Virus record (IMG/VR): IMGVR_UViG_3300003316_000080
Span: 3,483-67,482 of that record
Reading direction: 5' to 3' (one strand)
Origin: a virus
Length of the DNA stretch: 64,000 nucleotides
Positions 1-64,000 of this stretch are shown here, one piece after another (positions within the stretch are counted from its first letter, which is position 1; each line of letters starts with the position of its first letter). Both the position numbers and the translations under genes were made by a program. The notes under the pieces were generated by a model that saw only the letters and a program-made list of their open reading frames with translations, made no database searches and had not been told where the DNA came from.

Positions 1-794
1 TGCACCGCGCTGCAGCAATCCACAAAGACCTTCAGTACGAGGGCACGTACACAGGTGGCCTGTTCGGACTCATGGGCACACTCGCTAAGCAGATACGCGA
101 GATCAACGCGACGCACGTGGTCATGTGCACGGATCAGCCGCCGTATGAGCGCTCGCGCGAGTACCCGCAGTACAAGATGGTTCGCAAGAAGGCGGCCGAT
201 CCTGAACTGAAGGAACGCGTGAGGCTGTCTAAGCCATTGGCTGAGGAGTTCTGCCGGACGGTGGGGATTCCCATCGTGGGTGTGCAGGGCTTTGAAGCTG
301 ACGACTGCTCGGGGATGATCGTCAAGATGCACCGGGCCCGCTTCGACGAAATTTACCTGGGTGCCAAGGACTCTGATCTGTACCAACTGCTTGTGCACTC
401 GAATGTTCGAGTGATGAAGGGTTCTGAGCGTGAAGACATCGTCACGCGTGAAAGCCTCGCTGTGGGCAAGTTGGGCATGACGCCTGATGAATACGTGTTG
501 TCGCAATGCCTTCAGGGCACGCACAACGACGTGGAAGGCATTGATGGTGTTGGACCGGTGTCGGCCTACAAGGCTGTGAAACAGCCGGGCTACATGGCAG
601 CACTACGCGCCAAGCATGCTGACCTGATCGACAGGAACTTGGCTCTGTCAAAGCTGCCACACACCAAGATGCCGTATCTGCCACTCCCTGAGCGCGGCCA
701 CTTCGATGCACGGGCTCTGTATAGATTCGCGGGAGCGCTGGGCATCGAGGTCACGATCTCCGTGCTGGACGCGCTCAAGCAGATCTCGAAATAA
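1..794 (+). CDS. 5'-3' exonuclease / flap endonuclease (FEN-like), 5' end outside window
   Basis: Frame open from position 3 to stop at 794; GFEADD acidic nuclease motif and GIDGVGPVSA helix-hairpin-helix motif typical of Pol I-type 5' nucleases. Confidence 0.75.
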   Translation, partial: HRAAAIHKDLQYEGTYTGGLFGLMGTLAKQIREINATHVVMCTDQPPYERSREYPQYKMVRKKAADPELKERVRLSKPLAEEFCRTVGIPIVGVQGFEADDCSGMIVKMHRARFDEIYLGAKDSDLYQLLVHSNVRVMKGSEREDIVTRESLAVGKLGMTPDEYVLSQCLQGTHNDVEGIDGVGPVSAYKAVKQPGYMAALRAKHADLIDRNLALSKLPHTKMPYLPLPERGHFDARALYRFAGALGIEVTISVLDALKQISK

Positions 795-803
795 GGACAC
801 GTT

Positions 804-2255
804 GTGGAGATTCAAACCACGCTAGACGCAAGTCTGGCTGAGAACCTGTTGACGCTTCTGTGCTTTGACGACGAGCACTGCAAGCTGATCCGGTATGGGC
901 TGACGCCGCAGATGTTTGAATCGGCGGTGCTCAAGCAGATTGCCGGCGTCGCAATCGACTTCATCGATCAGTTTGGTGTCGCGGTCAAGGAGCACTTGCC
1001 CGACCACCTAGAAGACATCCTGAACGGTGAAGACCAGCGCAAGGCGAAGTCGTATCGGATGGTGCTGGAAAAGCTGTATGACTCGAAGGACGCGGTGAAT
1101 GCCGAGTTCGTCATGTCGCAGTTGCATGCATTCGTTCGCGCAGCCACGCTGAAGAGCGGACTGATGGACGCCGTTGCTCACATGGAGTCGGGCCGGATCG
1201 CGGAGTGCGAAACAGCCATGACGACAGCCTTGAGCCGTCAGGTGATTTCGTTCGAAGTGGGCACGCGACTGGACAATGCAGACAGCTTGTCGGAAGCGCT
1301 GACCAATCTGGAAGAACCGGGCTTCAACCTCGACATTGACGCTTTCGATCGCGTTGGTGCGATTCCACGCCGCAAGCAGCTGTCTGTGTTCTTGGCAGCA
1401 CGTGGCCGTGGTAAGTCATGGTGGTCGATCTACATGGGCAAGCAGGCGCTGCTGCAGCGCTGGTCCGTGCTGATTGTCACGTTGGAGTTGTCTGAGGCGT
1501 ACTACACGAAGCGCTTTCTGCAGTCGTTCTTCTCAATCTCGGACCGACAAGCCAAGGTGCTGGTGTCGGAGTTCAAGCGCGGACGTGATGGCTCGATCGT
1601 GGACGTCGTTCAGTCGGAACTGCACCGACGCACACTGCGTGACGATGACTCCTTGGAGTACATCGCAGCGCGAGCACGGCGCGAGTTCAAGCAACGCCCC
1701 CCGCTGATCATCAAGAACTTTCCTACAGCGACACTGACAGCTGAGACGCTGGAAGCGTATCTGGACGGTCTGCAGCGCCATCAGAACTTCACACCGGACC
1801 TGATCCTTGTCGACTATCCAGGCTTGATGAAGCTCGATCCCAAGAACAAGCGCATTGAGCTGGGATCGGCGGTGGAGCGTCTACGCGGCATTGCCGTAGC
1901 CCGCAACGCCCACATGGGGATCATGGCTCAGGGCAATCGTGAGTCGGAGACGGCACACACGGTCACGGCGGACATGACCGCCGAGGACATCTCGCTGTTG
2001 GCTACGGCTGACTTGTTCTTCACCTACAGCCAGACCAAGCTGGAGGAAAAGCTTAACCTCGCCCGCATCTTGTGTGAGAAGAACCGTAATGGTGTGGACG
2101 GCTTCGGGGCTCTGATCACACAAAGCTATGAGATCGGCCAGTTCTGCCTGGACTCCAGTCCGCTAGAAACTTCTTACTGGGAACTGGACGTGCACGAGCA
2201 GGAAGACGAGGACCGGCCGCGCCGCAAGAAGCGTCGCAACGAGGACGAAGAATGA
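804..2255 (+). CDS. DnaB-like replicative DNA helicase
   Basis: GTG start after AAGGA RBS; Walker A RGRGKS, DnaB-like Walker B LILVDYPGLM, MAQGNRE (H3-like). Confidence 0.7.
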   Translation: MEIQTTLDASLAENLLTLLCFDDEHCKLIRYGLTPQMFESAVLKQIAGVAIDFIDQFGVAVKEHLPDHLEDILNGEDQRKAKSYRMVLEKLYDSKDAVNAEFVMSQLHAFVRAATLKSGLMDAVAHMESGRIAECETAMTTALSRQVISFEVGTRLDNADSLSEALTNLEEPGFNLDIDAFDRVGAIPRRKQLSVFLAARGRGKSWWSIYMGKQALLQRWSVLIVTLELSEAYYTKRFLQSFFSISDRQAKVLVSEFKRGRDGSIVDVVQSELHRRTLRDDDSLEYIAARARREFKQRPPLIIKNFPTATLTAETLEAYLDGLQRHQNFTPDLILVDYPGLMKLDPKNKRIELGSAVERLRGIAVARNAHMGIMAQGNRESETAHTVTADMTAEDISLLATADLFFTYSQTKLEEKLNLARILCEKNRNGVDGFGALITQSYEIGQFCLDSSPLETSYWELDVHEQEDEDRPRRKKRRNEDEE

Positions 2256-3832
2256 TTCTGGTGTCGCGCCATGCCATCACACGCTACCTTGACCGAGAGC
2301 TAGAAACACACAAGTGGGTCAAGAAGCTGACAGAGCGTCAGCTGTGGCAGGAACTGAAGCAGCTGCGCACTGTCCCTCAGTTCAAGACTGACCCATGGCT
2401 GCACCAACTGGCGTGCTTCTATCTGGGCCTGCACTACCTGCGCTTCCTGTTCATCCTAGACATGGGGCTGGGCAAGTCGAAGTTGGTGATTGACCTGATC
2501 GAGCACCGTTTTCGGCAGAAGCGTCTCAGCATGCGCCGCGACGGACGCACAGCGCTGGTGATCGTTCCAGGCGTGCTGAATACGGTTGGATGGGGTGAGG
2601 ACATCGAGCGCCATTCACTCATGGAACCGCACCTGATCACGTGCGAGAACATTGAGCAGAAGCGCTATGAACTGCTGCACCCACAAGGTGAAGTGACCGT
2701 GATCGACATGCCGTCGCTTGCCCTAGCACTGTCCACCAAGAAGAAAGGCAAGGGTCGTGGCAAGTTGCTGGCAGACAAGCAGGCGATTGCACGCGCTCAG
2801 CAGTTGTACGGTTTCATTGGCGTTGATGAGACGCACAAGTACAAGAACCACGAAACCCTGTGGTACGACGTGCTCGATCCTCTGTGTGCAGCAGCCGACG
2901 AGGTGAAGGGGCTGACTGGAACCATCTTCAGTGCAAGTCCGATCGAGATGTGGCCGCAGTTTAATCTCGTCGACCGAGGTGAGACGTTCGAGAACCGTGG
3001 ACTCTTCCAGGCGGCCTTCTTCGACTCGAAGTCAGATCATGTGAAGGGGACTGTGTACACCTTCAGGCCTGAGAGGACACGTACTCTCAACAGGATGATG
3101 CAGCACCGCTCGATTCAGTATGACGAATCGGAGGTGCACGAACTTCCAGAGCGCGTCTATCGTCCGATCAGGATGGAACTGGCAGGCGAAGCGGACGAGC
3201 ATTACCGTCGCGCTCTGGAAGGTGTCATTAATGTTGGCGCCGCCGAGAGTAGCAAGCTAGATGGAGGCTGGGTGCGCATGCGCCAGATCTGCGGTGGCTA
3301 CCTGAAGTGGTCTGATGCACACGGAGCGCACAAGCTCATCTTTGCACAGAACCCGAAGTTGGACATGCTGATGCGCCTGCTGGAGGACATCGGAAGTAAG
3401 AAGGCTGTTGTGTGCCATGACTACACCGACAGCGCGGAACTGATCGAAGCGCGGTTTAAGAAGGAGGGCATCAAGTACGCCACGTGCTCAGGGCGGACGA
3501 AGGACAAACCGGCAGAACGCGCTCGCTTTCTCGATGATCCAACCTGCCGCGTCTTCTTGATGCAGAACGCGGCTGGGGGAACAGGCACTGACGGCCTGCA
3601 GAAGGTGTCCAACTACATGATCTTCTTTGAGTCGCCAGCCTCCCCGGGTCTGCGCAAGCAAGTAGAAAAGCGCATACATCGTCCAGGTCAGACACAGAGG
3701 GCGTTCTACTACGATTTGACATATGGGCGCACCGTCGATAGCGGCATCCGTGAAGCACACAAGCAGGGTTTTGACCTATACGAAGCCGTGATGTCTGGAC
3801 GCTCTTCGACCTTGAGAGGGCTCATGAGTTGA
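2252..3832 (+). CDS. SF2 helicase, SNF2/DEAH-like
   Basis: Motif I LDMGLGKS, motif II GVDETHKYKN, C-terminal helicase domain with GGTGTDG and HRPGQTQ. Confidence 0.7.
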   Translation: MILVSRHAITRYLDRELETHKWVKKLTERQLWQELKQLRTVPQFKTDPWLHQLACFYLGLHYLRFLFILDMGLGKSKLVIDLIEHRFRQKRLSMRRDGRTALVIVPGVLNTVGWGEDIERHSLMEPHLITCENIEQKRYELLHPQGEVTVIDMPSLALALSTKKKGKGRGKLLADKQAIARAQQLYGFIGVDETHKYKNHETLWYDVLDPLCAAADEVKGLTGTIFSASPIEMWPQFNLVDRGETFENRGLFQAAFFDSKSDHVKGTVYTFRPERTRTLNRMMQHRSIQYDESEVHELPERVYRPIRMELAGEADEHYRRALEGVINVGAAESSKLDGGWVRMRQICGGYLKWSDAHGAHKLIFAQNPKLDMLMRLLEDIGSKKAVVCHDYTDSAELIEARFKKEGIKYATCSGRTKDKPAERARFLDDPTCRVFLMQNAAGGTGTDGLQKVSNYMIFFESPASPGLRKQVEKRIHRPGQTQRAFYYDLTYGRTVDSGIREAHKQGFDLYEAVMSGRSSTLRGLMS

Positions 3833-3871
3833 TATACAATCTGCTGCAAGATAAACAAGAAGGCGGCAAAC

Positions 3872-4942
3872 ATGACTGGGCGGGTCTTTCGTTGGCGTGA
3901 ACTATTTGACGAACATCACGTTCGTTACATAGAGCGCGGCGCCAACGTGAAGCGCGGGGAGATCAACATCAAGTGTCCGTTCTGTGGCGCAGCTGATCCC
4001 AGCTACCACATGGGCGTCAACCTTGAATCAGGCTTTTGGGCCTGTTGGCGTAATGAGAACCACCGGGGCAAGTCGCCGCTGCGTCTCATCGTCACGCTGC
4101 TCAAGGTGTCGTACTACAGGGCCCGCGAGATCGCTGGCTTTGGTGACGACTACATCGATCCCGAGGGCTTCTCTGCTATGGCTGCACGCGTGCTGGGCCG
4201 CGACGGCCTGCTCGCTGGTGGCCGCACGGTTGACGAGGACCGGCAGCACCTGAAGTTCCCGCGTGACTTCGACACGCCACGCCGTCAGCGTGGATCGCGC
4301 GTGTGGAATTACCTCGCACGTGAACGCGGTTTCGGTGTCTTCACAGATGAGTTGATCGACTACTACAGCATCAAGTGGACTCAAGGCGCTGAAGTCAACG
4401 AGAAAGATCCCGACGCGTGGAAGAAGAAATACGCCTGGACGGATCGCGCCATCATTCCGTATTACCTCGACCACAAGCTGATGACCTGGACAGGCCGCAC
4501 GGTAAACGGTCATGCGATCCGCTACAAGGATCTCTCAGTGGACGAGTCCATCAAGCCCCCCAAACAGACGCTGTTCAACTTTGATCGCACGATCAAGGGC
4601 GGTCGGGTGCTGCTGGCTGTCGAAGGTCCCATTGATGCACTGAAGGTCGATTTCTTCGGTGCAGAGGTCAAAGTGCGCGCTGTGGCGATGAGCACCAACA
4701 GCATGACGGATGAGCAGGTATATATGCTGGCCGACGCTGCCGAACGCTTTGACCGCCTGTTGTTCATGCTCGACAACAAAACGCAATTCGGCATCGTCGA
4801 TTCGATGAAGATCAAAGCCAAGCTGAGCCACATCCCGAACGCGGGTGTGATCAGTGTTCCCTACGGCTTGGGGGATGCTGGGGCGCTCAGTCCCAAACAA
4901 GCAACGGAATGGACGGACAAACTTTCTTCGGGGGAGCTATGA
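3872..4942 (+). CDS. putative DNA primase (zinc-binding N-terminus, TOPRIM-like core)
   Basis: CPFCG...ACWRNENH zinc-binding arrangement; LLAVEGPIDALKV and LFMLDNK acidic motifs; position between helicases and polymerase. Confidence 0.5.
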   Translation: MTGRVFRWRELFDEHHVRYIERGANVKRGEINIKCPFCGAADPSYHMGVNLESGFWACWRNENHRGKSPLRLIVTLLKVSYYRAREIAGFGDDYIDPEGFSAMAARVLGRDGLLAGGRTVDEDRQHLKFPRDFDTPRRQRGSRVWNYLARERGFGVFTDELIDYYSIKWTQGAEVNEKDPDAWKKKYAWTDRAIIPYYLDHKLMTWTGRTVNGHAIRYKDLSVDESIKPPKQTLFNFDRTIKGGRVLLAVEGPIDALKVDFFGAEVKVRAVAMSTNSMTDEQVYMLADAAERFDRLLFMLDNKTQFGIVDSMKIKAKLSHIPNAGVISVPYGLGDAGALSPKQATEWTDKLSSGEL

Positions 4943-5259
4943 GGTTCAATCACGAGATGAACACGCATTTCCGCGACTGCACGTTGATCGCGGAAGCCTA
5001 CGACAGTCACCGCGATCGCCACGTGACGCTGCACATCCTGCCGGGCACTGAAGATTGCGTGGGTGTCACGGACGGCACAGACGCGTGGCTGTGCCCGATC
5101 AGCGTGGATGCGTTCGGCATCAACATCGCCAAGGCGCGCTCAGACGTGCGCGACGGCAAAGACCCCATCCGACGACAGAAACCGGCCGCGCGCCGCAAGC
5201 TGTTGCTGGAGGATCAACCCACCAGCAAGACCCGTCGTGCTTTGCTGGTGGAGGTGTGA
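4939..5259 (+). CDS. hypothetical protein
   Basis: ATG preceded by GGGGAG; overlaps primase stop; stop abuts next start. Confidence 0.35.
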   Translation: MRFNHEMNTHFRDCTLIAEAYDSHRDRHVTLHILPGTEDCVGVTDGTDAWLCPISVDAFGINIAKARSDVRDGKDPIRRQKPAARRKLLLEDQPTSKTRRALLVEV

Positions 5260-5260
5260 A

Positions 5261-5848
5261 ATGCGCAAGCAACTCGTTGCACACAAGGTGGCTCCGTTGC
5301 CGTTCGAGGGCAAGATAGCCGGCTACGTCGTGAACAACCTGGAGATGTGGAAGTACGAACCGCTCTTCACGTACAACGACATGATCCAAGAAGCCACGCT
5401 GGTGTGGCTGAAGTGCGGACAGGAATACCCGCACGTCGTCAGTAAACACTTTATGGCCCTGTTCAAGACGGCGTGGTATCGGCGCTGTGTCGATCTCGCC
5501 TATGAAGCATCGGAGTGCCGCGCACAGATCGCGATCACTTTCGGCGATACATACGGTTCGGATGACGAAACCATTGCGCTGGCTAAAGAACCGATGGGCG
5601 ATGAAGAGAACGCGGGCTACATGCGCACCCTGATCCGTCAGATCACGGAGCAGGCACCGGAAGAAGTCGTCAGCGTGTTCACGCTGATGCTCAATGCGCC
5701 GGTTGAACTGCTTGAACTGGCGTCGAACGCACTGGGACGTCGCAACAAGAACAACTCCAACATGATGGTTGCTCGTTGTCTGGGCCTGCCCGATGACAGC
5801 AAGCCTGTAGACGCAGCAAAAAGTTATGTACGCAGCGCACTGAAATAA
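5261..5848 (+). CDS. hypothetical protein, possible sigma-factor-like regulator
   Basis: ATG with GGAGGTG RBS (track ORF 5063 is an upstream extension); weak resemblance of NDMIQEATLVWLK to sigma region 2. Confidence 0.5.
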   Translation: MRKQLVAHKVAPLPFEGKIAGYVVNNLEMWKYEPLFTYNDMIQEATLVWLKCGQEYPHVVSKHFMALFKTAWYRRCVDLAYEASECRAQIAITFGDTYGSDDETIALAKEPMGDEENAGYMRTLIRQITEQAPEEVVSVFTLMLNAPVELLELASNALGRRNKNNSNMMVARCLGLPDDSKPVDAAKSYVRSALK

Positions 5849-5921
5849 GCAAAGCGCTACGTATACTTGTCCAGCTGCACAGAGCAGCAATTTCCAACCC
5901 CCTCCAAAACAAGGAGTTCCC

Positions 5922-6905
5922 GTGAGCAAGATCCAGAAAGAACTGCAGGACGTGACCGGCGTGAATCCGGCCGAGGACCAGTCGATCATCGACCCGGCCT
6001 ACATGAAGAAGGTCGTCAAGGCCGCTTCGAAGGACATTCCCGAGAAGGACTGGGACAAGCTGTCCGAGGAAGCCAAGGACTGGGTCAACGCGGCTGTGGA
6101 CGCGATGAACGAGCGCGAAGACATCAAGCCGTATCCCGACTACAAGGAACCGGCAAAGGAAGAGAAGAAGTCGACCCGCCGCCGCACCGATGATGACGAA
6201 GGCGACAAGCCGGCCGCTGCCGCCTACGCCGTCGGCGACGAGGTCGAAGTGACCAAGACCAACGGCAAGACCGTGGCCGGCGTCGTCAAGAACCTCGATG
6301 ATGACGGCGACCTCGTCCTCGAAGACGAAGAAGGTGAACTGGCCGTGCAGCTGAGCAAGATCGAGGCGGTCGTCGTGACCAAGGCCGCGAAGCCGGCCAA
6401 GGAGGAGAGCAAGCGTCGCCGCAACGATGACGACGAGGACGATGCGAAGGATGCGGGCCCCGGCGTCGGCGACGAGGTCAAGATCGTCAAGACCAACGAC
6501 CGCACCAACGAGGGTGTGATCACCTCGATCGACGAAGACGACATCGTCATCAAGGACGAAGACGGCGACGAGATCACGATCGCCCGCAGCAAGGTCAAGA
6601 CCGTCGAGATCATCAAGAAGGCGAAGAAGGCGTCTGCCAGCAAGTCCGACGTGAAGGACGACGCCAAGGACGACGAAGGCGACGGCAAGCGCAAGCGCGC
6701 CGGCAAGGGCGAGGATGGCGTGTCCGCCGCGCAGCGCGTCTTCGAGATCATGTGCGAAGACCCGCTGGACCCGCCCTCGCTGGAAGAACTGACCAAGCAG
6801 ATCCAGAAGGAAGGCCGCGACTGCAACGCCAACACGCTGAAGATCAACCACACGACCGCGTCGAAGATCTTCACGCTGCTGAAGGCCGGCAAGCACCTGA
6901 AGTGA
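5922..6905 (+). CDS. highly acidic protein with two tandem KOW-like repeats
   Basis: GTG start after AAGGAG; repeats GDEVEVTKTNGKTVAGVV.. and GDEVKIVKTNDRTNEGVI..; D/E-rich linkers. Confidence 0.6.
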   Translation: MSKIQKELQDVTGVNPAEDQSIIDPAYMKKVVKAASKDIPEKDWDKLSEEAKDWVNAAVDAMNEREDIKPYPDYKEPAKEEKKSTRRRTDDDEGDKPAAAAYAVGDEVEVTKTNGKTVAGVVKNLDDDGDLVLEDEEGELAVQLSKIEAVVVTKAAKPAKEESKRRRNDDDEDDAKDAGPGVGDEVKIVKTNDRTNEGVITSIDEDDIVIKDEDGDEITIARSKVKTVEIIKKAKKASASKSDVKDDAKDDEGDGKRKRAGKGEDGVSAAQRVFEIMCEDPLDPPSLEELTKQIQKEGRDCNANTLKINHTTASKIFTLLKAGKHLK

Positions 6906-6941
6906 TCGCCACACGGCAGCGCCCGCAAGGGCGTTGAACAG

Positions 6942-6977
6942 AGGGGCCCTGTATATTGCGGGGCCCCTTTTCTTTTG
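6942..6977 (+). terminator. rho-independent terminator
   Basis: GGGGCCC/GGGCCCC stem followed by TTTTCTTTT. Confidence 0.6.
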
Positions 6978-6988
6978 TCGGAGAACCC

Positions 6989-8155
6989 ATGACCACAATC
7001 GACAGAAGCTCGATCATGCGAGCGTGCGCCCAGGTGCGCCCCGCAGTGAGCAAACAGCCGTTCATTCCCGCGTTCACGCACTTCTGCTTCAACGAGGGTG
7101 CCGTGTTCGCATACAACGACACGCTGCTGCTCATGATGTCGTTGCCTGACGACGCGGCCGAGATGCCATCTTGCTGCGCGCCTGCCGACGTACTGACAGA
7201 AGCCCTGCGCAGCATGGGCGGCGACACAATGGAGGTGCAGCACGACACTGACTCTCGCGAACTGCACATCAAGGCCGGCCGCTCGAAGTTCAACCTCAAG
7301 ACGCTGCCGACGGAAGACTTCCAGATGCACCTGGAGCTACCCACGGCCGAAGAGAAGAAGCGCGGCTGGAAGTTTGATGCGTCTGCCGACTTCATCGAAG
7401 GCTTGCGGGCCTGCCGTATGGCCGTAGGCAACAACCCCAACCATCCGGCCTCCATGGGCATCACGCTGGGTAGTGTGAGCGGCAATGCGGTGCTGTACGC
7501 AACGGACAACGTGACCATCACGCGCTATGCCGTCGACATGGAACACGATGGAGAAGATGACGCGATCCTGCCCACACCATTCTGCGATGCCCTGCTCAGC
7601 TTCGCAAAGGCCATGCCCAACGACAGGATCGAGATCTCTGTGCTGCGCGGCGTGGTGAGCGCCACATTCCACGATAAGCGGGACAAGCACGGGATCGGCG
7701 GCGTCATCGTCACGAAGACACTGACAGACTTGGCCGCCCTCGACTATGAGCAGATCATGCGCAAGCACGTGGACATGAAGCGCGTGGCGGACATTCTGTC
7801 ACCGCTGCCGGCAGACATGGGTGCTGTGTTCGAGCGTGCCGCCGCAGTCGGCGTGGATGAGCCGCGCACCACACTGCGCCTTGTGTCGGGCTCCGATAAC
7901 GAGGTCAGCGTCAGCGCATCGGGCGTGGGTGCTCAAGCGTCAGACGTGCTCGTGTTCGATGGCAAGCGCTCAGACGAAGCTTTGGCCGCGCTCGACGAAG
8001 AAGCGGAAGACGTCAATGCTGCGCATGTGCTGCGCGCGGTCAAACACACTGACCGACTGGCTTTCGTCAAGAACGCGCTGCTGTTCGGAGACGCTAAAGC
8101 GAAGCTCCTTCACCTCGTGGGGTATATGGCACCCATCAAGAAGTCCAAGAGGTAA
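6989..8155 (+). CDS. DNA polymerase sliding clamp (beta/DnaN-like)
   Basis: ~388 aa; SKFNLKTLPTEDFQ resembles the DnaN RFSLSTLPAADFP segment; adjacent to polymerase and clamp loader. Confidence 0.55.
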   Translation: MTTIDRSSIMRACAQVRPAVSKQPFIPAFTHFCFNEGAVFAYNDTLLLMMSLPDDAAEMPSCCAPADVLTEALRSMGGDTMEVQHDTDSRELHIKAGRSKFNLKTLPTEDFQMHLELPTAEEKKRGWKFDASADFIEGLRACRMAVGNNPNHPASMGITLGSVSGNAVLYATDNVTITRYAVDMEHDGEDDAILPTPFCDALLSFAKAMPNDRIEISVLRGVVSATFHDKRDKHGIGGVIVTKTLTDLAALDYEQIMRKHVDMKRVADILSPLPADMGAVFERAAAVGVDEPRTTLRLVSGSDNEVSVSASGVGAQASDVLVFDGKRSDEALAALDEEAEDVNAAHVLRAVKHTDRLAFVKNALLFGDAKAKLLHLVGYMAPIKKSKR

Positions 8156-8158
8156 GGC

Positions 8159-10792
8159 ATGTCGTTTTTCTTCGCAGAGACAAAGCGCGCCAAGAAGACA
8201 GGCGCTCCGTCGAAGAAGGCCGTGATCCCCATCGCAAGCCTGCAGCGTGCCGGCTGCACTGTATGTCCGCGCAAGGCAGACTGGGACGACGGCATCAAGA
8301 CGCCACAGATGAAACCGGCCGGCCATCAGTCGCCGACGGTGTATCTGCTAGGCACGGCCCCGTCTGAGAAGGAAGACCGACTGGACGAGCCCTTTGTGTC
8401 CACAGCCTATGAAGAGGTGCTGTCGAAGTTGCCGGCGTCTCTGAGGCGGTATAGCCGCGTCGGCTATCTGACGCAGTGCAAGGCCGCCAGTAAAAACTTG
8501 ATGCTGGAGATGTCGCCGGACCACGCGGAGATCGAGTGCTGCCGTCCTCGCGTGATCGCAGACATCGAAGAGACGAAGCCGATTGTCGTGATCGGCATCG
8601 GCGACAAAGCGCTTAATTGGGCCCTCCCCTTCTCATCGGGCGTCACCTCGATCACGCATCGAGGCACCTTGTTTCCGGTGAAGTTCGGGACGCACACGTG
8701 CTGGTTTTACAGCGTCATGTTCCCGGCATATGTGCACCGAGAAAAGCGCAAGTATCCGACTGAGTACGAGATCGCGCTGACGCACGACCTACGCAATCTC
8801 GCTAAGTTGATCAACAACGAAGAGATTGGTGTTCCGAAGATCTACGCAGACAAGTGGGAAGAGGGTATCGAGATCGTGACAGGTCACGATGCCGGAGACT
8901 TCCAGCGTGTGGAGCGCGCACTTGCAGACATGGCAGCGCTGCCCGATGTCGCACTCGACATCGAAACCAATGGCCTGCGGCCCTGGCACTTGAACAAGCC
9001 CAGGTTGTGGACTGCCGCAGTAGGCACATTCGAGCGTGTGATCGCCTTCCCGATTGATCATCCTGACGGCTGGGGCGCTGACGCGCGCATCCGCAAGATG
9101 CACGGTCTGTTCGCTGAGTGGCTGTGGCAATCGCGCCGGAAGTGGGCACATAACCTTGCAATGGAACTGGAGTGGTTTAACTGGTTCTACAGTCCGCACG
9201 CGATCATGGGCAATGAGTGGGGCGACACGATGGCCCTTGCCCATGTACTCGACGAGCGCAAGGGCACGAAGTCATTGGAGGTGCAGACGATCATTGGCGC
9301 CGGCTTCAACCTGAAGTCCATGAGTCCAGTTGATCCGTCGTTGCCTGACTGGATCAGTAAGTACCCGATTAAGACGGTGCTGAAGTACAACGGTGGAGAC
9401 TCGAAATGGACGGACTTCCGTCGCCGCCAGCTGCAGCCGATCGTGGAGGCCGACGAAAAGCTCCATGACGTCTATCAGCACAAGATTCGAATGGCGCCGG
9501 CTTTGATCCTCACAGAGGCCAAGGGCCTACCGGTGTCTGTGCCGCGTGCTGAGAAGATGAATCGCGCACTGACGGAGCAACTGCACAAGATTGAAGACAA
9601 GCTGCGGGCTGATGTGGCTGTGCGCCGCCATACAACGCAGTTCGGCCAGTTCAGCCCGACGAACTCCGATCATGTGCTCGCGCTGATGGAAAAGACCCTC
9701 AAGCGCGATGAGATCTACATCATTGAGAAAGACGGGTCTGAGTCGAAGTCAGTCGCTGAAGAAGTGCTGGCGCTGATGCCTGAAGATGAGGTGCCATCAG
9801 CGAAGTTGATCCTGGAGCACCGGGGCATCTCCAAGCTGAAGTCGACGTATCTGGAGCCAGTGATCAAGGGCACGATGATCAGCGTCGATGGCTATGTGCA
9901 CTCGAAGTACAGCAGTCTGTTCGCCGCGACCCACCGCCTGAACTCTGAAGATCCCAACGCGCAGAACTGGCCTAAGCGCAAGCACAAGGAAGTTCGCTCG
10001 ATCTTCTACGCGGAAGATGATGAAGAGATTCTGGCGTGCGACTACGGCCAGATCGAGTTCCGCGTCGTGGGCATGTGCTCGGAGGACGACAACCTGTGCC
10101 GGGCCGTGTGGACCGGGTACGACGTGCACTTGCACTGGGCAGAGCGGATCGTCGCCCTGTATCCCAAGATCAAGGACTGGATCAGATCAGAGTTCGAGGT
10201 GGACTGGGATGAGAAGGGCATCAAGACGCTGCGCCAGGAGGCCAAGAACAAGTGGGTGTTTCCGCAGTTCTTCGGTGCCTCGATCAAGTCGTGTGCAGCC
10301 TCTCTGCACTTGCCTGAAGAGGTCGCGCAGGATCTGGCTGATGAACTATGGGATGAGTTCCGAGGCGTCAAGCGCTGGCAAGACAAGTTGATGGAGTCGT
10401 TTGCGCGCAAGCTCTACGTGGAGACGCTGGACGGTGCGCGCCGTCGTGGGCCCATGACCAAAAACGAGATCATCAACATGCCGATCCAGGGCACAGCGGC
10501 CCGCATCGTGCAGACCGCGCATGCAGCTTTGGCTGAACGCGGCTTCATCATGGATCGCGGCGTGTATATCCCATCGCTGAACGTACATGATGACCTCTCA
10601 ACCTGGAGCAAGAAGGCAGAGCGGGAGGCCAACGTGAAGATCATCGTCGAAGAGATGTGCAAGCACCGATTTGACTGGATCAACGTGCCGCTGCTGGTGG
10701 AAGTGTCGGCCGGGCCTGACTGGTCCGACCTGACCGAGATCGGCAAGTACAGCAGCCATGAGCTGTTCAACATCAGGAACCCTTACCAATGA
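8159..10792 (+). CDS. DNA polymerase, family A, with N-terminal uracil-DNA glycosylase (family 4-like) domain
   Basis: N-term GTAPSEKEDRLDEPFV (UDG family 4 motif); exo DIETNG; pol motifs DYGQIEFRV, QGTAARIV, NVHDDL. Confidence 0.85.
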   Translation: MSFFFAETKRAKKTGAPSKKAVIPIASLQRAGCTVCPRKADWDDGIKTPQMKPAGHQSPTVYLLGTAPSEKEDRLDEPFVSTAYEEVLSKLPASLRRYSRVGYLTQCKAASKNLMLEMSPDHAEIECCRPRVIADIEETKPIVVIGIGDKALNWALPFSSGVTSITHRGTLFPVKFGTHTCWFYSVMFPAYVHREKRKYPTEYEIALTHDLRNLAKLINNEEIGVPKIYADKWEEGIEIVTGHDAGDFQRVERALADMAALPDVALDIETNGLRPWHLNKPRLWTAAVGTFERVIAFPIDHPDGWGADARIRKMHGLFAEWLWQSRRKWAHNLAMELEWFNWFYSPHAIMGNEWGDTMALAHVLDERKGTKSLEVQTIIGAGFNLKSMSPVDPSLPDWISKYPIKTVLKYNGGDSKWTDFRRRQLQPIVEADEKLHDVYQHKIRMAPALILTEAKGLPVSVPRAEKMNRALTEQLHKIEDKLRADVAVRRHTTQFGQFSPTNSDHVLALMEKTLKRDEIYIIEKDGSESKSVAEEVLALMPEDEVPSAKLILEHRGISKLKSTYLEPVIKGTMISVDGYVHSKYSSLFAATHRLNSEDPNAQNWPKRKHKEVRSIFYAEDDEEILACDYGQIEFRVVGMCSEDDNLCRAVWTGYDVHLHWAERIVALYPKIKDWIRSEFEVDWDEKGIKTLRQEAKNKWVFPQFFGASIKSCAASLHLPEEVAQDLADELWDEFRGVKRWQDKLMESFARKLYVETLDGARRRGPMTKNEIINMPIQGTAARIVQTAHAALAERGFIMDRGVYIPSLNVHDDLSTWSKKAEREANVKIIVEEMCKHRFDWINVPLLVEVSAGPDWSDLTEIGKYSSHELFNIRNPYQ

Positions 10793-11754
10793 CACGACGC
10801 AAACTGGCCGATGAAGTCACGCACGGTAAAGACCTCGCGCAGCGCTGGCGACCTCGCAATCTGGGTGAGGTGGTCGGACAAAGCGCAGTGGTTCGCTCGC
10901 TCGAAGCGATGCTGAAGCGCGAGACGCGTCCGCACTGCTTCATCTTCACTGGACCCTCGGGCGTGGGCAAGACCACACTGGCGCGGATCGTCGCTCAGGA
11001 GTTGGGGGCACAGCACAACATTGTGGAGATCGACGCTGCGACCAACACGGGCGTTGACGCAATGCGTGATGTGCTGGCAGGCACGATCTACAGCGGCTTT
11101 GGCAGCAACTCCAAGTTCTATCTGATCGACGAGGCACACATGCTCTCGAAGGCAGCGTGGAACTCGATGTTGAAGACGCTGGAGGAACCACCCGACCACG
11201 TTTACTTCGCGATCTGCACGACGGAGCCAGAGAAGCTGCCGGCAACGATCAGCACACGCGGTCCTGTCTATGCACTGAAGTCTGTGCCGCGCAAGGACAT
11301 CAGCAACCACCTGATCCTGATTGCTGAAGAAGAGAGCCTGGAAGTCACAGATGAGGGGCTGGATAGGATCGCAGAGGCTGCTGGCGGCTCGCTGCGCGCT
11401 GCGATCAACATGATGGTTGCAGCAGACGGTGTGAGGGGTGATGACCTGGATGACATCATCGAACGTGCAGATGCGGGCGGCAACAAGCAGGTCATTGATC
11501 TGGCCCGCGCATTGGTCAACGACCAACTGACGTGGACGAAGCTGACGGGCATCCTGAAGGATCTGGAGGGCCAGAGCGCGGAGGGCGTCCGCATTGTTGT
11601 GGTCAACTTCACAGCTGCGTGCTTGATGAAGGCCACATCAGACAAGCAGATCGCACGGCTGTTGAACGTGCTGCACGCCTTCTCCACCCCATACACCACA
11701 GCCGACAAGATGGCACCCTTGCTCCTCTCGTTCGGCAACCTTCTGTATAAGTGA
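10789..11754 (+). CDS. AAA+ clamp-loader subunit (DnaX/RFC-like)
   Basis: Walker A GPSGVGKTT, Walker B YLIDEAHML, sensor TRGP. Confidence 0.7.
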   Translation: MTRRKLADEVTHGKDLAQRWRPRNLGEVVGQSAVVRSLEAMLKRETRPHCFIFTGPSGVGKTTLARIVAQELGAQHNIVEIDAATNTGVDAMRDVLAGTIYSGFGSNSKFYLIDEAHMLSKAAWNSMLKTLEEPPDHVYFAICTTEPEKLPATISTRGPVYALKSVPRKDISNHLILIAEEESLEVTDEGLDRIAEAAGGSLRAAINMMVAADGVRGDDLDDIIERADAGGNKQVIDLARALVNDQLTWTKLTGILKDLEGQSAEGVRIVVVNFTAACLMKATSDKQIARLLNVLHAFSTPYTTADKMAPLLLSFGNLLYK

Positions 11755-12257
11755 TCATGGACATCGCCTATTTCCGCTCGCGCATCAAGGTCAGCCAGCA
11801 CACGCTGGCGGAAGATCTGGAGATCCATGCTGACCATATGGAGAAGATCGGCCGTAAGTCAGCAGCAGCAGCCCGGGCAGAGGCCAAGGCCAAGCAGGCG
11901 CGCGACGAGACAGAGGCGAGGTTGATAAAAGATTTACTGGAGGACAACGAGCGCATGGCGCTCAACAAGGCGCAGGCGACTGCCAAGGCGTCGCGCGAGT
12001 ATCAGCAGGCCCAGTCCGTATATCTCGACGCACAGAACGAACTTGCCGAATGGCAAGAGGTGGAGAAGGCGTGGTATCAGCGTGGCTTCGATCTGCGGGC
12101 GCTCGTCGAGTTGTTCTCGGCCCAGTACTTCCAGATCGATCCCACTGCCGGCGCAGGCCGGGCTGAATCGCGCCGCTCCGTGTCTGAATACATGAGCAAT
12201 CGAGACAAGGGCGAAGAGAAGCGCAACCGCCAACGACGGAGCTTGAACGATGAGTGA
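11751..12257 (+). CDS. hypothetical coiled-coil protein
   Basis: Start overlaps clamp-loader stop; charged alpha-helical composition. Confidence 0.45.
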   Translation: MIMDIAYFRSRIKVSQHTLAEDLEIHADHMEKIGRKSAAAARAEAKAKQARDETEARLIKDLLEDNERMALNKAQATAKASREYQQAQSVYLDAQNELAEWQEVEKAWYQRGFDLRALVELFSAQYFQIDPTAGAGRAESRRSVSEYMSNRDKGEEKRNRQRRSLNDE

Positions 12258-12375
12258 ATTTTTGGCATTGGTAGTGGGCGCAGTCGGCGGCGTGCTGGCG
12301 GTCTACATCTGTGTGCGGGTCGCCTCAGCCGCATATTTCAAGTCACTGAGGCAACACAATGAGGAAACCAAATGA
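12250..12375 (+). CDS. small hydrophobic protein (41 aa)
   Basis: ATG..TGA ORF MSEFLALVVGAVGGVLAVYICVRVASAAYFKSLRQHNEETK, one predicted TM helix; too short for the ORF track. Confidence 0.3.
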   Translation: MSEFLALVVGAVGGVLAVYICVRVASAAYFKSLRQHNEETK

Positions 12376-13601
12376 GAAACCGTGACGATGATGACCGTGG
12401 TTCGCGCCGTGGTCGCGATGATGACGATGACCGCCGCAGCAGCCGTGGCCGTGACAGCGGTTCGAGCCGTGGCGGTTTCGTCTACAAGCAGCGCAGCGCC
12501 GAAGAGAACCGCAAGCGCGCCGAGAACACCGGACGAGACTTCGAGTCGATTTACAAGGACGGTGTCAACCTATACAAGGTCAAGGACGGCGACAACAGCG
12601 TCCGTGTGCTGCCGCCGACGTTCAAGGGCGCCCAGCACTACGGACTCGACATCCAGGTCCACTTCGGCATCGGGCCCGACCGCGCGACGTACCTGTGCCT
12701 CAACAAGATGCTGGACAAGCCGTGCCCGATCTGCGAGGCACGCCAAGAAGCGCAGCGTGACGGGGACGACGAACTGGCGAAGGAACTGGCACCCAAGCAG
12801 CGTGTTCTCGTCGCCCTGATCGATCGTGATGATGAGAAGGCCGGTGTGCAGATCTGGGGCATGCCCTGGACCGTCGACCGTGACCTGGCCCAGGTTGCCG
12901 TCGATCGCAAGACCAAGGAAGTGCTGCCGATCGACCATCCTGAAGAAGGGTATGACGTCTTCTTCACGAAGACGGGCAAAGAGCGCAACACGAAGTACGG
13001 CGGCATCTCTGTGGACCGGCAGCCGTCAGAACTCGGCCGGCGCGGCGACGAGTGGCTGGACTGGATTCAGGAACACCCGCTGGACACGCTGCTGAACTAC
13101 GCCAGTTACGATGACATCGCCAAGGCGTTCAACGGCGGCGGCTCTGGTGGCGGTTCGCGTCGTCGCGATCGCAGCGATGACGACGATGACCGCTCTTCGC
13201 GTCGTGGCCGTGATCGTGACGATGACCGCAAGAAGGACGATGTCCTGTCGTGGGATGACGTTCACGGCATGAAGCCGCGCGAACTCGAAGACCTCGCAGC
13301 TGAGCACGGCATTAAGTCGTCCAAGTACGACGATGACGAAGAACTGGCTGACGCGATCTGTGAAAAGCTGGACATCAGCAAGCCCAAGCCGCGACGCTCG
13401 CCTGGACGTGATGGCGATGACGACGATGACCGCTCTTCGCGTCGTGGCCGTGATCGTGATGACGATTCCAATGAGAAGACGGCGCGTCGTCGGTCCAATG
13501 ATGACGACGAGGACGACACCCCGCGCACCCGTCGCCGTGAGGCCAATGACGACGATGACGCGGAAGAAGGTCTGCGCAAGATGCGCCGCCGCGCGGAGTG
13601 A
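12372..13601 (+). CDS. gp32-like single-stranded DNA-binding protein with Arg/Asp-rich repeat termini
   Basis: H-x12-C-x8-C-x2-C (HFGIGPDRATYLCLNKMLDKPCPIC) matches the T4 gp32 zinc-site pattern; located between clamp loader and RecA-like gene. Confidence 0.55.
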   Translation: MRNRDDDDRGSRRGRDDDDDRRSSRGRDSGSSRGGFVYKQRSAEENRKRAENTGRDFESIYKDGVNLYKVKDGDNSVRVLPPTFKGAQHYGLDIQVHFGIGPDRATYLCLNKMLDKPCPICEARQEAQRDGDDELAKELAPKQRVLVALIDRDDEKAGVQIWGMPWTVDRDLAQVAVDRKTKEVLPIDHPEEGYDVFFTKTGKERNTKYGGISVDRQPSELGRRGDEWLDWIQEHPLDTLLNYASYDDIAKAFNGGGSGGGSRRRDRSDDDDDRSSRRGRDRDDDRKKDDVLSWDDVHGMKPRELEDLAAEHGIKSSKYDDDEELADAICEKLDISKPKPRRSPGRDGDDDDDRSSRRGRDRDDDSNEKTARRRSNDDDEDDTPRTRRREANDDDDAEEGLRKMRRRAE

Positions 13602-14707
13602 TCATGGCAGCACGCAAAACGACCAAGCCTGCGGTGAAGCAGGCAGCGCCCAAGTCGGTCGCGGCTCGCAAGCGTGCTGTTCTCCGTGATGTGGATGAGG
13701 GCTCTGACGAGTTCGTCGAGCCCTCCTACTTCTCTGCGGGGGACAGCAAAACCAACATCGAGTTCATCTCAACTGGATGCACGATCCTGGACGAGGCGCT
13801 GGGTGGGGGTGTCGCTGAAGGACGTGTGCTGAATGTCGTCGGTGACTCGTCCACGGGCAAGACACTGCTGGCAATGGAGATCGCGGCCAACTTCGCGCTG
13901 AAGCATGCGGAAGGACTCGTCCGTTACGCTGAAGCAGAACTGGCCTTCGACGATGATTATGCGGAAGCGATGGGCATGGACCTGTCGCGTGTCGAGCGCA
14001 ACAGCGGCTCGCGCCTCGTGGGCACCGTCGAGCAGTGGCACGATGATCTCGTCGACTTCATGAAGAGGCTGAAGGGTCGTCCTGGCCTGTACATCCTCGA
14101 CAGCCTCGACGCGATCTCCGATGACGATGAGGTGAAGGCCGAGTTCGGTGAAGCCAGCTACGGCGGCAAGAAGCCCAAGCTGATCTCCCAGCTGTTCAGG
14201 CGCACGATCAATGATCTGCATGCGGCCAACGTGACGCTGATGATCGTCTCGCAGACGCGAGACAAGATCGGTGTGACCTTCGGGCCGACGAAGACGCGAT
14301 CAGGCGGCAAGGCGCTGGAGTTCTATTCGTCACAGATCGTTTGGCTGGCGCATGTCGGCAAGATGGACAAGACGATCGATGGCATCAAGCGCGTGATCGG
14401 TCATGAGGTCCGCGCCAAGGTCAGCAAGAACAAGTGCGGACTGGCGCACCGGACTGTCGACTATCCCGTGCTGTATGGCTACGGAATCGACGACATGATG
14501 GCGGGCGTGACGTGGCTGATCGAGAACAAGTGCGATGAAGCTCTGGAAGAACTCGAACTGACCAAGGCCGGTGCGAAGACTTCAGTGGCGGCCATGCGCA
14601 ACAAGCCGGAGCGCGCTCGCGAGTTTCGTCCGAAGATGCGCAAGATCGTGCGTAGGGAATGGGCGCGCATCGAAAACCTGTTCTTGCCTAAGGCCCGTAA
14701 ATACTGA
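13598..14707 (+). CDS. RecA/UvsX-like recombinase
   Basis: FISTGCTILDEALGGGVAEGRVLNVVGDSSTGKTLLA matches the RecA N-terminal/Walker A region. Confidence 0.8.
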   Translation: MIMAARKTTKPAVKQAAPKSVAARKRAVLRDVDEGSDEFVEPSYFSAGDSKTNIEFISTGCTILDEALGGGVAEGRVLNVVGDSSTGKTLLAMEIAANFALKHAEGLVRYAEAELAFDDDYAEAMGMDLSRVERNSGSRLVGTVEQWHDDLVDFMKRLKGRPGLYILDSLDAISDDDEVKAEFGEASYGGKKPKLISQLFRRTINDLHAANVTLMIVSQTRDKIGVTFGPTKTRSGGKALEFYSSQIVWLAHVGKMDKTIDGIKRVIGHEVRAKVSKNKCGLAHRTVDYPVLYGYGIDDMMAGVTWLIENKCDEALEELELTKAGAKTSVAAMRNKPERAREFRPKMRKIVRREWARIENLFLPKARKY

Positions 14708-14817
14708 CGATGTGAAACGCCATGCGGTCTTGACCTACAAGACAACGTGGCGTTCACCTACTGTCTGTTACCGCAGGTCGTGGCAAAAGGTCTATACCGT
14801 CGGACAAAGGAGTCTCT

Positions 14818-14988
14818 ATGCAAACCCGTCACGCACACACAAGCCTGTCTCTGAAGGAACTGATTACCAAGCACACCCAGCCTTGCTGGAAGTTTTGGCA
14901 CCCAGGCTCCGGCCTCGTCGGTGGCCTGATCACCTCAGTCCTTCTGCTGGTGATCGTGCCTGCACTGTGGCAAACCTTCTTCAAGTGA
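14818..14988 (+). CDS. small membrane protein (56 aa)
   Basis: AAGGAG RBS then ATG; C-terminal hydrophobic helix LVGGLITSVLLLVIVPAL. Confidence 0.35.
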   Translation: MQTRHAHTSLSLKELITKHTQPCWKFWHPGSGLVGGLITSVLLLVIVPALWQTFFK

Positions 14989-14989
14989 C

Positions 14990-15589
14990 ATGACCAGTAA
15001 AAAGTTACTGTGTGGAATCGATCCGGGCGCCAAGGGCGCCTTGGTCGTTTTGGATGAAGACGGCACGGTGATCGCGTGGTTGCTGATGCCCATGATCAAG
15101 CAGGGAACTCAGGAGCGTGTGAACGCTGCGGCTGTGGCGGCATTCCTGAAGCCCTATGCCGCCAACATCACAGCGAATCTCGAACTGGTCGGAGCAATGC
15201 CGGGTCAGGGCGTCGCCAGCATGTTCAGCTTTGGTCACTCGGCCGGCGTAGTTACTGGGGTACTGGGCGCACTGGAGATCCCTGTCACGCTGATCACGCC
15301 TCAGAAGTGGACGAAGCACTTCAACCTGGGTTCGAAGACAAAGAGCCCAGACCAAGCACGCGGCCTCGCAGCACGCTTCTGGCCCGCGTGGCGTGAACTT
15401 GACTTCAAGGGCAAAGGCGGTGCACTGGCAGACGCGGCGTTGATCGCGCGCTACAGCCTCGGACTCAATCGGGAAGCCATCGCGTATAACTCGGCACCGC
15501 GCAAGACGCGTCATGTGCTGAAAGAACTCGATGAAACTCCCCGCACTGCTGGTCGCCGACCTGCACCTGACGGCAAGCCCAGCCGATGA
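14990..15589 (+). CDS. RuvC-like Holliday junction resolvase
   Basis: N-terminal GIDPG, C-terminal ADAALIARY; RuvC-like size and layout. Confidence 0.7.
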   Translation: MTSKKLLCGIDPGAKGALVVLDEDGTVIAWLLMPMIKQGTQERVNAAAVAAFLKPYAANITANLELVGAMPGQGVASMFSFGHSAGVVTGVLGALEIPVTLITPQKWTKHFNLGSKTKSPDQARGLAARFWPAWRELDFKGKGGALADAALIARYSLGLNREAIAYNSAPRKTRHVLKELDETPRTAGRRPAPDGKPSR

Positions 15590-16526
15590 GTACCGGTGGG
15601 ATCTTTTCCCCTGGCTGCTTCACACGCTGCAGCAAGAGCGTGTAGCAACACTGAACATCCTTGGCGACATCACTGACGCCAAGGACTACCACCCGGCCAA
15701 GTTGGCAAACAGGCTGGTGGGTGAAGTCCAAAAGTTGTCCCAGGTGGTGCCCGATGTGCGCATCCTGATGGGCAATCACGATTACCTGAAGCGCCAGGAG
15801 GCGTACTTTTCTTTCCTGTCCTATCTGCCCGGCGTGCGCTACATCGATACGGCCTGGGAGGACACACTAGACGACGGCCCGTCTGTCTACTACCAGCCCC
15901 ACACGAAAGACCCTGTGAAGGATCTGGCTGGCGACTTCACTCATTACGACTACCTGTTTATGCATCAGACAGTGAAAGGGTCTGTTGCATCGAACGGTCA
16001 GGAGATGCCGGGCTACGGAGACAGTCGCATCAAGGCGCTGAAGATCTACAGTGGTGACATCCACGTGCCCCAGATCATCAATGGCGTCGAGTACGTCGGC
16101 TCGCCCTACCACGTTCACTTCGGCGATGACTTCAAGCCACGTGCAGTGCTGCTCGACAAGAAAGGTCGCGCCCATGATCTGCACTTTGACTCACCACGGC
16201 GCGTGATGCTTAAGGTGGGATCGCTGAAGCAGTTGCGTGCTCTCCAACTGGACAAGGGTGATCACGTCAAGGTCACGTTCAACCTGGAACCGTCTGATGC
16301 GGCGGATTGGTCGCAGATTCGCCGTGCTGCTGCACGCGTGCTGGGCGACAGAGGTGTGATCACGCATGAACTCAAGATGTCCATGAACAAATCGGATCGC
16401 CGTATATCGAGCCAGCAGGCCACGCAGATGGCGCTGCTGCGGCCGGAGGACATCATGACGCGCTGGGTTGAGCGCGAAGAACTGGGCGGCGAGGCCCTTG
16501 AGATCGGATTGGAGCTACTGAAATGA
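15531..16526 (+). CDS. SbcD/Mre11-like nuclease (calcineurin-like phosphoesterase)
   Basis: ADLHL, GDITD, GNHD metallophosphoesterase motifs. Confidence 0.8.
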   Translation: MKLPALLVADLHLTASPADEYRWDLFPWLLHTLQQERVATLNILGDITDAKDYHPAKLANRLVGEVQKLSQVVPDVRILMGNHDYLKRQEAYFSFLSYLPGVRYIDTAWEDTLDDGPSVYYQPHTKDPVKDLAGDFTHYDYLFMHQTVKGSVASNGQEMPGYGDSRIKALKIYSGDIHVPQIINGVEYVGSPYHVHFGDDFKPRAVLLDKKGRAHDLHFDSPRRVMLKVGSLKQLRALQLDKGDHVKVTFNLEPSDAADWSQIRRAAARVLGDRGVITHELKMSMNKSDRRISSQQATQMALLRPEDIMTRWVEREELGGEALEIGLELLK

Positions 16527-16840
16527 GGCAACCGCCGAAGCGCTTCCAGAAGATGGGAGGGGGTCACACGCGCAAGTACGTGGTGCAAGGCGTGTGCGCC
16601 AACGGTGAAACGCACGCTGTAGCTGTCTTCACCTATGCCATCGACGCAGAGGCGTTCTCACTCGTCTGCTATGCCGCCCAGATTGAGGCGCCAGTGCCCA
16701 GTGACAAGCTGCCGGCGAACAGTGATGCATACCGGCGTGCTGTGCAGACGTGGCGAGGAAAGCACCCTCTCGGCCGCACCGCCAACCCTCGACATGACCA
16801 CTTCGAGGTGCATCCAGCGCCTCTGATGATTGGGTACTGA
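16523..16840 (+). CDS. hypothetical protein
   Basis: ATGA overlap with SbcD stop. Confidence 0.4.
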   Translation: MRQPPKRFQKMGGGHTRKYVVQGVCANGETHAVAVFTYAIDAEAFSLVCYAAQIEAPVPSDKLPANSDAYRRAVQTWRGKHPLGRTANPRHDHFEVHPAPLMIGY

Positions 16841-16841
16841 T

Positions 16842-17033
16842 ATGCAAGACTCTCGGCGCCGAATGCCCTCATACATCAAGCCTCACATCTTCCTTCACCA
16901 CAACGGCTTTTGGTACGTGACGAAGTGCCGCACGCCATTTCGGAGGCGCACGGATTCACAAGTGAAGATGTGGGACGCTGCTTATCGTGCCGTGATGGCT
17001 TTGAACGCCGGCAGAAAGATCCCACGAGAATGA
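16842..17033 (+). CDS. hypothetical small protein
   Basis: ATG 2 nt after upstream stop; stop overlaps SbcC start (ATGA). Confidence 0.3.
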   Translation: MQDSRRRMPSYIKPHIFLHHNGFWYVTKCRTPFRRRTDSQVKMWDAAYRAVMALNAGRKIPRE

Positions 17034-18997
17034 TCCCGCTGTCCATCACCATCAAGGATTGGGGCCCGTTCGTGGGCTCCCACACCTTCAAGTTCTCTGA
17101 GGCACCGGGCCTCTATTTCCTGTGGGGAGAGAACCGCGCAGAACCGCGCCTAGGCTCCAACGGCGCCGGCAAATCTCGCCTGTGGCAGGCGCTCACGTGG
17201 GTCTTTCATGGCAAGGATCTCGACGGCAAGAAGGCTGGTGACGTCGCGAACTGGAAGGTGGGTAAAGGCGCCTCCGTCGAGTTCTGCTACAGCATGGGTG
17301 GTGAGCAGTGGGTGATCGTCCGCCGCTGGTCGCCGAACGCATGGGAACTGCTGAGCGAGCACGGAGAGGTGTTTGACCTAGCAAAGGACAACACCAATTT
17401 GGCGCTGGTTCACGTCAAGTTGTCCTTTACGGCTTGGAAGCAGACCGTCATGCTCGGACAGGACCAAGACCTGTTCCTGGATCTCGGCGCTGAGCAGAAG
17501 GCAGCACTCTTCGCCGAGTTGATGAACCTCGATCATTGGCTGGATCTGGCCGCCAAGGCGTCGAAGAAGTCGACGGAAGAGGATGGACGGGCCCGCACGC
17601 TAGAAGCGCACATGGGTCGCTTGGAAGGGCAGTTGCAGCAACTGGATAACGACACGGGCGCGGAAGCCTCGCGTATCTGGGAGGAAGACCGCCAGAAGCG
17701 CCTGGGCGTCTACACACACGAGTTCGAGGCTGGAGCAACACGCCAAGCAAAGATGAAGGACGGTCTGAAGGCTGTGGAGGCCCAGGCAAATGAAATGCGC
17801 GAGCGGGCACGCAAGGCGCGTGAGCAGGAAGACAGCATTAGGCTCATGTACACGGAGTTGGACAAGACAGAGCCTGATGCGCGAGCAGAGGTGACTTTGC
17901 TTCAGTCACAGCTGGATGCGCTGATCAAGCACGAAGCAATGCTGGATGAGATGGACGACTGCCCAACGTGTGGTCAGACGATCGACACCAAGCACAAGCG
18001 CAAGGAACAAGAGGCCGTGTCCAAACAGGTCTTCGCCCTTGATCGTGATTTGGCAGCGGCCAAGCGCCACCACTCTGACGTCAAGGCCAAGGCGCGCGAA
18101 TGGGAAGACGCCTTTAACAAGGCAGTAGAGGAAACAGAGAAGCTAACTCAGCGCGTGCGTGAGCTTGAGCAGGACATCAAGGACCGCACACGCTCGATCA
18201 CACTGATGGATCGGGACCTGGACGATATCGAGATGCGCGTAGAGCGTCTGGAAGCACAGACGAACCCTCACGCTGCCGCAGACACCAAGCGTGCTGAAGA
18301 GCGTGAGCGTTTGACAGAAGCTGTACGAGCGACAAGGCGCCACCTCGACCAAGCCTCGAACCGCGCTGCGTACTTCAGCTACTGGGCACGCTGGTGCAAA
18401 GACATCCGCCTGATGTTGATCTCTGAGGCGCTGGCCCAGCTGGAGATCGAGGTCAATAACGAGTTGCACGCGGCCGGCCTCGATGAGGGGTGGGCCCTGC
18501 AGTTTGCTGTGGATCGCGAGACGAACGCCGGCACGGTGAAGCGCGGGTTCAACGTGCTTGTGCTATCGCCACACAACGATCGTGCAGTGCCCTGGGAGAT
18601 GTGGTCAGGTGGAGAGGCTCAGCGACTGCGTGTTGCAACTCAATGCGGCCTTGCCAACCTCGCCCGGGCACAGACAGGGGCATCCATCAACCTAGAGGTG
18701 TGGGATGAACCCACCAACGGGCTGTCGGAACAGGGCATCAACGATTTACTGACGATGCTCGCGCGTCGGGCAGAAGACGAGCAACGTGCGATCTGGGTTA
18801 TCGACCATCGATCGCACAGCTTCGGCGGTTTCGCCGGATCGTCTGGCGTGATCAAGACAGACGCCAGTTCTTCGTTTGACCAGACCGGTCTGTATAACGG
18901 AGGGGGCAATGTCGAAGTACATGAACAGCCCGTATCTGAGGCAAGCAATCGTGCGGCACATGATGTCCGCCGAATCGGACGCAAGGAACTCACATGA
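17030..18997 (+). CDS. SbcC/Rad50-like ATPase
   Basis: Walker A GSNGAGKS, long coiled coil with CPTCGQ zinc hook, signature SGGE, Walker B WVIDH. Confidence 0.8.
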   Translation: MIPLSITIKDWGPFVGSHTFKFSEAPGLYFLWGENRAEPRLGSNGAGKSRLWQALTWVFHGKDLDGKKAGDVANWKVGKGASVEFCYSMGGEQWVIVRRWSPNAWELLSEHGEVFDLAKDNTNLALVHVKLSFTAWKQTVMLGQDQDLFLDLGAEQKAALFAELMNLDHWLDLAAKASKKSTEEDGRARTLEAHMGRLEGQLQQLDNDTGAEASRIWEEDRQKRLGVYTHEFEAGATRQAKMKDGLKAVEAQANEMRERARKAREQEDSIRLMYTELDKTEPDARAEVTLLQSQLDALIKHEAMLDEMDDCPTCGQTIDTKHKRKEQEAVSKQVFALDRDLAAAKRHHSDVKAKAREWEDAFNKAVEETEKLTQRVRELEQDIKDRTRSITLMDRDLDDIEMRVERLEAQTNPHAAADTKRAEERERLTEAVRATRRHLDQASNRAAYFSYWARWCKDIRLMLISEALAQLEIEVNNELHAAGLDEGWALQFAVDRETNAGTVKRGFNVLVLSPHNDRAVPWEMWSGGEAQRLRVATQCGLANLARAQTGASINLEVWDEPTNGLSEQGINDLLTMLARRAEDEQRAIWVIDHRSHSFGGFAGSSGVIKTDASSSFDQTGLYNGGGNVEVHEQPVSEASNRAAHDVRRIGRKELT

Positions 18998-19347
18998 AAG
19001 ACCAGAAGCAAGAGCCGATGTTTCCGGAGATCGACTTGGAGAACATCGACGCGGGGGATCTGATCGGCGTGACCGATTGGCAGTTTCCACGAGGTGGGGA
19101 GATCCCGACGCAGAACGGTTGGTATGAGGTCAATGACTTCAACAGCGCTGTGGGATCACCTGAAGAGGTGGAGCGGCGCCAACTTGCACAGCGTGCTTTC
19201 TGGTCCGACGGAACCTGGATGTTTCCCAGTGAGAAGTATGCGGTCACCGGTTTTCAACTGCTCCAGGCCGGCCAGCCCTACGGCCACATCACTGTGGCGA
19301 ACATCGTCTGGCGTGGCCTGAAGGCACCGTGGCCGACGCAGGAATGA
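18994..19347 (+). CDS. hypothetical protein (GWYEV-motif family)
   Basis: ATGA overlap with SbcC stop; shares PGWYEV...W..DG.W pattern with the next ORF and with 26718..26960. Confidence 0.45.
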   Translation: MKDQKQEPMFPEIDLENIDAGDLIGVTDWQFPRGGEIPTQNGWYEVNDFNSAVGSPEEVERRQLAQRAFWSDGTWMFPSEKYAVTGFQLLQAGQPYGHITVANIVWRGLKAPWPTQE

Positions 19348-19697
19348 AGCCGCTGCCGGAGGGGATGTCAGACTGGTTCCCCTTCCCTCCTACGCTGCCC
19401 GGTTGGTACGAGGTGCTGCCACTCTTGTCTGTGGGATGGACGCCGGCACACGGCGCTCGCTGGAAGAAGCTCTACGGCTACACGCCAAGGCTGCAGACGA
19501 TCGCACAGCGCCACTGGGATGGGTCAAGCTGGTCAGACCCTGTCGAGCCTGATGCAACGCACCAGCAGCGCGTCCAGGCGTGCCAGCGTCGACGTCTGCC
19601 AAGACAACTGAACACCAGCACGCTATGGCGCGGTCGGTTGCAAGATGGCTGGCCTCCGCGTCCCCTGATCATTAGGGAGGTTCTACGCGATGCGTAG
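19344..19697 (+). CDS. hypothetical protein (GWYEV-motif family)
   Basis: ATGA overlap; paralogous motif to the preceding ORF. Confidence 0.45.
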   Translation: MKPLPEGMSDWFPFPPTLPGWYEVLPLLSVGWTPAHGARWKKLYGYTPRLQTIAQRHWDGSSWSDPVEPDATHQQRVQACQRRRLPRQLNTSTLWRGRLQDGWPPRPLIIREVLRDA

Positions 19698-19709
19698 ACA
19701 ATCCACGTC

Positions 19710-20651
19710 ATGACTGTCTATTACAACGAGTTCAATCTGCACGCAGCCAAGTGGATTAGCAATCTGATCAAGGCAGGTTTGATAGCACCCGGGATTGTCG
19801 ACACAAGGAGCATTGAGGATGTCAGACCGCGAGACTTGCGAGGGTTCAAGCAGTGTCATTTCTTCGCCGGAGTGGGCGTGTGGAGCTATGCACTCCGACA
19901 AGCGGGATGGGCAGATGACAGAGAGGTCTGGACAGGTAGTTGCCCCTGCCAACCTTTCAGCTCGGCAGGCGCAAAAGCTGGGTTTGATGACGAGCGGCAC
20001 TTGTGGCCCCACTTCCACTGGCTCATCGGCGAGTGCCGACCTACAGTCATTTATGGAGAGCAGGTTGCAAGCAAGAACGCGGACCCTTGGATCGACCTTG
20101 TATGTTCTGACCTGGAAGCCTTGGGTTACGCCTTCGGGGCGGTCCCGTTTGCGTCAGCGGGCGTCGGCGCCCCGCACGCGCGAGAGCGTACGTACTGGAT
20201 GGCCCACACCAACAACAAGGGACTGGAAGGACGGCAAGGGTTGCGACAACGTACCGGCGAACGCGCTGCTGGGGCGTGTGGTGTGGCTGGCCGGTTGGGC
20301 AACGCCGACTACGTTGCACAACAAGCGGACGGAGGCTTTCGCGGCGGGCCGCACTCCGACGCCTTCGGAAGTGCTGCCGACCTGCCAGCCGGCCCGACTA
20401 ACGGCTACTGGAAAACTGCTGACTGGCTCTTCTGCCGGGATGAGCAGTGGAGGCCCGTTGAACCCGGCACATTCCCGTTGGCTGATGGCGCTGTTGCCAG
20501 AATGGGACGCGTGCGCGCCTATGGAAACGCTATCAATGCTGAGCAAGCCCGAATCTTTATTGAAGTGGGCATGGAAGCCTTGCACGCCCAGACACAAGCT
20601 GAGAACACCTCGGCATCAACTGCGCGGAAGCAACTGAGAGGCCCTACGTGA
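19710..20651 (+). CDS. DNA (cytosine-5)-methyltransferase
   Basis: Motif I FFAGVGVW, motif IV GSCPCQPFSSAG, ENV-like YGEQV, motif VIII LEALGYAFGAVPFASAGVGAPHARERTYWMA, motif X-like RAYGNAINAEQA. Confidence 0.7.
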   Translation: MTVYYNEFNLHAAKWISNLIKAGLIAPGIVDTRSIEDVRPRDLRGFKQCHFFAGVGVWSYALRQAGWADDREVWTGSCPCQPFSSAGAKAGFDDERHLWPHFHWLIGECRPTVIYGEQVASKNADPWIDLVCSDLEALGYAFGAVPFASAGVGAPHARERTYWMAHTNNKGLEGRQGLRQRTGERAAGACGVAGRLGNADYVAQQADGGFRGGPHSDAFGSAADLPAGPTNGYWKTADWLFCRDEQWRPVEPGTFPLADGAVARMGRVRAYGNAINAEQARIFIEVGMEALHAQTQAENTSASTARKQLRGPT

Positions 20652-20881
20652 AGATCACTGACGTGTCCAACAAGAAGACAGTGGTGTGTGGCTTCACATG
20701 CTGGCATTGCCGCCGCGTGGTGTTATCTGGTGGCGCCGCTGAAGTCGTCGAGATCTCGATCAAGTTGCGGCCGGGCGCTGACAGACGTGAGCGTGCAAAC
20801 CGCCTGAGAATGGCCCGTGCTGAACTGCGCCATGCCCTTGCTATATTCCGCGCCAACAAAGAACTTGAGGACCTCGCATGA
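20648..20881 (+). CDS. small zinc-ribbon protein
   Basis: GTGA overlap upstream, ATGA overlap downstream; CGFTCWHC cysteine cluster. Confidence 0.4.
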   Translation: MKITDVSNKKTVVCGFTCWHCRRVVLSGGAAEVVEISIKLRPGADRRERANRLRMARAELRHALAIFRANKELEDLA

Positions 20882-23370
20882 GTGTGCGTTGTGTTGACTG
20901 CCTTGTGGGCCTGCGCCAGCTTCCAGATGCATCCGTTGATGCCATCGTCACGGATCCGCCCTACGGCCTGAGCGAGCAGAAGCCAGCGGAACTCGCTGCT
21001 TGCATCGCTGCATGGCTGGCCGGCGAGGTCTACCAGCCGAAGGGCAAGGGCTTCATGGGCAAGTCCTGGGACGCCTGGGTGCCTGGGCCCGAAGTCTGGC
21101 GCGAGTGCTTCCGCGTTCTCAAGCCGGGCGGACACATCCTGGCCTTCGCCGGCACGCGCACGCAGCACTTGATGGCGCTGTCGATGGCCCTGGCTGGATT
21201 CGAAATCAGGGACATGATCGCCTGGGTGTATGGCTCCGGGTTTCCGAAGTCGCTGGACGTGTCGAAGGCGGTCGACAAGGCAGGCGGAGCCTCGCCCGTC
21301 GAGCAGGCTGAACTGCTGCGCCGCAAGCGCGTGGCGGCCGGCCTGACGCGAGAGCAGGTCGCGGAACACTGCGGGTGCACTCCATCGAGCGTTCGAGACT
21401 GGGAAGAAGGCCGAGCGCGCGCCGTCGGTGCCGCCGTTGAGTTCATCGTCCCGAGCGACGAGTACCGCACCAAGCTGGCCGACTTGCTCGGTTACAGCGT
21501 GGACGAGCGCAAGCTGATTGGAACCTCGGCTGACCGGCGCGGCGATGGCACCGTCTACGGGGTGGGCCACAGCGGAGAGTTGCGCGCTGGCGGCAACACC
21601 GACGCTGCCCGCCAGTGGGAAGGCTGGGGCACCGCCCTGAAGCCGGCCCTTGAAACGGTTACTTTCGCTTCAAAGCCGTATACCGAAGAGCAGGAACGGA
21701 GTATAATTCAATCGAACCTAATTCGATTGGAGGCCCGTTTATGGTTGCTGTCGTCTGCGAGTGCTGCGGAAAAGAGTTCAACGTCAAGCCAAAGCGAGTA
21801 CGGCGCGGCGTGCGCTATTGCTCAATGGAGTGCCGACGAAATCACCAGTACACGGGCCGCTTTGTGCGGTCAGATGGATACGTCGCTGTTCGAGTGGGCA
21901 GCGACTACCAGCTTGAGCATCGTGTCGTCATGGAGGCGCACATTGGTCGAAAGCTGGAGCGATGGGAGCACGTCCACCACCGAAACGAAGTCAAACACGA
22001 CAACCGACTCGAGAACCTTGAAATTCTCACTGTCGCAGATCACGCCGAGCACCATCATCAAGGCCTGCAGCCTTCCCGGTGGGTTCAATGCGAATGCCTC
22101 CACTGCGGAAAGCCACTTCAACGCCTCGCTGTTGTTGTTGCAAAGCATCCGCACACTTTCTGCGACCGAGCCTGCTATATCGCAGGCGCAGCACGAACAC
22201 CTGGGCGCGGGCGTAAAGCCGAACCTTGATCCATGCATCATGGCGCGCAAGCCGCTGGTCGGAACGGTCGCGGCCAACGTTCTGGAGCACGGGACGGGGG
22301 CGCTGAATATCGACGGGTGCCGCGTGGGCGATGAGGAGCGGGTGAACGGCGCCGGATCTGTGACCTCGCTTCAGCGTCAATCACGGGTCGCGGCGGGATA
22401 CCGCGATGATGCTGGCGTTGGCCCAGGCTCTGACGCGAAGACCGTTGTTGGCCGTTGGCCCGCCAACCTGATCCACGACGGCAGCGACGAGGTGCTGGCG
22501 GCGTTCCCGAACGCGCCTGGTCAACTCGCGACGGCGAGCACCAGCGACACGCAGCGCTCCGGACAGAACACCTACGGTGCGATGACCCGTGGCAGCACGG
22601 GACAAGAACCGCGCGACGAGCTCGACAAGAGCGCCGCCCGATTTTTCAAGGAGTGTGCATGGGACGAACCTCGATCTGTTGCGAGCACTGCCGCGCAGCC
22701 TTTGTGCCTGCAAAACCAAGTCGCCGATTCTGTTCAGAGCGCTGCAGCAACTTGGGCCAGCCTCGCGGGAATACTCTCAAACGATTCGAAGGAACGTTCT
22801 ATGAACGTAACTCCGATCGAGTCAAGAGCGATCGCAGAAACCGTTATCACTGCGACGACGAGTATCGCAAGCGGGTTCTCGCTCGAGTCGCAGCACGAAA
22901 GGCTCACCCCGTGCCGCAGCCTTGTGAAGACTGTGGTGCGCCGAACGCCGATCGGCATCACGACGATTACGACAAGCCTCTCTCGATCCGATGGAAGTGC
23001 CGGAGCTGCCACGTTCACCATCACGCCGACGAGCTTGGATCGTGGGGATCTGGGCTCGCGGTTTGAGTACTGCGCCAAGGCTAGCAAGAAGGATCGCGGC
23101 GAGGGTAACAACCACCCTACTGTCAAGCCGACCGCGCTGATGCGGTATCTCGTCCGCCTTGTTACCCCTCCGGGTGGCACTGTACTTGATCCTTACACGG
23201 GCTCTGGTTCAACAGGAGTGGCCGCGCAAGCGGAAGGCTTCAAGTTCATCGGATTTGAGAATGACCCTGCTTCTTGTGCGATTGCAAACAGGCGAATGGG
23301 ACTCACGGGCCTGCTTGCTGTGAACAAAGAGCGCCGCCAGCTGCGTCTTCGCAAGCAGTTGATTGAGTGA
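20878..23370 (+). CDS. N6-adenine/N4-cytosine DNA methyltransferase (DPPY class), open frame interrupted by two HNH-gene inserts
   Basis: N-term VTDPPYGL; embedded XRE-like HTH; GWGTALKPA../..ARKPLVGTVAANVLEHGTGALNIDGCR; C-term HPTVKP and VLDPYTGSGSTG; 830-aa frame with no stop. Confidence 0.7.
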   Translation: MSVRCVDCLVGLRQLPDASVDAIVTDPPYGLSEQKPAELAACIAAWLAGEVYQPKGKGFMGKSWDAWVPGPEVWRECFRVLKPGGHILAFAGTRTQHLMALSMALAGFEIRDMIAWVYGSGFPKSLDVSKAVDKAGGASPVEQAELLRRKRVAAGLTREQVAEHCGCTPSSVRDWEEGRARAVGAAVEFIVPSDEYRTKLADLLGYSVDERKLIGTSADRRGDGTVYGVGHSGELRAGGNTDAARQWEGWGTALKPALETVTFASKPYTEEQERSIIQSNLIRLEARLWLLSSASAAEKSSTSSQSEYGAACAIAQWSADEITSTRAALCGQMDTSLFEWAATTSLSIVSSWRRTLVESWSDGSTSTTETKSNTTTDSRTLKFSLSQITPSTIIKACSLPGGFNANASTAESHFNASLLLLQSIRTLSATEPAISQAQHEHLGAGVKPNLDPCIMARKPLVGTVAANVLEHGTGALNIDGCRVGDEERVNGAGSVTSLQRQSRVAAGYRDDAGVGPGSDAKTVVGRWPANLIHDGSDEVLAAFPNAPGQLATASTSDTQRSGQNTYGAMTRGSTGQEPRDELDKSAARFFKECAWDEPRSVASTAAQPLCLQNQVADSVQSAAATWASLAGILSNDSKERSMNVTPIESRAIAETVITATTSIASGFSLESQHERLTPCRSLVKTVVRRTPIGITTITTSLSRSDGSAGAATFTITPTSLDRGDLGSRFEYCAKASKKDRGEGNNHPTVKPTALMRYLVRLVTPPGGTVLDPYTGSGSTGVAAQAEGFKFIGFENDPASCAIANRRMGLTGLLAVNKERRQLRLRKQLIE
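21741..22229 (+). CDS. HNH homing endonuclease nested in MTase gene
   Basis: Own GGAGG RBS; CxxC clusters; EHVHHRNEVKHDNRLENLEILTVADHAEHHH; +2 frame relative to MTase. Confidence 0.8.
   Translation: MVAVVCECCGKEFNVKPKRVRRGVRYCSMECRRNHQYTGRFVRSDGYVAVRVGSDYQLEHRVVMEAHIGRKLERWEHVHHRNEVKHDNRLENLEILTVADHAEHHHQGLQPSRWVQCECLHCGKPLQRLAVVVAKHPHTFCDRACYIAGAARTPGRGRKAEP
22659..23066 (+). CDS. HNH homing endonuclease nested in MTase gene
   Basis: AAGGAG RBS; CEDCGAPNADRHHDDYDKPLSIRWKCRSCHVHHH; +2 frame relative to MTase. Confidence 0.75.
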   Translation: MGRTSICCEHCRAAFVPAKPSRRFCSERCSNLGQPRGNTLKRFEGTFYERNSDRVKSDRRNRYHCDDEYRKRVLARVAARKAHPVPQPCEDCGAPNADRHHDDYDKPLSIRWKCRSCHVHHHADELGSWGSGLAV

Positions 23371-23484
23371 CACAATGAACACTCTTTCGTGACCTCTCGA
23401 TGGAACAGATCAACCGACCGGAAAGGATGGGTAGGCGCATGCGTTGAAGCGAACAGGACACGCCCACGTGGGCATTTAGGCAAA

Positions 23485-23520
23485 AGGCCCCTGACTCAAC
23501 ATCAGGGGCCTTTATGCTTT
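23485..23520 (+). terminator. rho-independent terminator hairpin between convergent units
   Basis: AGGCCCCTG...CAGGGGCCT stem followed by TTATGCTTT. Confidence 0.5.
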
Positions 23521-23538
23521 CGAGCGGAGGGGAGGGTG

Positions 23539-23961
23539 TCAGAACGTGACACCCATGCGCTTCAATTTCACCTTGATCTCATCCACCGTGTGGATCACCT
23601 CGGGTCGAGAGAACAAACCCCAGCGATCTTTGTGCACCATGCACGACACGTCGTCGACGATCAGTGACGCATTGGCAACGAGGGCAAACGGCAGGTCCAT
23701 CACCTTGGTGTTGGTTGCGAAGGCTGCTGTCTGTCCGTTGAGGCAGAACAGCAACCGTGTGAGTTGTGGTTGCTCAGAGCGACGCTTGCGCTCGTCCACA
23801 TCACGCTTGACCGCGCGCAGCAGATGGTGGACGACGGCCACAGCACGGCGCTGATCAGGTGTGCTCTGGCGAGCCACCATACAGTCAAGCTCATGCACCC
23901 ACCACTGGCCCTCTTGGAAGTCCTCCAGTGGACTTGTCCCGTCACACTTGTCATTGCTCAT
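23539..23961 (-). CDS. hypothetical protein
   Basis: Last gene of leftward operon; start overlaps upstream gene stop. Confidence 0.45.
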   Translation of the reverse strand: MSNDKCDGTSPLEDFQEGQWWVHELDCMVARQSTPDQRRAVAVVHHLLRAVKRDVDERKRRSEQPQLTRLLFCLNGQTAAFATNTKVMDLPFALVANASLIVDDVSCMVHKDRWGLFSRPEVIHTVDEIKVKLKRMGVTF

Positions 23962-24151
23962 CGCTTTTCTCCTTTGATGCTGCGAAGCTCTTGGTGTCCG
24001 CAGGAATGTCGTCCATGAGTGGACCCAGACCGAATGCGTCTGCTATCACCCGAGTGAATGGCTGAACCGGGCAGTGCACGTACCAGTGACCGCGCTGGCC
24101 GCAAGTGACGCACTCGCGCTCCGGGTTGAGTTGTTGTGGATCAGCTGGCAT
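23951..24151 (-). CDS. CCHC zinc-knuckle protein
   Basis: GGAGG RBS then ATG (MPADPQQ); C-x2-C-x4-H-x4-C in CVTCGQRGHWYVHC. Confidence 0.45.
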   Translation of the reverse strand: MPADPQQLNPERECVTCGQRGHWYVHCPVQPFTRVIADAFGLGPLMDDIPADTKSFAASKEKSDEQ

Positions 24152-24290
24152 TGGTGCCTCCGATGAAGTCCGCTGGATCAGGCCGGCGCTCGTCGAACTC
24201 ACGGCCGTCGCGGGCGGCTGCGAACATGCGCGCGTACCATGACTCCAGCGCTGCTCGATAGCGCATCAGCGCGCGGAACTCGGCGCTCAC
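24141..24290 (-). CDS. hypothetical small protein (49 aa)
   Basis: GGAGG RBS then GTG; overlaps neighbours by 4-11 nt. Confidence 0.3.
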   Translation of the reverse strand: MSAEFRALMRYRAALESWYARMFAAARDGREFDERRPDPADFIGGTNAS

Positions 24291-24409
24291 GATCCGCCTC
24301 CCTGGGACAGCGCGGCACTATCGGTTTCAGCCATGTAGCGATGCGCTGCGGATTGCGCTTTCAAGCGTTCGATCAGCGCTTCCAGCGCCTGGGTGCGTGA
24401 GGTGGTCAT
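24287..24409 (-). CDS. hypothetical small protein (40 aa)
   Basis: AAGGA RBS then ATG; translationally coupled to next gene. Confidence 0.3.
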   Translation of the reverse strand: MTTSRTQALEALIERLKAQSAAHRYMAETDSAALSQGGGS

Positions 24410-24458
24410 GGGTGTCCTTGGTGCGGGAATGTGGAATGTGGATAGGACTTAAGCCGTG

Positions 24459-24746
24459 TCAGGCGGGTCGAACAGCGTCAGGTGACACCGTGGCGAAGCG
24501 GCTCCGAGGGCTTTTGTAGTAGTCCATTTCAACGCGAAGTTGAATGCTGGCAGTCGTGCCGCTGCCAAAGTTCCAAGTGTGTACGGTGCAGCCCCAGATA
24601 GTGGCCGGTGACGGATTGACTTGGCGGCTGCTGAGTAGCACCCCGACACGTGTTCCAACTGGATAGAGGTCTGCGGCCAGGGCGAGTGCGTCGTCATGGG
24701 CTTTACCAACGGCGCCCAGTAGTTGGTTCAGGGCCTTTTCGTTCAT
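24459..24746 (-). CDS. hypothetical protein
   Basis: AAGGAGA RBS lying inside the C-terminus of the upstream gene. Confidence 0.5.
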   Translation of the reverse strand: MNEKALNQLLGAVGKAHDDALALAADLYPVGTRVGVLLSSRQVNPSPATIWGCTVHTWNFGSGTTASIQLRVEMDYYKSPRSRFATVSPDAVRPA

Positions 24747-24747
24747 G

Positions 24748-24981
24748 TCAGTTCTCCTTCACGATAGATTGCTTCAGTTGGGGATACTTTTCCTCCAAGT
24801 CGTCCAGCTGCTCGCGGGCGTGTTCACGTGTTTTCTCAAACACGGAGGTGAGCATGCTGGTCCATAGTGCATGACGCCGGCACGCCGACTCCCACATGCG
24901 CTGGTCGAAGGATTGGGCGAAGTCTTTGGGCACGGTGGTCCTGTCAGCGCGCTCTGATGCGCACCAGTATTCCCAAGCCAC
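24748..24981 (-). CDS. hypothetical protein, start uncertain
   Basis: C-terminal part looks coding and carries the RBS for the next gene; N-terminal limit unresolved (possible GTG at 24981). Confidence 0.3.
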   Translation of the reverse strand: MAWEYWCASERADRTTVPKDFAQSFDQRMWESACRRHALWTSMLTSVFEKTREHAREQLDDLEEKYPQLKQSIVKEN

Positions 24982-25270
24982 TGCCGCAGTACGTTGCGTG
25001 CACGCGGCATGCCTCTTCCAACGAGGCGCATTGCTGCAGGCGCGACCACGGGTGAAACCTGGACACACGCACTTGGACCTCCCAAGGAAACTGAAAGATG
25101 TGTTGCCGCTTGCGTTCAGCTTCACGATGCAATCGCTCCACAGCCTCAGTGGAGGATGGAAACCAGTCCTCCCACGAGGTGGGCTTGTGTGACGTGCCCC
25201 ATGCACCAGAGATCAGTGTCTGGATGTCCGCCAGGATTTGGTCACGCGATTTTTCGTCCCAGGTGGTCAT
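24944..25270 (-). CDS. hypothetical protein
   Basis: First gene downstream of the leftward promoter element at ~25300. Confidence 0.4.
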   Translation of the reverse strand: MTTWDEKSRDQILADIQTLISGAWGTSHKPTSWEDWFPSSTEAVERLHREAERKRQHIFQFPWEVQVRVSRFHPWSRLQQCASLEEACRVHATYCGSGLGILVRIRAR

Positions 25271-25296
25271 GTCTTGTTTCAGTGCGCTGTAGATGT

Positions 25297-25356
25297 GGAG
25301 ATTGTATATAAACTTCAAGCCAGAACGCAAGCACTTTCTTAGAAACTTTTTACTGC
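25297..25356 (-). promoter_or_regulatory. conserved ~60-bp leftward promoter element (copy 1 of 3)
   Basis: Minus strand reads CAGTAAAAAGTTTCT, then TTGCGT-N18-TACAAT; near-identical elements at 59170-59217 and 62156-62213. Confidence 0.5.
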
Positions 25357-25526
25357 CCTCTACAATGAGCCACCTGACCTGCTGCGCGTGGCGGTCTGGG
25401 GTGGAAGGTGATCCAGCATCAGGCTGGTGACTACAGGGGCGCCAGCTTCTAACGAACTTCCACGCTCACGTGTGCCCGGCGGTGGGTTGCCGTCGGGCTC
25501 TTTTACACAGAATCGTTGGGGGTTGT

Positions 25527-25940
25527 ATGCACCACATCAAGGGGAACTTGTACGCGGCGCGTCTCAACGAACGAGGCGACGTCCGCTTGGTCAAACTGAC
25601 CAGTCAGGCGGGTACGCGGGAGGTGGACTTTGACAAGCCCCTGCCTCCGCAGATCGTCGCGGTAGACACCATCCTAGACGCTGGCACATTCGCGGCCTTG
25701 GTAGTTGCTGTCAGCGCCCGTGGTGATGATTACAAACATACGCACTACCATCAGGTTCTTGCGAACCACCAGAAGCCGCAGTCAGCCGCTAGGCGCTACC
25801 TTGATGCCATCGTGTCGGCGTATAACGTAGCGGGTGAGTACGCTAAGGCGCGCGCAGTGGAGAGCATGGGAGAAGGTGATCTGCACCGTGCGATCGACAT
25901 GCTGCTTGCTGACTATGTGAACCGCCAGGAGTCAACATGA
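25527..25940 (+). CDS. hypothetical protein
   Basis: ATG MHHIKG; divergent from the leftward operon. Confidence 0.5.
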   Translation: MHHIKGNLYAARLNERGDVRLVKLTSQAGTREVDFDKPLPPQIVAVDTILDAGTFAALVVAVSARGDDYKHTHYHQVLANHQKPQSAARRYLDAIVSAYNVAGEYAKARAVESMGEGDLHRAIDMLLADYVNRQEST

Positions 25941-26149
25941 ACGAATACAACGCACTGGAGCGCCGGTGCCGCGAGGTGAACCAGTTGCCGGCATCGCCGG
26001 AGCGGGACAGGCTGGCGCGCGAACTCCAGATTGATCTGGGCGCAGCTTACTGCGAGATGGAAGCGCGACGCATCCGCACGACGAATCGAGTGCTCGTTCT
26101 GATCATCGCTGCTGTGATGGCAGCGGTGTACATCCTCCTGGAGGGCTGA
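25937..26149 (+). CDS. small membrane protein
   Basis: ATGA overlap; C-terminal TM helix VLVLIIAAVMAAVYILL. Confidence 0.45.
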   Translation: MNEYNALERRCREVNQLPASPERDRLARELQIDLGAAYCEMEARRIRTTNRVLVLIIAAVMAAVYILLEG

Positions 26150-26150
26150 C

Positions 26151-26297
26151 ATGCTTCTACGCCACTACACCAAGGTGTCTGACAACCCGGAGCGCTGGGA
26201 ATACCAGTGGATCACGCTGGAGGAATTCCAGCAGCGTGTGCAGCAACGAGTGGAGCAATCTGTACAGGAGGTGCCAAATGATCAAGTGGATCGGTGA
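26151..26297 (+). CDS. hypothetical small protein (48 aa)
   Basis: ATG 1 nt after upstream stop. Confidence 0.3.
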   Translation: MLLRHYTKVSDNPERWEYQWITLEEFQQRVQQRVEQSVQEVPNDQVDR

Positions 26298-26385
26298 CGT
26301 GTTCGAACTCGTGTGCACCTTCCTGATGGCAGTCGTCACTGTCTGCATCGGTGGAGACGAATATGACGACGAAGAGGATCTGTGA
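26278..26385 (+). CDS. small membrane peptide (35 aa)
   Basis: AGGAGG RBS; hydrophobic core then acidic tail. Confidence 0.25.
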   Translation: MIKWIGDVFELVCTFLMAVVTVCIGGDEYDDEEDL

Positions 26386-26563
26386 GTGCGCGGTGTGCAT
26401 TGCAGTGGACCTGCAGTACCAGCGCGAATGTGCACGCAACGAAGCGCGCCCGGCCGCCGTGCTGACTGATGCTGAGCGTGAACACGTCAGCTTCGAGGGC
26501 ATGGACGACATGGCTGAGTACCAGCGTCTGGAACTGCAGATCAAGAAAGAACTGGGGTGGTGA
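26363..26563 (+). CDS. hypothetical cysteine-containing small protein
   Basis: GGTGGAG RBS then ATG; CECAVC cluster. Confidence 0.4.
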   Translation: MTTKRICECAVCIAVDLQYQRECARNEARPAAVLTDAEREHVSFEGMDDMAEYQRLELQIKKELGW

Positions 26564-26721
26564 CCAGAACCAAGAGAACACCAAAGTCACCTCACACAGG
26601 GTGGCCGCCTGGACTTCTGCAAGACGATTGCCGCGAACTCTCGATCTGGTTCGCAAGCAAACCTGAAGCCCGCTACCTAGTTAGACAGGTCGCAGCAGAG
26701 ATCAAACGGAGCAAACAATGA
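26560..26721 (+). CDS. hypothetical small protein (53 aa)
   Basis: GTGA overlap upstream, ATGA overlap downstream. Confidence 0.3.
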   Translation: MTRTKRTPKSPHTGWPPGLLQDDCRELSIWFASKPEARYLVRQVAAEIKRSKQ

Positions 26722-26960
26722 GCAAGAAGGCAAAGAAGTTCAAGGCCAAAGAGTCGAAGTTGACACCTTGGTTTTCCGCACACGAATTCCCCAGCCGTCC
26801 TGGGTACTACCAGCGTGAGTACGAAAGCGGGCGGCACACGGAAGAGGCACCAGACTACTGGGACGGTCAGTGCTGGATCCTGTGCGACTTCTTTGGAAAC
26901 TTCTTGCATGAGTCTAGTGTCTGGCGCCGTTGGCGCGGCTACACCACACGTCAGGAGTGA
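26718..26960 (+). CDS. hypothetical protein (distant GWYEV-family paralog)
   Basis: PGYYQREY...YWDGQCW resembles the 18994 and 19344 proteins. Confidence 0.5.
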   Translation: MSKKAKKFKAKESKLTPWFSAHEFPSRPGYYQREYESGRHTEEAPDYWDGQCWILCDFFGNFLHESSVWRRWRGYTTRQE

Positions 26961-26962
26961 AC

Positions 26963-27181
26963 ATGATCGACAGACGCACGCTGAGGCAAAGTGACCCCAA
27001 CAGTCTGGCGTCGCGTATCTGTGCCTTCTTCTCCAACAATCCCGACGAGATGCTCACGTACAGCGACATTGCTGTGAAGTTTGACTGTACGGTTGAACAA
27101 GCTCGCAATGCTGTGAATGATCTACGCAAGAGGAAGAAGGGCGTAGACACCAGTCACATCGTACACAGAGCGGGTCAGTAA
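26963..27181 (+). CDS. hypothetical protein, possible winged-helix DNA-binding
   Basis: AGGAGTG RBS; helix-turn-helix-like LTYSDIAVKFDCTVEQARNAVNDL. Confidence 0.4.
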   Translation: MIDRRTLRQSDPNSLASRICAFFSNNPDEMLTYSDIAVKFDCTVEQARNAVNDLRKRKKGVDTSHIVHRAGQ

Positions 27182-27192
27182 AAACTTTCTGG
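27176..27192 (+). promoter_or_regulatory. palindromic CAGTAAA..TTTCTG motif
   Basis: CAGTAAAAACTTTCTGG overlapping the stop of 26963..27181. Confidence 0.4.
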
Positions 27193-27199
27193 AGCAGAC

Positions 27200-27409
27200 A
27201 TGGCAGAACAACTCACACACGAGCAGTTGGAGCAACTGGCAGACAAGATCACAGCACTGAGCGAGCAGCGTCTAGTTGCAGTCCGTGAACGTAACTGGAA
27301 GGCAGCACGCGATATGACAGAGCAGATGAAGGACTTGCACAAGCAGTATCTGGAGCAGTTTGACATGCTGTCTGCACAGGCACGTGTACTGCGTGTACTG
27401 AACAAGTAG
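27200..27409 (+). CDS. hypothetical protein
   Basis: Helical, charged; RBS GGAGCA. Confidence 0.5.
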   Translation: MAEQLTHEQLEQLADKITALSEQRLVAVRERNWKAARDMTEQMKDLHKQYLEQFDMLSAQARVLRVLNK

Positions 27410-27501
27410 CAAGACACTCGCACTGAACAACAAGTAAAAACCCAACAGACAAACACCACACTGATCAGGAGGCCCCTAGCAAACCTACATGAGATTTTGA
27501 T

Positions 27502-27921
27502 ATGGACGAAAAACGCAAACGTGGTCGGCCGGCTGGAGCAATGAACAAGCTCAGTCAGGAGGCTGTCAACCTCGCAAAGCAGACAGGTAAGTTGCCCCAT
27601 GAGATCTTGCTAGAGATCGCACGGGGCAATCCCATTTGTGTGCTGAGTATGGAAGAAGGCGTTCTGAAGCCTGTCTATGTCATGACAGATCCTGCACAGG
27701 TGCTTGATGCAGCAAAGGCAGCAGCACCGTACTTCGCGCCGAAGATTTCTACAGTTGAAGTGATTGCAGGGGTATCTGACCATGAACTTGATCGCATCAT
27801 TGCGCTCGCTGCCGCCGAAGCAGGCATTAGCCTTGGCGCTAGCGGAGAAGGCGAAGAGACAGAGGAAGAGGAACCAACTGAGCGAAGCAGCCGAAAGGGC
27901 CGTAGACAGCTACGCGAGTGA
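27502..27921 (+). CDS. terminase small subunit
   Basis: N-terminal KRKRGRPAG DNA-binding-type motif, PYFAPK motif, acidic tail; directly upstream of large terminase. Confidence 0.6.
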   Translation: MDEKRKRGRPAGAMNKLSQEAVNLAKQTGKLPHEILLEIARGNPICVLSMEEGVLKPVYVMTDPAQVLDAAKAAAPYFAPKISTVEVIAGVSDHELDRIIALAAAEAGISLGASGEGEETEEEEPTERSSRKGRRQLRE

Positions 27922-29629
27922 AGCAGAGGGGCCTCCTGTCCCTCTGCAGGTTTCCTCAGTCGTACTAGACGACACGCACGTAATCAGCCAACTGCTTACA
28001 ACAGGCAAGTTGTGTGCGGGTCCGTCTGCACAGCACATCCGCTACAAGATCTACTGGGGCGGTCGTGGTGCTGTGAAGTCGTGGGGCATGGCAGAAGCAC
28101 TAGTACGTCTGGCAGCTGCCAAGCCTCTACGCATACTGTGCTGCCGTGAGTTTCAGAACTCGATCAAGGACAGTGCACACAAACTGCTGAAAGACACGAT
28201 CGAGAGACTTGGTCTGTCTACGTGGTTCACTGTCACTGCCGACAGCATCAAGTCTCGTGTCGGTGCAGAGTTCATGTTCAAAGGCCTGCACAACAACGAG
28301 AACGGCATCAGGTCGACTGAAGGCGTAGATATCTGCTGGGTGGAAGAAGCACACAGCGTTACTGCACTTAGCTGGCAGAGCCTACTGCCCACGATCCGTG
28401 GTGACGAGTCAGAGATCTGGATCTCGTTCAACATGGTCGAAGAGAGTGATGCTACGTACCAGATGTTCGTAGCAAATGAACGCCCTCACTCGATCGTTCA
28501 CCACATCAATTACGACAGCAATCCGTTCCTACCGAAAGTGCTCCGTGATGAAATGGAGCACGACAAGAAGACGGACTACGCGCTGTACGAGCACATCTGG
28601 CTGGGCAAGCCTCGCAAGCGTAGTAACGCAATCGTCCTCAACGGCAAGTACCGCATTGAGGAATTCCCAGATGATCTGTACGAACACGCAGATAGGTTGT
28701 TCTTCGGTGCTGACTGGGGCTATGCAGAAGATCCGTCCACGCTGGTGCGTTGCTTCATCCTGAACAACAAGCTGTACATCGAGTACGAGGCATACGGCAA
28801 GCACATCGAACTGAACGACTACGCTGCGTTCTATGACCAAGTGCCCGGGTCACGTGACTGGCCTATCTATGCCGACAGCGCGTTGCCAGCAACGATCTCG
28901 CATGTGCGCGGTCTGGGCTTTGCGATCGATGCGGCAGAGAAGTGGCCGGGCAGTGTCGAAGACGGCATCAAGCATCTGCGGGGGTACGACGAGATCATCA
29001 TTCACCCGCGCTGCAAGATGGCGGCCGACGAGGCTTACAAGTGGCGGTACAAGGTCGACAAGAAGGTGCTGGATGCCAACATGCAGCCACTCGTACTGCC
29101 CACGCTGGTAGACGCACACAATCACTGCATTCCGGCTGGCGTGCTTGTGTCTACTGCGTGTGGCGATGTGCCTATTGAGCAAGTACAAGTAGGCGACCTC
29201 GTGTGGACGCGTGTTGGTCTGCGTCCTGTGTTGTGGGCAGGTGCCACAGACACGAACCGTGAAGTGCTGGAGATCACGTTGTCATCTGGTCATGTAGTGC
29301 GCTGCACTCCTGACCACGAAGTCTTCGTGAATGGTGAGTTCATTCGTGCAGACGCTGCTCAGGTGTCTGACAACATGAACACACTCGACAGCACGGCACA
29401 TGGCAGGCGAATTGGCACTGCGTCTGTAGTCTCTATCACTCGCATCGCGGAAAAGGCTGATGTTGTCTATGACGTAACGGTCGATGGACAACACGAGTTC
29501 TTCGCGAATGGTGTGCTGGTTCACAACTGCTGGGACGCGGTCCGGTACGCCCTACATGGCTACATCCCCAGATCGGGTGAGATGGGCGTGTGGAACAGAC
29601 TAGGCGCCCAAGCTCTGGGACAATCCTGA
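27782..29629 (+). CDS. terminase large subunit, intein-containing
   Basis: Walker A-like YWGGRGAVKS, C-terminal nuclease domain; start uncertain (first in-frame ATG overlaps TerS by ~140 nt). Confidence 0.8.
   Translation: MNLIASLRSLPPKQALALALAEKAKRQRKRNQLSEAAERAVDSYASEAEGPPVPLQVSSVVLDDTHVISQLLTTGKLCAGPSAQHIRYKIYWGGRGAVKSWGMAEALVRLAAAKPLRILCCREFQNSIKDSAHKLLKDTIERLGLSTWFTVTADSIKSRVGAEFMFKGLHNNENGIRSTEGVDICWVEEAHSVTALSWQSLLPTIRGDESEIWISFNMVEESDATYQMFVANERPHSIVHHINYDSNPFLPKVLRDEMEHDKKTDYALYEHIWLGKPRKRSNAIVLNGKYRIEEFPDDLYEHADRLFFGADWGYAEDPSTLVRCFILNNKLYIEYEAYGKHIELNDYAAFYDQVPGSRDWPIYADSALPATISHVRGLGFAIDAAEKWPGSVEDGIKHLRGYDEIIIHPRCKMAADEAYKWRYKVDKKVLDANMQPLVLPTLVDAHNHCIPAGVLVSTACGDVPIEQVQVGDLVWTRVGLRPVLWAGATDTNREVLEITLSSGHVVRCTPDHEVFVNGEFIRADAAQVSDNMNTLDSTAHGRRIGTASVVSITRIAEKADVVYDVTVDGQHEFFANGVLVHNCWDAVRYALHGYIPRSGEMGVWNRLGAQALGQS
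29126..29527 (+). mobile_element. mini-intein within terminase large subunit (134 aa)
   Basis: Begins CIPAGVLV (block A), TPDH (block B), ends GVLVHN followed by +1 Cys; no endonuclease domain. Confidence 0.7.
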
Positions 29630-29654
29630 ATGTTTTCAACGAAGGGGAACTGAA

Positions 29655-31892
29655 ATGCCACGTGTCTTGACACCATCGCCTCTCACCGCCGAACTGCGTG
29701 CGGCAGGGTTTCCATGGGCAGATGATTCCGGTGTACTGCGCGCTGCCGATGGCACTGTCATCAGTAGCGGTGGGGGTGCGTCGACCTTCACTGCGCTGAC
29801 GGATAGTGCGAGTGCAGACATTCCTGCCACCAATGCACCGACAGCAGCAGCACTCGCTCTGAAGGCTAGTCTGGTGAATGGCGGTGTACCGACATCGCAA
29901 CTGCCGCGATCCACTGCAGCCGTGACGCTCTCTGCAACGACGAGTGCAACTCCCACAGACGGCACCTTTGCTGCGCTGCCGGCGCAGGCGTGTACGGAAC
30001 TGGAGGTATTCAACGACAGCCAAGTGCCCGTCGAGTACCGCCGTAATGGCGCCGGCAACGTCGTCACACTCCTGGCGAATCAGCGTCGCCGCATCCTCGG
30101 CATCACCGACGCCAGCCAGATCGCATTCCGGCGCTCTGACTACGCAGTGGCCGGCCGGACGCAGCCGACGACGATCTCTGTCCGTGCTCGCACGAACACG
30201 GACACGTACACGCTTGCCGGCACGCTGTCGATGGTGCTCAGTGGTGGTTCGTACACGGCGTTTAGCAGCCTCGCGTGTACGTCCATGGAGATCTTCAACA
30301 ACTGCAACCACGACATCCTCTTCACGATCGACAGCGGCACGGCGTACAAGCTGCGTCACGGTGAGTCGGCTGTGATTCTGGGCATCGCCAACGCCAACCA
30401 AGTGCGTGTCAAGACCTATGATTCGATCGCTCGTCAATCTCGCAATCTCGAGGCCGAGTGCTGGACGGTAGGTCTGGGTCGGGAGACGCTGAGTCCGTAC
30501 CGTGCAGACGCCATCACGGCTGAAGCCGACATTCTCAACGGCGAGCCCAACTATCCGAACCTTCAGCCAATCGGCGCGGTCCTGACGCTGGGCAACCTGC
30601 GTCCTGTGCCGCGTCTGCGCAAGAAGCCGGTGGAGTTGGCGAAGTGGGATCTGGCGGCCAATGTGGTCACCAACCGTGCGGCTGACTTCGCTGACATCAC
30701 ACCGGCCGCTGTGGGCAAGGACGAGATTACCTTCGGCACCACGATCGTCGAGTACACGCAGTCTCAGACGGCGGAAGTACTGATCGCTCCTGCTGGTGTG
30801 CAGTCCACACCGGTCGACGTCTCCAATGGCTCGATCCACTTCACGCATGTGTGGCCGGACAACGCCGGCAACAACTACGGCGTGAACGGGCCTTCCAGCT
30901 TCATCATCGAACTGCACAGCGCGGGCTCGCCGTCAGCGCCCACGGCCAACTACCACACCAGTGGCGTACTGAACTCGCTGAATGCGGGCTTCATGGGCGC
31001 GTCCACGCTGGGCTATAACCTGCAGCGCTGCTTCTCTCTGCCGATCAACGCATTCACTGCGGCTGGCACGGGTGCTACGCTGACGGCGATCACCTGGGCC
31101 CGCATTCGCATCACGGGCCCGTCGGCGTCCAACGGCTGCAAGTTGCGCCCTGTCCGCCTCGACTTCGTGCCCAACGCGTTGACGAAGGGGACGGTGATCT
31201 TCACCTTCGACGACCTGCACGCGGGCGCCTGGACCAACGCGCTGCCGATCATGTCGAAGTACTCGTACCCGGGCGTCCTGTGCATGGACACCACGGTCAA
31301 GATGGGCCAGTCAGGCTTCCTGACACCCGAGCAGATCATTCAGATGCACCAGACGTACGGCTGGGAGGTCGGCTATCAGGTCTATCAGAACGAAACGGGG
31401 TTCAACCTCAACTCCGAATCCTGGATGCGCCAGGTCGGCAAGTGGGTGCTGGAGATGAACCGTCTGGGCATCCACGAGACGTACAACGGCTCGTACGGCT
31501 CGGGCACTGTGACGAACGTCGACGAAGAACGGCTGATGGCTGCTCGCCGTGCACTGTCGACGATGCGTCGCTTCACCAGTGGCACGAACACGTCCCCGCC
31601 CTTCAAGAACCCGGAGACGGTGCCCTACGGCGACCCGTACAACCTGCGGTGCCTCAACATGAGCAGTGGCTTCACGGCCGGCACGATCTACGATCGCTGG
31701 AAGGATCACGTCGATCAGGCCGTTGCTGCAAAGGGCGTGGCGATCTTCGCGTGTCACAGTGAATTCAACGGCGCCGGTGAAGCGCTGACGGCACTCGGTA
31801 CGCTCTGCGCGTACATCCGCACGCTGGAACTGGCCGGCAACTGCCAAGTGACCACCTTCGCCGGTCTGAACAAGCAGGCTTACGGGGTCTGA
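29655..31892 (+). CDS. large protein with C-terminal polysaccharide deacetylase (CE4/NodB-like) domain
   Basis: AAGGGGA RBS; C-terminal VIFTFDDLHAGAWTNALPIMSKYSYPGVLCMDTTV matches the NodB motif-1 region; N-terminal ~450 aa Ser/Thr/Ala-rich. Confidence 0.55.
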   Translation: MPRVLTPSPLTAELRAAGFPWADDSGVLRAADGTVISSGGGASTFTALTDSASADIPATNAPTAAALALKASLVNGGVPTSQLPRSTAAVTLSATTSATPTDGTFAALPAQACTELEVFNDSQVPVEYRRNGAGNVVTLLANQRRRILGITDASQIAFRRSDYAVAGRTQPTTISVRARTNTDTYTLAGTLSMVLSGGSYTAFSSLACTSMEIFNNCNHDILFTIDSGTAYKLRHGESAVILGIANANQVRVKTYDSIARQSRNLEAECWTVGLGRETLSPYRADAITAEADILNGEPNYPNLQPIGAVLTLGNLRPVPRLRKKPVELAKWDLAANVVTNRAADFADITPAAVGKDEITFGTTIVEYTQSQTAEVLIAPAGVQSTPVDVSNGSIHFTHVWPDNAGNNYGVNGPSSFIIELHSAGSPSAPTANYHTSGVLNSLNAGFMGASTLGYNLQRCFSLPINAFTAAGTGATLTAITWARIRITGPSASNGCKLRPVRLDFVPNALTKGTVIFTFDDLHAGAWTNALPIMSKYSYPGVLCMDTTVKMGQSGFLTPEQIIQMHQTYGWEVGYQVYQNETGFNLNSESWMRQVGKWVLEMNRLGIHETYNGSYGSGTVTNVDEERLMAARRALSTMRRFTSGTNTSPPFKNPETVPYGDPYNLRCLNMSSGFTAGTIYDRWKDHVDQAVAAKGVAIFACHSEFNGAGEALTALGTLCAYIRTLELAGNCQVTTFAGLNKQAYGV

Positions 31893-31897
31893 TCGCC

Positions 31898-32239
31898 ATG
31901 GCAACAACACCCACTCCAGCAGCACGCACTCTTGTGGTGGGCCCGAGTGCTTTCCGCGTCATCGACTTCGGCAAGCAGGCTCAACTCGATCTGTGCTTTG
32001 ACTGGTCGCAGACGACGTGGCTGACTGCGATCACGTCGTACACGCTGTCAGTTCCTTCTGGGCTCACCATCGAAGCAGAGAGCTTTGCCGACAAGAAGGT
32101 GACGGTCACACTGAAGTTCACTGATCCCACTGCGCTGTACGAAGGGCAGCTGTTCGATGTGGAGTGCGAGGTGATCACGAACGACACCCCTCCCCTGTCT
32201 GACACACGCAGCATCACCGTGCGTGCAGTCAGTCGCTAG
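31898..32239 (+). CDS. hypothetical protein
   Basis: Immediately follows the 745-aa gene. Confidence 0.45.
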   Translation: MATTPTPAARTLVVGPSAFRVIDFGKQAQLDLCFDWSQTTWLTAITSYTLSVPSGLTIEAESFADKKVTVTLKFTDPTALYEGQLFDVECEVITNDTPPLSDTRSITVRAVSR

Positions 32240-32461
32240 CGTGCGTATACTGGGAGCGGGCGGACCGGAACGCCGCCCCTCCTAGTCTTGTCTCCTCCTG
32301 CGATATAGAGCAAAGGGCTCCTCCTCACGGTGGGGCCCTTTCAATTTGTGCGTCTGACAGTTCGCCACTCCCCCAAAAGGGGGATGTAATGTCTTACAGG
32401 TTGACGCCGGACAATTCTCACGTTCCTTCAACGAACGTGCTCTATGAACAGGAGAACTGCC

Positions 32462-32572
32462 ATGAAATGGATGTACCGCTTCGGCCTCGCGGCCGTGCTC
32501 GCCTTCGTCTCTTCCCTCGGGCATGTCCAGGCCACGGACGCACACCCACAAGCACAGACAGCGCGGCAGTAA
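32462..32572 (+). CDS. small secreted peptide (36 aa) with signal peptide
   Basis: AGGAGA RBS; MKWMYRFGLAAVLAFVSSLGHVQA then TDAHPQAQTARQ; too short for the ORF track. Confidence 0.35.
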   Translation: MKWMYRFGLAAVLAFVSSLGHVQATDAHPQAQTARQ

Positions 32573-32584
32573 ACAGTTTCTGCC
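32565..32584 (+). promoter_or_regulatory. palindromic CAGTAAA..TTTCTG motif
   Basis: GGCAGTAAACAGTTTCTGCC followed by TATATAGGG. Confidence 0.4.
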
Positions 32585-32633
32585 GTATATAGGGCGCGGG
32601 AGCGATCTTGCGCCCTTTCCTTTTGGAGAACTC

Positions 32634-33239
32634 ATGAGCTACTCATTCACCAAGCGTGCTGCGACACGCTCAGCCTTGCTGGCGCTGGTCTGCCGTGAAC
32701 TCGATGTGATCGCGAAGCAGCAACCCCTGCATGAACACGATTTCGACCAGATCCTGAGCAACTTCGCCAATGCCGCGTCACTGGTGGCGCCGGACAAGGA
32801 TCGTCCCTACTCCGGCCACATGCTGCAAGCCGCGCTGAACGGATATGTGTCGTGGCGCAGCCGCAAGCATGAAGGTATCGAAGAGCCCGAGATCGTCGGC
32901 GTCAACATCTCGTGCAGCGTGTCGTGGTGCCAGATGACGCAAGCCGAACTGGCGGACGAGGCTGCGACGCGTGTGAGCGACCCCAGCGTGTACGGCTCCG
33001 GCGAGGGTGCGAATCCCCAAGTGGGCAATCCGCCTTACGGACAGGAAGAAGGCAGCGCTTACACGCCGCCGATCAACACGCAGATGTCGGCCATGGAAGC
33101 TGCCATCACCCGTTCTGGCCCGGCGCACCAGCCCCGTGATGAAGGCCCCTGCGGCATCACGAACTGCGATGCTTCGTGTGACAACCACAAGGGCTGCAGT
33201 GGCCTGACTGACACCGGCACCGGCCTGGGCACGGACTGA
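32634..33239 (+). CDS. hypothetical protein
   Basis: TGGAGA RBS then ATG (MSYSFTKRAA). Confidence 0.5.
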   Translation: MSYSFTKRAATRSALLALVCRELDVIAKQQPLHEHDFDQILSNFANAASLVAPDKDRPYSGHMLQAALNGYVSWRSRKHEGIEEPEIVGVNISCSVSWCQMTQAELADEAATRVSDPSVYGSGEGANPQVGNPPYGQEEGSAYTPPINTQMSAMEAAITRSGPAHQPRDEGPCGITNCDASCDNHKGCSGLTDTGTGLGTD

Positions 33240-33241
33240 CC

Positions 33242-33625
33242 ATGGTCACTGGTGAGTACCCAGTGCCTGGGACGGGCACCAAGGCGGCTGGTGTGGACGT
33301 CGGCGCCATCGTGCAGTCGCGTGACGCTCAGTACGGCGGCTTCGCGAACGTGGCGCGTGTCACGCAGACGATCAAGCACATCATTCGCGAGGAAGCGGAA
33401 GGCAGTCGTTTCCGTGCGATGACTGCCGACCAGCAAGAAGCCCTCGATATGATCGCTCACAAGATGGCGCGGATCATCTGTGGTGACGCTAACTGCATCG
33501 ACTCGTGGGCTGACATCGCCGGCTATGCGAAGCTGGTGGCTGATCGTCTGCAGTCAAGCGACAAGCCGGCCTGCGGCAGCGCAAGGCCGATGACGCGTCC
33601 TCACGACATCGGCACCGACCACTGA
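33242..33625 (+). CDS. hypothetical protein
   Basis: ATG 3 nt after upstream stop. Confidence 0.5.
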   Translation: MVTGEYPVPGTGTKAAGVDVGAIVQSRDAQYGGFANVARVTQTIKHIIREEAEGSRFRAMTADQQEALDMIAHKMARIICGDANCIDSWADIAGYAKLVADRLQSSDKPACGSARPMTRPHDIGTDH

Positions 33626-33642
33626 TCGACACTTGACCACCG

Positions 33643-33672
33643 AGGGCCCGTATACCTGCGGGCCCTTTTCAT
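33643..33672 (+). terminator. rho-independent terminator
   Basis: GGGCCCG...CGGGCCC stem followed by TTTTCATTT; same hairpin family as 6942-6977. Confidence 0.6.
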
Positions 33673-33685
33673 TTGGAGAAACAAG

Positions 33686-33889
33686 ATGAACGAGAGGCTC
33701 ACGGGACGGATACGACATCGACTCGGGTATGAAAGTGCCGGAGGGTTTCGGCCGCCACGCGCTGTGTTGGTCCTGCAAGTTGAAGTGTCACGTGAGGACG
33801 GGCCGCCCGATGGACAGGGCATGCCTGCATATCTGGCTGCTGTCTATTGGCGTGATGCCCGTGTCGAAGACATGCACCTGATCACATGA
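33686..33889 (+). CDS. hypothetical small protein
   Basis: GGAGA RBS. Confidence 0.4.
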   Translation: MNERLTGRIRHRLGYESAGGFRPPRAVLVLQVEVSREDGPPDGQGMPAYLAAVYWRDARVEDMHLIT

Positions 33890-34177
33890 ACATGCCAACC
33901 TGGGCTGACGTGGCGACCCTCGTCGCCTTCATCATTGCGGTTGCTGTCGTGGACCGCTTACTAGACTGGATGGACGAATGAACACACATGCTGCGGAAGG
34001 GCGCGCTCTTCAGTTGCGCTGCGCGTGTGAAGGCTGCGCAGAGGTTGCTGCCACACGGCGCCAACTGACTGCATATCATAACGACGATAGCAACTGGAAC
34101 TAGTTGTGCTTGTGGCACCAAGCTGAAGCCGATGCGTACTGGCAGGAACGCTGGGCTGACTACTATGGAGGTCTGCT

Positions 34178-34372
34178 ATGACTGAACTGACACGTGTCCG
34201 CAACGAAGAACGATGCAAGGCTGTGCCGGGCGCGTACATCACTGATGACGGACACGTGCTTGTGGACAGCACCAACGCAACGTCACCACTTGAAGTGCTG
34301 TGCGCGATCGCAGTGCTGGTGACTGCAAGGACAATGCGTCGGATGAAACACCCGCCCGTGCCGACACGATGA
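34178..34372 (+). CDS. hypothetical small protein
   Basis: GGAGG RBS; ATGA overlap with downstream HNH gene. Confidence 0.35.
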   Translation: MTELTRVRNEERCKAVPGAYITDDGHVLVDSTNATSPLEVLCAIAVLVTARTMRRMKHPPVPTR

Positions 34373-34824
34373 AGCTCACCAAGAAACAACGTGAAGCCCT
34401 TAAACAGAAGTTCGGGGGCTTTTGTGCATATTGCGGCTGCAAACTTGGTGAGCGCTGGCAGGCGGATCACATACAGGCCGTTCAGCGCAGTGTGCAGGGA
34501 CATTGGGTGCGCCAAGACCCTAGCAAGCGCTGGTCGCCGATGGTGTTCAAGCGCACCGGCGTCACTGTGGGTCGGCCGGAACTGGACATCCTTGACAATC
34601 TTGCACCAGCGTGCGGACCTTGCAACGGCGATAAGTCCGATATGGACCTAGAGACGTGGCGCCATCGCCTCTCTCAAACATTGACCGTGCTGGGCAACAA
34701 CTACGGTCGGTACAAAGACGCCCTGCGCTTCGGGTTGATCGTCGAAACCCCCAAGCCCATAGAATTCCACTTCGAGCGGTGGCAACGGACCCCGCGCCGC
34801 CAACTGAAAGAGGACACCCTATGA
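34369..34824 (+). CDS. HNH endonuclease (packaging-associated position)
   Basis: CAYCGCKLGERWQADHIQAV...NLAPACGPCNGDK; immediately upstream of portal. Confidence 0.75.
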   Translation: MKLTKKQREALKQKFGGFCAYCGCKLGERWQADHIQAVQRSVQGHWVRQDPSKRWSPMVFKRTGVTVGRPELDILDNLAPACGPCNGDKSDMDLETWRHRLSQTLTVLGNNYGRYKDALRFGLIVETPKPIEFHFERWQRTPRRQLKEDTL

Positions 34825-36383
34825 GCAACAAGGTATCCGTGCGCGCTGCCAAGCAAGCTGCCGTCCGGGAGGACACGCGGGCCCGTAAACAACTTACTGG
34901 TGATGCTCAGCCACAGCTAGGTGCAGTCACCACGATCGACAGCTTCCAGAACCTCGCTCATCGTCTGGGCGTCGGTGCGGATAACGTGCTGTCCTACGGC
35001 TCATATGCCTTCAACCCCCTCACACGCAACCGCGTGCTGCTGGAGTGGATCCACCGGGGCTCGTGGATCGGCGGGCAGGCGATCGACATCATCCCGGAGG
35101 ACATGACGAAGAACGGGATTGAGATCGAAGGCGAGATGGACCCGGCTGATGTGCAGCACATCGAGCGCATCGCCACTGCAACTGATGTGTGGGGGCAGAT
35201 CAACGAAACGCTGCAGTGGGGACGCCTGTACGGTGGCGCTATCTGTGTGGCGCTGATCGACGGACAGGATCTGCGCACGCCCCTCAATCTCGATACCGTC
35301 GGCACTGGGCAGTTCAAGGGCCTGCTGACGCTGGACCGGTGGATGGTGGAACCTACACTGGAAGACCTCGTGACGGAGATGGGCCCTCATCTGGGTCTGC
35401 CGAAGTACTACCGCGTCAACGACAGTGCCCCGGCCCTGCGTGGCCGTGTCGTGCACTACACGCGTGTGATGGTGCGGCATACGGGCATCAAGTTGCCGTA
35501 CCAGCAGCGCCTGCAAGAGAACCTGTGGGGCATCTCGGAACTGGAGCGCCTGTATGACCGCATGCTGGCCTTCGACACAGCCACCATGGGCGCAGCACAA
35601 CTCGTGTCCAAGGCGTTCTTGCGCACGCTGTCGGTGGAGAACCTGCGCGATGTGGTCGCTGCTGGTGGCAAGCCTCAAGCAGGTCTGTACAGCTACGTCG
35701 AGATGATGAGGCGCTTCCAGGGCGTAGAAGGCATCACGCTGATCGACGCCAAAGACAAGTTCGAGGCACAGGCAGGCGCCCTCACCGGCATGACGGGCAT
35801 CAAGGAAGTGCTGCTGAGCCTTGCTGAGCAACTCGGCGGCGCGCTGCAGATGCCACTGACGCGATTGCTGGGCCAGTCGCCTGGTGGCCTGAACAGTGAC
35901 GGCGACGGCGAGATGCAGACGTACTACAGCGGCATCAAGCGGCGCCAGGAAAGAGATCTGCGCTTCGGCGTCAACACGATTTATCACCTGATCGCACGCT
36001 CGATCGGCATCAAGATTTCTGACGACGTCAACATCAGTTTCTGCGATCTGTTCGAGCAGTCTGACGACAAGAAGTCGGATATCGCCACGAAGACGGCGAC
36101 GGCAGTCACGGAAGCCTATGACGCCGGCTTGATCAATCAGCAGGTCGCTATGAAGGAACTGCGTCAGTCCTCGCGCCGTACTGGTCTCTTCTCCAATATC
36201 ACCGCCGAGATGATCGAGAACGCAGACGAAGAGATCCAGGCGCCCGGCATCGAGGAACTGCAAGCGGCCATGAAGGCTGGAGGTACGGAAGATGGCAACA
36301 ACACCCCGCCGAATGGGCAGCAGCAAGAGAAGCCGGTGGGAGCCGAAAAGACACCTCGCAAACAGCTACTACAAGCAACTTGA
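34821..36383 (+). CDS. portal protein
   Basis: AAGAGGA RBS; ~520 aa acidic protein between packaging and head-morphogenesis genes. Confidence 0.65.
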   Translation: MSNKVSVRAAKQAAVREDTRARKQLTGDAQPQLGAVTTIDSFQNLAHRLGVGADNVLSYGSYAFNPLTRNRVLLEWIHRGSWIGGQAIDIIPEDMTKNGIEIEGEMDPADVQHIERIATATDVWGQINETLQWGRLYGGAICVALIDGQDLRTPLNLDTVGTGQFKGLLTLDRWMVEPTLEDLVTEMGPHLGLPKYYRVNDSAPALRGRVVHYTRVMVRHTGIKLPYQQRLQENLWGISELERLYDRMLAFDTATMGAAQLVSKAFLRTLSVENLRDVVAAGGKPQAGLYSYVEMMRRFQGVEGITLIDAKDKFEAQAGALTGMTGIKEVLLSLAEQLGGALQMPLTRLLGQSPGGLNSDGDGEMQTYYSGIKRRQERDLRFGVNTIYHLIARSIGIKISDDVNISFCDLFEQSDDKKSDIATKTATAVTEAYDAGLINQQVAMKELRQSSRRTGLFSNITAEMIENADEEIQAPGIEELQAAMKAGGTEDGNNTPPNGQQQEKPVGAEKTPRKQLLQAT

Positions 36384-37065
36384 GCAGATCGTCAGGGTCG
36401 TGCGCCAGTTGATCACTGGCATCGATCCTGACGGCGATCTGAGGCTTGCTGGTGAGGTGTCGCGGGCGCTGACCACCTACGCTCAGGTGCTCACGCCCTG
36501 GGCAGAGGCTGTGGCCGGCCAGATGATTGCTCAGGTCGCACAGTCCAACTGGAACCAATGGGACCAGTGGATGAACCACAGTCGTGACATCAGCCGGGCC
36601 CTGAAGCACGAAATCGAGTTCGCTCCTACGGGTGTCACGCTGCGTGCGCTGCAGGCTGAGCAGGTCAAACTGATCAAGTCCCTGCCCCTCGATGCAGCAG
36701 AGCGTGTACAGGATCTCGCACTGGGCAATCTGTACTCTGGTGAGCGCGCAGACGTGCTGCGTAAGCATTTACTGGAGACATCAGAGATCACAGAGAACCG
36801 GGCCAAGTTGATCGCTCGCACGGAGACATCTCGTGTGCACACCAATCTGATCAAGGCACGTGCTGAATACGCGGGGTCAGTGGGCTTTATCTGGCGCACC
36901 AGTCGTGACGGCGATGTGAGGCACTCTCACAAGGAGCAAGAAGGCAAGTTCTTCCAGTGGGATAACCCGCCCAAAACCGATGCTGGATTGGCCCCATACG
37001 TTGCAGGCGCAGGTCCGAACTGCAGATGCTGGCCTCAGCCAGTGTGGCCTGACGACGATGACTGA
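36292..37065 (+). CDS. head morphogenesis protein (Mu gpF / SPP1 gp7-like)
   Basis: C-terminal RTETSR...GFIWRTSRDGDVRHSH...PNCRCW motif; start uncertain. Confidence 0.65.
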   Translation: MATTPRRMGSSKRSRWEPKRHLANSYYKQLEQIVRVVRQLITGIDPDGDLRLAGEVSRALTTYAQVLTPWAEAVAGQMIAQVAQSNWNQWDQWMNHSRDISRALKHEIEFAPTGVTLRALQAEQVKLIKSLPLDAAERVQDLALGNLYSGERADVLRKHLLETSEITENRAKLIARTETSRVHTNLIKARAEYAGSVGFIWRTSRDGDVRHSHKEQEGKFFQWDNPPKTDAGLAPYVAGAGPNCRCWPQPVWPDDDD

Positions 37066-37139
37066 TACACTGGCGGCGCCTGCGGTGGTCTGAACAGCGC
37101 CGCAGGCTGTTTGTCTCCAATGTGGCTAATCACCACTTC

Positions 37140-37170
37140 AGCCCGGTGCAACACACCGGGCTTTTTCTTT
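37140..37170 (+). terminator. rho-independent terminator
   Basis: AGCCCGGTG...CACCGGGCT stem followed by TTTTTCTTT. Confidence 0.5.
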
Positions 37171-37255
37171 GCTACGATGCTTACGCTTTCACGAGCAGAC
37201 TCCGAGAGAAGGGGAATAGACGTGAACCGGGGCCGATACCGGTGATCGTCGGCTA

Positions 37256-37342
37256 GGGCCGGTTGACACGTGGGGTCACCGGCCCTTGTTTTATGTTCTC
37301 GCGGGATATCTATAATCCCTGCCACCAGTAAAAAGATTCAGG
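37256..37342 (+). promoter_or_regulatory. hairpin plus promoter-like region upstream of head genes
   Basis: GGGCCGGT/ACCGGCCC hairpin containing TTGACA, then TATAAT (37311-37316), then CCAGTAAAAAGATTCAGG (37325-37342). Confidence 0.4.
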
Positions 37343-37353
37343 AAGCTCCCTAC

Positions 37354-38853
37354 ATGAAGCTCTTGGTCAAATCCTCTTGGTGGAGGTCACTTGTGACACG
37401 AAAACGAGTTCGCACCATTGACCGCGCTGCCGGGGATTTCCACACTCCCCTGCAACTAGGCCCGAAGCGCCGTATGACGCCGGAAGGCTTCCTACTCTGT
37501 GAAGACGTCCCCATTGGACGCACAGGTGAACTGCTCTATGCAGCTGGTGAAGTTCCGGTGGAACCTGACCGGCGCGGTCTCATCACCATCACCCGGGATG
37601 CCGCCGCCCTCTTCCACCCCGACACGATCGCCAGTTTCAACGGCAAGCCGGTTACCGACAATCACCCGCCCGGTATGGAGGTAAGCCCGGACAACTACCT
37701 GATGTACGGCAAAGGCTTCACGGTGAATGCCCGCCGTGGTGAAGGTGAGTACAGCGACTGCATCGTGGCAGACCTACTCATCATGGATAAGCACACCATC
37801 GCGAAGATCATCGCGGGGAAGGTCGAAGTCTCGTCGGGATACAAGGCAGACTACGAAGACAACGGCGGCGGCTTCGGCCGTCAAATCGCCATCCTGGGCA
37901 ATCATGTAGCGCTGGTCGATAAAGGTCGCTGTGGCCCGCGCTGTGCTATCGGCGACCATGACACCACTGAAGGAGAAGAGGAAATGCCAACACCGAACGC
38001 CAAACCGGCGAACAAGGGTCAGCGTGCGCAACTGCTCGCACACGCGCTCAAGGCTGCTCTGACCGCCGACGAGGCGGGCGAGTTGGCCGATCAACTGGCC
38101 GGCGACAACGCGGGTGATCCCGTCGACGGCGCCACCCACATCCATTTCCACAGCAGCGGCGCCACGCTGAGCCCCACGGGCGCTGACGGCGGCGCTGCCT
38201 CGAAGACCGGCACCACGACCGGCGACGAGCGCATGGACAAGCTGGAGAAGATCGTCGGCGACATGGGCACCACGCTCAAGACTGTCGGCGATTCCGTCGC
38301 TGAACTCATGAAGAAGTTCGGCGGCCCCGGTGGCGACAGCGCCGCGACGACCGAAGAAGACGGCAAGAAGACGGGCGACGAAGGCTCCGGCGAGGATGAC
38401 AAGTCCAAGACGGGCGATTCCGCCGCTCTGGCGACCAGCTATGCCAAGCTGGCCCAGGACTGCGAGATTCTCGTGCCGGGCTTCAAGCCGCCGACGCTGG
38501 ACACCAAGGCCAAGCGCAGCGCTACCGTGGACAGCATGTGCGCGATCCGTCGCAACGCGCTGGGCCACTTCGCGATGGCTCCCGGTGCCGCCCAGGTGAT
38601 CCAGGCCGCGTCGGGTGATGCCCAGTTCAACGTGGCAACCGCCGACTGCGCCACCGTCGCTGAGGTGTTCAGCGCCTCGGTGATGGCGAAGCGGATGGCG
38701 AACAACCAAGCCGCCACCGGTGACGCTGCCAAGATCCCGGCGCTGCTCAAGCCTGTCGGTGTCTCGTCGTCTGGCGCTCCGGCGTCCCTGAGCCCTGCTG
38801 ACCTCAACAAGCAGTACTCGGACTTCTGGGCCAAGCAGAACCGCATGAACTGA
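37354..38853 (+). CDS. prohead protease / scaffold-like protein
   Basis: AGGAAG RBS; N-terminal EGFLLCEDVPIGRTGELLY resembles phage prohead protease (XkdF/DUF2213-like); Gly/Asp/Thr-rich C-terminus. Confidence 0.5.
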   Translation: MKLLVKSSWWRSLVTRKRVRTIDRAAGDFHTPLQLGPKRRMTPEGFLLCEDVPIGRTGELLYAAGEVPVEPDRRGLITITRDAAALFHPDTIASFNGKPVTDNHPPGMEVSPDNYLMYGKGFTVNARRGEGEYSDCIVADLLIMDKHTIAKIIAGKVEVSSGYKADYEDNGGGFGRQIAILGNHVALVDKGRCGPRCAIGDHDTTEGEEEMPTPNAKPANKGQRAQLLAHALKAALTADEAGELADQLAGDNAGDPVDGATHIHFHSSGATLSPTGADGGAASKTGTTTGDERMDKLEKIVGDMGTTLKTVGDSVAELMKKFGGPGGDSAATTEEDGKKTGDEGSGEDDKSKTGDSAALATSYAKLAQDCEILVPGFKPPTLDTKAKRSATVDSMCAIRRNALGHFAMAPGAAQVIQAASGDAQFNVATADCATVAEVFSASVMAKRMANNQAATGDAAKIPALLKPVGVSSSGAPASLSPADLNKQYSDFWAKQNRMN

Positions 38854-38854
38854 A

Positions 38855-38872
38855 GCAGTAAACAGTTACTGC
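38855..38872 (+). promoter_or_regulatory. perfect palindrome GCAGTAAACAGTTACTGC
   Basis: Sits 1 nt after the protease/scaffold stop and upstream of 38899. Confidence 0.45.
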
Positions 38873-38898
38873 AACACCTTCAACTCCAAGGAACCGAA

Positions 38899-39594
38899 AT
38901 GAAAAACGTGCTCAAGCGCTTCGACGCGATCCTGCTGGTGGGTCTGGCCGCCGTCGTTGCGACCATTTCCACCGTTGTGCAGACGGTGGCCGGCTTCGCT
39001 GCCTACGTCGTCCACACCCTGAAGGAAACCGGCCTGCGCATCGTGTGCGGCCCGCAAGTCTCCCTGACCCCGACTGGCGATGTCGCCATCACCTACCGCA
39101 TGGGTGGCGGCACCCCCGGTGACGTGAACCGCACTCATCCGTTCTCTGTGCTGCCCTGCCTGATGGACGCGGCCAACCCGGTGCTGTTCTACGGTGATGC
39201 TGTCTTCGTCGGCACTGCCTCGAACGTGCGTCGTGTGGCGACCACCGACGGTTCTGCGACGGCTGGTCCGCTGTACGGTGTGGCGGCCCGTCCGTACCCG
39301 ATCCAGCAGACCAGCGGCGGCATGTCGTCGTCGTTTGGCGTGGCCCCTGTGTCGTCCAATCAACCGCTCGACGTGGTGCGCCAAGGCTTCGTGATCGTGA
39401 AGCTGCCTGCTGGCGCTGTCGTCAAGAAGGGTGATCCGGTGCAAGTGTGGGCGGCTGCTTCGGCGGGTGCCAACGTGCAAGGTCAGTTCGTCGCTGCGGC
39501 GTCGGGCACCAACACTTTCACCGCGACCAACGCGAAGTACAACGGCCCGGCCGATGCCGACGGCAACGTCGAAATCGAAATCTGGGCCGCCTGA
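38899..39594 (+). CDS. hypothetical head protein
   Basis: AAGGAA RBS; between protease/scaffold and major capsid. Confidence 0.45.
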   Translation: MKNVLKRFDAILLVGLAAVVATISTVVQTVAGFAAYVVHTLKETGLRIVCGPQVSLTPTGDVAITYRMGGGTPGDVNRTHPFSVLPCLMDAANPVLFYGDAVFVGTASNVRRVATTDGSATAGPLYGVAARPYPIQQTSGGMSSSFGVAPVSSNQPLDVVRQGFVIVKLPAGAVVKKGDPVQVWAAASAGANVQGQFVAAASGTNTFTATNAKYNGPADADGNVEIEIWAA

Positions 39595-39635
39595 TCCGCC
39601 TCGGCGTCACCTCAGCAACTACCAAGGAATCCATC

Positions 39636-40856
39636 ATGAAATTCCCGAAGATCTTCACGCCGAAGCGCTCCATCGTGCGCGTGGTGCGTGGTCACATGAC
39701 TGGCGACAACGGCAGCGCCCTTGCGGCACTGCTGGCCGGCGCCGGTCACAACACCTTCGACGCCAACGCGGTCGGCGCGCTGCTGGCCGCTCCGACGGCC
39801 TCGATCGATCTGTACGGCAACCAGCGCGGCCACACCCTGCAACACCCGGTGCAGATCAAGACCGCTGACGGCCAGATGCGCACGGTCGACTCGACCGGCG
39901 CCTTCATGGTCGGTGAGCTGGAGCGCCTCGACCCGACCATGAACATGCCGCTGGTCGACGTGTCATGGTCGCGTGACATCGACCTGCGCGAAGACGTGTC
40001 GCTGGCCGACGAACTGTCGTCGTACACGCTGAGCCAGATCGCGGCGGCTGGTGGCCTCGCTGCCGGCGCCGGCATCCGCAACGGTAAGGCGTGGATCGGT
40101 AAGGTGTCCAACCAGATCGGCGGCGTGTCCGTCGACATCTCGAAGATCACCAACCCGCTGACGCTCTGGGGCATGGAAGTCAAGTACTCCATCCCGGAAC
40201 TGGAGAGCGCCGCGCGCGCCGGTCGTCCGATCGATGAACAGAAGCTGGAGGGCCTGCGCCTGAAGCAGCAGATGGACGTCGACGAGCAGGTCTACGTGGG
40301 TGACGCCCAGATCAACGTGGGCGGCCTGTGCAACCACTCGCTGGTCACCAACGTCGCCAACCTGCCCAACGGTGCGGGCGGCTCGCCGCGCTGGTCCCTG
40401 AAGACGGCCGATGAGATCCTGACGGACGTCAACGCGATCCTGACCTCCGCGTGGCGCGCGTCAGGCTACGCGCAGATCCCCAACCGCCTGCTGCTGCCGC
40501 CCACCGTGTTCGGCATGCTGACGACCCGGATCGTGTCGTCTGCCGGCTCCGTCTCGATCCTGCGGTACCTGCTGGAGAACAACATTCTTACCAAGCAGGG
40601 CAAGGGTGATCTGGAGATCTTCCCGGTCAAGTGGCTGGTCGGCTGCGGCGTCGGCGGCACCATCGGCACGGAAGGCGGTGTCGACCGCATGGTGGCGTAC
40701 CGCAAGGACAAGCGTCTGGTGCGCTTCCCCATGACCGGCCTGCAGCGCACCCCGGTGCAGTTCTCGTCGATCTACCACAGCACGACGTACTTCAACCGCC
40801 TCGGCGTCGTCGAGTTCGTCTACCCGGAGACGGCGGCCTACAGAGACGGTCTCTAA
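39636..40856 (+). CDS. major capsid protein
   Basis: AAGGAA RBS; ~406 aa; follows protease/scaffold as in XkdF/XkdG-type head modules. Confidence 0.6.
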   Translation: MKFPKIFTPKRSIVRVVRGHMTGDNGSALAALLAGAGHNTFDANAVGALLAAPTASIDLYGNQRGHTLQHPVQIKTADGQMRTVDSTGAFMVGELERLDPTMNMPLVDVSWSRDIDLREDVSLADELSSYTLSQIAAAGGLAAGAGIRNGKAWIGKVSNQIGGVSVDISKITNPLTLWGMEVKYSIPELESAARAGRPIDEQKLEGLRLKQQMDVDEQVYVGDAQINVGGLCNHSLVTNVANLPNGAGGSPRWSLKTADEILTDVNAILTSAWRASGYAQIPNRLLLPPTVFGMLTTRIVSSAGSVSILRYLLENNILTKQGKGDLEIFPVKWLVGCGVGGTIGTEGGVDRMVAYRKDKRLVRFPMTGLQRTPVQFSSIYHSTTYFNRLGVVEFVYPETAAYRDGL

Positions 40857-40877
40857 TGTGAATTCATAGTGTACCAT

Positions 40878-40903
40878 GGGGACCTTTTCACAAGGAGGTC
40901 CCC
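40878..40903 (+). promoter_or_regulatory. hairpin sequestering the RBS of the GIY-YIG gene
   Basis: GGGGACC...GGTCCCC stem; 3' arm contains the AAGGAGG RBS, ends at the ATG. Confidence 0.45.
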
Positions 40904-41569
40904 ATGGACACAAGAGTTCGCAAGGTTTACGCGTTGATGGACCCACGTGGGGCTGTAACCAGCGTCCGATATGTCGGGTGCACGCTTCAGAAGATTCTGA
41001 ACAGGTTGCAGTCCCACATTTACGAAGCAGAGACGAGTCCTGATGTCACACCAAAGCTTGTGTGGTTGCGAGCGCTGGCCGACGCGGGTTTAAAGCCTCT
41101 GATCGTGCACTTGGAAACAGTGGCACCTGAAGACGACTGGCAAGAGCGTGAGAAGTACTGGATCGCGAAATACAGCGGACCTGAATTGCTCAACACAACG
41201 ACAGGTGGTATCGGGGCACAGGGTTTAGCCCAAGATGTTCGTGATCGAATTTCGGAAGCGCTGCGCGGTCGTAGCCTGAGTGAAGAGCACAAAGCAAAGC
41301 TACGGAAGAACGCAGCAGAGAACCCATACAAGCACACAGAAGAAGCGAAGCGCGCTATCTCGGAGTCCAAGAAAGGTCTGAAGTTAGGACCCTTGTCCAA
41401 CGAAGCCAAGCAGAAACTGCGTGATGCCATGGGCTCTCTGGTGTGGATCACCAACGGGCGGGAAAACCGACGTGTGAAAGCAGATGCCATTCCGGCTGGG
41501 TGGCAGAAGGGGCGAGCCCCAAAGGACCAGCCAAAGCAATCACGCCGCGTACTTCGCGACGACCTTTAA
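40904..41569 (+). CDS. GIY-YIG homing endonuclease with NUMOD3-like repeats
   Basis: KVYALMDPRGAVTSVRYVGCT (GIY-YIG); C-terminal repeats HKAKLRK, EEAKRAISESKKG, NEAKQKLRDAMG. Confidence 0.8.
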   Translation: MDTRVRKVYALMDPRGAVTSVRYVGCTLQKILNRLQSHIYEAETSPDVTPKLVWLRALADAGLKPLIVHLETVAPEDDWQEREKYWIAKYSGPELLNTTTGGIGAQGLAQDVRDRISEALRGRSLSEEHKAKLRKNAAENPYKHTEEAKRAISESKKGLKLGPLSNEAKQKLRDAMGSLVWITNGRENRRVKADAIPAGWQKGRAPKDQPKQSRRVLRDDL

Positions 41570-41585
41570 CCCAAGGAGAGCCGAA

Positions 41586-41873
41586 ATGGCAAAAGCCCCG
41601 ACGAACACCAACAAGTCGACGAAGTCCACGGCGCGCAACACGCTGCTGACCACGGACAAGTCGCCGATTCCGCAGCCGGAAGGCCATGGCCCGACGGAGA
41701 CGGAGAAGCTGGCCGCTGAAGACAAGGTGCGTGTCTTCGTGCCCAAGGCGTTCAAGATCACGCTGGACGATGGCGACATGGTCGACATCGCGGCCGGTGA
41801 ACAGAAGATGCCCAAGTCGCTCGCCGAGCACTGGTACTCCAAGGTCAACGGCGTCGAGATCGCTGAAGACTGA
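41586..41873 (+). CDS. hypothetical head protein
   Basis: AAGGAGA RBS. Confidence 0.45.
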   Translation: MAKAPTNTNKSTKSTARNTLLTTDKSPIPQPEGHGPTETEKLAAEDKVRVFVPKAFKITLDDGDMVDIAAGEQKMPKSLAEHWYSKVNGVEIAED

Positions 41874-41902
41874 GGACACGTCGCACTGCTGCAGGAGATC
41901 GT

Positions 41903-42373
41903 ATGGACTGCTCTACCTCGGATGTGGTTGTCACGGTGACGGGCTTTCGGGAGACGTTTCCCGAGTTCGTCAACGACGTGGCGTACCCGGCGTACATGAT
42001 CGAGCCGCTGCTGACACTGAACAAGCAGCTGGTGAACCAAGCGCGCTTCGGGGATCTGACGGCCTACATGATCTACCTGCGCACTGCGCACATGCTGGTG
42101 ATCCAGAAGCAAAGCATGAACGCGGCGGCACGCGGGGGTGTGCCGGGGATGTCGGTCGGACCCATGAGCAGCAAAGGCGCTGAAGGCATGTCGGCTTCGT
42201 ATGAGGTCGGTGCCGTCATGGAAGACGGTGCGGGATGGTGGAATGGCACCGTCTACGGCCGTATGTGGTGGTCGTACAAGAACCTGTTTGGCGCAGGTCC
42301 CATGCAGGTCGGTGGCCCCGGTCCTGCTGTGCTGACGGCGTGGCCGGGCCCAGGTGGTTTCTTCCCTGTGTGA
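41903..42373 (+). CDS. hypothetical head-tail joining protein
   Basis: GCAGGAG RBS; position between capsid and tail genes. Confidence 0.45.
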   Translation: MDCSTSDVVVTVTGFRETFPEFVNDVAYPAYMIEPLLTLNKQLVNQARFGDLTAYMIYLRTAHMLVIQKQSMNAAARGGVPGMSVGPMSSKGAEGMSASYEVGAVMEDGAGWWNGTVYGRMWWSYKNLFGAGPMQVGGPGPAVLTAWPGPGGFFPV

Positions 42374-42379
42374 GGCCAC

Positions 42380-42979
42380 ATGGCAAACAGCAAACGCGAT
42401 GTGCCCAAGGAGTTACCCTCGTCCCTGAGTGTCACCAAAGACAACATGGCGGCGCTCTTCAGTGGACTCTCGCGTCTGGTGAGCCGTGAGGTGCTGGTGG
42501 GCTTTCCCGAGGGGGAAGACAACGAGCGCAAGCCTGAGCCTGGTGAGCCCGAAGGTCTGACCAACGCGGCACTGGGCTACATCCACGACAACGGATCTGA
42601 AGACGCACATATCCCTGCGCGTCCGTTCATGGTGCCCGGTCTGGAGTCTGTGAAGGAAGAGACTTCCAGCGCACTGGGCGGCGCTGCACGTGTAGCTCTG
42701 TCGGCGCGCGGGGGTGATGCTGTCGAGCAGCGTCTGCACCGTGCCGGCAGCATCGCAGCCAACGGTATCAAGGCCAAGGTCAATGAAGGTGTGCCCCCTC
42801 CACTTGCAGACGCCACCGTGCGTGCACGTGCTCGTCGCGGCCGCAAGGGCGCCAAGGAGGAATTGGAGCGCCGCAGTCAAGGTGAAGCCCCCGGCACTGA
42901 TCTCGCGAAGCCCTTGGTCGACACAGCCCAGATGCGCAACGCGATCACCTACGCAATCCGCAACAGGGAGGCCGAATAA
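42380..42979 (+). CDS. hypothetical neck protein
   Basis: Tightly packed, position. Confidence 0.45.
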   Translation: MANSKRDVPKELPSSLSVTKDNMAALFSGLSRLVSREVLVGFPEGEDNERKPEPGEPEGLTNAALGYIHDNGSEDAHIPARPFMVPGLESVKEETSSALGGAARVALSARGGDAVEQRLHRAGSIAANGIKAKVNEGVPPPLADATVRARARRGRKGAKEELERRSQGEAPGTDLAKPLVDTAQMRNAITYAIRNREAE

Positions 42980-43389
42980 TGGGCACCTTGGACATGACCG
43001 ACGTGTTTATGTCGGAAGAGTTCTGCGATGACGCGGGCTTCTACGTCATTCAGCGCTTCGAGACGATCAACGACAAGGGACGCAGTGTCGTCAACGAAGT
43101 GCGCACGGGGCCTCACTTCGGAACGTGTGTCTACGGCAAGATGCCAACCAGCCGGGCTGAAGATCACCAATCGACGTGGGCACCTCTGATCATCATCACG
43201 CAGTTCCAGCTGAATGGCGCGTCTGAGGGCCGCCAGCCTGATCAAGTCGAATACAACGGGCGTCTGCACACGCTGATCGAGGTCAAGCCCTACGACCGCT
43301 TCGGGCAGGGCTTCTGCCGCGCAATCTTGGTGGTGCAGCAGTCCAACACACCGCCCACACAACAGCCAGGGGAAGATGATGGCGAGTGA
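42979..43389 (+). CDS. hypothetical neck protein
   Basis: ATG overlaps upstream stop. Confidence 0.45.
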   Translation: MGTLDMTDVFMSEEFCDDAGFYVIQRFETINDKGRSVVNEVRTGPHFGTCVYGKMPTSRAEDHQSTWAPLIIITQFQLNGASEGRQPDQVEYNGRLHTLIEVKPYDRFGQGFCRAILVVQQSNTPPTQQPGEDDGE

Positions 43390-43966
43390 TTCGTCAGTGG
43401 CCGGCTACCTGCCGTTTACGACCGACAACGGTCTGTATGACGACGCGCTGGAGGACTTCTATCACGACGTGCTGGTGGGGCTAACTGGTCTGCCCAACAA
43501 CCTCGTGCGTCCGAAGTTCATTCAGGAGCCCTCGCAGCAACCTGGGTTCGAGGTCAACTGGATGACGTTCTCCTTGCTGCAGACGTCCGCAGACTCGCAG
43601 CATTACGAGGGTCATGATCCTGAAGACGAGGGCACCACCACGATCGAGCGCGATCGCATCATCACGGCGCGGCACACCTTCTACGGGCCCAACATGACGC
43701 AGTACGCAGAGCGCCTGCGCACGATGCTCAGCCTGAGCCAAAATCGCGACCAACTGATTGGCGCGGGCTTCGGCTGGATCTCGACAGGTGACCTGATCCC
43801 ACTGCCGGCGCTGATCAAGGAACGCTGGGTACACAAGTGCGAGATCCTTGTGCGCTACCGGTTCCGTGCCGCTACTCTCTTCCGTGTTCTCAACCTTCTG
43901 TCGGCACAAGCGACAATCAACACAGACGAGCCGCCGCGCTCAGTCAGCATCGAAGTCAACCCGTAA
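43376..43966 (+). CDS. hypothetical tail completion protein
   Basis: Position upstream of sheath. Confidence 0.45.
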   Translation: MMASDSSVAGYLPFTTDNGLYDDALEDFYHDVLVGLTGLPNNLVRPKFIQEPSQQPGFEVNWMTFSLLQTSADSQHYEGHDPEDEGTTTIERDRIITARHTFYGPNMTQYAERLRTMLSLSQNRDQLIGAGFGWISTGDLIPLPALIKERWVHKCEILVRYRFRAATLFRVLNLLSAQATINTDEPPRSVSIEVNP

Positions 43967-43975
43967 GGAGCCAAC

Positions 43976-45481
43976 ATGGCAACCACGCCCGTTCAATTAC
44001 CGCTGTCTCGTCTGATCAACGTCGCTGTTGTTCTGACCGCAGCAGCTGCTCAAGCGCAGAACCTGTCGACCCTGCTCATCCTGGGCACGTCATCTGTGAT
44101 CGACACCGTGACGCGCCAGCGCGATTACGAATCCCTCACCGATGTCGGCGCCGATTTCGGCAGCAGCGCACCTGAATATCTGGCCGCCCAGATCTACTTC
44201 GCGCAGTCGCCTCAGCCCACCACGCTGAAGATCGGCCGCTGGTTCCTGACGGCCGCTGCGGGCTCGCTGGTGGGTAAGACACTGAGCGCGGCTGAACAGA
44301 CACTGGCGAACTTCACTGCCGTGACCTCGGGTGGTTTCACCTACACCAAGAACGGCGGCGCTCCGACCAACGTGACGGGCATCAATCTGTCCACGGCAAC
44401 CAACCTCAACGCGGTTGCCTCGCTGATCACGGCGGCGCTCACGGGTGCCACGATGGTCTGGAATGCGCAGTACCAGCGCTTCGAACTGACTTCGGCCGCC
44501 ACCGGCGCGACTTCAGCGATCAGCTTTCTGACGGCGCCGGGCTCTGGCACCGACATCAGTGCACTGCTGGGCATGACGGCCGCATCGTCGGGTGCCTACC
44601 AAGCGCCCGGTGCTGACGCAGAAACGCCGATCGCCGCAGTAACGTTGTTCGAGCAGAACTGGGGCCAGACGTGGTACGGCCTGCAGATGCTGGGTATCAG
44701 CGGTGGCGGCGCAACTGCTGACCATCTCGCTGTCGCTCAGTTCATCGAAGGCACGAACACGAAGCACGTGTACGGCATCACGACTCAGGATGCAGCGGCC
44801 CTCGTGCAGGGCAACACCACCAACGTCGGTGCGGTCATGAAGGCCAACGGCCTAGACAAGACGATGGTGCGCTATTCGTCGAAGTCGCCGTATGCGGTCG
44901 CAACTGACTTCGGCCGCATGCTGACGGTGAATTACAACGGCGAAAACACCGTCATCACGATGATGTACAAGCAGACGCCGGGGCTGGAGGCTGAGGCCAT
45001 CAACAGCACGCAGGCGAACGCGCTGCAGTCCAACAACATCAACGTGTCGGCGGGCTACTCGAACGGCACCGCAATCACGCAGTACGGCGTCATGTCGTCG
45101 GGTGAATACATCGACACGATCTTTGGCATCGACTGGCTCGCGGTGACCGTGCAGACGAATCTGTACAACGCCCTGTACACGACGACCACGAAGATCCCCC
45201 AGACCGACGCCGGTCAGAACCTCCTGAACACCAAGGTGGAAGAGGTCTGCCAACAGGGTGTGACCAACGGTCTGCTGGCACCGGGCGTGTGGAACGCAAC
45301 AGGCTTCGGCACGCTGAAGCAAGGCGACTACATGGAGAAGGGCTACTACGTGTACAGCGCTCCGATGCGCACGCAGAACCAGTCCGATAGGCAAGCACGC
45401 AAGTCGATGCCGATCCAGGCCGCTGCCAAGCTCGCTGGTGCGATCCACACGGTGCAACTGACCGTTACCGTCAACCAGTAA
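43976..45481 (+). CDS. tail sheath protein
   Basis: ~500 aa Thr/Ala/Gly-rich protein immediately upstream of tube and chaperone genes. Confidence 0.6.
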   Translation: MATTPVQLPLSRLINVAVVLTAAAAQAQNLSTLLILGTSSVIDTVTRQRDYESLTDVGADFGSSAPEYLAAQIYFAQSPQPTTLKIGRWFLTAAAGSLVGKTLSAAEQTLANFTAVTSGGFTYTKNGGAPTNVTGINLSTATNLNAVASLITAALTGATMVWNAQYQRFELTSAATGATSAISFLTAPGSGTDISALLGMTAASSGAYQAPGADAETPIAAVTLFEQNWGQTWYGLQMLGISGGGATADHLAVAQFIEGTNTKHVYGITTQDAAALVQGNTTNVGAVMKANGLDKTMVRYSSKSPYAVATDFGRMLTVNYNGENTVITMMYKQTPGLEAEAINSTQANALQSNNINVSAGYSNGTAITQYGVMSSGEYIDTIFGIDWLAVTVQTNLYNALYTTTTKIPQTDAGQNLLNTKVEEVCQQGVTNGLLAPGVWNATGFGTLKQGDYMEKGYYVYSAPMRTQNQSDRQARKSMPIQAAAKLAGAIHTVQLTVTVNQ

Positions 45482-45507
45482 GAACTTTCATCTGAAGGAG
45501 AGCCACC

Positions 45508-45951
45508 ATGGCTGCAAAAACCTACTCGTTCGCGGATGTGGTTGCCGCGCTGTCGGGCCCCGGTGGCTTGATCAACGTCGGCGCCGGCGCGGGCCCGTCG
45601 AAGGAAGGTGTGACCGTCACCCCGGGCGCGGACGCCAACATCATGCAGATCGGCGCTGACGGCGGCGGCCAGCACAGCATGACGTCCGATTTCTCCGGCA
45701 CGATCACGATCCGTCTTCTGAAGACGTCGCCTACTAACGCACTGCTGGCGGCGATGCTGAGCTTCCAGCGCGCGTCGGCGGCCAACTGGGGTCAGAACAC
45801 CTTCAGCCTCGCGGACAAGAACCGCAACGACATCGTGACGGCCTCGCAAGTCGCTTTCAAGAAGTGGCCTGACCTGACCTTCGCGGAAGAAGCCGGCGTC
45901 AACGAATGGGTGTTCGACGCCGTGCGTATCTCGATGGCACTCGGCGCCTGA
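45508..45951 (+). CDS. tail tube protein
   Basis: 147 aa; between sheath and chaperone. Confidence 0.55.
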   Translation: MAAKTYSFADVVAALSGPGGLINVGAGAGPSKEGVTVTPGADANIMQIGADGGGQHSMTSDFSGTITIRLLKTSPTNALLAAMLSFQRASAANWGQNTFSLADKNRNDIVTASQVAFKKWPDLTFAEEAGVNEWVFDAVRISMALGA

Positions 45952-45986
45952 TCCACCTCCCCTTCTCTCCCTGTCAAAGCAAAATC

Positions 45987-46472
45987 ATGAGCAACATCGT
46001 AGAAGTCCAAGGTCAGAGGTACTCCATCGGAAGACTCGACGTGTTTGTGCAGATGCACATTGCACGTCGAGTCGGTACCGTCATCAACGAGATCGAAGCG
46101 GCCAAGTACGAGATGTACCAAGACGGCACGCTGGCAGAACTGATCGAAGGCGAAGATCCGGTGCTGAGGGCCTCGCGAATCATGCATGGCATGGTAAAGG
46201 CAGGCTGGCGCGCAATGGGCGCCATGGCACAAGATGACGCCGACTACGTGATGTTCGAGTGCCTGAAGGTCGTCCAGCGCGAGCAGCAAGGTGGCGACTG
46301 GGCCAAGGTCGTCACGGGCAAGCAAGCACTTTTCGCGGACATGACGGGACAGGTGCTGATGCGTCTGGTCGTCGAAGTCTGCAAGGAGAATCTGGCCGAT
46401 TTTTTTCCTTTGCTGAGCGGCATGCAAGATTCCTCGGAGAGTGCCGACACATCGTCGGCGACGGGGGCGTGA
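45987..46472 (+). CDS. tail assembly chaperone (zero-frame product)
   Basis: Between tube and tape measure; contains T7 slippery run near its 3' end. Confidence 0.55.
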   Translation: MSNIVEVQGQRYSIGRLDVFVQMHIARRVGTVINEIEAAKYEMYQDGTLAELIEGEDPVLRASRIMHGMVKAGWRAMGAMAQDDADYVMFECLKVVQREQQGGDWAKVVTGKQALFADMTGQVLMRLVVEVCKENLADFFPLLSGMQDSSESADTSSATGA

Positions 46473-46657
46473 CGCTCATAGGGCTGGAAGGAGGTGAGCA
46501 GTTCCTTCTCCAGCCCGTGCACGCAGGGATGTGCACATATCTGGATCTGAAGAACGGTTCTCTGTCCCTCTATGACGTGGCTCTGCTCAATGAGTACCTG
46601 GAAATGGAGGCAGAGAACAGAGCCCGCCTAGAAGCGGCACGACCAACAAGGAGTTGA
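46400..46657 (+). CDS. tail assembly chaperone -1 frameshift extension
   Basis: Heptamer T-TTT-TTT at 46400-46406 (codons gat ttt ttt); -1 frame stays open to 46657, 1 nt before tape-measure start. Confidence 0.5.
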   Translation, partial: FFSFAERHARFLGECRHIVGDGGVTLIGLEGGEQFLLQPVHAGMCTYLDLKNGSLSLYDVALLNEYLEMEAENRARLEAARPTRS

Positions 46658-46658
46658 C

Positions 46659-48104
46659 ATGGCAGCTGGTTCCTCTGAAGTCCTGCGCGAGTATCTGATT
46701 CGTCTGGGCTTCCAGATCGACCAGCGCGGCCAACGCAACTTCGACACGGCAACGGTCAACATCCAGAAACGCGTGATGGGAATCGCGCAGGCTGTGACCG
46801 CCGTGACGGGTGCTGCAACCGCAATGGTTGTCTCGTACACCCGCGACATGGAGAAGATGTATTACGCCTCCCGTAAAGCGGAGGCGCCTGTCGCAGCGCT
46901 GAACAACCTCGCATACGGATACCGTCAGATCGGACTGGATGGTAAACAGGCGATTGCCACAGTCGAAGGCATTGCACGCAGCATGCGCAGCAACCCGGGC
47001 TTGACGGCATTGCTGAAGGACCTGGGAGTGCCCGTGCAGGGCCGCACCAAAGATCAGGTACTGCTGGACCTCGTCGGTGCCTTGCGCAAGATGCCTGAGC
47101 ACATCGCCATCCAGTACGGCAACCTGTTTGGGATCGACCCTGATCAGCTGAAACTTCTTACTGAAGGCTATGACAAGTTGCTGGCTGCTGAGAAGCAGCG
47201 CCAGATGATGACGCAGGGTCTGAACATCGATACAGAGGCAGCGGCAAAGGCTGCTGTCGAATATGCGAATGCACTCGACAAGGTGACGGAGCGCGCCAAG
47301 ATCCTGTTTAGCGTCATTTCCGTTGGCATGCTGCCTTACTTCAAGCAGATGACGTCCAATCTGGACGAGATGCTGAAGAGCATGACACGCGTCGCTGCTT
47401 TTGCTCAAAAGGCCACGCCTGCTGAATTCTGGGCAGAGACGAAGAATCAGGCCCGGCTGCTGTGGGAGACGCTGTCGGGCAGTCGCGGCAGTGTGACGCT
47501 GAGCCCGCGAGCCCAGGCGCAGAAGGACACAGCAGGCTTGTCGGGCCTCCCCGCCCTCCCACCAGGGCCGCCAGCGCCAGCTGGCAATTTGCCCCTAGGC
47601 CTGCGGAACAACAATCCTGGCAACTTGCGCGCCGGCTTGGGTCAGACGGGCATGAACCGGGGGTTCGCAACTTTCGACACGCCGGAGCAGGGCCTTGCTG
47701 CAATGGCGCGGCAGCTACTGCTGTACCAGAACCGCGACGGCCTCAAGAACATCTCGCAGATCATCAAGAAGTACGCACCGGCCAGCGAGAACAACACACA
47801 GGCATACATCGACGCAGTAACGAAGGCGACAGGCTTCAACTCTCAGGAGTACATTGACCTCAACGCGACAGGCAATCTGGCCGCGATCATGGAGGCCATG
47901 GTCAAGCACGAGAATGGGCGCAATCCGTTCTCGTCTGCCCAGTTTGAGACAGCGGCACGTCAGGGTGCCGCCTTCCAGCAGCAGACCAATATCACCGTCT
48001 ATGGCGCCACAGACCCCACAGCAACGGCAAATGCCATCGGCGGTCAGCAGCGCTCTGTCAACTCCGATCTGATGCGTCAGATGGGCACACGCAAGGTGGA
48101 ATAA
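46659..48104 (+). CDS. tail tape measure protein
   Basis: AAGGAG RBS; long helical protein following chaperone pair. Confidence 0.55.
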   Translation: MAAGSSEVLREYLIRLGFQIDQRGQRNFDTATVNIQKRVMGIAQAVTAVTGAATAMVVSYTRDMEKMYYASRKAEAPVAALNNLAYGYRQIGLDGKQAIATVEGIARSMRSNPGLTALLKDLGVPVQGRTKDQVLLDLVGALRKMPEHIAIQYGNLFGIDPDQLKLLTEGYDKLLAAEKQRQMMTQGLNIDTEAAAKAAVEYANALDKVTERAKILFSVISVGMLPYFKQMTSNLDEMLKSMTRVAAFAQKATPAEFWAETKNQARLLWETLSGSRGSVTLSPRAQAQKDTAGLSGLPALPPGPPAPAGNLPLGLRNNNPGNLRAGLGQTGMNRGFATFDTPEQGLAAMARQLLLYQNRDGLKNISQIIKKYAPASENNTQAYIDAVTKATGFNSQEYIDLNATGNLAAIMEAMVKHENGRNPFSSAQFETAARQGAAFQQQTNITVYGATDPTATANAIGGQQRSVNSDLMRQMGTRKVE

Positions 48105-48740
48105 ATGTCAGGTGTCGGCATCATCGCAGCGGGGGCCCAACTGGGCCTCCAGTCCATTGTGGTTAAGCCCCGCCGCTCCATCGGCACACTAAGTCCACAG
48201 GTGACGATCTCTGAACTGCACACGGATGAACTCGACATCACGGACCATCCTGTCGAGCGTGGTTCTGTGATCACCGATCATTCGTACAAGCGACCGGCCG
48301 AGGTGGTCATTGAGTGCGGGTGGAGCAACTCGCCGTCGGAAACGGGCTACTTCAATGGGCTGCTCTCGGGCCTTGCCGGCACTGTGACTGGCGTTCAGTC
48401 ACTGCTGTCAGGCAACTCGGCGAGTCAGGTGCGCGAGTGGTACACGAAGTTGCTCAAACTGCAGGCCGATCGCGAGCCCTTCGATGTGTACACGGGCAAG
48501 CGCGTGTACAAGAACATGCTGATTCGTCAGATCATCACCCGCACCGATAAGAACACAGAAAACGTGTTGATGGTCACGGTGACTCTGCGTGAGGTGCTGC
48601 TGGTCAGCACCAAGGTGGTCACGCTGGCTGCTGACAAGAGCGCACAGAAGACACCGGACAAGACGCAGCCCACATCTGATCGCGGCACACAGGCCCTGGG
48701 TCCCGGATCGAGCTACACGACCCCAGGCCCGTCTAACTGA
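48105..48740 (+). CDS. tail/baseplate protein
   Basis: Position after tape measure. Confidence 0.45.
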   Translation: MSGVGIIAAGAQLGLQSIVVKPRRSIGTLSPQVTISELHTDELDITDHPVERGSVITDHSYKRPAEVVIECGWSNSPSETGYFNGLLSGLAGTVTGVQSLLSGNSASQVREWYTKLLKLQADREPFDVYTGKRVYKNMLIRQIITRTDKNTENVLMVTVTLREVLLVSTKVVTLAADKSAQKTPDKTQPTSDRGTQALGPGSSYTTPGPSN

Positions 48741-48747
48741 GGTGGCT

Positions 48748-49056
48748 ATGACTCCCTACGAAATTCCGTTGGTCAACGATCCGCAGACGCTGCAGATCCC
48801 GCTGGGCGGCGTCGTGTACACGCTCACGGTGCAATTCAACAGCATTGCCGGTTCGTGGACCCTCGACATCGCTGATGCGCAGCGCGTTCCTATCGTGTCT
48901 GGAATTCCACTGGTCACAGGTGTGGATCTGCTGGAACAGTACGAGTACCTGGGCATCGGCGGCCGGCTGGAGGTGCAGTCGGACGGTGATGTGACGGCTG
49001 TGCCCCAGTTCAACGACCTGGGAGTCACCGGTCGCCTCTTCTTCGTGGTGGAGTGA
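48748..49056 (+). CDS. small tail protein
   Basis: GAGGTGG RBS. Confidence 0.45.
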   Translation: MTPYEIPLVNDPQTLQIPLGGVVYTLTVQFNSIAGSWTLDIADAQRVPIVSGIPLVTGVDLLEQYEYLGIGGRLEVQSDGDVTAVPQFNDLGVTGRLFFVVE

Positions 49057-49997
49057 TGGCGAACTCTGATCTTCAGTACAAGCGCAAGTGCACCTTGGTC
49101 GTGACCGAGGGTGAGAAAGGTCTGGACCTTTCTGAACTGCGCATTACCTTCGCCACGCAGCAGCAGGACGTGGAAAGCCCTTCCAATGTGCTGATCCGCG
49201 TGTACAACCTCGCAGACGACACGGAGAAGCGCATCCGGGGCGAGTTCTCACGTGTGACGCTACAAGCTGGCTATGACGCTGCGTTTGGCGTCATCTTCCA
49301 AGGCCAGATCAAGCAATTTGGCATGGGCCGTGTCGATGCCAAGAACAAGTATCTGGACCTGCTTTGCGCGGATGGCGATGAGGCATACAACTTCGCTTAC
49401 GTCAACAAGACGTTGGCGGCAGGATCGAATGCGCGCGATGAGGTCAACGCGGCAGGTGCTGCCATGAAGCCCCACGGCATTGATATGGGCTACATCGCTG
49501 ATGCGACGGGCGGTGTGCTGCCGCGCGGCAAAGTGCTGTTCGGCCTCGCACGTGCGTCCATGCGCCGGGCAGCGCGCAACATGGGCACAAGCTGGACGAT
49601 CAATAACGGTCAGGTGAACGTGGTGCCGCTTGACGGCTACCTGCCTGGGGAAGCTGTCGCACTGAACTCGCAGACCGGCATGATCGGTGTGCCCCAGCAG
49701 ACGGAAAACGGACTGATCGTCACGTGCCTACTGAACCCAAAGATTGTGGTGGGTGGCCTCATCCAGATCAACGAGCGGGACATCAATCGCGTGATTGGTG
49801 CTCCTGGCAACACGGCTAACGTCGCTTACAACACGTACACAGGCGTGCAGCGCTTTGCGACCACGACCTTCGACGGCTTCTATCGTGTGATCGTTGCGGA
49901 ACACCGAGGCGACACGCGCGGCCAAGAGTGGTACACGACAATGACCTGCCTCGCAGTCAACCGTGACACGCTGAAGATTGCACCGGAGACGACATGA
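49053..49997 (+). CDS. baseplate hub-like protein
   Basis: ATGA overlap; position. Confidence 0.45.
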   Translation: MMANSDLQYKRKCTLVVTEGEKGLDLSELRITFATQQQDVESPSNVLIRVYNLADDTEKRIRGEFSRVTLQAGYDAAFGVIFQGQIKQFGMGRVDAKNKYLDLLCADGDEAYNFAYVNKTLAAGSNARDEVNAAGAAMKPHGIDMGYIADATGGVLPRGKVLFGLARASMRRAARNMGTSWTINNGQVNVVPLDGYLPGEAVALNSQTGMIGVPQQTENGLIVTCLLNPKIVVGGLIQINERDINRVIGAPGNTANVAYNTYTGVQRFATTTFDGFYRVIVAEHRGDTRGQEWYTTMTCLAVNRDTLKIAPETT

Positions 49998-50734
49998 GCG
50001 ACCGCCGCGAACGCATTGACGATCTGCCCACTGTCATGCAGGGCATGCTGGAGCAGTTCCAGTCCACCCTGTGGACGGCCATGCCGGCGCGGATCGTCAG
50101 CATCACCTCGATGCGAGACAAGATCATCGTGGATTGCCAGCCAACCCTGCGCTGCAAGTTCAACAACAAGGATGGTGGCTTTGAGTGGGTCGACATGCCA
50201 GTGCTCGCAGACGTGCCAGTTGTCTTTCCGTCAGGTGGTGGCTTCATGCTGGCCTTTCCACTGAAGATCGACGATGAGGTGCTGGTTGTCTTCGCCAATC
50301 GATGCATTGATGCTTGGTGGCAGAGCGGTGGTGTTCAGAACCAGATCGAGTTCCGTACCCACGACCTTTCTGATGGCTTCGCACTGCCGGGTCCTTTCTC
50401 ACAGCCACGTGTGCCCCCTCAACCACTGAACAGCAACAATGTGCAGTTGAGGAACATGGAAGGTGACACTTTCGTGGAGATCACACCAAGCGGAACGGTG
50501 CGCATCAAGGCGACAGAGAGCTTGGAAGTACAGACACCGGTGGTGACTATCGCTGCTACTGACCATATCCTTCTGAGCGCGCCGACGATCCAGATCAGCG
50601 GCGACGTCCAACAACTTGGCGGTGATGTGTCCTTCGCTGGCGGCACCCTCACCCACCAAGGTGTCAATGTGGGCAGTACCCACAAGCACAGTGGTGTGGC
50701 GCCGGGCAGCAGCAACACAGGAAACCCAGTATGA
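49994..50734 (+). CDS. baseplate spike protein (gpV-like)
   Basis: C-terminal GVNVGSTHKHSGVAPGSSNTGNP resembles the gpV/gp5-type spike tip. Confidence 0.6.
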   Translation: MSDRRERIDDLPTVMQGMLEQFQSTLWTAMPARIVSITSMRDKIIVDCQPTLRCKFNNKDGGFEWVDMPVLADVPVVFPSGGGFMLAFPLKIDDEVLVVFANRCIDAWWQSGGVQNQIEFRTHDLSDGFALPGPFSQPRVPPQPLNSNNVQLRNMEGDTFVEITPSGTVRIKATESLEVQTPVVTIAATDHILLSAPTIQISGDVQQLGGDVSFAGGTLTHQGVNVGSTHKHSGVAPGSSNTGNPV

Positions 50735-51087
50735 AGTACCGCAAACAAGATGCTGACGGCGACTACATCTTTGGGCGTGGTGACGCCCAGTTGTTTGTCG
50801 ATTCACCTGAAGGCGTTGCCCAGGCCATCAAGACGCGGCTACTGCTCGCCACTGGTGAGTGGTTCTTGGACGTCGACGCTGGCACGCCCTACAAGGAAAG
50901 CATTCTGGGCTACGGCACGCAGGGTTCGCGGGATCTCGCCGTCAAGGCGCGCATCCTCGAAACACCCGGAGTGTCTGAGATCCTAGAATACTCATCGGAC
51001 GTGACGAACCGTCAATTCACTGTGTCTGCCCGGGTGCAGACGATCTACAGCACCACGGTTCTGCCCACGATCAACGTGACCTTTTAA
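50731..51087 (+). CDS. baseplate protein W (gp25-like)
   Basis: 118 aa, GxW-type composition, between V-like and J-like genes. Confidence 0.55.
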   Translation: MKYRKQDADGDYIFGRGDAQLFVDSPEGVAQAIKTRLLLATGEWFLDVDAGTPYKESILGYGTQGSRDLAVKARILETPGVSEILEYSSDVTNRQFTVSARVQTIYSTTVLPTINVTF

Positions 51088-51096
51088 GAGGGCCGC

Positions 51097-52287
51097 ATGG
51101 CAACCTACCCGCTTTCCACGCTCGCCGCACAGGTCACAGCGACCGGCATCTCCGCTCCGTCCTATGCCGACATCTTCGAGTCGCTGAAGGCGTCGGCGCG
51201 CAACATCTTCGGACCGGATCTGTATCTCGAAGAGGACAGCCAGGACGGCCAACTGCTGGCTGTGTTTGCCTTGGCGATTCACGATGCCAACCAGACGGCG
51301 ATCAAGGTGTACAACGGCTTTAGTCCGCAGACGGCCCAGGGTGTGGGCCTGTCCAACGTGGTCAAGATCAATCACATCAAGCGAGCCCCTGCCTCAAATT
51401 CACAAGTTCTGCTAGAACTGACAGGCGTCGCCGGCACGACTATCAACACTGGTGTGGTGTCGGATGTCTTCGGCAATAAGTGGAACCTGCCAGGGGTTGT
51501 GGTGATTCCACCAGCCGGCACTATCACCGTGACGGCCGCGGCACAAGAGGTCGGCGCACTCAGTACCGGAATCGGCACGATTACTCAGATCGTCACTCCC
51601 GTCGCTGGCTGGCAGACAGTGACGAACCCAGCAGTACCCTCGCCGGGTCAGGCTGTCGAGTCTGATGCCGAGTTGCGCGCCCGTCAAGAGATCGCACCGG
51701 CACTGAACTCGTACACAGTATTGGATGGCCTTACCTCCAACCTGGAGGCGCTCACTGGTGTTGACTACGTGCGTGTGTACGAGAACGACACCAACGCGAC
51801 CGATTCCATGGGACTGCCAGCACACTCGATCGCTGCCGTGGTGCGCGGTGGTGACCTGCAAGACATTGTGGAGACGATCTACAAGTTGAAGGGACCCGGC
51901 GTCTATACGCATGGCACTACCAGTGGCACCGTGACTGACGTGAGCGGCACCGTCCACACGATCAGATACTTCGAGCCCACTGAAGAACCAATCAAGGCGG
52001 TGATCAACATCACGGCACTGACCAACTACACCAGTGTGACGGGCGACCGCATCAAGCAGGCGTTGGTTGACTATGTGAACGGCATGGACGTGGGTGAAGA
52101 CCTCGTGGTTAACCGCCTGTACACGCCAGCACTCCTGAATGGCGACCAGATCAACGAGACGTACAAGATCACGTCTCTGACAGCCTCGTTGTCTTCTGGA
52201 ACGCCTGGTACTGCCGACGTGCCCATCGCCTTCAATGAAAAGGCCATCTCTGATCTGTCTCAGATCACCCTTAACGTGACGGTCTGA
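51097..52287 (+). CDS. baseplate protein J-like
   Basis: ~396 aa following W-like gene. Confidence 0.55.
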   Translation: MATYPLSTLAAQVTATGISAPSYADIFESLKASARNIFGPDLYLEEDSQDGQLLAVFALAIHDANQTAIKVYNGFSPQTAQGVGLSNVVKINHIKRAPASNSQVLLELTGVAGTTINTGVVSDVFGNKWNLPGVVVIPPAGTITVTAAAQEVGALSTGIGTITQIVTPVAGWQTVTNPAVPSPGQAVESDAELRARQEIAPALNSYTVLDGLTSNLEALTGVDYVRVYENDTNATDSMGLPAHSIAAVVRGGDLQDIVETIYKLKGPGVYTHGTTSGTVTDVSGTVHTIRYFEPTEEPIKAVINITALTNYTSVTGDRIKQALVDYVNGMDVGEDLVVNRLYTPALLNGDQINETYKITSLTASLSSGTPGTADVPIAFNEKAISDLSQITLNVTV

Positions 52288-52289
52288 TC

Positions 52290-52931
52290 ATGTTCAATTA
52301 CACGAGTCTGATCACGAGCGAGCACCAGAAGCCGAAATTTACGGCGTGGGTGGAGGCGCTGACACAGCCATTCAACGACATCAACACCACGCAGGAAAAG
52401 ATTCAGGCCGGCTTTGACGTTGACGTGGCTGTGGGCGAACAACTGGACATGGTCGGCCTCTGGGTGGGCCTCAGCCGCGTTCAACAGGTGCCAATCGACG
52501 GCGTCTTCTTCACCTGGGACGATGCAGACCTGGGCTGGAACTTTGCTGTGTGGAAAGGCCCATTTGAGCCGACTCAAGGTGTTGTGTCGCTCGATGATGA
52601 GTCCTACCGCGCCGCAATTCTGGGCAAGATCGCCAGTAACTATTTTCTGGGCACCATCCAATCTGCAAACGAAATCGCGATGAACAGCTTCACGCTTTTT
52701 GGCGTGAATTACTTTTTCATCGATCACCAAGACATGAGCATTGACATCTACATCGCTGGTGGTGCATCGGCGGTGTTGATTGAAATGATCAGGCGTGGTG
52801 ACATCATCCCTAAGACGGCTGGTGTGCGCATCAATAGCATCACAGTTGCTCCGGGCCCGTTCTTTGCCCTCGATGCGCCCACAACACCTTTCAGCGCTGG
52901 CCTCGACGTTGGCGTCTTCAGCACCACCTAA
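52290..52931 (+). CDS. tail protein I-like
   Basis: Position between J-like gene and tail fibre. Confidence 0.5.
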   Translation: MFNYTSLITSEHQKPKFTAWVEALTQPFNDINTTQEKIQAGFDVDVAVGEQLDMVGLWVGLSRVQQVPIDGVFFTWDDADLGWNFAVWKGPFEPTQGVVSLDDESYRAAILGKIASNYFLGTIQSANEIAMNSFTLFGVNYFFIDHQDMSIDIYIAGGASAVLIEMIRRGDIIPKTAGVRINSITVAPGPFFALDAPTTPFSAGLDVGVFSTT

Positions 52932-52940
52932 GAGGAAACT

Positions 52941-53651
52941 ATGGCTACCACTGAGTATGTACCTTTCGCTAATGATCCGGCCGCGAATACACAGACGCCG
53001 GCTACATACACCGCAGACAGTCAGCGCACGATCGGCAACCAGCCCGGTATTGCTCGCAGTGAGTTCGTCAATACATCCTTGCGACAAGCATGCACAGGTG
53101 TGGCTGGCGTGGCTCAGTTTGCCGTCACAGAAGGCACGTTGGATCTGCCAGATGACGGTGATCCTGCCACTTTTGCGGCGGCGCTGAAGAATGCTATTCA
53201 GGCCCTCATCACCGGTGCGCAGTTCTGGAAGCCCGGTGATGTGAAAGCCACGATGGATTCAGGTGCGCAAACTGGTTGGCTCGAACTGAACGGCCAATTC
53301 ATCTTGCAAACGTCCTATCCAGCGCTGTATGCCATTGGTGTTGCGAATGGTTGGGCCACTACCGGCACTGGCCCGACAGCTGCTGTGCAGCTTCCTGATG
53401 GCCGCGCTGAATTCCTGCGTGGTGCTGATCTAGGTCGTAATGTGGATCCTGGGAGAACGTTGGGCAGTGCTCAAGGCTTTGCTATCCAGTCGCATACCCA
53501 CCAGATCATCGGTCTGCGTGATGCTGGGTCGGGTGGCCTTGACATCAACGGAGGCACTGGCCCTGTTGACGCTACTGGCAACACACAGGCCACTGGTGGC
53601 AGCGAAACGCGCCCCCGCAACATCACCGTCCGTTATCTGATCAAGACTTAA
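52941..53651 (+). CDS. tail fibre protein with collar domain
   Basis: AEFLRGADLGRNVDPGRTLGSAQGFAIQSHTHQ...ETRPRNI matches tail-collar motif; N-terminus similar to the next gene. Confidence 0.6.
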   Translation: MATTEYVPFANDPAANTQTPATYTADSQRTIGNQPGIARSEFVNTSLRQACTGVAGVAQFAVTEGTLDLPDDGDPATFAAALKNAIQALITGAQFWKPGDVKATMDSGAQTGWLELNGQFILQTSYPALYAIGVANGWATTGTGPTAAVQLPDGRAEFLRGADLGRNVDPGRTLGSAQGFAIQSHTHQIIGLRDAGSGGLDINGGTGPVDATGNTQATGGSETRPRNITVRYLIKT

Positions 53652-53660
53652 GGAGCCGTT

Positions 53661-55745
53661 ATGGCGACCAATGAATTTCTGCCCTTTGCCACAGACGCTG
53701 GCGCCGAGGTTGATACTCAGGCTGTGTGGGCTTCTCCTAGTGGTTACCGCCCGGTAGGTTATGGACCTGGGATTCTGACGAAAGAAAAGCTGAACAAGGC
53801 TCTTCGTCAGAGCACCTCTATCGCCTCTGCCGTCGCTCAATTGATGGCAGAGAACCTGCCCAGTGAAGACATCCTGGATAACGGTGACATCAACACGTTG
53901 GTGGACCAACTCTCGCGGGCTGTGATCACCGGTACATTCCTGAGTGGCACTGCCAGCACGCAGGGCTCGAACGCCGTTGGCACGCGTCAGAACTTGGCAG
54001 GGGCTGTCGATCGCACACAACATGAAAAGAACGCCGACTTCATCAGCGTGAAGGATTTCGGTGCTGTTGGTGACGGTGTGCACGATGACACGACGGCTTG
54101 CGTGGCCGCAGCCACGGCCGCTCTTGCAGTTGGAGCGGGTCTGTATTTTCCAGACGGCCGCTATTACATCAACGGACTTTTCAGTGTCCCGAACAAAGTA
54201 TCTTTGTATGGGTCTGGTAAGACTACCAGCGAGATCCAGTTCGGTTCCTCTGGAAGCCTTCGTGTGGTCGGCACATCACCCAGCTACGTGGGGCGTTTGT
54301 CTATCAGTCGACTAGGCTTGACCAATCAGGGCGCGGGTTCCCCCTTCGGCATTCAGTTCACGTATGCGACTCGCATCACGATGTACGACTGTGTCGTCTA
54401 TAACACCAGCATTCAACTGTCTGCGTTCTCGTACATCACCTTTGAAAACTGTGACCTGTTTGGTGGCAGCATTCAAGGCGACCACCCCACAGTCAACGAG
54501 ATCAGTGAAGCACTGAAGATCATCGGCTGCAACGGCAGCAACTTTGCGATTAACGTGAAGGACACTGCCGACGTTCTCGTGTCACGTACACATCTGCTTG
54601 GGCCCACCTCACAGATCATGATCCAGCGTGGCGAGCAAAACAGCGCGTTTTACCCACCTGTACAGATTGCCAATTGCATTGTGGATTCTGGTGATGATGA
54701 AGGCATTTATCTGATTGGCGTTGCGCCAAGAATTTCGGATACCTTCGTCAGCAGTGGTCGCACCAACCTGAAGTCAGGTGTGCGCTTGAATGATTGCATT
54801 GAAGGCAGCTTGATCGGTGTTACGGCGCGCTTTTGCGGCAATCATGGTCTGCATGTTGGCTTCAGCAAGCAGATCAAGGTTTTGGGGGGCCATTTTGACG
54901 ACAACAAGGTGTCGGGTGTGCGTATCGGTGATTCGTCAGATCTGACTTTCATCGGCAATACGATGATGAACCAGCCATCGTGGTTCGGTGGTAGCTACCC
55001 ACAGGTAAACGGCATCACGGATGAGCCCTCGAACTGCACGAACATCACATGCATCGGAAATCAGACGGTGGGCAACACGAGTGCTCAGGTGTACCTGCCG
55101 TCTGCTACCAACATCATCCACAGCAACGTCGGATACAACGAAGGTCGCCTGACCTGTGATAGCTGGCGCAACAACACGGACAATGCGGCGTCTCTTGGGA
55201 CTGCCGGCGCTAGATACACCGTGGTGCATGCGGTCAGTGGCACCATCAACACGTCAGATGCCAATGAAAAGCAGGATATCGAAGATATTCCTGTGGAGTG
55301 GTTAGAGGCATGGTCCTCCGTAAGGCGTGTGCGCTTCAAATGGAAGGACGCTGTGCAGAAGAAAGGCACCGGTGCCCGTTGGCACATCGGTCTGATTGCA
55401 CAAGAGATCTGGGAGGCTTTCGCCGCTCGCGGTATCGACGCGTTCGAGATTGGTCTTCTGTGTTATGACGCGTTCGAAGAAGTACCAGAGCGCACGGTGG
55501 AAGTGCCTGAAATCCCGGCACTCGTCATCGAGCACCCAGAAGTTCCTGAAGTGCTGGATGAAGACGGCCGTGTCATACAAGAATACAAGCCAGGATGGCA
55601 CGAAGTGGTCGAAGAAGCGCAGCCAAGCCGTGTAGTAGTCGTCCAGGAGTACAAGCCTGCTGGTGGTCGCTATGGTGTGCGTTACGAAGAGGCTGAGGCA
55701 CTAGAGGCCGCTTGGGTTCGCTGGAAATTGGAATCTCTTCAGTAA
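53661..55745 (+). CDS. tailspike: pectate-lyase-like beta-helix with C-terminal S74-type intramolecular chaperone
   Basis: KDFGAVGDGVHDDTTA (pectate-lyase-superfamily start), repetitive beta-helix region, C-terminal SDANEKQDIEDI...WHIGLIAQEI. Confidence 0.65.
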   Translation: MATNEFLPFATDAGAEVDTQAVWASPSGYRPVGYGPGILTKEKLNKALRQSTSIASAVAQLMAENLPSEDILDNGDINTLVDQLSRAVITGTFLSGTASTQGSNAVGTRQNLAGAVDRTQHEKNADFISVKDFGAVGDGVHDDTTACVAAATAALAVGAGLYFPDGRYYINGLFSVPNKVSLYGSGKTTSEIQFGSSGSLRVVGTSPSYVGRLSISRLGLTNQGAGSPFGIQFTYATRITMYDCVVYNTSIQLSAFSYITFENCDLFGGSIQGDHPTVNEISEALKIIGCNGSNFAINVKDTADVLVSRTHLLGPTSQIMIQRGEQNSAFYPPVQIANCIVDSGDDEGIYLIGVAPRISDTFVSSGRTNLKSGVRLNDCIEGSLIGVTARFCGNHGLHVGFSKQIKVLGGHFDDNKVSGVRIGDSSDLTFIGNTMMNQPSWFGGSYPQVNGITDEPSNCTNITCIGNQTVGNTSAQVYLPSATNIIHSNVGYNEGRLTCDSWRNNTDNAASLGTAGARYTVVHAVSGTINTSDANEKQDIEDIPVEWLEAWSSVRRVRFKWKDAVQKKGTGARWHIGLIAQEIWEAFAARGIDAFEIGLLCYDAFEEVPERTVEVPEIPALVIEHPEVPEVLDEDGRVIQEYKPGWHEVVEEAQPSRVVVVQEYKPAGGRYGVRYEEAEALEAAWVRWKLESLQ

Positions 55746-55782
55746 ACTTCTTACTGGGCCGCTGAAGTGGCGGCCTTTACAC
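55740..55782 (+). terminator. palindromic motif plus terminator hairpin after late operon
   Basis: CAGTAAACTTCTTACTG overlapping stop codon, then GGCCGC...GCGGCC hairpin and TTTACAC. Confidence 0.45.
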
Positions 55783-55793
55783 AAAGGGCGGAC

Positions 55794-56153
55794 ATGAGCC
55801 ATAACAGCTTGGAGGAGCCTTTCCGTTTGGGCAATGTGCCTGACGGACTGGCTTCTGGGGAGGCCAAGATCCTTGCGCAGATGATCATTGCCGTTGATCG
55901 TCGGTGCGAGCAGACGCACGAGGATCTGCCCGACATGATCTCAACCGCAGTGGCACGGCACCTGGAGGAGCGTGCATTGACGCCGGAGCAGCGGCAGTTC
56001 CTGCTGATGCTGATCAAGCGTGAAGAGCGACGCGATGCCCTGCGCAAGGCAGTGATCGAAAAGACGGTGACGGGTCTAATGTGGTCCCTCGTCGTGGCTG
56101 CAGGCGTCATCCTGCGGGAGTGGTTTCAATCTCACATGGGGAAGACGCCGTGA
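55794..56153 (+). CDS. putative holin
   Basis: Small protein with C-terminal TM helix, directly upstream of lysozyme. Confidence 0.4.
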   Translation: MSHNSLEEPFRLGNVPDGLASGEAKILAQMIIAVDRRCEQTHEDLPDMISTAVARHLEERALTPEQRQFLLMLIKREERRDALRKAVIEKTVTGLMWSLVVAAGVILREWFQSHMGKTP

Positions 56154-56938
56154 GCAAACTCGACGATGCCATCGCGCGACTGAATGCGCGGAACTTCAAC
56201 TGGCCCATTCCCTGGGAGGTCGTCGAGACGATGGCCCGCAAGGAGAACTGCTTTCTGGTCGCGTATCTGTGCCCTGCCGGCGTGTGGACGTGCGGCTGGG
56301 GCGAGACAGAAGGTGTGACGGCTTCGACGCGCTGGACGGCTGATCAAGCTGACCAGCGCTTCTTCGATTCCGTCAGCAAGTTCGCGGCCAAGGTGGAAGC
56401 GCTGTGTGCCGACGCACCTACCACACCGAACCAGCTGGGCGCCATGACCTCACTAGCGTACAACATTGGACTGGCCGGCTTCAGCACCTCGTCTGTGCTG
56501 AAGGCCCACAAGCGTGGAGAGAGTGCTGCTGCGGCCCGCGCCTTCTCCCTGTGGAACAAGATGCGTGTGGGCGGCAAGGGTCCGCTGGTGGAAGCTCGGG
56601 GCCTGACGGCCCGGCGCGCCATGGAAGCGGCGTTGTACCTCAAGCCCGAAGATGAAGCACCGGCCGAACTGACCAGTCAAGCCGTTGCTGACGAGAGCAA
56701 GCTGACAGCCTCGCCGATCAGCCAAGCCGGTGCTGCCACGGCGGCCACAGGTGTCGCGGCGACGCTGGCCTCCGTGAACGATCAGGCATCGACGGTGCAG
56801 ACGCTGACGTCGACGGTTGCCGGTATCGCGACGTCGATCGGTGTCCAGCCTGGGGTGCTGCTGGGCGCGGTGCTGGTGGGTGCCGGCGCTGTCACGTTGT
56901 ACTGGCGCTACCAGCAGCGCAAGGGTGGCTGGGCGTGA
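56150..56938 (+). CDS. endolysin, lysozyme-like with C-terminal membrane anchor
   Basis: GTGA overlap; GVWTCGWGETEGVT lysozyme catalytic motif; C-terminal hydrophobic helix. Confidence 0.7.
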   Translation: MSKLDDAIARLNARNFNWPIPWEVVETMARKENCFLVAYLCPAGVWTCGWGETEGVTASTRWTADQADQRFFDSVSKFAAKVEALCADAPTTPNQLGAMTSLAYNIGLAGFSTSSVLKAHKRGESAAAARAFSLWNKMRVGGKGPLVEARGLTARRAMEAALYLKPEDEAPAELTSQAVADESKLTASPISQAGAATAATGVAATLASVNDQASTVQTLTSTVAGIATSIGVQPGVLLGAVLVGAGAVTLYWRYQQRKGGWA

Positions 56939-57450
56939 TCTCAGCGCTTCTTTGGCTTGGCGGCCGTGCACTGAAGGTGTTGGGAAGCATCCCTGTGTGG
57001 GCGTACGCTGCGGCGGCACTCTTTGCCTGGGGTGCTTACGGCCACCACAAGGCTACGAGCGCCAAGCTGGAGGCCGTTCAGCAGGAAGCGCGGGCCGAAG
57101 CCAAGTTGCGTGAGCAGCAGGAGAGCAACAGAAATGACGAGTGGACACGGAACGAATCGAATCGACTCATCGCTGCCAGTCTGGCAAAAGCAAGGGAGCA
57201 TAGTCGGGCTGTTGAGCGTGATGCTGCTGGCCGGATGCGGGCACTTGCCGCAGCCTGGGCAGCAAGTGCAGCCAGTGCGGGTGCCGCCTCCTGCGCCGCA
57301 GCTGATGGAACCCCCGCCGTCGCAGTCCTTCGTGACGACGTTAGAGAAGTGCTTGTCAGCAACGCGGCCGTCGCGGACGGATTGCGAGATCAAGTGAAGG
57401 GTCTGCAGGACTACGTCACCAACGTATGCCGGCCCGCCAGCGCTCCTTAG
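56935..57450 (+). CDS. i-spanin (Rz-like)
   Basis: N-terminal TM, Ala/Glu/Arg-rich coiled coil; after endolysin. Confidence 0.55.
   Translation: MISALLWLGGRALKVLGSIPVWAYAAAALFAWGAYGHHKATSAKLEAVQQEARAEAKLREQQESNRNDEWTRNESNRLIAASLAKAREHSRAVERDAAGRMRALAAAWAASAASAGAASCAAADGTPAVAVLRDDVREVLVSNAAVADGLRDQVKGLQDYVTNVCRPASAP
57134..57397 (+). CDS. o-spanin (Rz1-like lipoprotein) embedded in i-spanin gene, +1 frame
   Basis: Lipobox LLAGC after hydrophobic segment; Pro-rich mature region; entirely within 56935..57450. Confidence 0.45.
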   Translation: MTSGHGTNRIDSSLPVWQKQGSIVGLLSVMLLAGCGHLPQPGQQVQPVRVPPPAPQLMEPPPSQSFVTTLEKCLSATRPSRTDCEIK

Positions 57451-58061
57451 TACCAGCCCTCCAGGCCGAGTCGAGTTCGCTGCTCACTCGGTAGACGCGC
57501 CTGCCCATCGGTGTAGTCGCGCAGCAGCTCCCGGGCCCGCGACAGATCGACCAGATCCTTTTCCGTGCTCAGGATCTCAGTCTGCTTGCCTTCAATCTTC
57601 TGTTGTATCAGGCCGCCGATCACGTTCTCGCCTGTCTCCTTGAGAAACCGCACAGACGACGCCTTGCGTGTCAGAAACGCGAGATCTTGTTGCAGATGCC
57701 TGATGGCTCGCTGGACCTGCGTGATGCGGTCAGCGATCACGATGTCCGTTGACTCGATCACGTCCATCAGGCCGGGCGCGTTCATGTTGGCCGTCAGCAC
57801 AGCACTGACAGCGTTCAGCATCACCTCGCGAGCATCAGTGTCCTTGTCGACCTGCTCGATGCGCTTTTCTTCATCCCATAGTCGGCGCTTCTCCGCGTCG
57901 AGCAGGATGCGCGCTGCCTCGTTGATCTGAACCATCACGGCCGGGTCGCCGCCGCGATCCGGGTGATTGTCCCAAGCGAACTTGCGCCGGGCCTTCTTGA
58001 TGTCGTCCAGGCTGCAATTCTTGTCGAGTTGCAGGATGCGATAAGGGTCGAAGTTGTCCAT
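57447..58061 (-). CDS. J-domain (DnaJ-like) protein
   Basis: DPYRILQL...ARRKFAWDNHPDRGGD with HPD tripeptide. Confidence 0.75.
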   Translation of the reverse strand: MDNFDPYRILQLDKNCSLDDIKKARRKFAWDNHPDRGGDPAVMVQINEAARILLDAEKRRLWDEEKRIEQVDKDTDAREVMLNAVSAVLTANMNAPGLMDVIESTDIVIADRITQVQRAIRHLQQDLAFLTRKASSVRFLKETGENVIGGLIQQKIEGKQTEILSTEKDLVDLSRARELLRDYTDGQARLPSEQRTRLGLEGWY

Positions 58062-58063
58062 GT

Positions 58064-58480
58064 TCAGCTTCCGTAGTTCTTGATCAGATAGTCACGCAGC
58101 GCTTCATAGCCGGCCATCCACTGGCCGTCCGCGCATGCATCCCGATTGCTCTTCAGGAATTCTTGTGCCGTGGGGATGTGTGCTGGGATCGTCATGGTGC
58201 GCGGCATGTTCTGGGAATAGCCCGTGCCGGACACAGACCCTAGGCCAACTACGGCCTTGCGCATAGGCACGCCCTTGGAGTCTTTGCTGGAGGACCCGTC
58301 TTCGATCATCCAGTGTCCCGTTGCTTTGGGCACGTTGTCGCGGGCCCATTTCCAGCCGTTAAGCCAGGATTGGCGTTGCCCGTCAAAGAAACGATCAAAT
58401 CTTGACGGTGGTGCCTCATGAATGCCCTTGCCAGCCCGATAGGCGTCCACGCCCTGCTGCCACAAACTGATGCTGTTCAT
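58064..58480 (-). CDS. hypothetical protein (paralog pair, long member)
   Basis: Shares WQ.G.DA.R.G.G..AP...W.NGW.WA N-terminal pattern with 58477..58677. Confidence 0.5.
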   Translation of the reverse strand: MNSISLWQQGVDAYRAGKGIHEAPPSRFDRFFDGQRQSWLNGWKWARDNVPKATGHWMIEDGSSSKDSKGVPMRKAVVGLGSVSGTGYSQNMPRTMTIPAHIPTAQEFLKSNRDACADGQWMAGYEALRDYLIKNYGS

Positions 58481-58677
58481 GTCTCTTCCCTCAGTTGCCG
58501 CCGCTCACGCAGTTGATGCCGGCGCTTGCGTGCTTGTTGTGATTCCGCCCACAGCCAGCCGTTGGTCCACGACCAGCTAGGTCGTCCGTCTTGCTCCCGT
58601 GGGGCATCACCACGCCCTTCCCCACGCCGGAAGGCATCACAGCCCTCCTGCCAACGAGAGACGAAACGATTCACCAT
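58477..58677 (-). CDS. hypothetical protein (paralog pair, short member)
   Basis: ATGA overlap; paralogous N-terminal motif. Confidence 0.45.
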   Translation of the reverse strand: MVNRFVSRWQEGCDAFRRGEGRGDAPREQDGRPSWSWTNGWLWAESQQARKRRHQLRERRQLREET

Positions 58678-59141
58678 GACTTCGGCGGCGGGATAGGGGT
58701 GTCGTCGTCCAAGGGCACAAAGAACCTGACCGCCGCTGGATTCGTTGCTTTGTGGAAAGCTGCTGACATTTCTTTCTGAAGTTGATGCTCGAAGTTCTTG
58801 ACCTCGTCATTCGCTTCCCGCGCCACGCTCTCAGGATCGAGCAGCATGCGAAGTTGTTGGTAGTGGCTGGAGTGGCGGATCACAGACGAGTCGTACATCA
58901 GGTCACGGGCACGGTTCAGGCGCGCTTGCAGTTCCACGTTGGCGTGGCGCAGCTTGCCTGATTCATGTGCTTCCGCCAGCCGCAGAGAGCGGCACTCAGC
59001 GTGGTGCGTGCGCTCCGTGTCCAGATCCGCCTGCACGATCGCGACTTGATCCTTCGCACACATCCAGCCTATGAACAGACCCACGATTGCCCCGAAAAGC
59101 ATGAGGGTCACCATCGCTCCACCGATCATCCAGTCCGACAT
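58671..59141 (-). CDS. membrane-anchored coiled-coil protein
   Basis: GGAGCAA RBS; N-terminal TM IGGAMVTLMLFGAIVGLFIGWM then helical region. Confidence 0.5.
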   Translation of the reverse strand: MSDWMIGGAMVTLMLFGAIVGLFIGWMCAKDQVAIVQADLDTERTHHAECRSLRLAEAHESGKLRHANVELQARLNRARDLMYDSSVIRHSSHYQQLRMLLDPESVAREANDEVKNFEHQLQKEMSAAFHKATNPAAVRFFVPLDDDTPIPPPKSW

Positions 59142-59169
59142 GTTGTTGCTCCAATGAGAAAGGGTGCAG

Positions 59170-59217
59170 AGATTATATACAAACCTCTGCACCCTCTACA
59201 AGAAACTTTTTACTGGT
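59170..59217 (-). promoter_or_regulatory. conserved leftward promoter element (copy 2 of 3)
   Basis: Minus strand: CAGTAAAAAGTTTCT, then TTGTAG-N18-TATAAT; overlaps the stop of 59217..59666. Confidence 0.5.
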
Positions 59218-59666
59218 CAGCGCAGGAACAGCACATCTCGTAGATACCTCATGACGTGTTCCTGTATCACATCGTTGTAGCAGTCCAGCACCACGTGTGA
59301 AAAGCGCAGGCCACGCAGCATGGCGAGATCTTCCAGGCGATCGAAGGCGAAGGCCATCATGACGTTGGTCAGGTCGCTCTTCCGAGTCACGATGATCGGG
59401 TTGCTGTTGCGGTTGAAGCTAAAGCCCTCCCCGGCCAGTAGTCCCGTCGCGACCATACGACGCAGGTGCTGCTTGCCTTGGATCAGGAGCAGCATTTGCT
59501 CAGGCTCCGCGTGCCTCTTGGTCTGTTGCTCCAGAGCCTTCGCCGCCCTTTCCAGCGCCTGGGCGGCTGCTTCCTTGTTGCCGACGGCGAGGTCATCGGA
59601 AAGGATGCCGACGGCCAGTGCTCGAACGAGTTCCGCGTCGGTCACTTGGTTCTTCGCTTCAGTCAT
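59217..59666 (-). CDS. hypothetical protein
   Basis: Leftward gene. Confidence 0.5.
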   Translation of the reverse strand: MTEAKNQVTDAELVRALAVGILSDDLAVGNKEAAAQALERAAKALEQQTKRHAEPEQMLLLIQGKQHLRRMVATGLLAGEGFSFNRNSNPIIVTRKSDLTNVMMAFAFDRLEDLAMLRGLRFSHVVLDCYNDVIQEHVMRYLRDVLFLR

Positions 59667-59893
59667 GTCTTGATCTCCATATGATGCAGTTGGTTGTTGA
59701 TGTCCTGAAGCTCTTGCTTGATGCGAGCGATCTTCTCTCTGGTGCGCGTGGCTTCATCAGTAGACCACCCGAGGGTGCGCATGCGATCACACGCCTTCTG
59801 CAGGGCCTGGAGATCCAAGGCCCGGTGAATGTCCGATCGGATGGACGCGTGGCGCTGTAGTTCAAGCGCACTCAGTTGCTGGATCTTGCTCAT
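59663..59893 (-). CDS. hypothetical protein
   Basis: GGAAGGAAA RBS; ATGA overlap downstream. Confidence 0.45.
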   Translation of the reverse strand: MSKIQQLSALELQRHASIRSDIHRALDLQALQKACDRMRTLGWSTDEATRTREKIARIKQELQDINNQLHHMEIKT

Positions 59894-60011
59894 TGCTTTC
59901 CTTCCGATTTGATGATGACCCACAGCACAACGATGCTGCCCAACAGAATCACCCACGACATATAGCTCTCCAGGCGTATGCGAAAGGAGGCGCACAGACC
60001 TCCTTGATGCA

Positions 60012-60812
60012 TCAGCCCATGAACGGCTCCGGCTGCGACATCACCTCCCGATGACGACGCACGTGCTCTTCCAGGACCGCCAGCATGTTGGGAGCGATGT
60101 AGTTCACACCCTTGATCCACTTGCCGTCAGGTGTCTTGTCGATCTTGCCGGTCGCCGGGTTCGCCTTGGAGGCGTTTCCGCGATTGGCTTCGACGAAGGC
60201 TTCGCGCCCAGGCACACCGGCCGCGAGAGAGAAGCCAGCTGTGACCACGGCAACGTCAGCGGCGCCGTCGATGATCTCTTTGAACATGGACAGAGGCGGG
60301 ACCGTACTCCAATGGTCGGACACGCTTTCCAGCAGTTTGCGGATCTTCTTGGATTGATAGCCCATGTTCGATCGAACTTGCTCAATCGAGATCACTGCAT
60401 CTCGCAGGGCCGGTGCTTCGTTTCCACACCTCGACGCCAGGATTGCCACCAGCGCTTCACCCAGTTCACTGGCTTCTTCCAGGATCAGTGCGTAGTACAT
60501 CAGCGCACCCTTGTTGATCTCCGGCAGGTACGGCAGCTTCTGATCGGACGCAGCCATCAGGTGGCGCTGCAGAGCCCAGATGTCGACGCAGCCCAGCTTG
60601 TCGGCCGCCTTGCGCTCTTCCGGCTGCATAGTCTTCTTGGCTTCGTGCCACCAGTAGGCCAGCAGCGCCGTTGCGAACACACTCGCAATCAGAAGCACGG
60701 TCAATTCCGTGTTCCAGCCGTTGGCGTAGGCAGCGTCTAGTCCACGCACGATCTGCGTGACGCTGAACACGATGAGGACCAAGAACAGGTCCGCGAGGTT
60801 GAATCGTTTCAT
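60012..60812 (-). CDS. membrane-anchored protein, possible MazG-like NTP pyrophosphohydrolase domain
   Basis: GGAG RBS; two N-terminal TM helices; YYALILEEASELGEALVAI weakly MazG-like. Confidence 0.4.
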   Translation of the reverse strand: MKRFNLADLFLVLIVFSVTQIVRGLDAAYANGWNTELTVLLIASVFATALLAYWWHEAKKTMQPEERKAADKLGCVDIWALQRHLMAASDQKLPYLPEINKGALMYYALILEEASELGEALVAILASRCGNEAPALRDAVISIEQVRSNMGYQSKKIRKLLESVSDHWSTVPPLSMFKEIIDGAADVAVVTAGFSLAAGVPGREAFVEANRGNASKANPATGKIDKTPDGKWIKGVNYIAPNMLAVLEEHVRRHREVMSQPEPFMG

Positions 60813-60841
60813 GTTTTCTCCAGTGTGGTTCGTGTGGTGGC

Positions 60842-60958
60842 TCAGGTCGGCTGCGTGTGCTTGTACAGCGTCAGTCCGAAGACCTTGACGCGAGTCACGA
60901 GCAGATTCATGTGTGTGGCCGTTGCCGTGCGCTCGTAGGTGGTGACGACGTGGATCAT
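60842..60958 (-). CDS. hypothetical small protein (38 aa)
   Basis: GGAG RBS then ATG. Confidence 0.25.
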   Translation of the reverse strand: MIHVVTTYERTATATHMNLLVTRVKVFGLTLYKHTQPT

Positions 60959-60999
60959 GGAAAACTCCAAAGTGGTTGGGGTGGCGGGAAGATATACAG

Positions 61000-61347
61000 T
61001 CAGCGACGACCAAACGGATTGCGCTCGCGCTTCCACTGGGCCTTCTGTTTGCGCGGCTTGGCAGGTCCGTGGTTGTCCAGTTCTTCCGTATAACCTACGG
61101 ACACAGGCATGGTTTCCATTTGCGCCAGCAGGTGTCTCTCTATGTCGGAATAGTCCACCTCCCCCAATTGAGTTCGCTGCTGTTCACGCGAGGACTCTTG
61201 CCGGCTGCGCATGATCGCGTCCAGAGTGGTGACGACCCGTCCTGTGACCGTCCTCACTACTAGTGTGATTGCTTTTCCTGTTGGAGGCGGTATGTCTCGC
61301 CCAAGGCCAACCGGCGCGTTTCGGCCCTTGTCGTCTTCAGTGTTCAT
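61000..61347 (-). CDS. hypothetical protein
   Basis: Leftward operon member. Confidence 0.4.
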   Translation of the reverse strand: MNTEDDKGRNAPVGLGRDIPPPTGKAITLVVRTVTGRVVTTLDAIMRSRQESSREQQRTQLGEVDYSDIERHLLAQMETMPVSVGYTEELDNHGPAKPRKQKAQWKRERNPFGRR

Positions 61348-61348
61348 G

Positions 61349-61618
61349 TCAGATCCCGTATGCACGCCGGAAGTGCTCCAGGTCCTGGAACTTCTCCCGC
61401 AGGCTGTAGCAGTCGCGCAGATAGGGATCCGGTCCAGCCGATTCCATCGGAACCATGATGTGCACACGAATACGCCCGGAAGAAGACACGCGCACTTCAG
61501 GGCTCAGATAAGCATGCACACAGGGACGTATCACTTCCAGGCTTGCCGGCTCGTAGGGAGCGCCTGAGATGGACTCCGAAATGTCCAGAGCTTCTTCTGC
61601 GGTCAGGATACGTTCCAT
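61349..61618 (-). CDS. hypothetical protein
   Basis: AGAGGA RBS. Confidence 0.4.
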   Translation of the reverse strand: MERILTAEEALDISESISGAPYEPASLEVIRPCVHAYLSPEVRVSSSGRIRVHIMVPMESAGPDPYLRDCYSLREKFQDLEHFRRAYGI

Positions 61619-61677
61619 GTTGTCCTCTTTTGGTAACTCCACTCGCCAGCGCCTCGCGAGGCGCTGCGCGGCTGGGG

Positions 61678-61911
61678 TCAGGCGGCCCGGATGAGGCGGT
61701 AGGCTCGCGCGAAGTCGCCTAGGGTCTCGTATTCCTCGACCGTTCGACCATTGATGCTCACGCCGTAGGTGCCGCCGTCATATGCGGTAAACGACTGGTT
61801 GCCCGGCAGATGGATGGCGTGGTGCAGCCTCGCCTCAACGGCGGCCAGTGCCACCATGGCCTTGTAGATGGCTCGTGCGTCAGACTTTGCTAATGCGGCG
61901 GGCTTGCTCAT
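61678..61911 (-). CDS. hypothetical protein
   Basis: Leftward operon member. Confidence 0.45.
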   Translation of the reverse strand: MSKPAALAKSDARAIYKAMVALAAVEARLHHAIHLPGNQSFTAYDGGTYGVSINGRTVEEYETLGDFARAYRLIRAA

Positions 61912-62114
61912 GCTGCGCGCTCCACGTTGGCATAGCCGCAGGCCTGACGAATCCCGCGAGCGATGGCGCAGGCTTCGCGATAGGTCATGGGGCTTGAAGG
62001 CTTTAGCTCTTCACCGCGATTCCAGGCAGACATGACAACCCAGGAGCGGGGCTTTCCGGTCGAAGCTGCAACAGCGTTGATGAACTGCTGCGCCGTCTTG
62101 TTGGTCTTGCTCAT
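61908..62114 (-). CDS. hypothetical protein
   Basis: AGGAGCAG RBS; first gene after promoter element. Confidence 0.45.
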   Translation of the reverse strand: MSKTNKTAQQFINAVAASTGKPRSWVVMSAWNRGEELKPSSPMTYREACAIARGIRQACGYANVERAA

Positions 62115-62155
62115 GTCGTCTGCTCCTGTTGCTGCGCCGGGGTGGCGCGTCGATG

Positions 62156-62213
62156 CGGAGATTGTATATAAACTCTGCACCGTTGCAAGCACTTTCCAGA
62201 AACTTTTTACTGG
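62156..62213 (-). promoter_or_regulatory. conserved leftward promoter element (copy 3 of 3)
   Basis: Minus strand: CAGTAAAAAGTTTCT, then TTGCAA-N16-TACAAT. Confidence 0.5.
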
Positions 62214-62230
62214 TGAAAACGCACAGACAG

Positions 62231-62270
62231 AAAAAAGCCCCGTGGCGTTGCGGGCACCACGGGGCAAAAC
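62231..62270 (-). terminator. rho-independent terminator for ParB-like gene
   Basis: Minus strand: GCCCCGTGG...CCACGGGGC hairpin followed by TTTTTT. Confidence 0.55.
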
Positions 62271-62312
62271 GACGGGCCAGTGACGGAGGGGAGGTGGGGC
62301 CCGTCGGTCGGA

Positions 62313-63284
62313 TCAAACCGTCAGGGACACTTCATTGCCGGCCGCCCGCTGCAGGCCGGCCAGGGTGCCGAAGGTGAAGGCCAGCGCCATGTCCTCATCG
62401 CCCCGGATGCGGCGCATCAGGTCAGCACCGGGCTTGATGCCCTGCTCTTCCATCAGCTTCGCGAGCGCCTCAGACACTTCCAGGCCCAGCTTGTTCAGTT
62501 CGGCGTCGGTCAGGGCACGCATCTTGGCGACACGGCCGCGCTTGGCTTCCTTCTCCACGCGCTTGCGCTCGACGTCGCGCTTGACCTCGGCCAGTTCGCC
62601 TTTGTCCTTGGCGCTGACGGCGCGGCGCGTCAGTTCCTTCTGGGCTTCCTTGTCGCCCTTGGCCGCCGTGGCGATCTCCTTGGCGAGGGTGGCGCCCATC
62701 TTGCCCTTCTTGACGGCATCCTTGACCTCGTCGTCGGCCGAGATCAGGTTGAGCGTCTTGATGACGTGGGGGCCCGACCGCGACACGACAGCCTTGATGC
62801 CTTCGATCGTCAGGCCCTCTGCTCGCATGTCGGCGTAGAACGCAGCTTCTTCGAGAGGCTCCATGTTCTTGGCGGCGTTGGCCTCAGCCATCTCGATCAG
62901 TTCTTCCAGGCGCGTCATCGGCGGCGACACCAGAGCGCCGATGCCCTCGGGGAAGTTATACGCCAGTTCGTGCTTGGGGTCTTTGGCGTAGTGCTCCAGC
63001 ATCAGGTCGATCGCGGCCATGCGGCGCTTGCCGTCCTTCAGACGGTACTTCTTGCCGTCGATGGGCTCCTTCAGTTCGATCAGGTGCACGTCATGCAGCA
63101 GGCCACCGGCGCGGCCGACGTCGACCGCTTGGTGCTTGATGGAGCGCGCGAGGCCCTCCAGGTCACCGAGGTCGTACCGCTTGTTGTTGGCGTTGTCGGT
63201 GGTGATCTGGTCACGCTTGACCATCATCCGTTCCACCGGATGCACCGGCTTGCTGCTGTCCTTCAGGGTGGCTCGTTTCGTCAT
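62313..63284 (-). CDS. ParB-like protein (partition or nuclease-type)
   Basis: ParB N-terminal-type motifs KRYDLGDLEGLARSIKHQ and YRLKDGKRRMAAIDL; Lys/Glu-rich C-terminus. Confidence 0.6.
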   Translation of the reverse strand: MTKRATLKDSSKPVHPVERMMVKRDQITTDNANNKRYDLGDLEGLARSIKHQAVDVGRAGGLLHDVHLIELKEPIDGKKYRLKDGKRRMAAIDLMLEHYAKDPKHELAYNFPEGIGALVSPPMTRLEELIEMAEANAAKNMEPLEEAAFYADMRAEGLTIEGIKAVVSRSGPHVIKTLNLISADDEVKDAVKKGKMGATLAKEIATAAKGDKEAQKELTRRAVSAKDKGELAEVKRDVERKRVEKEAKRGRVAKMRALTDAELNKLGLEVSEALAKLMEEQGIKPGADLMRRIRGDEDMALAFTFGTLAGLQRAAGNEVSLTV

Positions 63285-63333
63285 GATTTTCTCCAGGGAA
63301 TGTGGTGATGTTGAACAGGGGACCGCGTTTATA

Positions 63334-63669
63334 TCAGCAGAGGTAGAACGCGGAGTAACCGGAAATGGTGTTGGCGTGAAGTGCGACCGTGAGTTGGACG
63401 GTCGGCCCACCACGCATGCGCGCCGCCATGTCCGTCAGCATCTCGATCAGAGAGGTCCGCGTGACCTGCACCGCACATTCGTAGTGCTGCGACTGTTGGC
63501 GCGGCGGCTGGTGGGGAGTGTTCGCTTCCTGACGCACCTTCGCATACACGAAGAACTCCGTCTTCGAGCGCTGCGACCGCACCAGATCAAGGGTCTGGCT
63601 GATCGTCAACGTGTGCGTCTGCTCGCGCTCGATCTTGTCGATCGTCTTGTCCGTGGTTTCAGTGTTCAC
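63334..63669 (-). CDS. hypothetical protein
   Basis: GAGAGGAAG RBS then GTG. Confidence 0.4.
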   Translation of the reverse strand: MNTETTDKTIDKIEREQTHTLTISQTLDLVRSQRSKTEFFVYAKVRQEANTPHQPPRQQSQHYECAVQVTRTSLIEMLTDMAARMRGGPTVQLTVALHANTISGYSAFYLC

Positions 63670-63680
63670 GTGTCTTCCTC

Positions 63681-63911
63681 TCACCTGTGAATTTCGGTAA
63701 CGGTCCACCCGAAAGAGCGCCAGCGCTCCTTGTTGGGCTCTTGATGGGCAGGCATGTCCGCGCCCAGTTGAACTTCACGCTTGCGCCAAGCCGCGTCGCC
63801 ATCTGCGGCGATCTCCCACACGTCTTCGGAACGCATCGGAAAGGATTGGTCAGAACGCAGCATGTCCAAAGGGAATGGCGAGTTTCCAGTGACGGTGTAG
63901 ATGACTCTCAT
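63681..63911 (-). CDS. hypothetical protein
   Basis: AGGAAG RBS then ATG. Confidence 0.4.
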   Translation of the reverse strand: MRVIYTVTGNSPFPLDMLRSDQSFPMRSEDVWEIAADGDAAWRKREVQLGADMPAHQEPNKERWRSFGWTVTEIHR

Positions 63912-64000
63912 GTGTTTGTCTTCCTGTGAACTAACTCTATGCACAAGCGCCCAGCAGGCGCTGTGTGGCTAGGGTCAGCCGGAGCCGTCGCCGTCGCCGT

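What the first reader, a model, noticed from the sequence alone, without database searches (positions are those of the whole stretch)
46398..46657. Programmed -1 frameshift site in the tail assembly chaperone
The chaperone ORF ends at 46472, but a run of seven T (46400-46406, codons gat-ttt-ttt) allows -1 slippage into a frame that stays open to 46657, 1 nt before the tape-measure start. This matches the conserved chaperone frameshift of tailed phages at the expected position between tube and tape measure.
Basis: partly seen in the sequence, partly recalled or inferred. Interest (0 to 1): 0.45.

Follow-up and report, generated by a model that had tools for sequence, protein, structure and literature searches.

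The report
Tail chaperone −1 frameshift site confirmed
The run of seven T's is very probably a genuine programmed −1 ribosomal frameshift site that lets this phage make a short and a long tail-assembly chaperone from one gene, a well-known trick of tailed phages, so it is real but ordinary.

Summary
The chaperone ORF is 45987..46472. T7 (46400-46406) lies in X_XXY_YYZ phase (gaT TTT TTT) and is the only homopolymer of 7 or more bases in the 64 kb. The −1 frame runs to 46657, 1 nt before the tape-measure ATG.

- The frame-0 part matches Pfam Phage_TAC_15. The −1 extension matches DUF6889 (E about 1e-15) and PHROG 4364.
- In 92 of 92 related loci the T domain is in the −1 frame relative to the chaperone.
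- Of 84 non-redundant loci, 75 have an in-phase slippery heptamer at the same aligned N-L-G/A-x-F position. T_TTT_TTT is the commonest type (28).
- 68 of 84 have no possible start codon before the conserved T domain.
- An 83%-identical relative keeps GATTTTTTTCCTTTG exactly.
- Substitutions switch from frame-0 to −1-frame third positions across the site.
- Homologues in phages Magia and Mulock already carry an annotated frameshift product.

Extras: an SD-like AAGGAG lies 11 nt upstream, and this register is enriched across the family. A predicted hairpin lies 7 nt downstream but is not conserved in the closest relatives.

Rivals are an independent GTG start at 46469 and transcriptional slippage. 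Both are less likely. Verdict: a new member of a known kind, of low interest.

The parts
43976..45481 (+). Tail sheath gene (context)
   Evidence: Pfam DUF3383 1.7e-134; phrog_205 tail sheath
45508..45951 (+). Tail tube gene (context), immediately upstream of the chaperone
   Evidence: Pfam KPP10_Orf10 1.7e-42 (listed as Phage_Tube_PhiTE); phrog_280
45987..46472 (+). Chaperone ORF 'G' (frame 0, 161 aa), the short product
   Evidence: Pfam Phage_TAC_15 6.9e-14; phrog_1688 tail assembly chaperone 1.2e-19. The start at 45987 agrees with the homologues and with the gene calls in L011 and L012.
46383..46388 (+). Shine-Dalgarno-like AAGGAG, 11 nt upstream of the slip heptamer; candidate 5' stimulator
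   Evidence: Coordinates. Anti-SD duplex down to −8.5 kcal/mol. Across the family, SD cores pile up 11-12 nt before the T run: 43 hits against 5 or fewer at any other offset. Lost in L012, where it reads AAGGCC.
46400..46406 (+). Slippery heptamer T_TTT_TTT (two Phe codons preceded by T)
   Evidence: Identical in L012 (83% aa) and L013 (99%). The same aligned site is slippery in 75 of 84 non-redundant relatives, and 28 of them have T_TTT_TTT.
46414..46478 (+). Predicted irregular hairpin, 7-nt spacer after the heptamer; possible 3' stimulator (unproven)
   Evidence: dG −30.4 kcal/mol, z −2.96. Weaker in L012 (−18.4, z −0.71). A fixed 60-nt window gives z −0.03 for the window and +1.08 for L015.
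46406..46657 (+). −1-frame extension 'T' (83 codons plus stop) read after the slip; the long product GT is 223 aa
   Evidence: Translation. Open in the −1 frame in all relatives. Window-versus-L012 substitutions fall on −1-frame third positions, 15 of 25.
46532..46642 (+). Conserved T-domain core (DUF6889), residues 183-219 of GT
   Evidence: Pfam PF21829 1.1e-15 (57.5 bits against a cutoff of 23.9); phrog_4364 3.6e-16
46469..46471 (+). GTG in the −1 frame overlapping the G stop (GTGA); the start that gene callers use for a separate 62-aa ORF (rival reading)
46659..48104 (+). Tape measure protein gene (481 aa); its AAGGAG RBS (46648-46653) lies inside the end of the T frame
   Evidence: phrog_2276 2.1e-61 and phrog_12506 2.3e-19; coordinates

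Best explanation

Most ribosomes read 45987..46472 and release the 161-aa chaperone G. A minority slip back one base while two tRNA-Phe occupy UUU-UUU at 46401-46406, re-pairing on U_UUU_UU at 46400-46405. They then read UCC at 46406 onward in the −1 frame and terminate at 46655-46657. This gives a 223-aa GT protein with junction ...ENLADFF|SFAERH... whose C-terminus is the conserved DUF6889 'T' domain.

By analogy with lambda, the G part of both products coats the tape measure protein encoded immediately downstream, and the T domain recruits the tube protein. Neither ends up in the virion.

The slip is probably helped by the internal Shine-Dalgarno-like AAGGAG 11 nt upstream, as in dnaX. It is possibly also helped by the hairpin 7 nt downstream.

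What is shown: the anatomy, the phase, domain homology in both frames, and family-wide conservation of the frame arrangement and slip position. What is inferred: that the fusion is actually made, its ratio to G, the role of the stimulators, and the binding partners.
For: - Phase and uniqueness of T7.
- G matches Phage_TAC_15 and phrog_1688. The −1 extension matches DUF6889 and phrog_4364. Gene order is sheath, tube, G/T, tape measure.
- 92 of 92 related loci have the T domain in the −1 frame relative to G, never in-frame or +1.
- The slip site sits at the same aligned N-L-G/A-x-F position. 75 of 84 non-redundant loci have a full in-phase heptamer (T_TTT_TTT 28, C_CCT_TTT 18, GGGAAATTTTTTG 8, and others). 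The other 9 retain T_TTT.
- 68 of 84 loci have no ATG/GTG/TTG between the slip site and the start of the T-domain match. L009 has none before or in the first part of the domain, and in L007 the first is deep inside it.
- L012 (83% aa) and L013 (99%), from independent samples, keep GATTTTTTTCCTTTG exactly while the flanks vary.
- Window-versus-L012 differences: frame-0 third positions 24 of 36 upstream, evenly 3/3/3 in the overlap, −1-frame third positions 15 of 25 downstream.
- The −1 frame is stop-free through the overlap in every lineage. The product of the per-lineage chance values is about 2.5e-4.
- Magia and Mulock homologues carry an annotated two-piece 'tape measure chaperone frameshift product', and the Magia paper states it (PMC7883833).
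- SD-like cores are enriched 11-12 nt upstream across the family, within the 9-14 nt range effective for −1 shifting (PMC5009743).
- The G/GT paradigm is summarised in PMC5009743.
Against: - There is no protein-level evidence: the fusion product is not observed here.
- U_UUU_UUU is reported to be much less shift-prone than A_AAA_AAG in E. coli (PMC5009743), and the host here is unknown.
- The downstream hairpin is not conserved in the nearest relatives L012 and L015.
- The upstream AAGGAG is lost in L012. Its family-wide enrichment could partly reflect a conserved Q/K-E-N protein motif with GC-rich codon choice.
- In the window's own clade a GTG overlaps the G stop (GTGA), so an independent coupled start cannot be excluded for this clade.
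- The family loci are phylogenetically related, so counts such as 92 of 92 are not independent events.
Confidence: 0.85

Rival explanations
1. There are two separate genes. The DUF6889 peptide is made on its own as a 62-aa protein starting at GTG 46469, by termination-reinitiation coupling at the GTGA overlap with the chaperone stop. The T7 run is then incidental.
For: Gene callers on two independent assemblies call exactly this ORF. The GTGA overlap is kept in L012 and L013. BgManors32 has the same kind of overlap, and several GenBank records annotate a small separate ORF. The 62-aa ORF alone still matches DUF6889.
Against: No usable SD precedes the GTG: the G run ends 1 nt before it. 68 of 84 non-redundant relatives have no start codon at all between the slip site and the conserved domain, yet all keep the −1 frame open back to a slippery site. 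The slip heptamer is conserved against codon bias. A free T domain lacking the G part could not link the tape measure to the tube in the lambda model (PMC5009743).
Confidence: 0.07
2. The product is the same GT fusion, but it is made by transcriptional slippage. RNA polymerase inserts one extra U on the T7 tract, and ordinary translation of the U8 mRNA gives ...DFFSFAER... with no ribosomal slip.
For: The site is a pure homopolymer. One extra U gives exactly the same protein (sequence logic). T7 or longer T runs occur in 28 of 84 relatives, and L019 has T8.
Against: Efficient bacterial transcriptional slippage is described for runs of about 9 A or T (PMC5009743), and this run has 7. Most relatives use non-homopolymeric heptamers (C_CCT_TTT, G_GGA_AAT) or just T_TTT at the same position, where polymerase slippage is not expected, so the family's common mechanism must be ribosomal. 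The run sits in exact X_XXY_YYZ phase in all T7 members, which transcription would not require. No terminator-like hairpin precedes the run.
Confidence: 0.06
3. It is an artefact or pseudogene. A homopolymer-length sequencing or assembly error, or a recent indel, split what is really one in-frame chaperone gene.
For: Homopolymers are error-prone in some sequencing chemistries.
Against: Four independent assemblies from different samples (the window, L011, L012, L013) all have T7. None of 92 relatives has G and T in one frame.
Confidence: 0.01

Closest known systems
Phage lambda gpG/gpGT tail assembly chaperone frameshift (Levin, Hendrix & Casjens 1993; Xu, Hendrix & Duda 2004; summarised in PMC5009743)
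   Same: Two overlapping ORFs lie between the major tail/tube gene and the tape measure gene. There is a −1 slip on an in-phase heptamer near the 3' end of G. The long product shares the G part and adds a small T domain. The T frame ends at the tape-measure start.
   Different: Lambda is a siphovirus and slips on G_GGA_AAG (tRNA-Lys). Here the tail is contractile and the site is U_UUU_UUU (tRNA-Phe). No sequence similarity to lambda G/T was detected; the families here are Phage_TAC_15 and DUF6889. Efficiency is unknown here, whereas lambda gives about 30:1 G:GT.
Burkholderia phage Magia (MT701587) and Klebsiella phage Mulock (MN098327) 'tape measure chaperone frameshift product'
   Same: They are true homologues at about 30-35% identity over both G and T, with the same gene order, the same −1 arrangement and the same aligned slip position. 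Both are annotated as joined CDS, and the frameshift is stated in PMC7883833.
   Different: Different heptamers: C_CCT_TTT in Magia and GGGAAATTTTTTG in Mulock. Those annotations are bioinformatic too. Both are temperate phages of about 44 kb, whereas the window comes from a phage of about 66 kb.
Phage P2 gpE/gpE+E' (myovirus tail chaperone frameshift; Christie et al. 2002, cited from memory; P2 efficiency noted in PMC5009743)
   Same: It is a contractile-tail phage with a −1 shift late in the chaperone gene, upstream of the tape measure gene, on a T-rich heptamer (TTTTTTG as I recall, like L008-L010 here).
   Different: The protein families differ (Pfam Phage_E / P2_GpE, not matched here). 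The P2 details are recalled from memory and were not tested.
E. coli dnaX −1 frameshift signal (5' SD-like element, heptamer, 3' stem-loop)
   Same: The signal architecture is the same: an SD-like AAGGAG 11 nt 5' of the heptamer, within the 9-14 nt effective range, and a predicted stem-loop 7 nt 3' of it.
   Different: The gene and purpose are unrelated. The dnaX heptamer is A_AAA_AAG with about 50% efficiency. Neither stimulator has been functionally tested here, and the hairpin is not conserved in the closest relatives.

Membership tests
G/GT-type tail assembly chaperone programmed frameshift (Xu, Hendrix & Duda 2004) | Two overlapping ORFs located between the major tail/tube gene and the tape measure gene | tested here: met
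   Tube 45508..45951, G 45987..46472, T frame to 46657, tape measure from 46659
G/GT-type tail assembly chaperone programmed frameshift (Xu, Hendrix & Duda 2004) | In-phase slippery sequence inside the overlap of the two frames | tested here: met
   T_TTT_TTT at 46400-46406 in X_XXY_YYZ phase, 66 nt before the G stop, with the −1 frame open from 46238
G/GT-type tail assembly chaperone programmed frameshift (Xu, Hendrix & Duda 2004) | The downstream ORF lacks a conserved initiation site of its own, and the frame arrangement is conserved among relatives despite sequence divergence | tested here: met
   92 of 92 loci have T in the −1 frame. 68 of 84 have no start codon before the T domain. The window's own clade does have a GTG at 46469.
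G/GT-type tail assembly chaperone programmed frameshift (Xu, Hendrix & Duda 2004) | Both a short and a long protein are produced in a fixed ratio | not testable with these tools
   Needs a western blot, mass spectrometry or a reporter assay
G/GT-type tail assembly chaperone programmed frameshift (Xu, Hendrix & Duda 2004) | G binds the tape measure protein, T binds the tail tube protein, and both are absent from virions | not testable with these tools
   Inferred by analogy with lambda (PMC5009743). No solved structure is related, and the AF2 model was unusable.
Pfam Phage_TAC_15 (PF21822) | Score above the Pfam gathering threshold | tested here: met
   52.9 bits against 22, residues 9-141
Pfam DUF6889 (PF21829) / PHROG 4364 | Score above the Pfam gathering threshold | tested here: met
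   57.5-60.2 bits against 23.9 on the −1-frame peptide; phrog_4364 3.6e-16
dnaX-like stimulated −1 frameshift signal | SD-like element 9-14 nt 5' of the shift site | tested here: met
   AAGGAG at 46383-46388, 11 nt before the heptamer. The register is enriched across the family. Function is untested, and the element is lost in L012.
dnaX-like stimulated −1 frameshift signal | Stable stem-loop or pseudoknot about 5-9 nt 3' of the shift site, conserved | tested here: inconclusive
   Hairpin 46414-46478, −30.4 kcal/mol, z −2.96 with a 7-nt spacer, but weak in L012 and absent in L015. Family mean z is −1.06 against −0.55 and −0.18 in controls.
Programmed transcriptional slippage site | Homopolymeric A or T run of about 9 or more (or a shorter run with a terminator-like upstream hairpin) | tested here: not met
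   The run has 7 T. No terminator-like hairpin is found upstream. The threshold is from PMC5009743.

The most novel reading that the evidence does not exclude
The whole Phage_TAC_15/DUF6889 chaperone family of DUF3383-sheath myoviruses may use a dnaX-like composite signal: an internal Shine-Dalgarno element fixed 11-12 nt upstream of a Phe-tRNA slip site. U_UUU_UUU, a comparatively weak shifter in E. coli, is the preferred heptamer. Pfam's 'unknown function' DUF6889 would then simply be the frameshift-only T domain, one that is never encoded in-frame. In T7-bearing members, ribosomal and transcriptional slippage might both contribute to setting the G:GT ratio.
Probability: 0.3. Interest if true: 0.3.

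Novelty: new member of a known kind. Interest (0 to 1): 0.17.

Why it matters
The practical value is for annotation. Gene callers split this gene into a chaperone and a 62-aa 'hypothetical/DUF6889' ORF, and most GenBank relatives do the same or leave a 180-nt 'gap'. The correct model is a joined CDS with ribosomal slippage at 46406. The family survey also gives DUF6889 a role as the −1-frame T domain of TAC_15 chaperones, and it provides a ready set of natural slip-site variants at one homologous position. None of this changes how tail assembly or recoding is understood.

Tried and rejected
- A genome-contig scan with the G protein found no confirmed relative.
- The word-indexed protein search found only two close homologues, so family breadth came from the 'phages' tblastn and an alignment-driven IMG/VR scan.
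The single-sequence AF2 model of G had pLDDT 48.9 and pTM 0.32, too poor for a fold search, so none was run.
- A profile search of PDB sequences found no hit.
- A literature search for DUF6889 / Phage_TAC_15 found nothing. A search for the tetra- and hepta-nucleotide shiftiness paper also found nothing.
- A +1 frameshift is rejected because the +1 frame closes at 46497.
- The T run is not the tail of an intrinsic terminator: no upstream hairpin was found.
- The second in-phase shifty heptamer, C_CCA_AAG at 41518 in the GIY-YIG/NUMOD3 gene, is rejected as a recoding site. Its −1 extension is R/P-rich, has no domain match and overlaps the next gene.
- The downstream hairpin as a conserved stimulator could be neither confirmed nor rejected.

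Full report
**1. Observation**

Reading the window and re-deriving frames in a script confirms each statement of the finding.
- The chaperone ORF starts at ATG 45987 and ends with TGA at 46470-46472 (161 aa). Some gene callers use an upstream ATG at 45906 inside the tube gene, but homology starts at 45987.
- The T run is exactly 46400-46406. The frame-0 codons are GAT TTT TTT CCT, so the heptamer T_TTT_TTT is in the X_XXY_YYZ phase required for tandem −1 slippage of two tRNA-Phe.
- The −1 frame is open from 46238 to TGA 46655-46657. One base separates that stop from the ATG at 46659. The +1 frame closes at 46497.
- The predicted long product is 223 aa, with junction ...CKENLADFF|SFAERHAR....

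This is not a chance feature.
- The run is the only homopolymer of 7 or more bases in the 64 kb, 59.3% GC window.
- In-phase X_XXY_YYZ heptamers with Y = A or T occur only 7 times in about 19,000 in-phase codon positions.
- Phe is encoded TTC 63 times and TTT 18 times in the window's structural genes.

**2. What the genes are**

Pfam and PHROG scans give the following order.

| Coordinates | Identity | Evidence |
|---|---|---|
| 43976..45481 | tail sheath | DUF3383, 1.7e-134 |
| 45508..45951 | tail tube | KPP10_Orf10/DUF3277 type, 1.7e-42 |
| 45987..46472 | chaperone | Phage_TAC_15, 52.9 bits against cutoff 22; phrog_1688 'tail assembly chaperone' |
| 46659..48104 | tape measure protein | phrog_2276 2.1e-61; phrog_12506 |
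| 48105..48740 | Dit-like protein | Pfam Dit_like, 6.3e-35 |
| 49053..49997 | baseplate hub | phrog_196, 8.8e-66 |

The −1-frame extension is itself a conserved domain. Residues 183-219 of the fusion match Pfam DUF6889 (1.1e-15, 57.5 bits against cutoff 23.9) and phrog_4364 (3.6e-16). So the 185 nt between the chaperone stop and the tape-measure start are coding, in the −1 frame.

**3. Relatives**

A tblastn search of annotated phage genomes found 23 records at about 30-35% identity, from Burkholderia, Bordetella, Ralstonia, Acinetobacter, Edwardsiella, Klebsiella, Hafnia and Escherichia phages. Every near-full-length match came in two pieces.

Two of these, Burkholderia phage Magia and Klebsiella phage Mulock, carry a joined CDS annotated 'tape measure chaperone frameshift product'. 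The Magia genome paper states that a programmed translational frameshift was identified in that gene (PMC7883833). The other records either annotate a small separate 'hypothetical protein' or leave the stretch unannotated.

In all ten loci examined by hand, the −1 frame is open from inside the chaperone gene to within about 10 nt of the tape-measure start. It encodes the same motif, LPGGEDWLLxPV...C.YESL.DG.L.L.D[IV]AL[ML]ND.

The slip position aligns in the frame-0 motif N-L-G/A-x-F:

| Locus | Codons at the slip position |
|---|---|
| window | GAT TTT TTT |
| Magia, BgManors32 | CCT TTT A (C_CCT_TTT) |
| Acinetobacter and enterobacterial phages | GGA AAT TTT (TTG) |
| Ralstonia phage | GGT TTT TTC |
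| vB_PL1, ZHS | only T_TTT |

**4. Closer relatives and selection**

The word-indexed protein search found two close homologues, and their contigs were fetched.
- L013 (99% identity, a 66 kb contig from another sample) and L012 (83% aa identity) keep GATTTTTTTCCTTTG exactly while the flanking codons vary.
- Between the window and L012, differences fall on frame-0 third positions upstream of the site (24 of 36).
- They are spread evenly, 3/3/3, in the dual-coding overlap.
- They fall on −1-frame third positions after the chaperone stop (15 of 25).

This is the signature of a switch of the selected reading frame at the site. An 861-nt ENA contig (L011) is identical to the window. Four independent assemblies therefore agree on T7, which excludes a homopolymer-length artefact.

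**5. Family-wide survey**

An alignment of 11 reconstructed GT proteins (A3) was used to pull 80 more loci from IMG/VR. HMMs of the G part and the T part were searched against the three forward frames.
- In 92 of 92 loci the T domain lies in the −1 frame relative to G. It is never in-frame and never +1.
- Among 84 non-redundant loci, 75 have a full in-phase heptamer at the aligned position.
- The heptamer types are T_TTT_TTT 28, C_CCT_TTT 18 (plus 2 extended), GGGAAATTTTTTG 8, T_TTT_TTC 5, GGGTTTTTTC 4, and others.
- The remaining 9 retain a T_TTT unit.

The window therefore carries the commonest form of the site in its family.

TTT is 35% of Phe codons elsewhere in the G genes, but 80 of 84 slip sites contain TTTT. 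The −1 frame being stop-free across the overlap has per-lineage chance values of 0.27-0.78. Their product over roughly ten lineages is about 2.5e-4. This is an approximate figure, because the lineages are related.

**6. Rival: an independent small gene**

Gene callers on L011 and L013 call a 62-aa ORF from GTG 46469, overlapping the chaperone stop as GTGA. L012 and L013 keep that GTG. For the window's clade, a coupled restart therefore cannot be excluded.

It is not the family's way of expressing T, however.
- 68 of 84 non-redundant loci have no ATG/GTG/TTG between the slip site and the first residue of the T-domain match.
- L009 has no start codon before or in the first part of the domain. 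In L007 the first lies deep inside it.
- No properly spaced SD precedes GTG 46469.
- The rival does not explain the conserved, codon-bias-defying, in-phase heptamer.

I give it about 7%.

**7. Rival: transcriptional slippage**

One extra U inserted on the T tract would give the same protein. However, bacterial slippage is described for runs of about 9 A or T (PMC5009743). Most relatives use C_CCT_TTT, G_GGA_AAT or a bare T_TTT at the same position, where polymerase slippage is not expected. The run is always in exact ribosomal phase, and no terminator-like hairpin precedes it. I give it about 6% as the main mechanism. A minor contribution in T7/T8 members is possible.

**8. Stimulatory elements**

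(a) Upstream element. AAGGAG at 46383-46388 lies 11 nt before the heptamer, within the 9-14 nt range in which SD-like elements stimulate −1 shifting (PMC5009743).
- Its nearest diverged relative L012 has AAGGCC instead.
- Across the family, anti-SD complementarity peaks sharply at this register. About 26% of loci have a duplex of −6 kcal/mol or stronger at gaps of 7-11 nt, against 8% or less elsewhere.
- 43 SD-core hits end 11-12 nt before the T run, against 5 or fewer at any other offset within 40 nt.
- GGAG is in that register in 13 of 28 T7-class loci and 8 of 52 others.
- Caveat: the element overlaps a recurrent Q/K-E-N protein motif, and GC-rich codon choice favours GAG. RNA-level selection is therefore suggested, not proven.

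(b) Downstream element. A 65-nt irregular hairpin at 46414-46478 starts 7 nt after the heptamer (−30.4 kcal/mol, z −2.96; I chose the boundaries from the fold, which flatters z).
- It is much weaker in L012 (−18.4, z −0.71).
- A fixed 60-nt window shows no excess structure for the window, L012 or L015.
- Family-wide there is only a modest excess: mean z −1.06 against −0.55 and −0.18 in control windows (p = 0.03 and 0.0005).
- A different hairpin, GGGCUG...CAGCCC, 6 nt after the UUU codon, is shared by Burkholderia and Acinetobacter phages. Phage ZHS has one compensatory variant.

I regard a 3' stimulator in the window as possible but unproven.

**9. Mechanism and function**

The most likely mechanism is tandem −1 re-pairing of two tRNA-Phe on U_UUU_UUU. 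This yields G (161 aa) as the major product and GT (223 aa) as the minor product.

By analogy with lambda, G and the G part of GT bind the tape measure protein, T binds the tube protein, the ratio is about 30:1, and neither product is in virions (PMC5009743). On that model the DUF6889 domain would recruit the DUF3277-type tube protein onto the chaperone-coated 481-aa tape measure. These functional steps are inferred. There is no related solved structure, and no usable model could be made.

U_UUU_UUU is a weaker shifter than A_AAA_AAG in E. coli. That is compatible with the low efficiency expected of a G/GT site, and it may explain the need for an SD-like helper.

**10. Verdict**

This is a new, unannotated metagenomic member of a very well-known kind. 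True homologues are already annotated with the same frameshift.

The modest added value has three parts:
- the corrected gene model, a joined CDS slipping at 46406;
- the assignment of DUF6889 as a frameshift-only T domain;
- the family-level picture of slip-site variants with a recurrent upstream SD-like element.

Interest is low, at about 0.17.

Noticed in passing
window 40904-41569 (+): A GIY-YIG/NUMOD3-like homing-endonuclease gene (NUMOD3 2.8e-6; GIY-YIG 0.0024, below cutoff) sits between the major capsid gene (39636..40856, PF09950 7e-76) and the next gene (ATG 41586). It carries in-phase shifty heptamers GGGTTTAAAG (41086-41095) and C_CCA_AAG (41518-41524). The −1 continuations are short or R/P-rich and overlap the next gene, so this is probably chance.
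   Followed up: partly
window 46659-48104 (+): The tape measure protein is short (481 aa). Its C-terminal ~170 residues match lysozyme/transglycosylase-type PHROGs (phrog_873 'endolysin' 3.5e-43, phrog_7182), so the ruler part is only about 300 aa.
   Followed up: no
L001:3020-3052, L002:2900-2930, L004 (same register), L007:2924-2962, L005:2890-2925: Relatives from Burkholderia and Acinetobacter phages (GC 0.66 and 0.42) share a GGGCUG...CAGCCC hairpin starting 6 nt after the UUU slip codon. Phage ZHS has a compensatory GGAGCUG...CAGCUCC. This is probably the 3' stimulator in those lineages, and it differs from the window's hairpin.
   Followed up: partly
84 non-redundant family loci (L001-L093), 11-12 nt upstream of the slip run: SD-like cores (GGAG/AGGA) pile up at one register upstream of the slip site: 43 hits against 5 or fewer at other offsets. 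This is strongest in the T_TTT_TTT subclass, which often reads (C/A)AGGAGAA. It coincides with a Q/K-E-N protein motif, so RNA-level and protein-level constraint are not separated.
   Followed up: partly
window 46481-46516 (+): A second strong hairpin (GGGCUGGAAGGAG...CUUCUCCAGCCC) lies inside the T coding region and contains another AAGGAGG (46488-46494). It contributes to the z −2.79 of the 46410-46530 fold. The arm sequence differs in L012. Its role is unknown.
   Followed up: no
window 45792-46427 (−) and 45906-46472 (+): A 211-aa antisense ORF overlaps the chaperone gene. A 188-aa alternative start at 45906 inside the tube gene is chosen by one gene caller (P0001). Both look like high-GC artefacts, since homology and the relatives support the 45987 start.
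   Followed up: partly
L013 (Logan SRR31214434 contig, 66,225 nt): A 99%-identical phage contig of 66 kb exists in an unrelated sequencing run, so the 64 kb window is probably most of a ~66 kb phage genome. The nearest named relatives (30-35% aa) infect Burkholderia, Bordetella and Ralstonia. The host of this phage is unknown.
   Followed up: no

Follow-up and report, generated by a model that had tools for sequence, protein, structure and literature searches.

A short tail fibre and a predicted depolymerase tailspike with homologous N-terminal anchors, encoded behind the wedge genes of a simple phage baseplate

Introduction

The baseplates of phages XM1 and Pam3 offer two fibre-docking platforms per wedge, which are occupied by means of an N-terminal helical attachment domain. 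In XM1, gp17 uses its C-terminal tail together with an internal loop to hold two spike trimers per wedge (PMC10457771). In Pam3, 12 fibres are mounted on two platforms per wedge, each through an N-terminal helical domain (PMC9942802). Klebsiella phage MMNM, which also has a simple baseplate, carries both a capsule depolymerase (MMNM_24) and a small globular fibre (MMNM_27; PMC11633184). TSP3 of phage CBA120 (ORF212; PDB 5W6F/6NW9) has an N-terminal Ackermannviridae head domain and a C-terminal beta-prism domain, and its two catalytic carboxylates, E362 and D426, are required for activity (PMC6517402).

Here, two adjacent genes of a metagenome-derived phage are analysed in a 64-kb stretch of its DNA, referred to below as the window. 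These genes probably encode the two receptor-binding proteins of an XM1/Pam3-type baseplate: related anchors would fix the trimers of both proteins to the wedge, ORF1 being a fibre and ORF2 a TSP3-like spike with S74 self-cleavage and a mobile cassette. As part of the same explanation, the source phage would be contractile-tailed, with a genome of ∼67 kb and a simple baseplate of this type.

Results

ORF1 (positions 52941–53651, + strand) encodes a putative short tail fibre of 236 aa, made up of a position-1 anchor and a fibre-tip receptor-binding domain, and ORF2 (53661–55745, + strand) a predicted tailspike depolymerase precursor of 694 aa. An earlier reading of this DNA, made from the sequence alone, had placed both ORFs exactly there and had quoted both N-terminal peptides correctly. 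The two genes are adjacent, lie on the + strand and directly follow baseplate wedge genes. These code for a J-like wedge protein of 396 aa, equivalent to T4 gp6 and XM1 gp16 (51097–52287, + strand; PF04865, 41.9 bits; phrog_6, 2.5e-59), and for a DUF2612/Phage_Wedge1 protein of 213 aa that is homologous to XM1 gp17 (52290–52931, + strand; PF11041, 143.9 bits; PDB 7kh1, E=1.3e-6). A Shine-Dalgarno-like sequence precedes each ORF (AAGAGGAAACT-ATG and AAGGAGCCGTT-ATG). In a scan for promoters and terminators, shuffled controls gave more promoter-like sites than the real sequence, and terminator-like sites exceeded these controls only about twofold; neither kind of site lay between ORF1 and ORF2 or just past ORF2. 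No tRNAs were found in the window. When the tail and lysis region was compared at the DNA level with 50,697 phage records, no close relative emerged, only short patches at 65–84%.

A scan of bacterial genomes with a five-sequence alignment as the query matched only Roseateles aquatilis CCUG 48205; the same kind of scan with a single-protein query gave no match. This one Roseateles genome is the sole hint of a host for the phage.

The two N-termini had been proposed to be related, and alignment bore this out: BLASTP found 36 identities in 94 positions between ORF1 and ORF2 (38%, E=6e-12). Both N-termini also matched phrog_11303 (ORF1 aa 1–86, E=1.1e-12; ORF2 aa 1–137, E=5.7e-18). Sequence comparison confirms a shared homologous domain of ∼95 residues, predicted to be mostly helical and to serve in attachment. 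It spans aa 1–95 in each protein, at 52941–53225 in ORF1 (+ strand; ‘class 1’, with helices predicted at residues 41–64 and 75–93) and at 53661–53945 in ORF2 (+ strand; ‘class 2’). The AF2 models of ORF1 and ORF2 are monomers in which confidence for the anchor is low or moderate, and no solved structure matches the anchor by sequence or by fold. A two-sequence profile built from both N-termini retrieved 3,820 clusters among 1.84 billion proteins, in which the anchor invariably occupied residues 1 to ∼95. All family-invariant positions are retained in the anchors of both ORF1 and ORF2. The anchor profile returned only 11 short fragments in a word-indexed protein search.

The anchors were found to group according to their place in the gene order, not according to phage. 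In a neighbour-joining tree of the ∼95 residues, computed without support values, the ORF1 anchor fell in a clade with the first anchors of phages L088, L090, L091 and L038, that of ORF2 grouped with the second anchor of L038, and the second anchors of L007 and L058 grouped together; the first anchors of the latter two phages were barely separated in the comparison (44% against 43%). The ORF1 and ORF2 anchors are 34–38% identical to each other, while each shows 59–80% identity to its positional counterpart in sibling phages, and the position-specific classes extend to L038, a distant phage. The tree and the identity matrix both place the ORF2 anchor with those of phages that have a single fibre. 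Clustering by position suggests an old duplication whose products have been kept as two classes. A recent tandem duplication is ruled out, since the anchors show no DNA-level repeat longer than 16 nt and group by position across phages. An invertible segment of the Mu/P1 type, or a shufflon, is likewise ruled out because both genes are complete, lie on the same strand and have their own ribosome-binding sites; direct and inverted repeats in the locus were all short and at chance level. Among related loci, only some 10% have two or more anchor genes (a single one was found in 62 of 69); L078 and L084–L086 have arrays of four or five.

Synteny and the known baseplate structures point to the protein that would hold these anchors. 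In 73 of 81 loci, the window included, the anchor gene comes directly after the DUF2612 gene, within a fixed order of spike, gp25, J, DUF2612 and fibre genes. The regions equivalent to those used for docking in XM1 are recognizable in the DUF2612 protein as a loop at about aa 75–96 and a C-terminal tail at about aa 184–213, and are kept in its relatives. No literature was found on ‘gp89’ (PDB 9zd7), the second DUF2612 structure. The sequence-only reading had suggested a common baseplate adaptor. The common anchor stands; judging from synteny and from analogy with XM1 and Pam3, the most likely partner of both anchors would be the DUF2612 wedge protein itself rather than a separate adaptor. Pam3-type disulfide tethering is not possible, since neither the wedge protein of the window nor the ORF2 anchor contains cysteines. 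The sibling phage L088 encodes Pam3_gp18-like and Dit-like hub proteins.

The two products had also been described as alternative receptor-binding proteins. A receptor-binding pair they appear to be, but calling them ‘alternative’ may be mistaken: the existence of two position-specific anchor classes and of two docking sites per wedge suggests that both proteins may be mounted together. By analogy, one of each could occupy the two docking platforms of every wedge, six of each per virion, a real possibility though somewhat less likely than not. Tentatively, the anchors could further be seen as an old sub-functionalised pair, class 1 fitting one DUF2612 platform (the internal loop or the C-terminal tail) and class 2 the other, so that a minimal XM1/Pam3-type baseplate would be equipped with conserved fibres and exchangeable depolymerase spikes in fixed numbers, six of each.

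It is also conceivable, though in our view unlikely, that ORF1 and ORF2 compete for the same docking sites, their proportions varying among virions or one of them predominating; the two would then be genuine alternatives, and no fixed set of six plus six would exist. The homology of the anchors and their common invariant residues would fit such competition, as would the large majority of related loci in which a single anchor gene fills the baseplate, and the presence of one protein on both platforms in XM1 and Pam3. The identities given above speak against it, as each anchor is much closer to its positional counterpart in other phages, as far as L038, than to its neighbour. Position-specific classes are the pattern expected of non-interchangeable sites, not of free competition.

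With respect to ORF2, the sequence-only reading had announced a pectate-lyase-like beta-helix. The fold was recovered: PF12708 (formerly Pectate_lyase_3) matched aa 127–197 with 45.8 bits (cut-off 27), PF13229 (Beta_helix) scored 37.2 bits (cut-off 25.9), and the AF2 model, with pLDDT mostly above 90 over aa 125–490, shows a right-handed parallel beta-helix forming the putative enzymatic body (aa ∼125–490; 54033–55130, + strand). The lyase class is not favoured. The best Foldseek match to the model was CBA120 TSP3, a glycoside hydrolase (6nw9, E=4.1e-18), which was also found by phmmer against the PDB (5w6f/6nw9, E=1.8e-17). The TSP3 residues E362, D383 and D426 align with the candidate carboxylates E283 (54507–54509), D304 (54570–54572) and D342 (54684–54686) of ORF2, all of them invariant in its 12 closest homologues. 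With TSP3 as the nearest characterized relative and its active-site carboxylates aligned, ORF2 is more likely to be a hydrolase than a lyase. The beta-helix matches and the TSP3-like fold uphold the proposal of a polysaccharide depolymerase, as a predicted activity. Sequence and model suggest, as the most likely role of ORF2, the hydrolysis via E283 and D342 of a polysaccharide on the host surface (O-antigen, capsule or EPS).

That the beta-helix is instead a lyase, an epimerase or some other enzyme of modification, or a spike that only binds, seems improbable. PF12708 does include rhamnogalacturonases and epimerases, the mannuronan C5-epimerases AlgE4 and AlgE6 came second in the Foldseek search (E∼1e-11), with polysaccharide lyases lower in the list, and identity to TSP3 is only ∼25%. 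However, TSP3 ranks best by sequence and by structure, and the alignment of both of its essential carboxylates, plus the neighbouring Asp, with invariant residues favours a hydrolase.

The beta-helix is followed by a linker (aa 491–531; 55131–55253, + strand) that is presumed to form an intertwined trimeric stalk; pLDDT falls below 50 over aa 495–532 of the monomer model, and End_tail_spike (PF12219) matched aa 453–531 below threshold (E=0.0016). Behind this segment, the last 163 residues (aa 532–694; 55254–55742, + strand) form a Peptidase_S74 intramolecular chaperone domain. Such a domain had been proposed on the basis of an S-D-x-N-x-K motif, and both the domain and the motif are present: PF13884 matched aa 532–591 with 58.1 bits (cut-off 22), and the motif reads SDANEK (aa 532–537; 55254–55271). 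PDB sequences matching the domain include the chaperone of the K1F endosialidase (3gw6, E=3.6e-20) and phi29 gp12 (3gud, E=1.4e-15). These chaperones use a Ser-Lys dyad, with the nucleophilic Ser at the start of the domain and the Lys five residues downstream (Ser911/Lys916 in endoNF). S532, D533 and K537 are kept in S74-bearing homologues, and K537 aligns with the Lys of 3gw6. Cleavage is predicted to occur after S532, releasing ∼162 residues. The pairing of this anchor with an S74 domain is rare in the anchor family; among the 150 top representatives it was seen once, in ORF2 itself.

Comparison of the window with sibling phages showed ORF2 to be divided into a conserved and an exchanged part. 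In blastn, homology between the window and L088, the closest sibling, was limited to positions 46001–53810 (90%) and 55738–58054 (95%). The stretch between them (53811–55737, + strand) lacks DNA similarity to L088 and, together with the protein comparison, delimits an exchangeable host-range cassette. The flanking genes of L088 and L090 are 88–100% identical to those of the window, except for the L090 central spike (58%). ORF2 is conserved over its first ∼88 residues with respect to L088 and over ∼170 with respect to L090, the remainder being unrelated; its anchor is 61–63% identical to the sibling anchors. Counterparts of the ORF2 body and S74 domain, at 57–65% identity, occur behind other N-termini in phages of unrelated background, one of them a prophage of Roseateles aquatilis. 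The enzyme body and the chaperone appear to recombine just behind the anchor and would so set host range. The role in host range put forward in the sequence-only reading is supported by the two siblings, which carry unrelated ORF2 bodies while keeping the anchor and most neighbouring genes.

ORF1, on the other hand, is 72–76% identical in L088 and L090. Its C-terminal part (aa 96–236; 53226–53648, + strand) resembles a collar or T4 gp12/gp37-like receptor-binding tip in fold and has the conserved HxH metal-site motif (H185-x-H187; 53493–53501); Collar (PF07484) scored 20.9 bits, under the curated cut-off of 24. Conservation of ORF1 among sibling phages suggests that its target is probably a conserved outer-membrane or LPS-core receptor.

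Gp10_C-type domains act as docking platforms in branched receptor-binding systems. That the chief role of ORF1 is to act as an adaptor or branch point from which ORF2 hangs, as in the CBA120, G7C or KP32-type branched complexes, is very improbable: a T4 Gp10_C domain is present in the first gene of the dual-anchor loci of L007 and L058, and ORF1 is better conserved than ORF2, but ORF1 had no Gp10_C match in Pfam, its C-terminus resembles a receptor-binding tip with HxH, and the ORF2 anchor is canonical and groups with those of single-fibre phages, which must bind the baseplate directly.

Discussion

In the mechanism proposed, the anchor of each protein would fix a trimer to the wedge formed by the DUF2612 and J-like proteins. 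The short fibre tip of ORF1 would bind the receptor, and the ORF2 trimer would cut the host polysaccharide with E283 and D342, the active site probably being a cleft where subunits meet. The S74 domain would chaperone folding of the ORF2 trimer and then cut itself off after S532 by means of the Ser532/Lys537 dyad. The enzyme body and chaperone would behave as a mobile cassette, exchanged just behind the anchor.

The locus offers a clean natural example of cassette cut-and-paste sites, one behind the ∼90-residue anchor and the other at the stop codon, and the anchor family could serve to transplant receptor-binding modules to baseplates of the simple myophage or tailocin-like kind. If the anchor classes are site-specific, this would explain how dual receptor specificity can evolve on minimal baseplates with two platforms per wedge. 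Sub-functionalised anchors, if such they are, would be a simple way, not described before, of turning a baseplate with one fibre into one for two receptors, and the loci with four or five anchor genes would be open to the same interpretation.

Each part of the locus has known parallels. ORF1 recalls T4 gp12 and gp37, although, at 236 aa, it is far shorter, has no long shaft and has a different N-terminal attachment domain. ORF2 and TSP3 have a right-handed beta-helix in common, TSP3 being the best sequence and structure match over ORF2 aa ∼96–482. They differ, beyond their low identity, in the DUF2612-associated anchor and the S74 chaperone of ORF2; no S74 match was seen in TSP3. The K1F endosialidase (3GW6), phi29 gp12 (3GUD) and the T5 L-shaped fibre (4UW8) share with ORF2 a C-terminal domain of ∼160 residues that has the same Ser…Lys spacing, in ORF2 likewise behind a tailspike body; in ORF2, where cleavage is a prediction, the passenger is a TSP3-like beta-helix and not a sialidase propeller.

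The combination of a depolymerase and a small fibre on a minimalist myophage is likened to that of MMNM by description rather than by sequence. The two MMNM genes lie apart from each other and the depolymerase is located at the collar; a common anchor is not described in that paper (PMC11633184). Depolymerase tailspikes that carry an S74 chaperone and stand beside a second fibre are already well known, and as an instance of modular host-recognition genes in phages the locus is fairly ordinary. Its gene order and wedge architecture are those of XM1 (gp16/gp17/gp18) and Pam3 (gp22/gp23/gp24). The anchor is likened to the attachment domains of Pam3 gp24 and XM1 gp18, with no detectable sequence or fold match to any solved fibre. 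While in XM1 and Pam3 a single fibre or spike gene fills all 12 positions, the window contains two genes with diverged anchors.

Two adjacent fibre genes with related N-termini

ORF1 (52941-53651, + strand, 236 aa) and ORF2 (53661-55745, + strand, 694 aa) are separated by 9 nt, and each is preceded by a Shine-Dalgarno-like sequence. The sequence-only reading proposed that these two fibre genes have related N-termini, and the peptides it quoted matched both ORFs exactly. BLASTP aligned residues 1-92 of ORF1 with residues 1-91 of ORF2 (38% identity, E=6e-12), and phrog_11303 ('tail fiber') was the PHROG match of both N-termini (E=1.1e-12 for ORF1, E=5.7e-18 for ORF2); the likeness is therefore real, and not an effect of composition or chance. 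Taken as a whole, the earlier finding was judged correct.

The C-terminal 140 aa of ORF1 matched tail-collar and short-fibre PHROGs (phrog_523, E=8e-29). The Pfam Collar score of ORF1 was just below the cut-off (20.9 vs 24); PF07484 was present in most ORF1 homologues, and Foldseek matches to the same tail-collar/short-fibre proteins were weak (E~1e-2). Together with an H185-x-H187 motif conserved across collar-domain homologues, these matches identify ORF1 as a short fibre that ends in a receptor-binding tip.

A profile built from both N-termini and scored against 1.84 billion representative proteins retrieved 3,820 clusters at E<=1e-3, of which 1,492 reached E<=1e-10. In every case residues 1 to ~95 were matched, in proteins of ~110-700 aa. 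The modules that follow this anchor in the 150 best representatives included Collar (23), Gp53-like_C (20), Gly_rich_2 (15) and beta-helices (3), while Peptidase_S74 occurred once, in ORF2 itself.

The two genes close a simple baseplate module that begins with the central spike (49994-50734) and continues with a gp25-like sheath initiator (50731), a J-like wedge (51097) and a DUF2612 wedge (52290). The order spike, gp25, J, DUF2612, fibre is fixed at anchor loci, and the DUF2612 gene lay immediately 5′ of the anchor gene in 73 of 81 anchor-bearing loci (80 IMG/VR viral-contig loci plus the window). Linkage this close suggests that the anchor binds the wedge. The DUF2612 protein of the window was homologous to gp17 of phage XM1 (7kh1, E=1.3e-6). 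In XM1, each gp17 carries two spike trimers, on loop 80-106 and the C-terminal segment 201-242, and the twelve spikes all derive from one gene (PMC10457771). The corresponding stretches in the window's DUF2612 protein (~aa 75-96 and ~184-213) were among its best-conserved parts across the dual-fibre relatives. The window anchors were predicted to be helical and matched no solved structure, so their equivalence to the attachment domain of Pam3 or XM1 is something we infer.

The second fibre is a beta-helix tailspike with a chaperone domain

Three families exceeded their curated Pfam cut-offs in ORF2: PF12708 (formerly Pectate_lyase_3; aa 127-197), PF13229 (Beta_helix; aa 334-489) and PF13884 (Peptidase_S74; aa 532-591). 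AlphaFold2, run with 20 homologues, modelled a confident beta-helix (pLDDT mostly >90 over aa ~125-490), in agreement with the fold first proposed. The best solved match to aa 96-482 in sequence searches was the tailspike CBA120 TSP3 (5w6f/6nw9, E=1.8e-17), which was again the top Foldseek match of the model (E=4e-18). TSP3 is an experimentally characterised glycosidase in which E362 and D426, from adjacent subunits, are required for activity, with D383 nearby (PMC6517402). In a HMMER alignment, TSP3 E362, D426 and D383 corresponded to ORF2 E283, D342 and D304, which were invariant in 12/12 of the closest ORF2 homologues. With these residues aligned and invariant, the ORF2 body is read as a probable glycoside hydrolase; the initial term 'pectate-lyase-like' applies to the fold alone. 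A non-hydrolytic activity is possible, given an identity to TSP3 of only 25%.

For aa 452-652, the best solved match in sequence searches was the K1F endosialidase chaperone domain 3gw6 (E=3.6e-20). The S74 domain starts with S532-D-A-N-E-K537, so the C-terminal chaperone with an S-D-x-N-x-K motif was borne out. S74-bearing homologues conserve the S, the D and the K, and S532 and K537 are spaced like the Ser and Lys of the S74-family catalytic dyad. Cleavage after S532 would release a chaperone of ~162 aa and leave a mature spike of 532 aa.

Anchors cluster by gene position

Of the 69 IMG/VR loci in which 1.5 kb or more followed the first anchor gene, only 7 had at least two anchor genes: two each in L007, L038 and L058, four each in L084-L086 and five in L078. 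A second copy was detected in 0/30 deposited anchor-bearing phage records at tblastn sensitivity.

Both an identity matrix and a neighbour-joining tree (without support values, the pairing of the first anchors of L007 and L058 not being resolved) grouped anchors by gene position, not by phage. The position-1 clade held the first anchors of the window, its siblings L088 and L090, L091 and L038; the position-2 clade, placed among anchors of single-fibre phages, held the second anchors of the window, both siblings and L038. The second anchors of L007 and L058 paired together. In the matrix, the two window anchors were 34% identical, while their positional counterparts in the siblings were 78-80% (first) and 59-73% (second) identical to them. 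This grouping and these values argue for an old duplication that would have been maintained as two anchor classes.

The first gene of the dual-anchor pair contains a T4 Gp10_C domain in L007:8680-10961 and L058:5356-7302, and Gp53-like_C in L038:3090-5974. The Gp10_C domains suggest that ORF1 might be an adaptor carrying ORF2; however, ORF2 has a canonical wedge-type anchor of its own, and ORF1 resembles a receptor-binding tip. Both proteins may instead compete freely for the same docking sites, but the position-specific anchor classes make this less likely. An invertible-segment mechanism and a recent duplication of the anchors were excluded because meaningful repeats were absent. Two maintained classes, one per docking platform (six plus six), would fit; that they are specialised by site is a tentative proposal, which we consider rather less than probable.

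L007 resembles a prophage and has an integrase-like ORF downstream; the DUF4376 protein that follows its second anchor gene may be a fibre assembly factor. L078:1265-8616 (IMGVR_UViG_2848546203_000002) contains five same-strand genes that all open with an anchor variant 'KNDFKAFS...' and all differ at the C-terminus; L084, L085 and L086 have like arrays of four same-strand anchor genes, their C-termini all different. No DUF2612 or J-like homologue was detected beside these arrays (phmmer), which look like multi-receptor-binding-protein arrays of a different phage group.

Exchange of the tailspike cassette, and its genome context

The window covers most of a phage genome of ~67 kb, an identical ORF2 being encoded on a metagenome contig of 67,482 bp; no close relatives were found among 50,697 deposited phage genomes, and no tRNA genes in the window. 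Its structural genes run terminase, portal, protease, capsid, sheath, tape measure, hub, and its replication genes encode a DnaB-like helicase, an SNF2 helicase, a family A polymerase, gp32-like and RecA-like proteins and a methylase. The polymerase (8159-10792) has an N-terminal uracil-DNA-glycosylase-superfamily domain (PF03167, 27.9 bits). In the head module, 3′ of the large terminase (portal gene at 34656), a 745-aa ORF (29655-31892) matched solely phrog_19032 (unknown function) and, below threshold, polysaccharide deacetylase (20 bits vs a cut-off of 23.1).

Downstream of ORF2 lie the lysis genes: p119, a lysozyme-family endolysin and a spanin-like protein. The 119-aa protein (55794-56153), lying between tailspike and endolysin and 93-99% conserved in the siblings, has no family match and a single C-terminal hydrophobic segment; where it lies suggests a holin or other lysis factor. 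The endolysin (56150-56938, PF00959), 98% conserved in both siblings, has a C-terminal hydrophobic stretch that resembles a transmembrane segment (~aa 230-250 of 262), and lacks an N-terminal signal-anchor. Directly past the lysis genes, a DnaJ-domain protein is encoded on the - strand (57447-58061), with a DnaJ-domain gene of equal length at the same position in both siblings.

L088 (a 66-kb contig) and L090 share the gene layout of the window, with 88-100% identity to it in hub, gp25, J, DUF2612, p119, endolysin and p171. ORF1 was 72-76% identical over its full length. ORF2 was alignable over only the first ~88 aa with L088 and 170 aa with L090, and the sibling proteins at its position have unrelated bodies (646 and 612 aa) and no S74 domain. 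DNA homology to L088 ends at 53810 and restarts at 55738, a few bases 5′ of the ORF2 stop. The ORF2 body and chaperone were 57-65% identical to anchor-less proteins in other phage types, among them a Roseateles aquatilis prophage with a T7-like terminase and a contig with a P22-type gene. As the R. aquatilis genome was the only match among 185,579 species genomes, it gives a weak hint of the host. The central spike is a second locally divergent tail-tip gene, 96% identical to that of L088 and only 58% to that of L090, between genes 88-90% identical.

Comparison with known systems

Tailspike depolymerases and S74 chaperones are already familiar, and so are conserved anchors fused to exchangeable bodies and phages that have two receptor-binding proteins, such as a minimal Klebsiella myophage with a depolymerase and a fibre (PMC11633184). 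Specific to the phage described here are two diverged DUF2612-associated anchors, paired on a baseplate type known for two docking platforms, and the rare combination of such an anchor with a beta-helix and S74 cassette.

Follow-up and report, generated by a model that had tools for sequence, protein, structure and literature searches.

The window, i.e., the whole stretch of 64,000 nucleotides analysed here from an IMG/VR virus record, carries on its minus strand a compact unit of four genes, transcribed in the following order: (i) a gene for a membrane/coiled-coil protein of 156 aa (58671-59141), (ii) a gene for a small protein of 66 aa (58477-58677), (iii) a gene for its longer paralog of 138 aa (58064-58480), and (iv) as last gene of the unit, the one encoding a J-domain protein of 204 aa (57447-58061). 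The short paralog gene shares 7 nt with the membrane protein gene upstream and 4 nt (ATGA) with the long paralog gene downstream, while the latter is separated from the J gene by a gap of 2 nt. The three ORFs at 57447-58061, 58064-58480 and 58477-58677 agree exactly in coordinates and shared strand with the initial annotation. However, the paralogs precede the J gene in transcription rather than follow it, and the membrane/coiled-coil protein, described there as downstream, is actually encoded by the first gene of the unit. At its distal end, the stop codon of the J gene overlaps that of a convergent spanin-like gene (57447-57450). The cluster sits in a variable accessory region adjoining the lysis cassette.

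The identical four-gene order is found in only three phages, i.e., the window phage and two other metagenomic phages (L001 and L006). Comparison of the DNA from 57000 to 61000 with 50,697 phage records gave no match, and neither did a tblastn search of the same records with the 138-aa protein. The closest isolate, as judged by the major capsid protein (63 % identity), is Edwardsiella phage vB_EpM_ZHS (ZHS). In the best explanation of the data, the source is a myovirus of ~67 kb and the four genes would represent the distal end of its early/accessory gene arm.

The unit is preceded by a promoter-like element read from the sequence (59161-59215, minus strand). It comprises an upstream 15-mer CAGTAAAAAGTTTCT (59215-59201), a -35-like TTGTAG (59201-59196) and, after a spacer of 18 nt, a -10 hexamer TATAAT (59177-59172), the latter being flanked by an 11-bp inverted repeat (AGGGTGCAGAG at 59195-59185 and CTCTGCACCCT at 59171-59161). 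Further copies of the composite motif lie on the minus strand at 62212-62158 and 25355-25298, and matches to the 15-mer number 10 as compared to 0.03 expected. The element is kept in L001; in L006, the two repeat arms are changed jointly (GGGGTGAGG/CCTCACCCC) and the loop with the -10 hexamer is retained. A generic promoter scan did not flag the copy at 59161-59215. We infer a sigma-70-like promoter, from which the four packed genes would probably be co-transcribed by host RNA polymerase.

The membrane protein gene was listed as an ORF of 173 aa starting with GTG. Since its relatives in L001 and L006 both begin at the equivalent of M18, with GGAG located 8 nt upstream, M18 is most likely the real start (giving 58671-59141). 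The resulting protein is predicted to have a single hydrophobic helix at its N-terminus (MSDWMIGGAMVTLMLFGAIVGLFIGWM), behind which lies a helical region resembling a coiled coil. It shares 89 % identity with its counterpart in L001 and 57 % with that in L006 (dN/dS 0.2-0.35), and has no match in Pfam, PHROG, NCBIfam or PADLOC.

The two following genes had been regarded as products of a local duplication, based on a shared W-Q-x-G...W-x-N-G-W-x-W-A pattern, and pairwise alignment bears this out: the 138-aa and 66-aa proteins share 40 % identity over 58 aa (BLASTP, E 7e-10), and their Smith-Waterman score of 105 compares to 29 ± 5.5 in shuffled sequences (0 of 5000 shuffles reaching 105). Invariant columns are W7, Q8, G10, D12, A13, R15, G17, G19, A23, P24, W39, N41, G42, W43, W45 and A46. 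In the long paralog, residues 5-50 make up a predicted N-terminal domain of the Rmf/CrpP fold, which a disordered stretch (~56-90) links to a helical hairpin in the C-terminal part (105-136) displaying the motif W/F-x-x-G-Y/W-x-A-L-x-x-Y-L; both structured parts are modelled by AF2 with a pLDDT of 82-94. P0002 (119 aa) and P0005 (112 aa) are orthologous to this protein, with its N-terminal domain being ~98 % identical to that of P0002 and the remainder of the gene unalignable in DNA. The short paralog combines the same predicted domain (~residues 6-46) with a strongly basic tail QQARKRRHQLRERRQLREET (pI 11.9).

Automatic gene callers missed the 66-aa ORF or called another frame. The 66-aa ORF is nevertheless, judging from comparative sequence data, the real frame, since (i) orthologs are present in both relatives (in L006, P0004 of 63 aa, which has the same tail; in L001, an ORF of 65 aa at L001:3808-4002 that had not been called), (ii) codon differences to L001 are 10 synonymous and 3 non-synonymous, (iii) dN/dS versus L006 is 0.35, and (iv) the alternative frame is not conserved in the relatives. 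Replacement of the small paralog by a NinX gene in L001 was also considered and rejected, as the DNA alignment reveals the paralog to be present and the NinX gene to be inserted.

The pattern shared by both paralogs can be assigned to a predicted Rmf/CrpP-fold domain, an affiliation which the initial annotation did not recognise. A profile built from the two window domains retrieved P0007 and P0011 from 1.84 billion proteins, and both of these exceed the cutoff of 28 for the NCBIfam family Rmf_CrpP_fam (31.0 and 29.7, respectively). In searches of the PDB (177,635 sequences), a 10-sequence profile matched RMF chains only (E 1.6e-4 to 1.9e-3), and a profile restricted to the phage clade yielded RMF as the sole two matches (E 0.047 and 0.23). 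Alignment by hhalign of the clade profile with RMF and these intermediates gave 98 % probability and an E-value of 3e-13, a comparison that is partly circular since three of the five target sequences were recruited via their similarity to the clade. The AF2 model of the N-terminal domain displays two helices joined by a loop (pLDDT 82-94), and the RMF core residues G16, G23, P30, W40, G43 and W44 correspond to G10, G17, P24, W39, G42 and W43 in the window domains, all six positions being unchanged throughout the two paralogs and their orthologs.

Direct matches to curated models stay below the cutoffs. NCBIfam NF041886 matches the 138-aa protein at E 9e-4 to 0.012 (15.2 bits for the full protein and 18.8 for the isolated N-terminal domain; cutoff 28) and its orthologs P0002 and P0005 with 17.3 and 24.3, respectively, at the same cutoff, and does not match the short paralogs. 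Scores for Pfam RMF (PF04957; 11.2 bits versus a cutoff of 27.9) and NF011162 (11 versus 40) fall below both cutoffs, the CrpP model NF033696 does not match the window proteins at E ≤ 10, and the 66-aa paralog has no direct match to any curated model including PF04957 and NF011162. A single-sequence phmmer search of the PDB with the N-terminal domain did not find RMF, the sole match being a chance one to Mad3. The paralogs could be imagined as a clade-restricted orphan family whose W/G-rich pattern merely mimics the RMF consensus. This appears improbable, considering that RMF chains are the sole PDB matches of two different profiles, that the intermediate sequences P0007 and P0011 pass the curated cutoff, that hhalign assigns 98 % probability, and that all six core residues are in register within the same predicted helix-loop-helix (PMC8126665).

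The likeness to RMF (PF04957; PDB 2JRM, 4V8G, 6H4N) is that of a small, basic helix-loop-helix of ~45 aa with core residues in register. Measured against the residue roles described for RMF (core; rRNA-contacting R3, K5, R11 and R45; C29; PMC8126665), the window paralogs differ in several respects. The N-terminal basic arm binding 16S rRNA (R3, K5, R11) is absent, the domain being preceded by no more than 4-6 residues and the position of R11 being taken by Ser; Ala is found in place of C29; and R45, which contacts the anti-Shine-Dalgarno sequence, corresponds to Lys in the 138-aa and to Leu in the 66-aa protein. Furthermore, one of the paralogs possesses an extra linker and hairpin, and the genes are phage-encoded and duplicated. 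Since the structural core of RMF is kept but the rRNA-contacting residues are missing, the paralogs should be viewed as relatives by fold and not as RMF orthologs. Among curated families, the long paralog and its orthologs score best against the Rmf/CrpP family (NF041886, NF041887; including CrpP of Pseudomonas integrative conjugative elements, NF033696). Like members of that family, the relatives reside in early or accessory regions of mobile elements; the window proteins differ in that the CPY motif of the loop is replaced by APP or APR. Because this family is without established function, membership explains little. There is no accepted function for proteins of this fold encoded by phages and integrative elements, and the ciprofloxacin-kinase claim for CrpP has reportedly been disputed. 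A literature search on phage-encoded RMF-like or hibernation factors and on CrpP structure or function retrieved nothing relevant.

The paralogs are most likely fast-evolving, independently exchangeable accessory proteins that would bind some macromolecule of the host; by analogy, the most plausible target is RNA or the ribosome. One may further speculate that they act on the host 30S subunit as phage ribosome binders, using the two-helix core together with the basic and hairpin appendages to reprogram or silence translation, and that the J protein recruits DnaK to load, remove or protect them; this must be regarded as a long shot. Window phage genes have Shine-Dalgarno-like sites, which argues against a simple block of the anti-Shine-Dalgarno sequence in the manner of RMF.

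The last gene of the unit encodes, as annotated initially, a DnaJ-like protein with an HPD motif. The J domain (residues 5-65, HPD at 33-35) and, after a helix (75-91), a long hairpin of two antiparallel helices (101-136 and 147-180) are confidently predicted. Pfam PF00226 matches residues 5-63 over the complete profile (positions 1-63 of 63) with an E-value of 3.2e-12 and 46.8 bits (cutoff 27.8), and J domains in the PDB match down to E 3e-9. H33-P34-D35 is present, the basic helix II (K22, K23, R25, R26, K27) and helix III align with those of solved J domains, and the four-helix J fold that characterises J-domain proteins is recovered. Lack of conserved helix II/III residues, which would have spoken against the assignment, can be dismissed. 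PF00226 is the only Pfam domain found; neither PF00684 nor PF01556 matches, and the C-terminus is all-helical. The absence of the class A/B DnaJ domains places the protein in class C. From its sequence and predicted fold, it carries every feature for engaging Hsp70/DnaK, and the gene is under strong purifying selection (dN/dS 0.05-0.07).

More than 100 clusters of 195-225 aa proteins outscore J-domain-only matches, indicating that the window protein belongs to a large family of phage J-domain proteins of ~200 aa. Full-length alignments are obtained with ZHS gp47, Alteromonas phage R7M gp54 and Rhizobium phage RHph_N65 gp037, annotated as 'chaperone protein' and uncharacterised; identity to the window protein is merely 20-30 %, and the window C-terminal region alone matches ZHS gp47 at E 2e-6. 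Pattern-based scans for relatives in IMG/VR, GTDB genomes and JGI metagenome contigs retrieved none. The family genes of these three phages reside in recombination or replication operons, whereas the window gene lies beside the RMF-like genes and the lysis cassette. The ZHS homologue adjoins genes for RecA, RuvC and an exonuclease, that of R7M adjoins genes for RecA, SSB, an exonuclease and a helicase, and a further homologue (L016) ends an AAA_24-DUF669-SNF2 operon.

As expected from established J-domain biochemistry, the J protein should interact with DnaK. Most likely, given the HPD loop and the basic helix II that dock on Hsp70, it binds host DnaK and triggers ATP hydrolysis, which would clamp the chaperone onto any client bound by the antiparallel helical hairpin of the C-terminus. 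Since homologues in other phages are located in RecA/exonuclease/RuvC/helicase operons, our best guess is that the protein remodels phage replication or recombination complexes. This neighbourhood argument for the client is weak, because one homologue (L014) adjoins the large terminase gene and the window J gene itself is not beside replication or recombination genes.

Hijacking of DnaK by a phage has a precedent in Rki (ORF057w) of the T4-like phage RB43 (PMC3486835), and among class C J-domain proteins, which have been counted in 136 phage genomes, only Rki is characterised (PMC13254874). By this model, the window protein would titrate or redirect DnaK, sigma-32 would be stabilised and heat-shock chaperones induced for phage folding, with the RMF-like genes being unrelated neighbours. 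Both proteins are of class C with an N-terminal J domain, an intact HPD and an orphan C-terminal region, fall into the same size class of ~200-240 aa (204 aa versus 237 aa for Rki) and are encoded among small genes without known function; Rki is expressed early (PMC3486835), and the window gene lies behind a sigma-70-like promoter. However, BLASTP finds similarity only around the HPD (22 aa, E 8e-6), so that the window protein is not a member of the Rki family. The C-terminal ~160 aa, the part determining the specificity of J-domain proteins, show no similarity (no match between the C-terminal regions alone), the window C-terminus being a predicted antiparallel helical hairpin. The genomic context also differs, and members of the window family often occur in replication or recombination operons. 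An Rki-like action is a rather unlikely alternative.

The initial annotation had taken the locus as a possible host-chaperone hijacking or exclusion module. Hijacking of the host chaperone is plausible for the J protein alone. A single module would imply that the RMF-like proteins receive DnaK from the J protein or serve it as adaptors, e.g., by pairing of the 138-aa hairpin with the J hairpin, and that the membrane protein localises the complex. The single shared promoter, translational coupling through the tightly packed gene junctions and the kept order would suit such an arrangement, as would the fact that the J protein and the 138-aa protein both end in predicted helical hairpins without other assigned partner; moreover, in RB43 and RB16 Rki is either fused with the gene downstream of it or lies beside that gene (PMC3486835). 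Yet tight coupling and conserved order fit mere co-transcription equally well, and, given the close kinship of the three phages, their shared order may reflect plain inheritance. Compared with L006, the J gene and the lysis genes show 93 % DNA identity, whereas neighbouring genes are ~70 % identical or unalignable, and dS is 0.33 for the J gene but saturated for the 138-aa gene; these values place a recombination breakpoint exactly at the start of the J gene, i.e., between it and the 138-aa gene. A second mosaic breakpoint lies inside the 138-aa gene, and L001 tolerates the NinX gene between the paralogs. Elsewhere, the two gene types do not co-occur: an RMF-like ORF was found at none of eight other J-domain-protein loci and a J-domain gene at none of three other RMF-like loci, nor do the genes preceding the J gene in ZHS and RHph_N65 carry the W-Q-x-G pattern. 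The module claim is thus not supported, an obligate partnership between the paralogs and the J protein is improbable, and a joint function of all four products seems unlikely.

The exclusion part of that proposal, by which membrane protein, small proteins and J protein would together keep out incoming phages or cause abortive infection, fares less well still. It could draw on the single-pass membrane protein and on the position in a variable accessory region by the lysis cassette, where a gene of nin-region type (NinX) is inserted in a relative. Against it, none of the seven cluster proteins matched a defence model of PADLOC-DB 2.0 at E ≤ 0.01, neither an integrase nor a lysogeny context was seen in the vicinity of the cluster, and the J family is spread over many phages in replication-gene contexts. 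We regard exclusion or defence as very improbable.

The explanation preferred overall, with a probability of about 0.5, is a promoter-driven unit in which a J protein would act on DnaK and independent Rmf/CrpP-fold paralogs would serve as accessory proteins. Both J-domain proteins and RMF-like proteins are already known in phages, and the window genes are further members; the finding refines annotation rather than revealing a new mechanism. Class C J-domain proteins of phages are common yet almost unstudied, an effect being known for Rki only, and the frequent location of the present family in recombination or replication operons suggests a testable class of clients for DnaK hijacking besides sigma-32. 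The paralogs, as two diverged copies under purifying selection of which one has a basic tail and the other an extra domain, would offer a convenient test of ribosome binding by this fold outside the true RMF family.

Four tightly packed minus-strand genes adjoin the lysis cassette of the window, in transcription order: (i) a membrane-protein gene (58671-59141), its start most likely M18, as in both relatives and behind GGAG, (ii) a short paralog of 66 aa (58477-58677), (iii) a long paralog of 138 aa (58064-58480), and (iv) a DnaJ-type protein of 204 aa (J protein, 57447-58061). Genes (i) and (ii) overlap by 7 nt, (ii) and (iii) by 4 nt (ATGA), and 2 nt separate (iii) from (iv). ORFs (ii) to (iv) lie exactly where the initial annotation had placed them, all on the minus strand; the membrane protein, described there as downstream, is encoded first and the J protein last. 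Only three genomes in the searched collections carry these genes, i.e., the window and two sister phages represented by a 66-kb (L001) and a 9.8-kb (L006/L007) Logan contig. In all three, the membrane-protein gene is succeeded by those of the short paralog, the long paralog and the J protein, and then by convergent spanin, lysozyme and holin genes. In L001, a NinX gene (PF10765, E 1e-10; L001:4005-4442, L002:464-901) is inserted between the paralogs and flanked by the 7-bp direct repeat ATGAACA, and the junction in the window has this sequence too; presence or absence of NinX looks like gain or loss via microhomology.

The window comprises most of a tailed-phage genome of about 67 kb (longest matching contig 67,482 nt). 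Genes for replication, packaging, head, sheath, baseplate and tail fibres occupy the plus strand up to ~55.7 kb. The lysis cassette, also on the plus strand, consists of a holin-like gene (55767-56153), a lysozyme gene (56081-56938, start at 56081 or 56150; PF00959 in the L001 ortholog) and a spanin-like gene (56935-57450). From 57447 to the window end, every gene is located on the minus strand, converging on this cassette; the arm also encodes a ParB-like protein and a MazG-like nucleotide pyrophosphohydrolase (60012-60812, minus strand; phrog_671, E 1.6e-13), the latter with two hydrophobic helices in its N-terminal region. A MazG-like gene likewise lies near the J-domain-protein gene of Rhizobium phage RHph_N65. 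In the lysozyme-family endolysin, a long Ala/Thr-rich linker is accompanied by a hydrophobic segment at the C-terminus (GVLLGAVLVGAGAVTLYW), a membrane anchor at this rather than the N-terminal end being unusual. The convergent J and spanin-like genes run into each other by 4 nt at their stops (57447-57450), so that the early and late transcription units have no space between them for an intergenic terminator. No DNA-level relative of positions 57000-61000 was found among the 50,697 phage records of INPHARED; judged by major capsid protein (63 % identity), Edwardsiella phage vB_EpM_ZHS is the nearest isolate.

Upstream of the membrane-protein gene, a composite motif (59215-59161, minus strand) combines the 15-mer CAGTAAAAAGTTTCT, a -35-like hexamer, an 18-nt spacer and TATAAT. 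Further minus-strand copies at 62212-62158 and 25355-25298 bring the total to three, the common layout being the 15-mer, ~25 nt and then GTTT(G/A)TATA(T/C)AATCTC. Allowing up to two mismatches, the window contains 10 matches to the 15-mer versus 0.03 expected, those outside the composites lying at 2165, 14995, 27176, 32567, 37326, 38856 and 47149; several plus-strand copies coincide with gene starts or fall into intergenic gaps. The composite may represent a family of promoters or regulator sites belonging to the phage itself. An 11-bp inverted repeat (59195-59185/59171-59161, minus strand) brackets the -10 before the membrane-protein gene. In L006 (~75-110), both arms are altered yet still complementary, and the loop with the -10 is kept; the repeat could act as operator or RNA hairpin. 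Judged by its sequence, this promoter-like element is common to the four genes, and we infer that they form one unit transcribed by host RNA polymerase.

The J domain proposed initially proved genuine: the J protein matches the entire 63-position Pfam DnaJ profile (E 3.2e-12, 46.8 bits versus a cutoff of 27.8) as well as many solved J domains (best E 3e-9), with H33-P34-D35, a basic helix II (KKARRK) and helix III aligned. It is assigned to class C, since G/F region, zinc-finger domain and DnaJ C-terminal domain were all absent in the Pfam search. The AF2 model (47-sequence alignment; pLDDT 91.4, pTM 0.71) predicts a canonical J domain, followed by a helix (75-91) and a long hairpin of two antiparallel helices (101-136 and 147-180), i.e., at the level of sequence and predicted fold, a bona fide J domain with a helical-hairpin C-terminus. 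A 2026 review lists J-domain-protein genes in 137 phage genomes, 136 of which encode class C proteins; nearly all of these are devoid of another known domain, and Rki of phage RB43 alone is characterised (PMC13254874). Homology of the J protein to Rki was ruled out, the likeness being limited to 22 residues around HPD.

Relatives of the J protein are widespread. Its C-terminal region shares homology with gp47 (E 2e-6) of Edwardsiella phage ZHS, and the whole protein is colinear with "chaperone proteins" of three further phages (Alteromonas phage R7M, Rhizobium phage RHph_N65, Tetrasphaera phage TJE1). A profile of these relatives retrieved ~1000 proteins. Clusters of 195-225 aa that outscore J-domain-only matches number more than 100, and many are located on phage-sized contigs. 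The related gene adjoins RecA, RuvC and repair-exonuclease genes in ZHS and those for RecA, SSB, exonuclease and helicase in R7M, and is located near DNA polymerase and the MazG-like gene in RHph_N65. In contig L016 it is the last gene of an AAA_24-DUF669-SNF2 operon converging on tail genes, and in L014, an unrelated 58-kb phage contig, it adjoins the large terminase gene. L014 also harbours an Acb2/Tad1-hairpin gene (anti-CBASS/anti-Thoeris sponge; L014:2758-2955) ~2 kb upstream of the J-gene homologue.

Automatic callers selected another frame over the 66-aa ORF in an identical Logan contig; in two of the three genomes they overlooked the short paralog, annotating either nothing or a 48-aa frame that is not conserved. 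The short paralog is therefore absent from large protein collections (the exact 66-aa protein was not found among 15 billion proteins). Comparative sequence support for the 66-aa frame as the real gene frame is strong: the third phage (L006) encodes a 63-aa ortholog (P0004) sharing even the basic tail RKRHQLRERRQLKE, with dN/dS of 0.35, an uncalled 65-aa ortholog in L001 (L001:3808-4002) differs by 10 synonymous versus 3 non-synonymous codons, and the competing frame shows no conservation.

That the two small proteins are true paralogs, as first suspected, is evident from 40 % identity over 58 residues (BLASTP, E 7e-10) and a Smith-Waterman score of 105, exceeding all 5000 shuffles (mean 29, sd 5.5), a likeness far beyond chance. 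The W-Q-x-G pattern noted earlier corresponds to invariant alignment columns (W7 Q8 G10 D12 A13 R15 G17 G19 A23 P24 W39 N41 G42 W43 W45 A46). Neither paralog has a Pfam or PHROGs match at standard thresholds. At relaxed thresholds, NCBIfam NF041886 ("Rmf/CrpP family") is the best and almost sole curated match of the long paralog, spanning the entire 39-position model below its 28-bit cutoff (full protein 15.2, N-terminal domain 18.8, L001 ortholog P0002 17.3 and L006 ortholog P0005 24.3 bits). When 1.84 billion representatives were screened exhaustively (HMMER), a profile built from both window domains yielded ten proteins at E <= 1e-3, comprising the orthologs and small proteins from early regions of phages or mobile elements. 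Two of these (P0007 and P0011) score above the NF041886 cutoff, and several also match "Rmf_like_phage", "CrpP-related" and RMF (ribosome modulation factor) models. Across the whole PDB, the ten-sequence profile hits RMF only (2jrm_A 1.6e-4, 4v8g 1.2e-3, 6h4n 1.9e-3); with a six-sequence profile of this phage clade alone, RMF provides the only two matches, at borderline E of 0.047 and 0.23. Alignment of the clade profile with RMF fragments and three family members (hhalign, 98 % probability, E 3e-13) is partly circular, since these members had been recruited by similarity to the clade.

All six residues of the RMF structural core (G16, G23, P30, W40, G43, W44; Yoshida et al., PMC8126665) are conserved in the paralog alignment. 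RMF binds the ribosome via an N-terminal arm (R3, K5, R11), and R45 touches the anti-Shine-Dalgarno sequence (PMC8126665); in contrast, the paralogs lack this arm, C29 is replaced by Ala, and R45 by Lys in the 138-aa and Leu in the 66-aa protein. For the 138-aa protein, AF2 confidently predicts a helix-loop-helix N-terminal domain (helices 6-15 and 30-49, pLDDT 82-94) and, beyond a disordered part (56-90), a C-terminal helical hairpin (105-136), the motif of which is common to P0002 and P0005. The long paralog would accordingly consist of domain, linker and hairpin, the short one of the bare domain and a very basic tail (pI 11.9). Sequence and models lead to the conclusion that both are predicted Rmf/CrpP-fold proteins, under purifying selection, and not RMF orthologs.

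The J and lysis genes form a single conserved block with 93 % DNA identity to L006 (J gene: dS 0.28-0.33, dN/dS 0.05-0.07). Similarity to L006 ends 7 nt ahead of the J start codon, and the two paralogs and the membrane-protein gene are ~70 % identical or unalignable (dS saturated, dN/dS 0.25-0.5). A second break, relative to L001, falls inside the 138-aa gene: the DNA of the N-terminal domain is 89 % identical, the linker and C-terminal hairpin region (58321-58055 versus L001:4612-4811) is unalignable, and similarity resumes in the J gene (94.7 %). Therefore, the paralogs reside in a mosaic, fast-changing segment abutting the conserved J-plus-lysis block. The unalignable part keeps W/F-x-x-G-Y/W-x-A-L-x-x-Y-L, a faint echo of the W-x-N-G-W-x-W-A helix of the N-terminal domain.

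Co-transcription and translational coupling could indicate that the J and RMF-like proteins operate as a dedicated machine. However, their genes do not co-occur in the other loci scanned: when every stop-to-stop segment of the window and all fetched loci was searched with the clade profile, RMF-like ORFs were confined to the three sister phages and three unrelated loci, the latter carrying no J-domain gene. None was detected in the eight other J-domain-protein loci (ZHS, N65, R7M, TJE1, L014-L017) or the Rki locus, nor was a third copy elsewhere in the window. Since, moreover, none of seven proteins of the minus-strand arm matches PADLOC defence models and a recombination boundary lies at the J start, such a machine is unlikely. 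Of the host-chaperone hijacking or exclusion module suggested by the initial annotation, the J domain and the duplication hold, the dedicated module and the exclusion function are not supported. The J/RMF-like pairing occurs only within one small clade of phages.

J-domain proteins dock on DnaK via their HPD loop and basic helix II, which triggers ATP hydrolysis, and pick the client by the C-terminal part; DnaK and DnaJ are classically required to free lambda P from DnaB. The J protein would recruit host DnaK, and the neighbourhoods of its homologues together with this classical role suggest a phage replication or recombination assembly as the most likely client. The main alternative is an Rki-like action, resulting in sigma-32 stabilisation. 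The RMF-like proteins would be independent accessory factors and bind a macromolecule of the host, RNA or the ribosome being candidates. A straightforward RMF mechanism is disfavoured by the missing rRNA-contacting residues and by Shine-Dalgarno-like sites in front of the phage's own genes, and it is improbable that the paralogs are phage-encoded ribosome modulators aided by the J protein. The J protein and the paralogs represent newly found members of kinds already catalogued but poorly understood.
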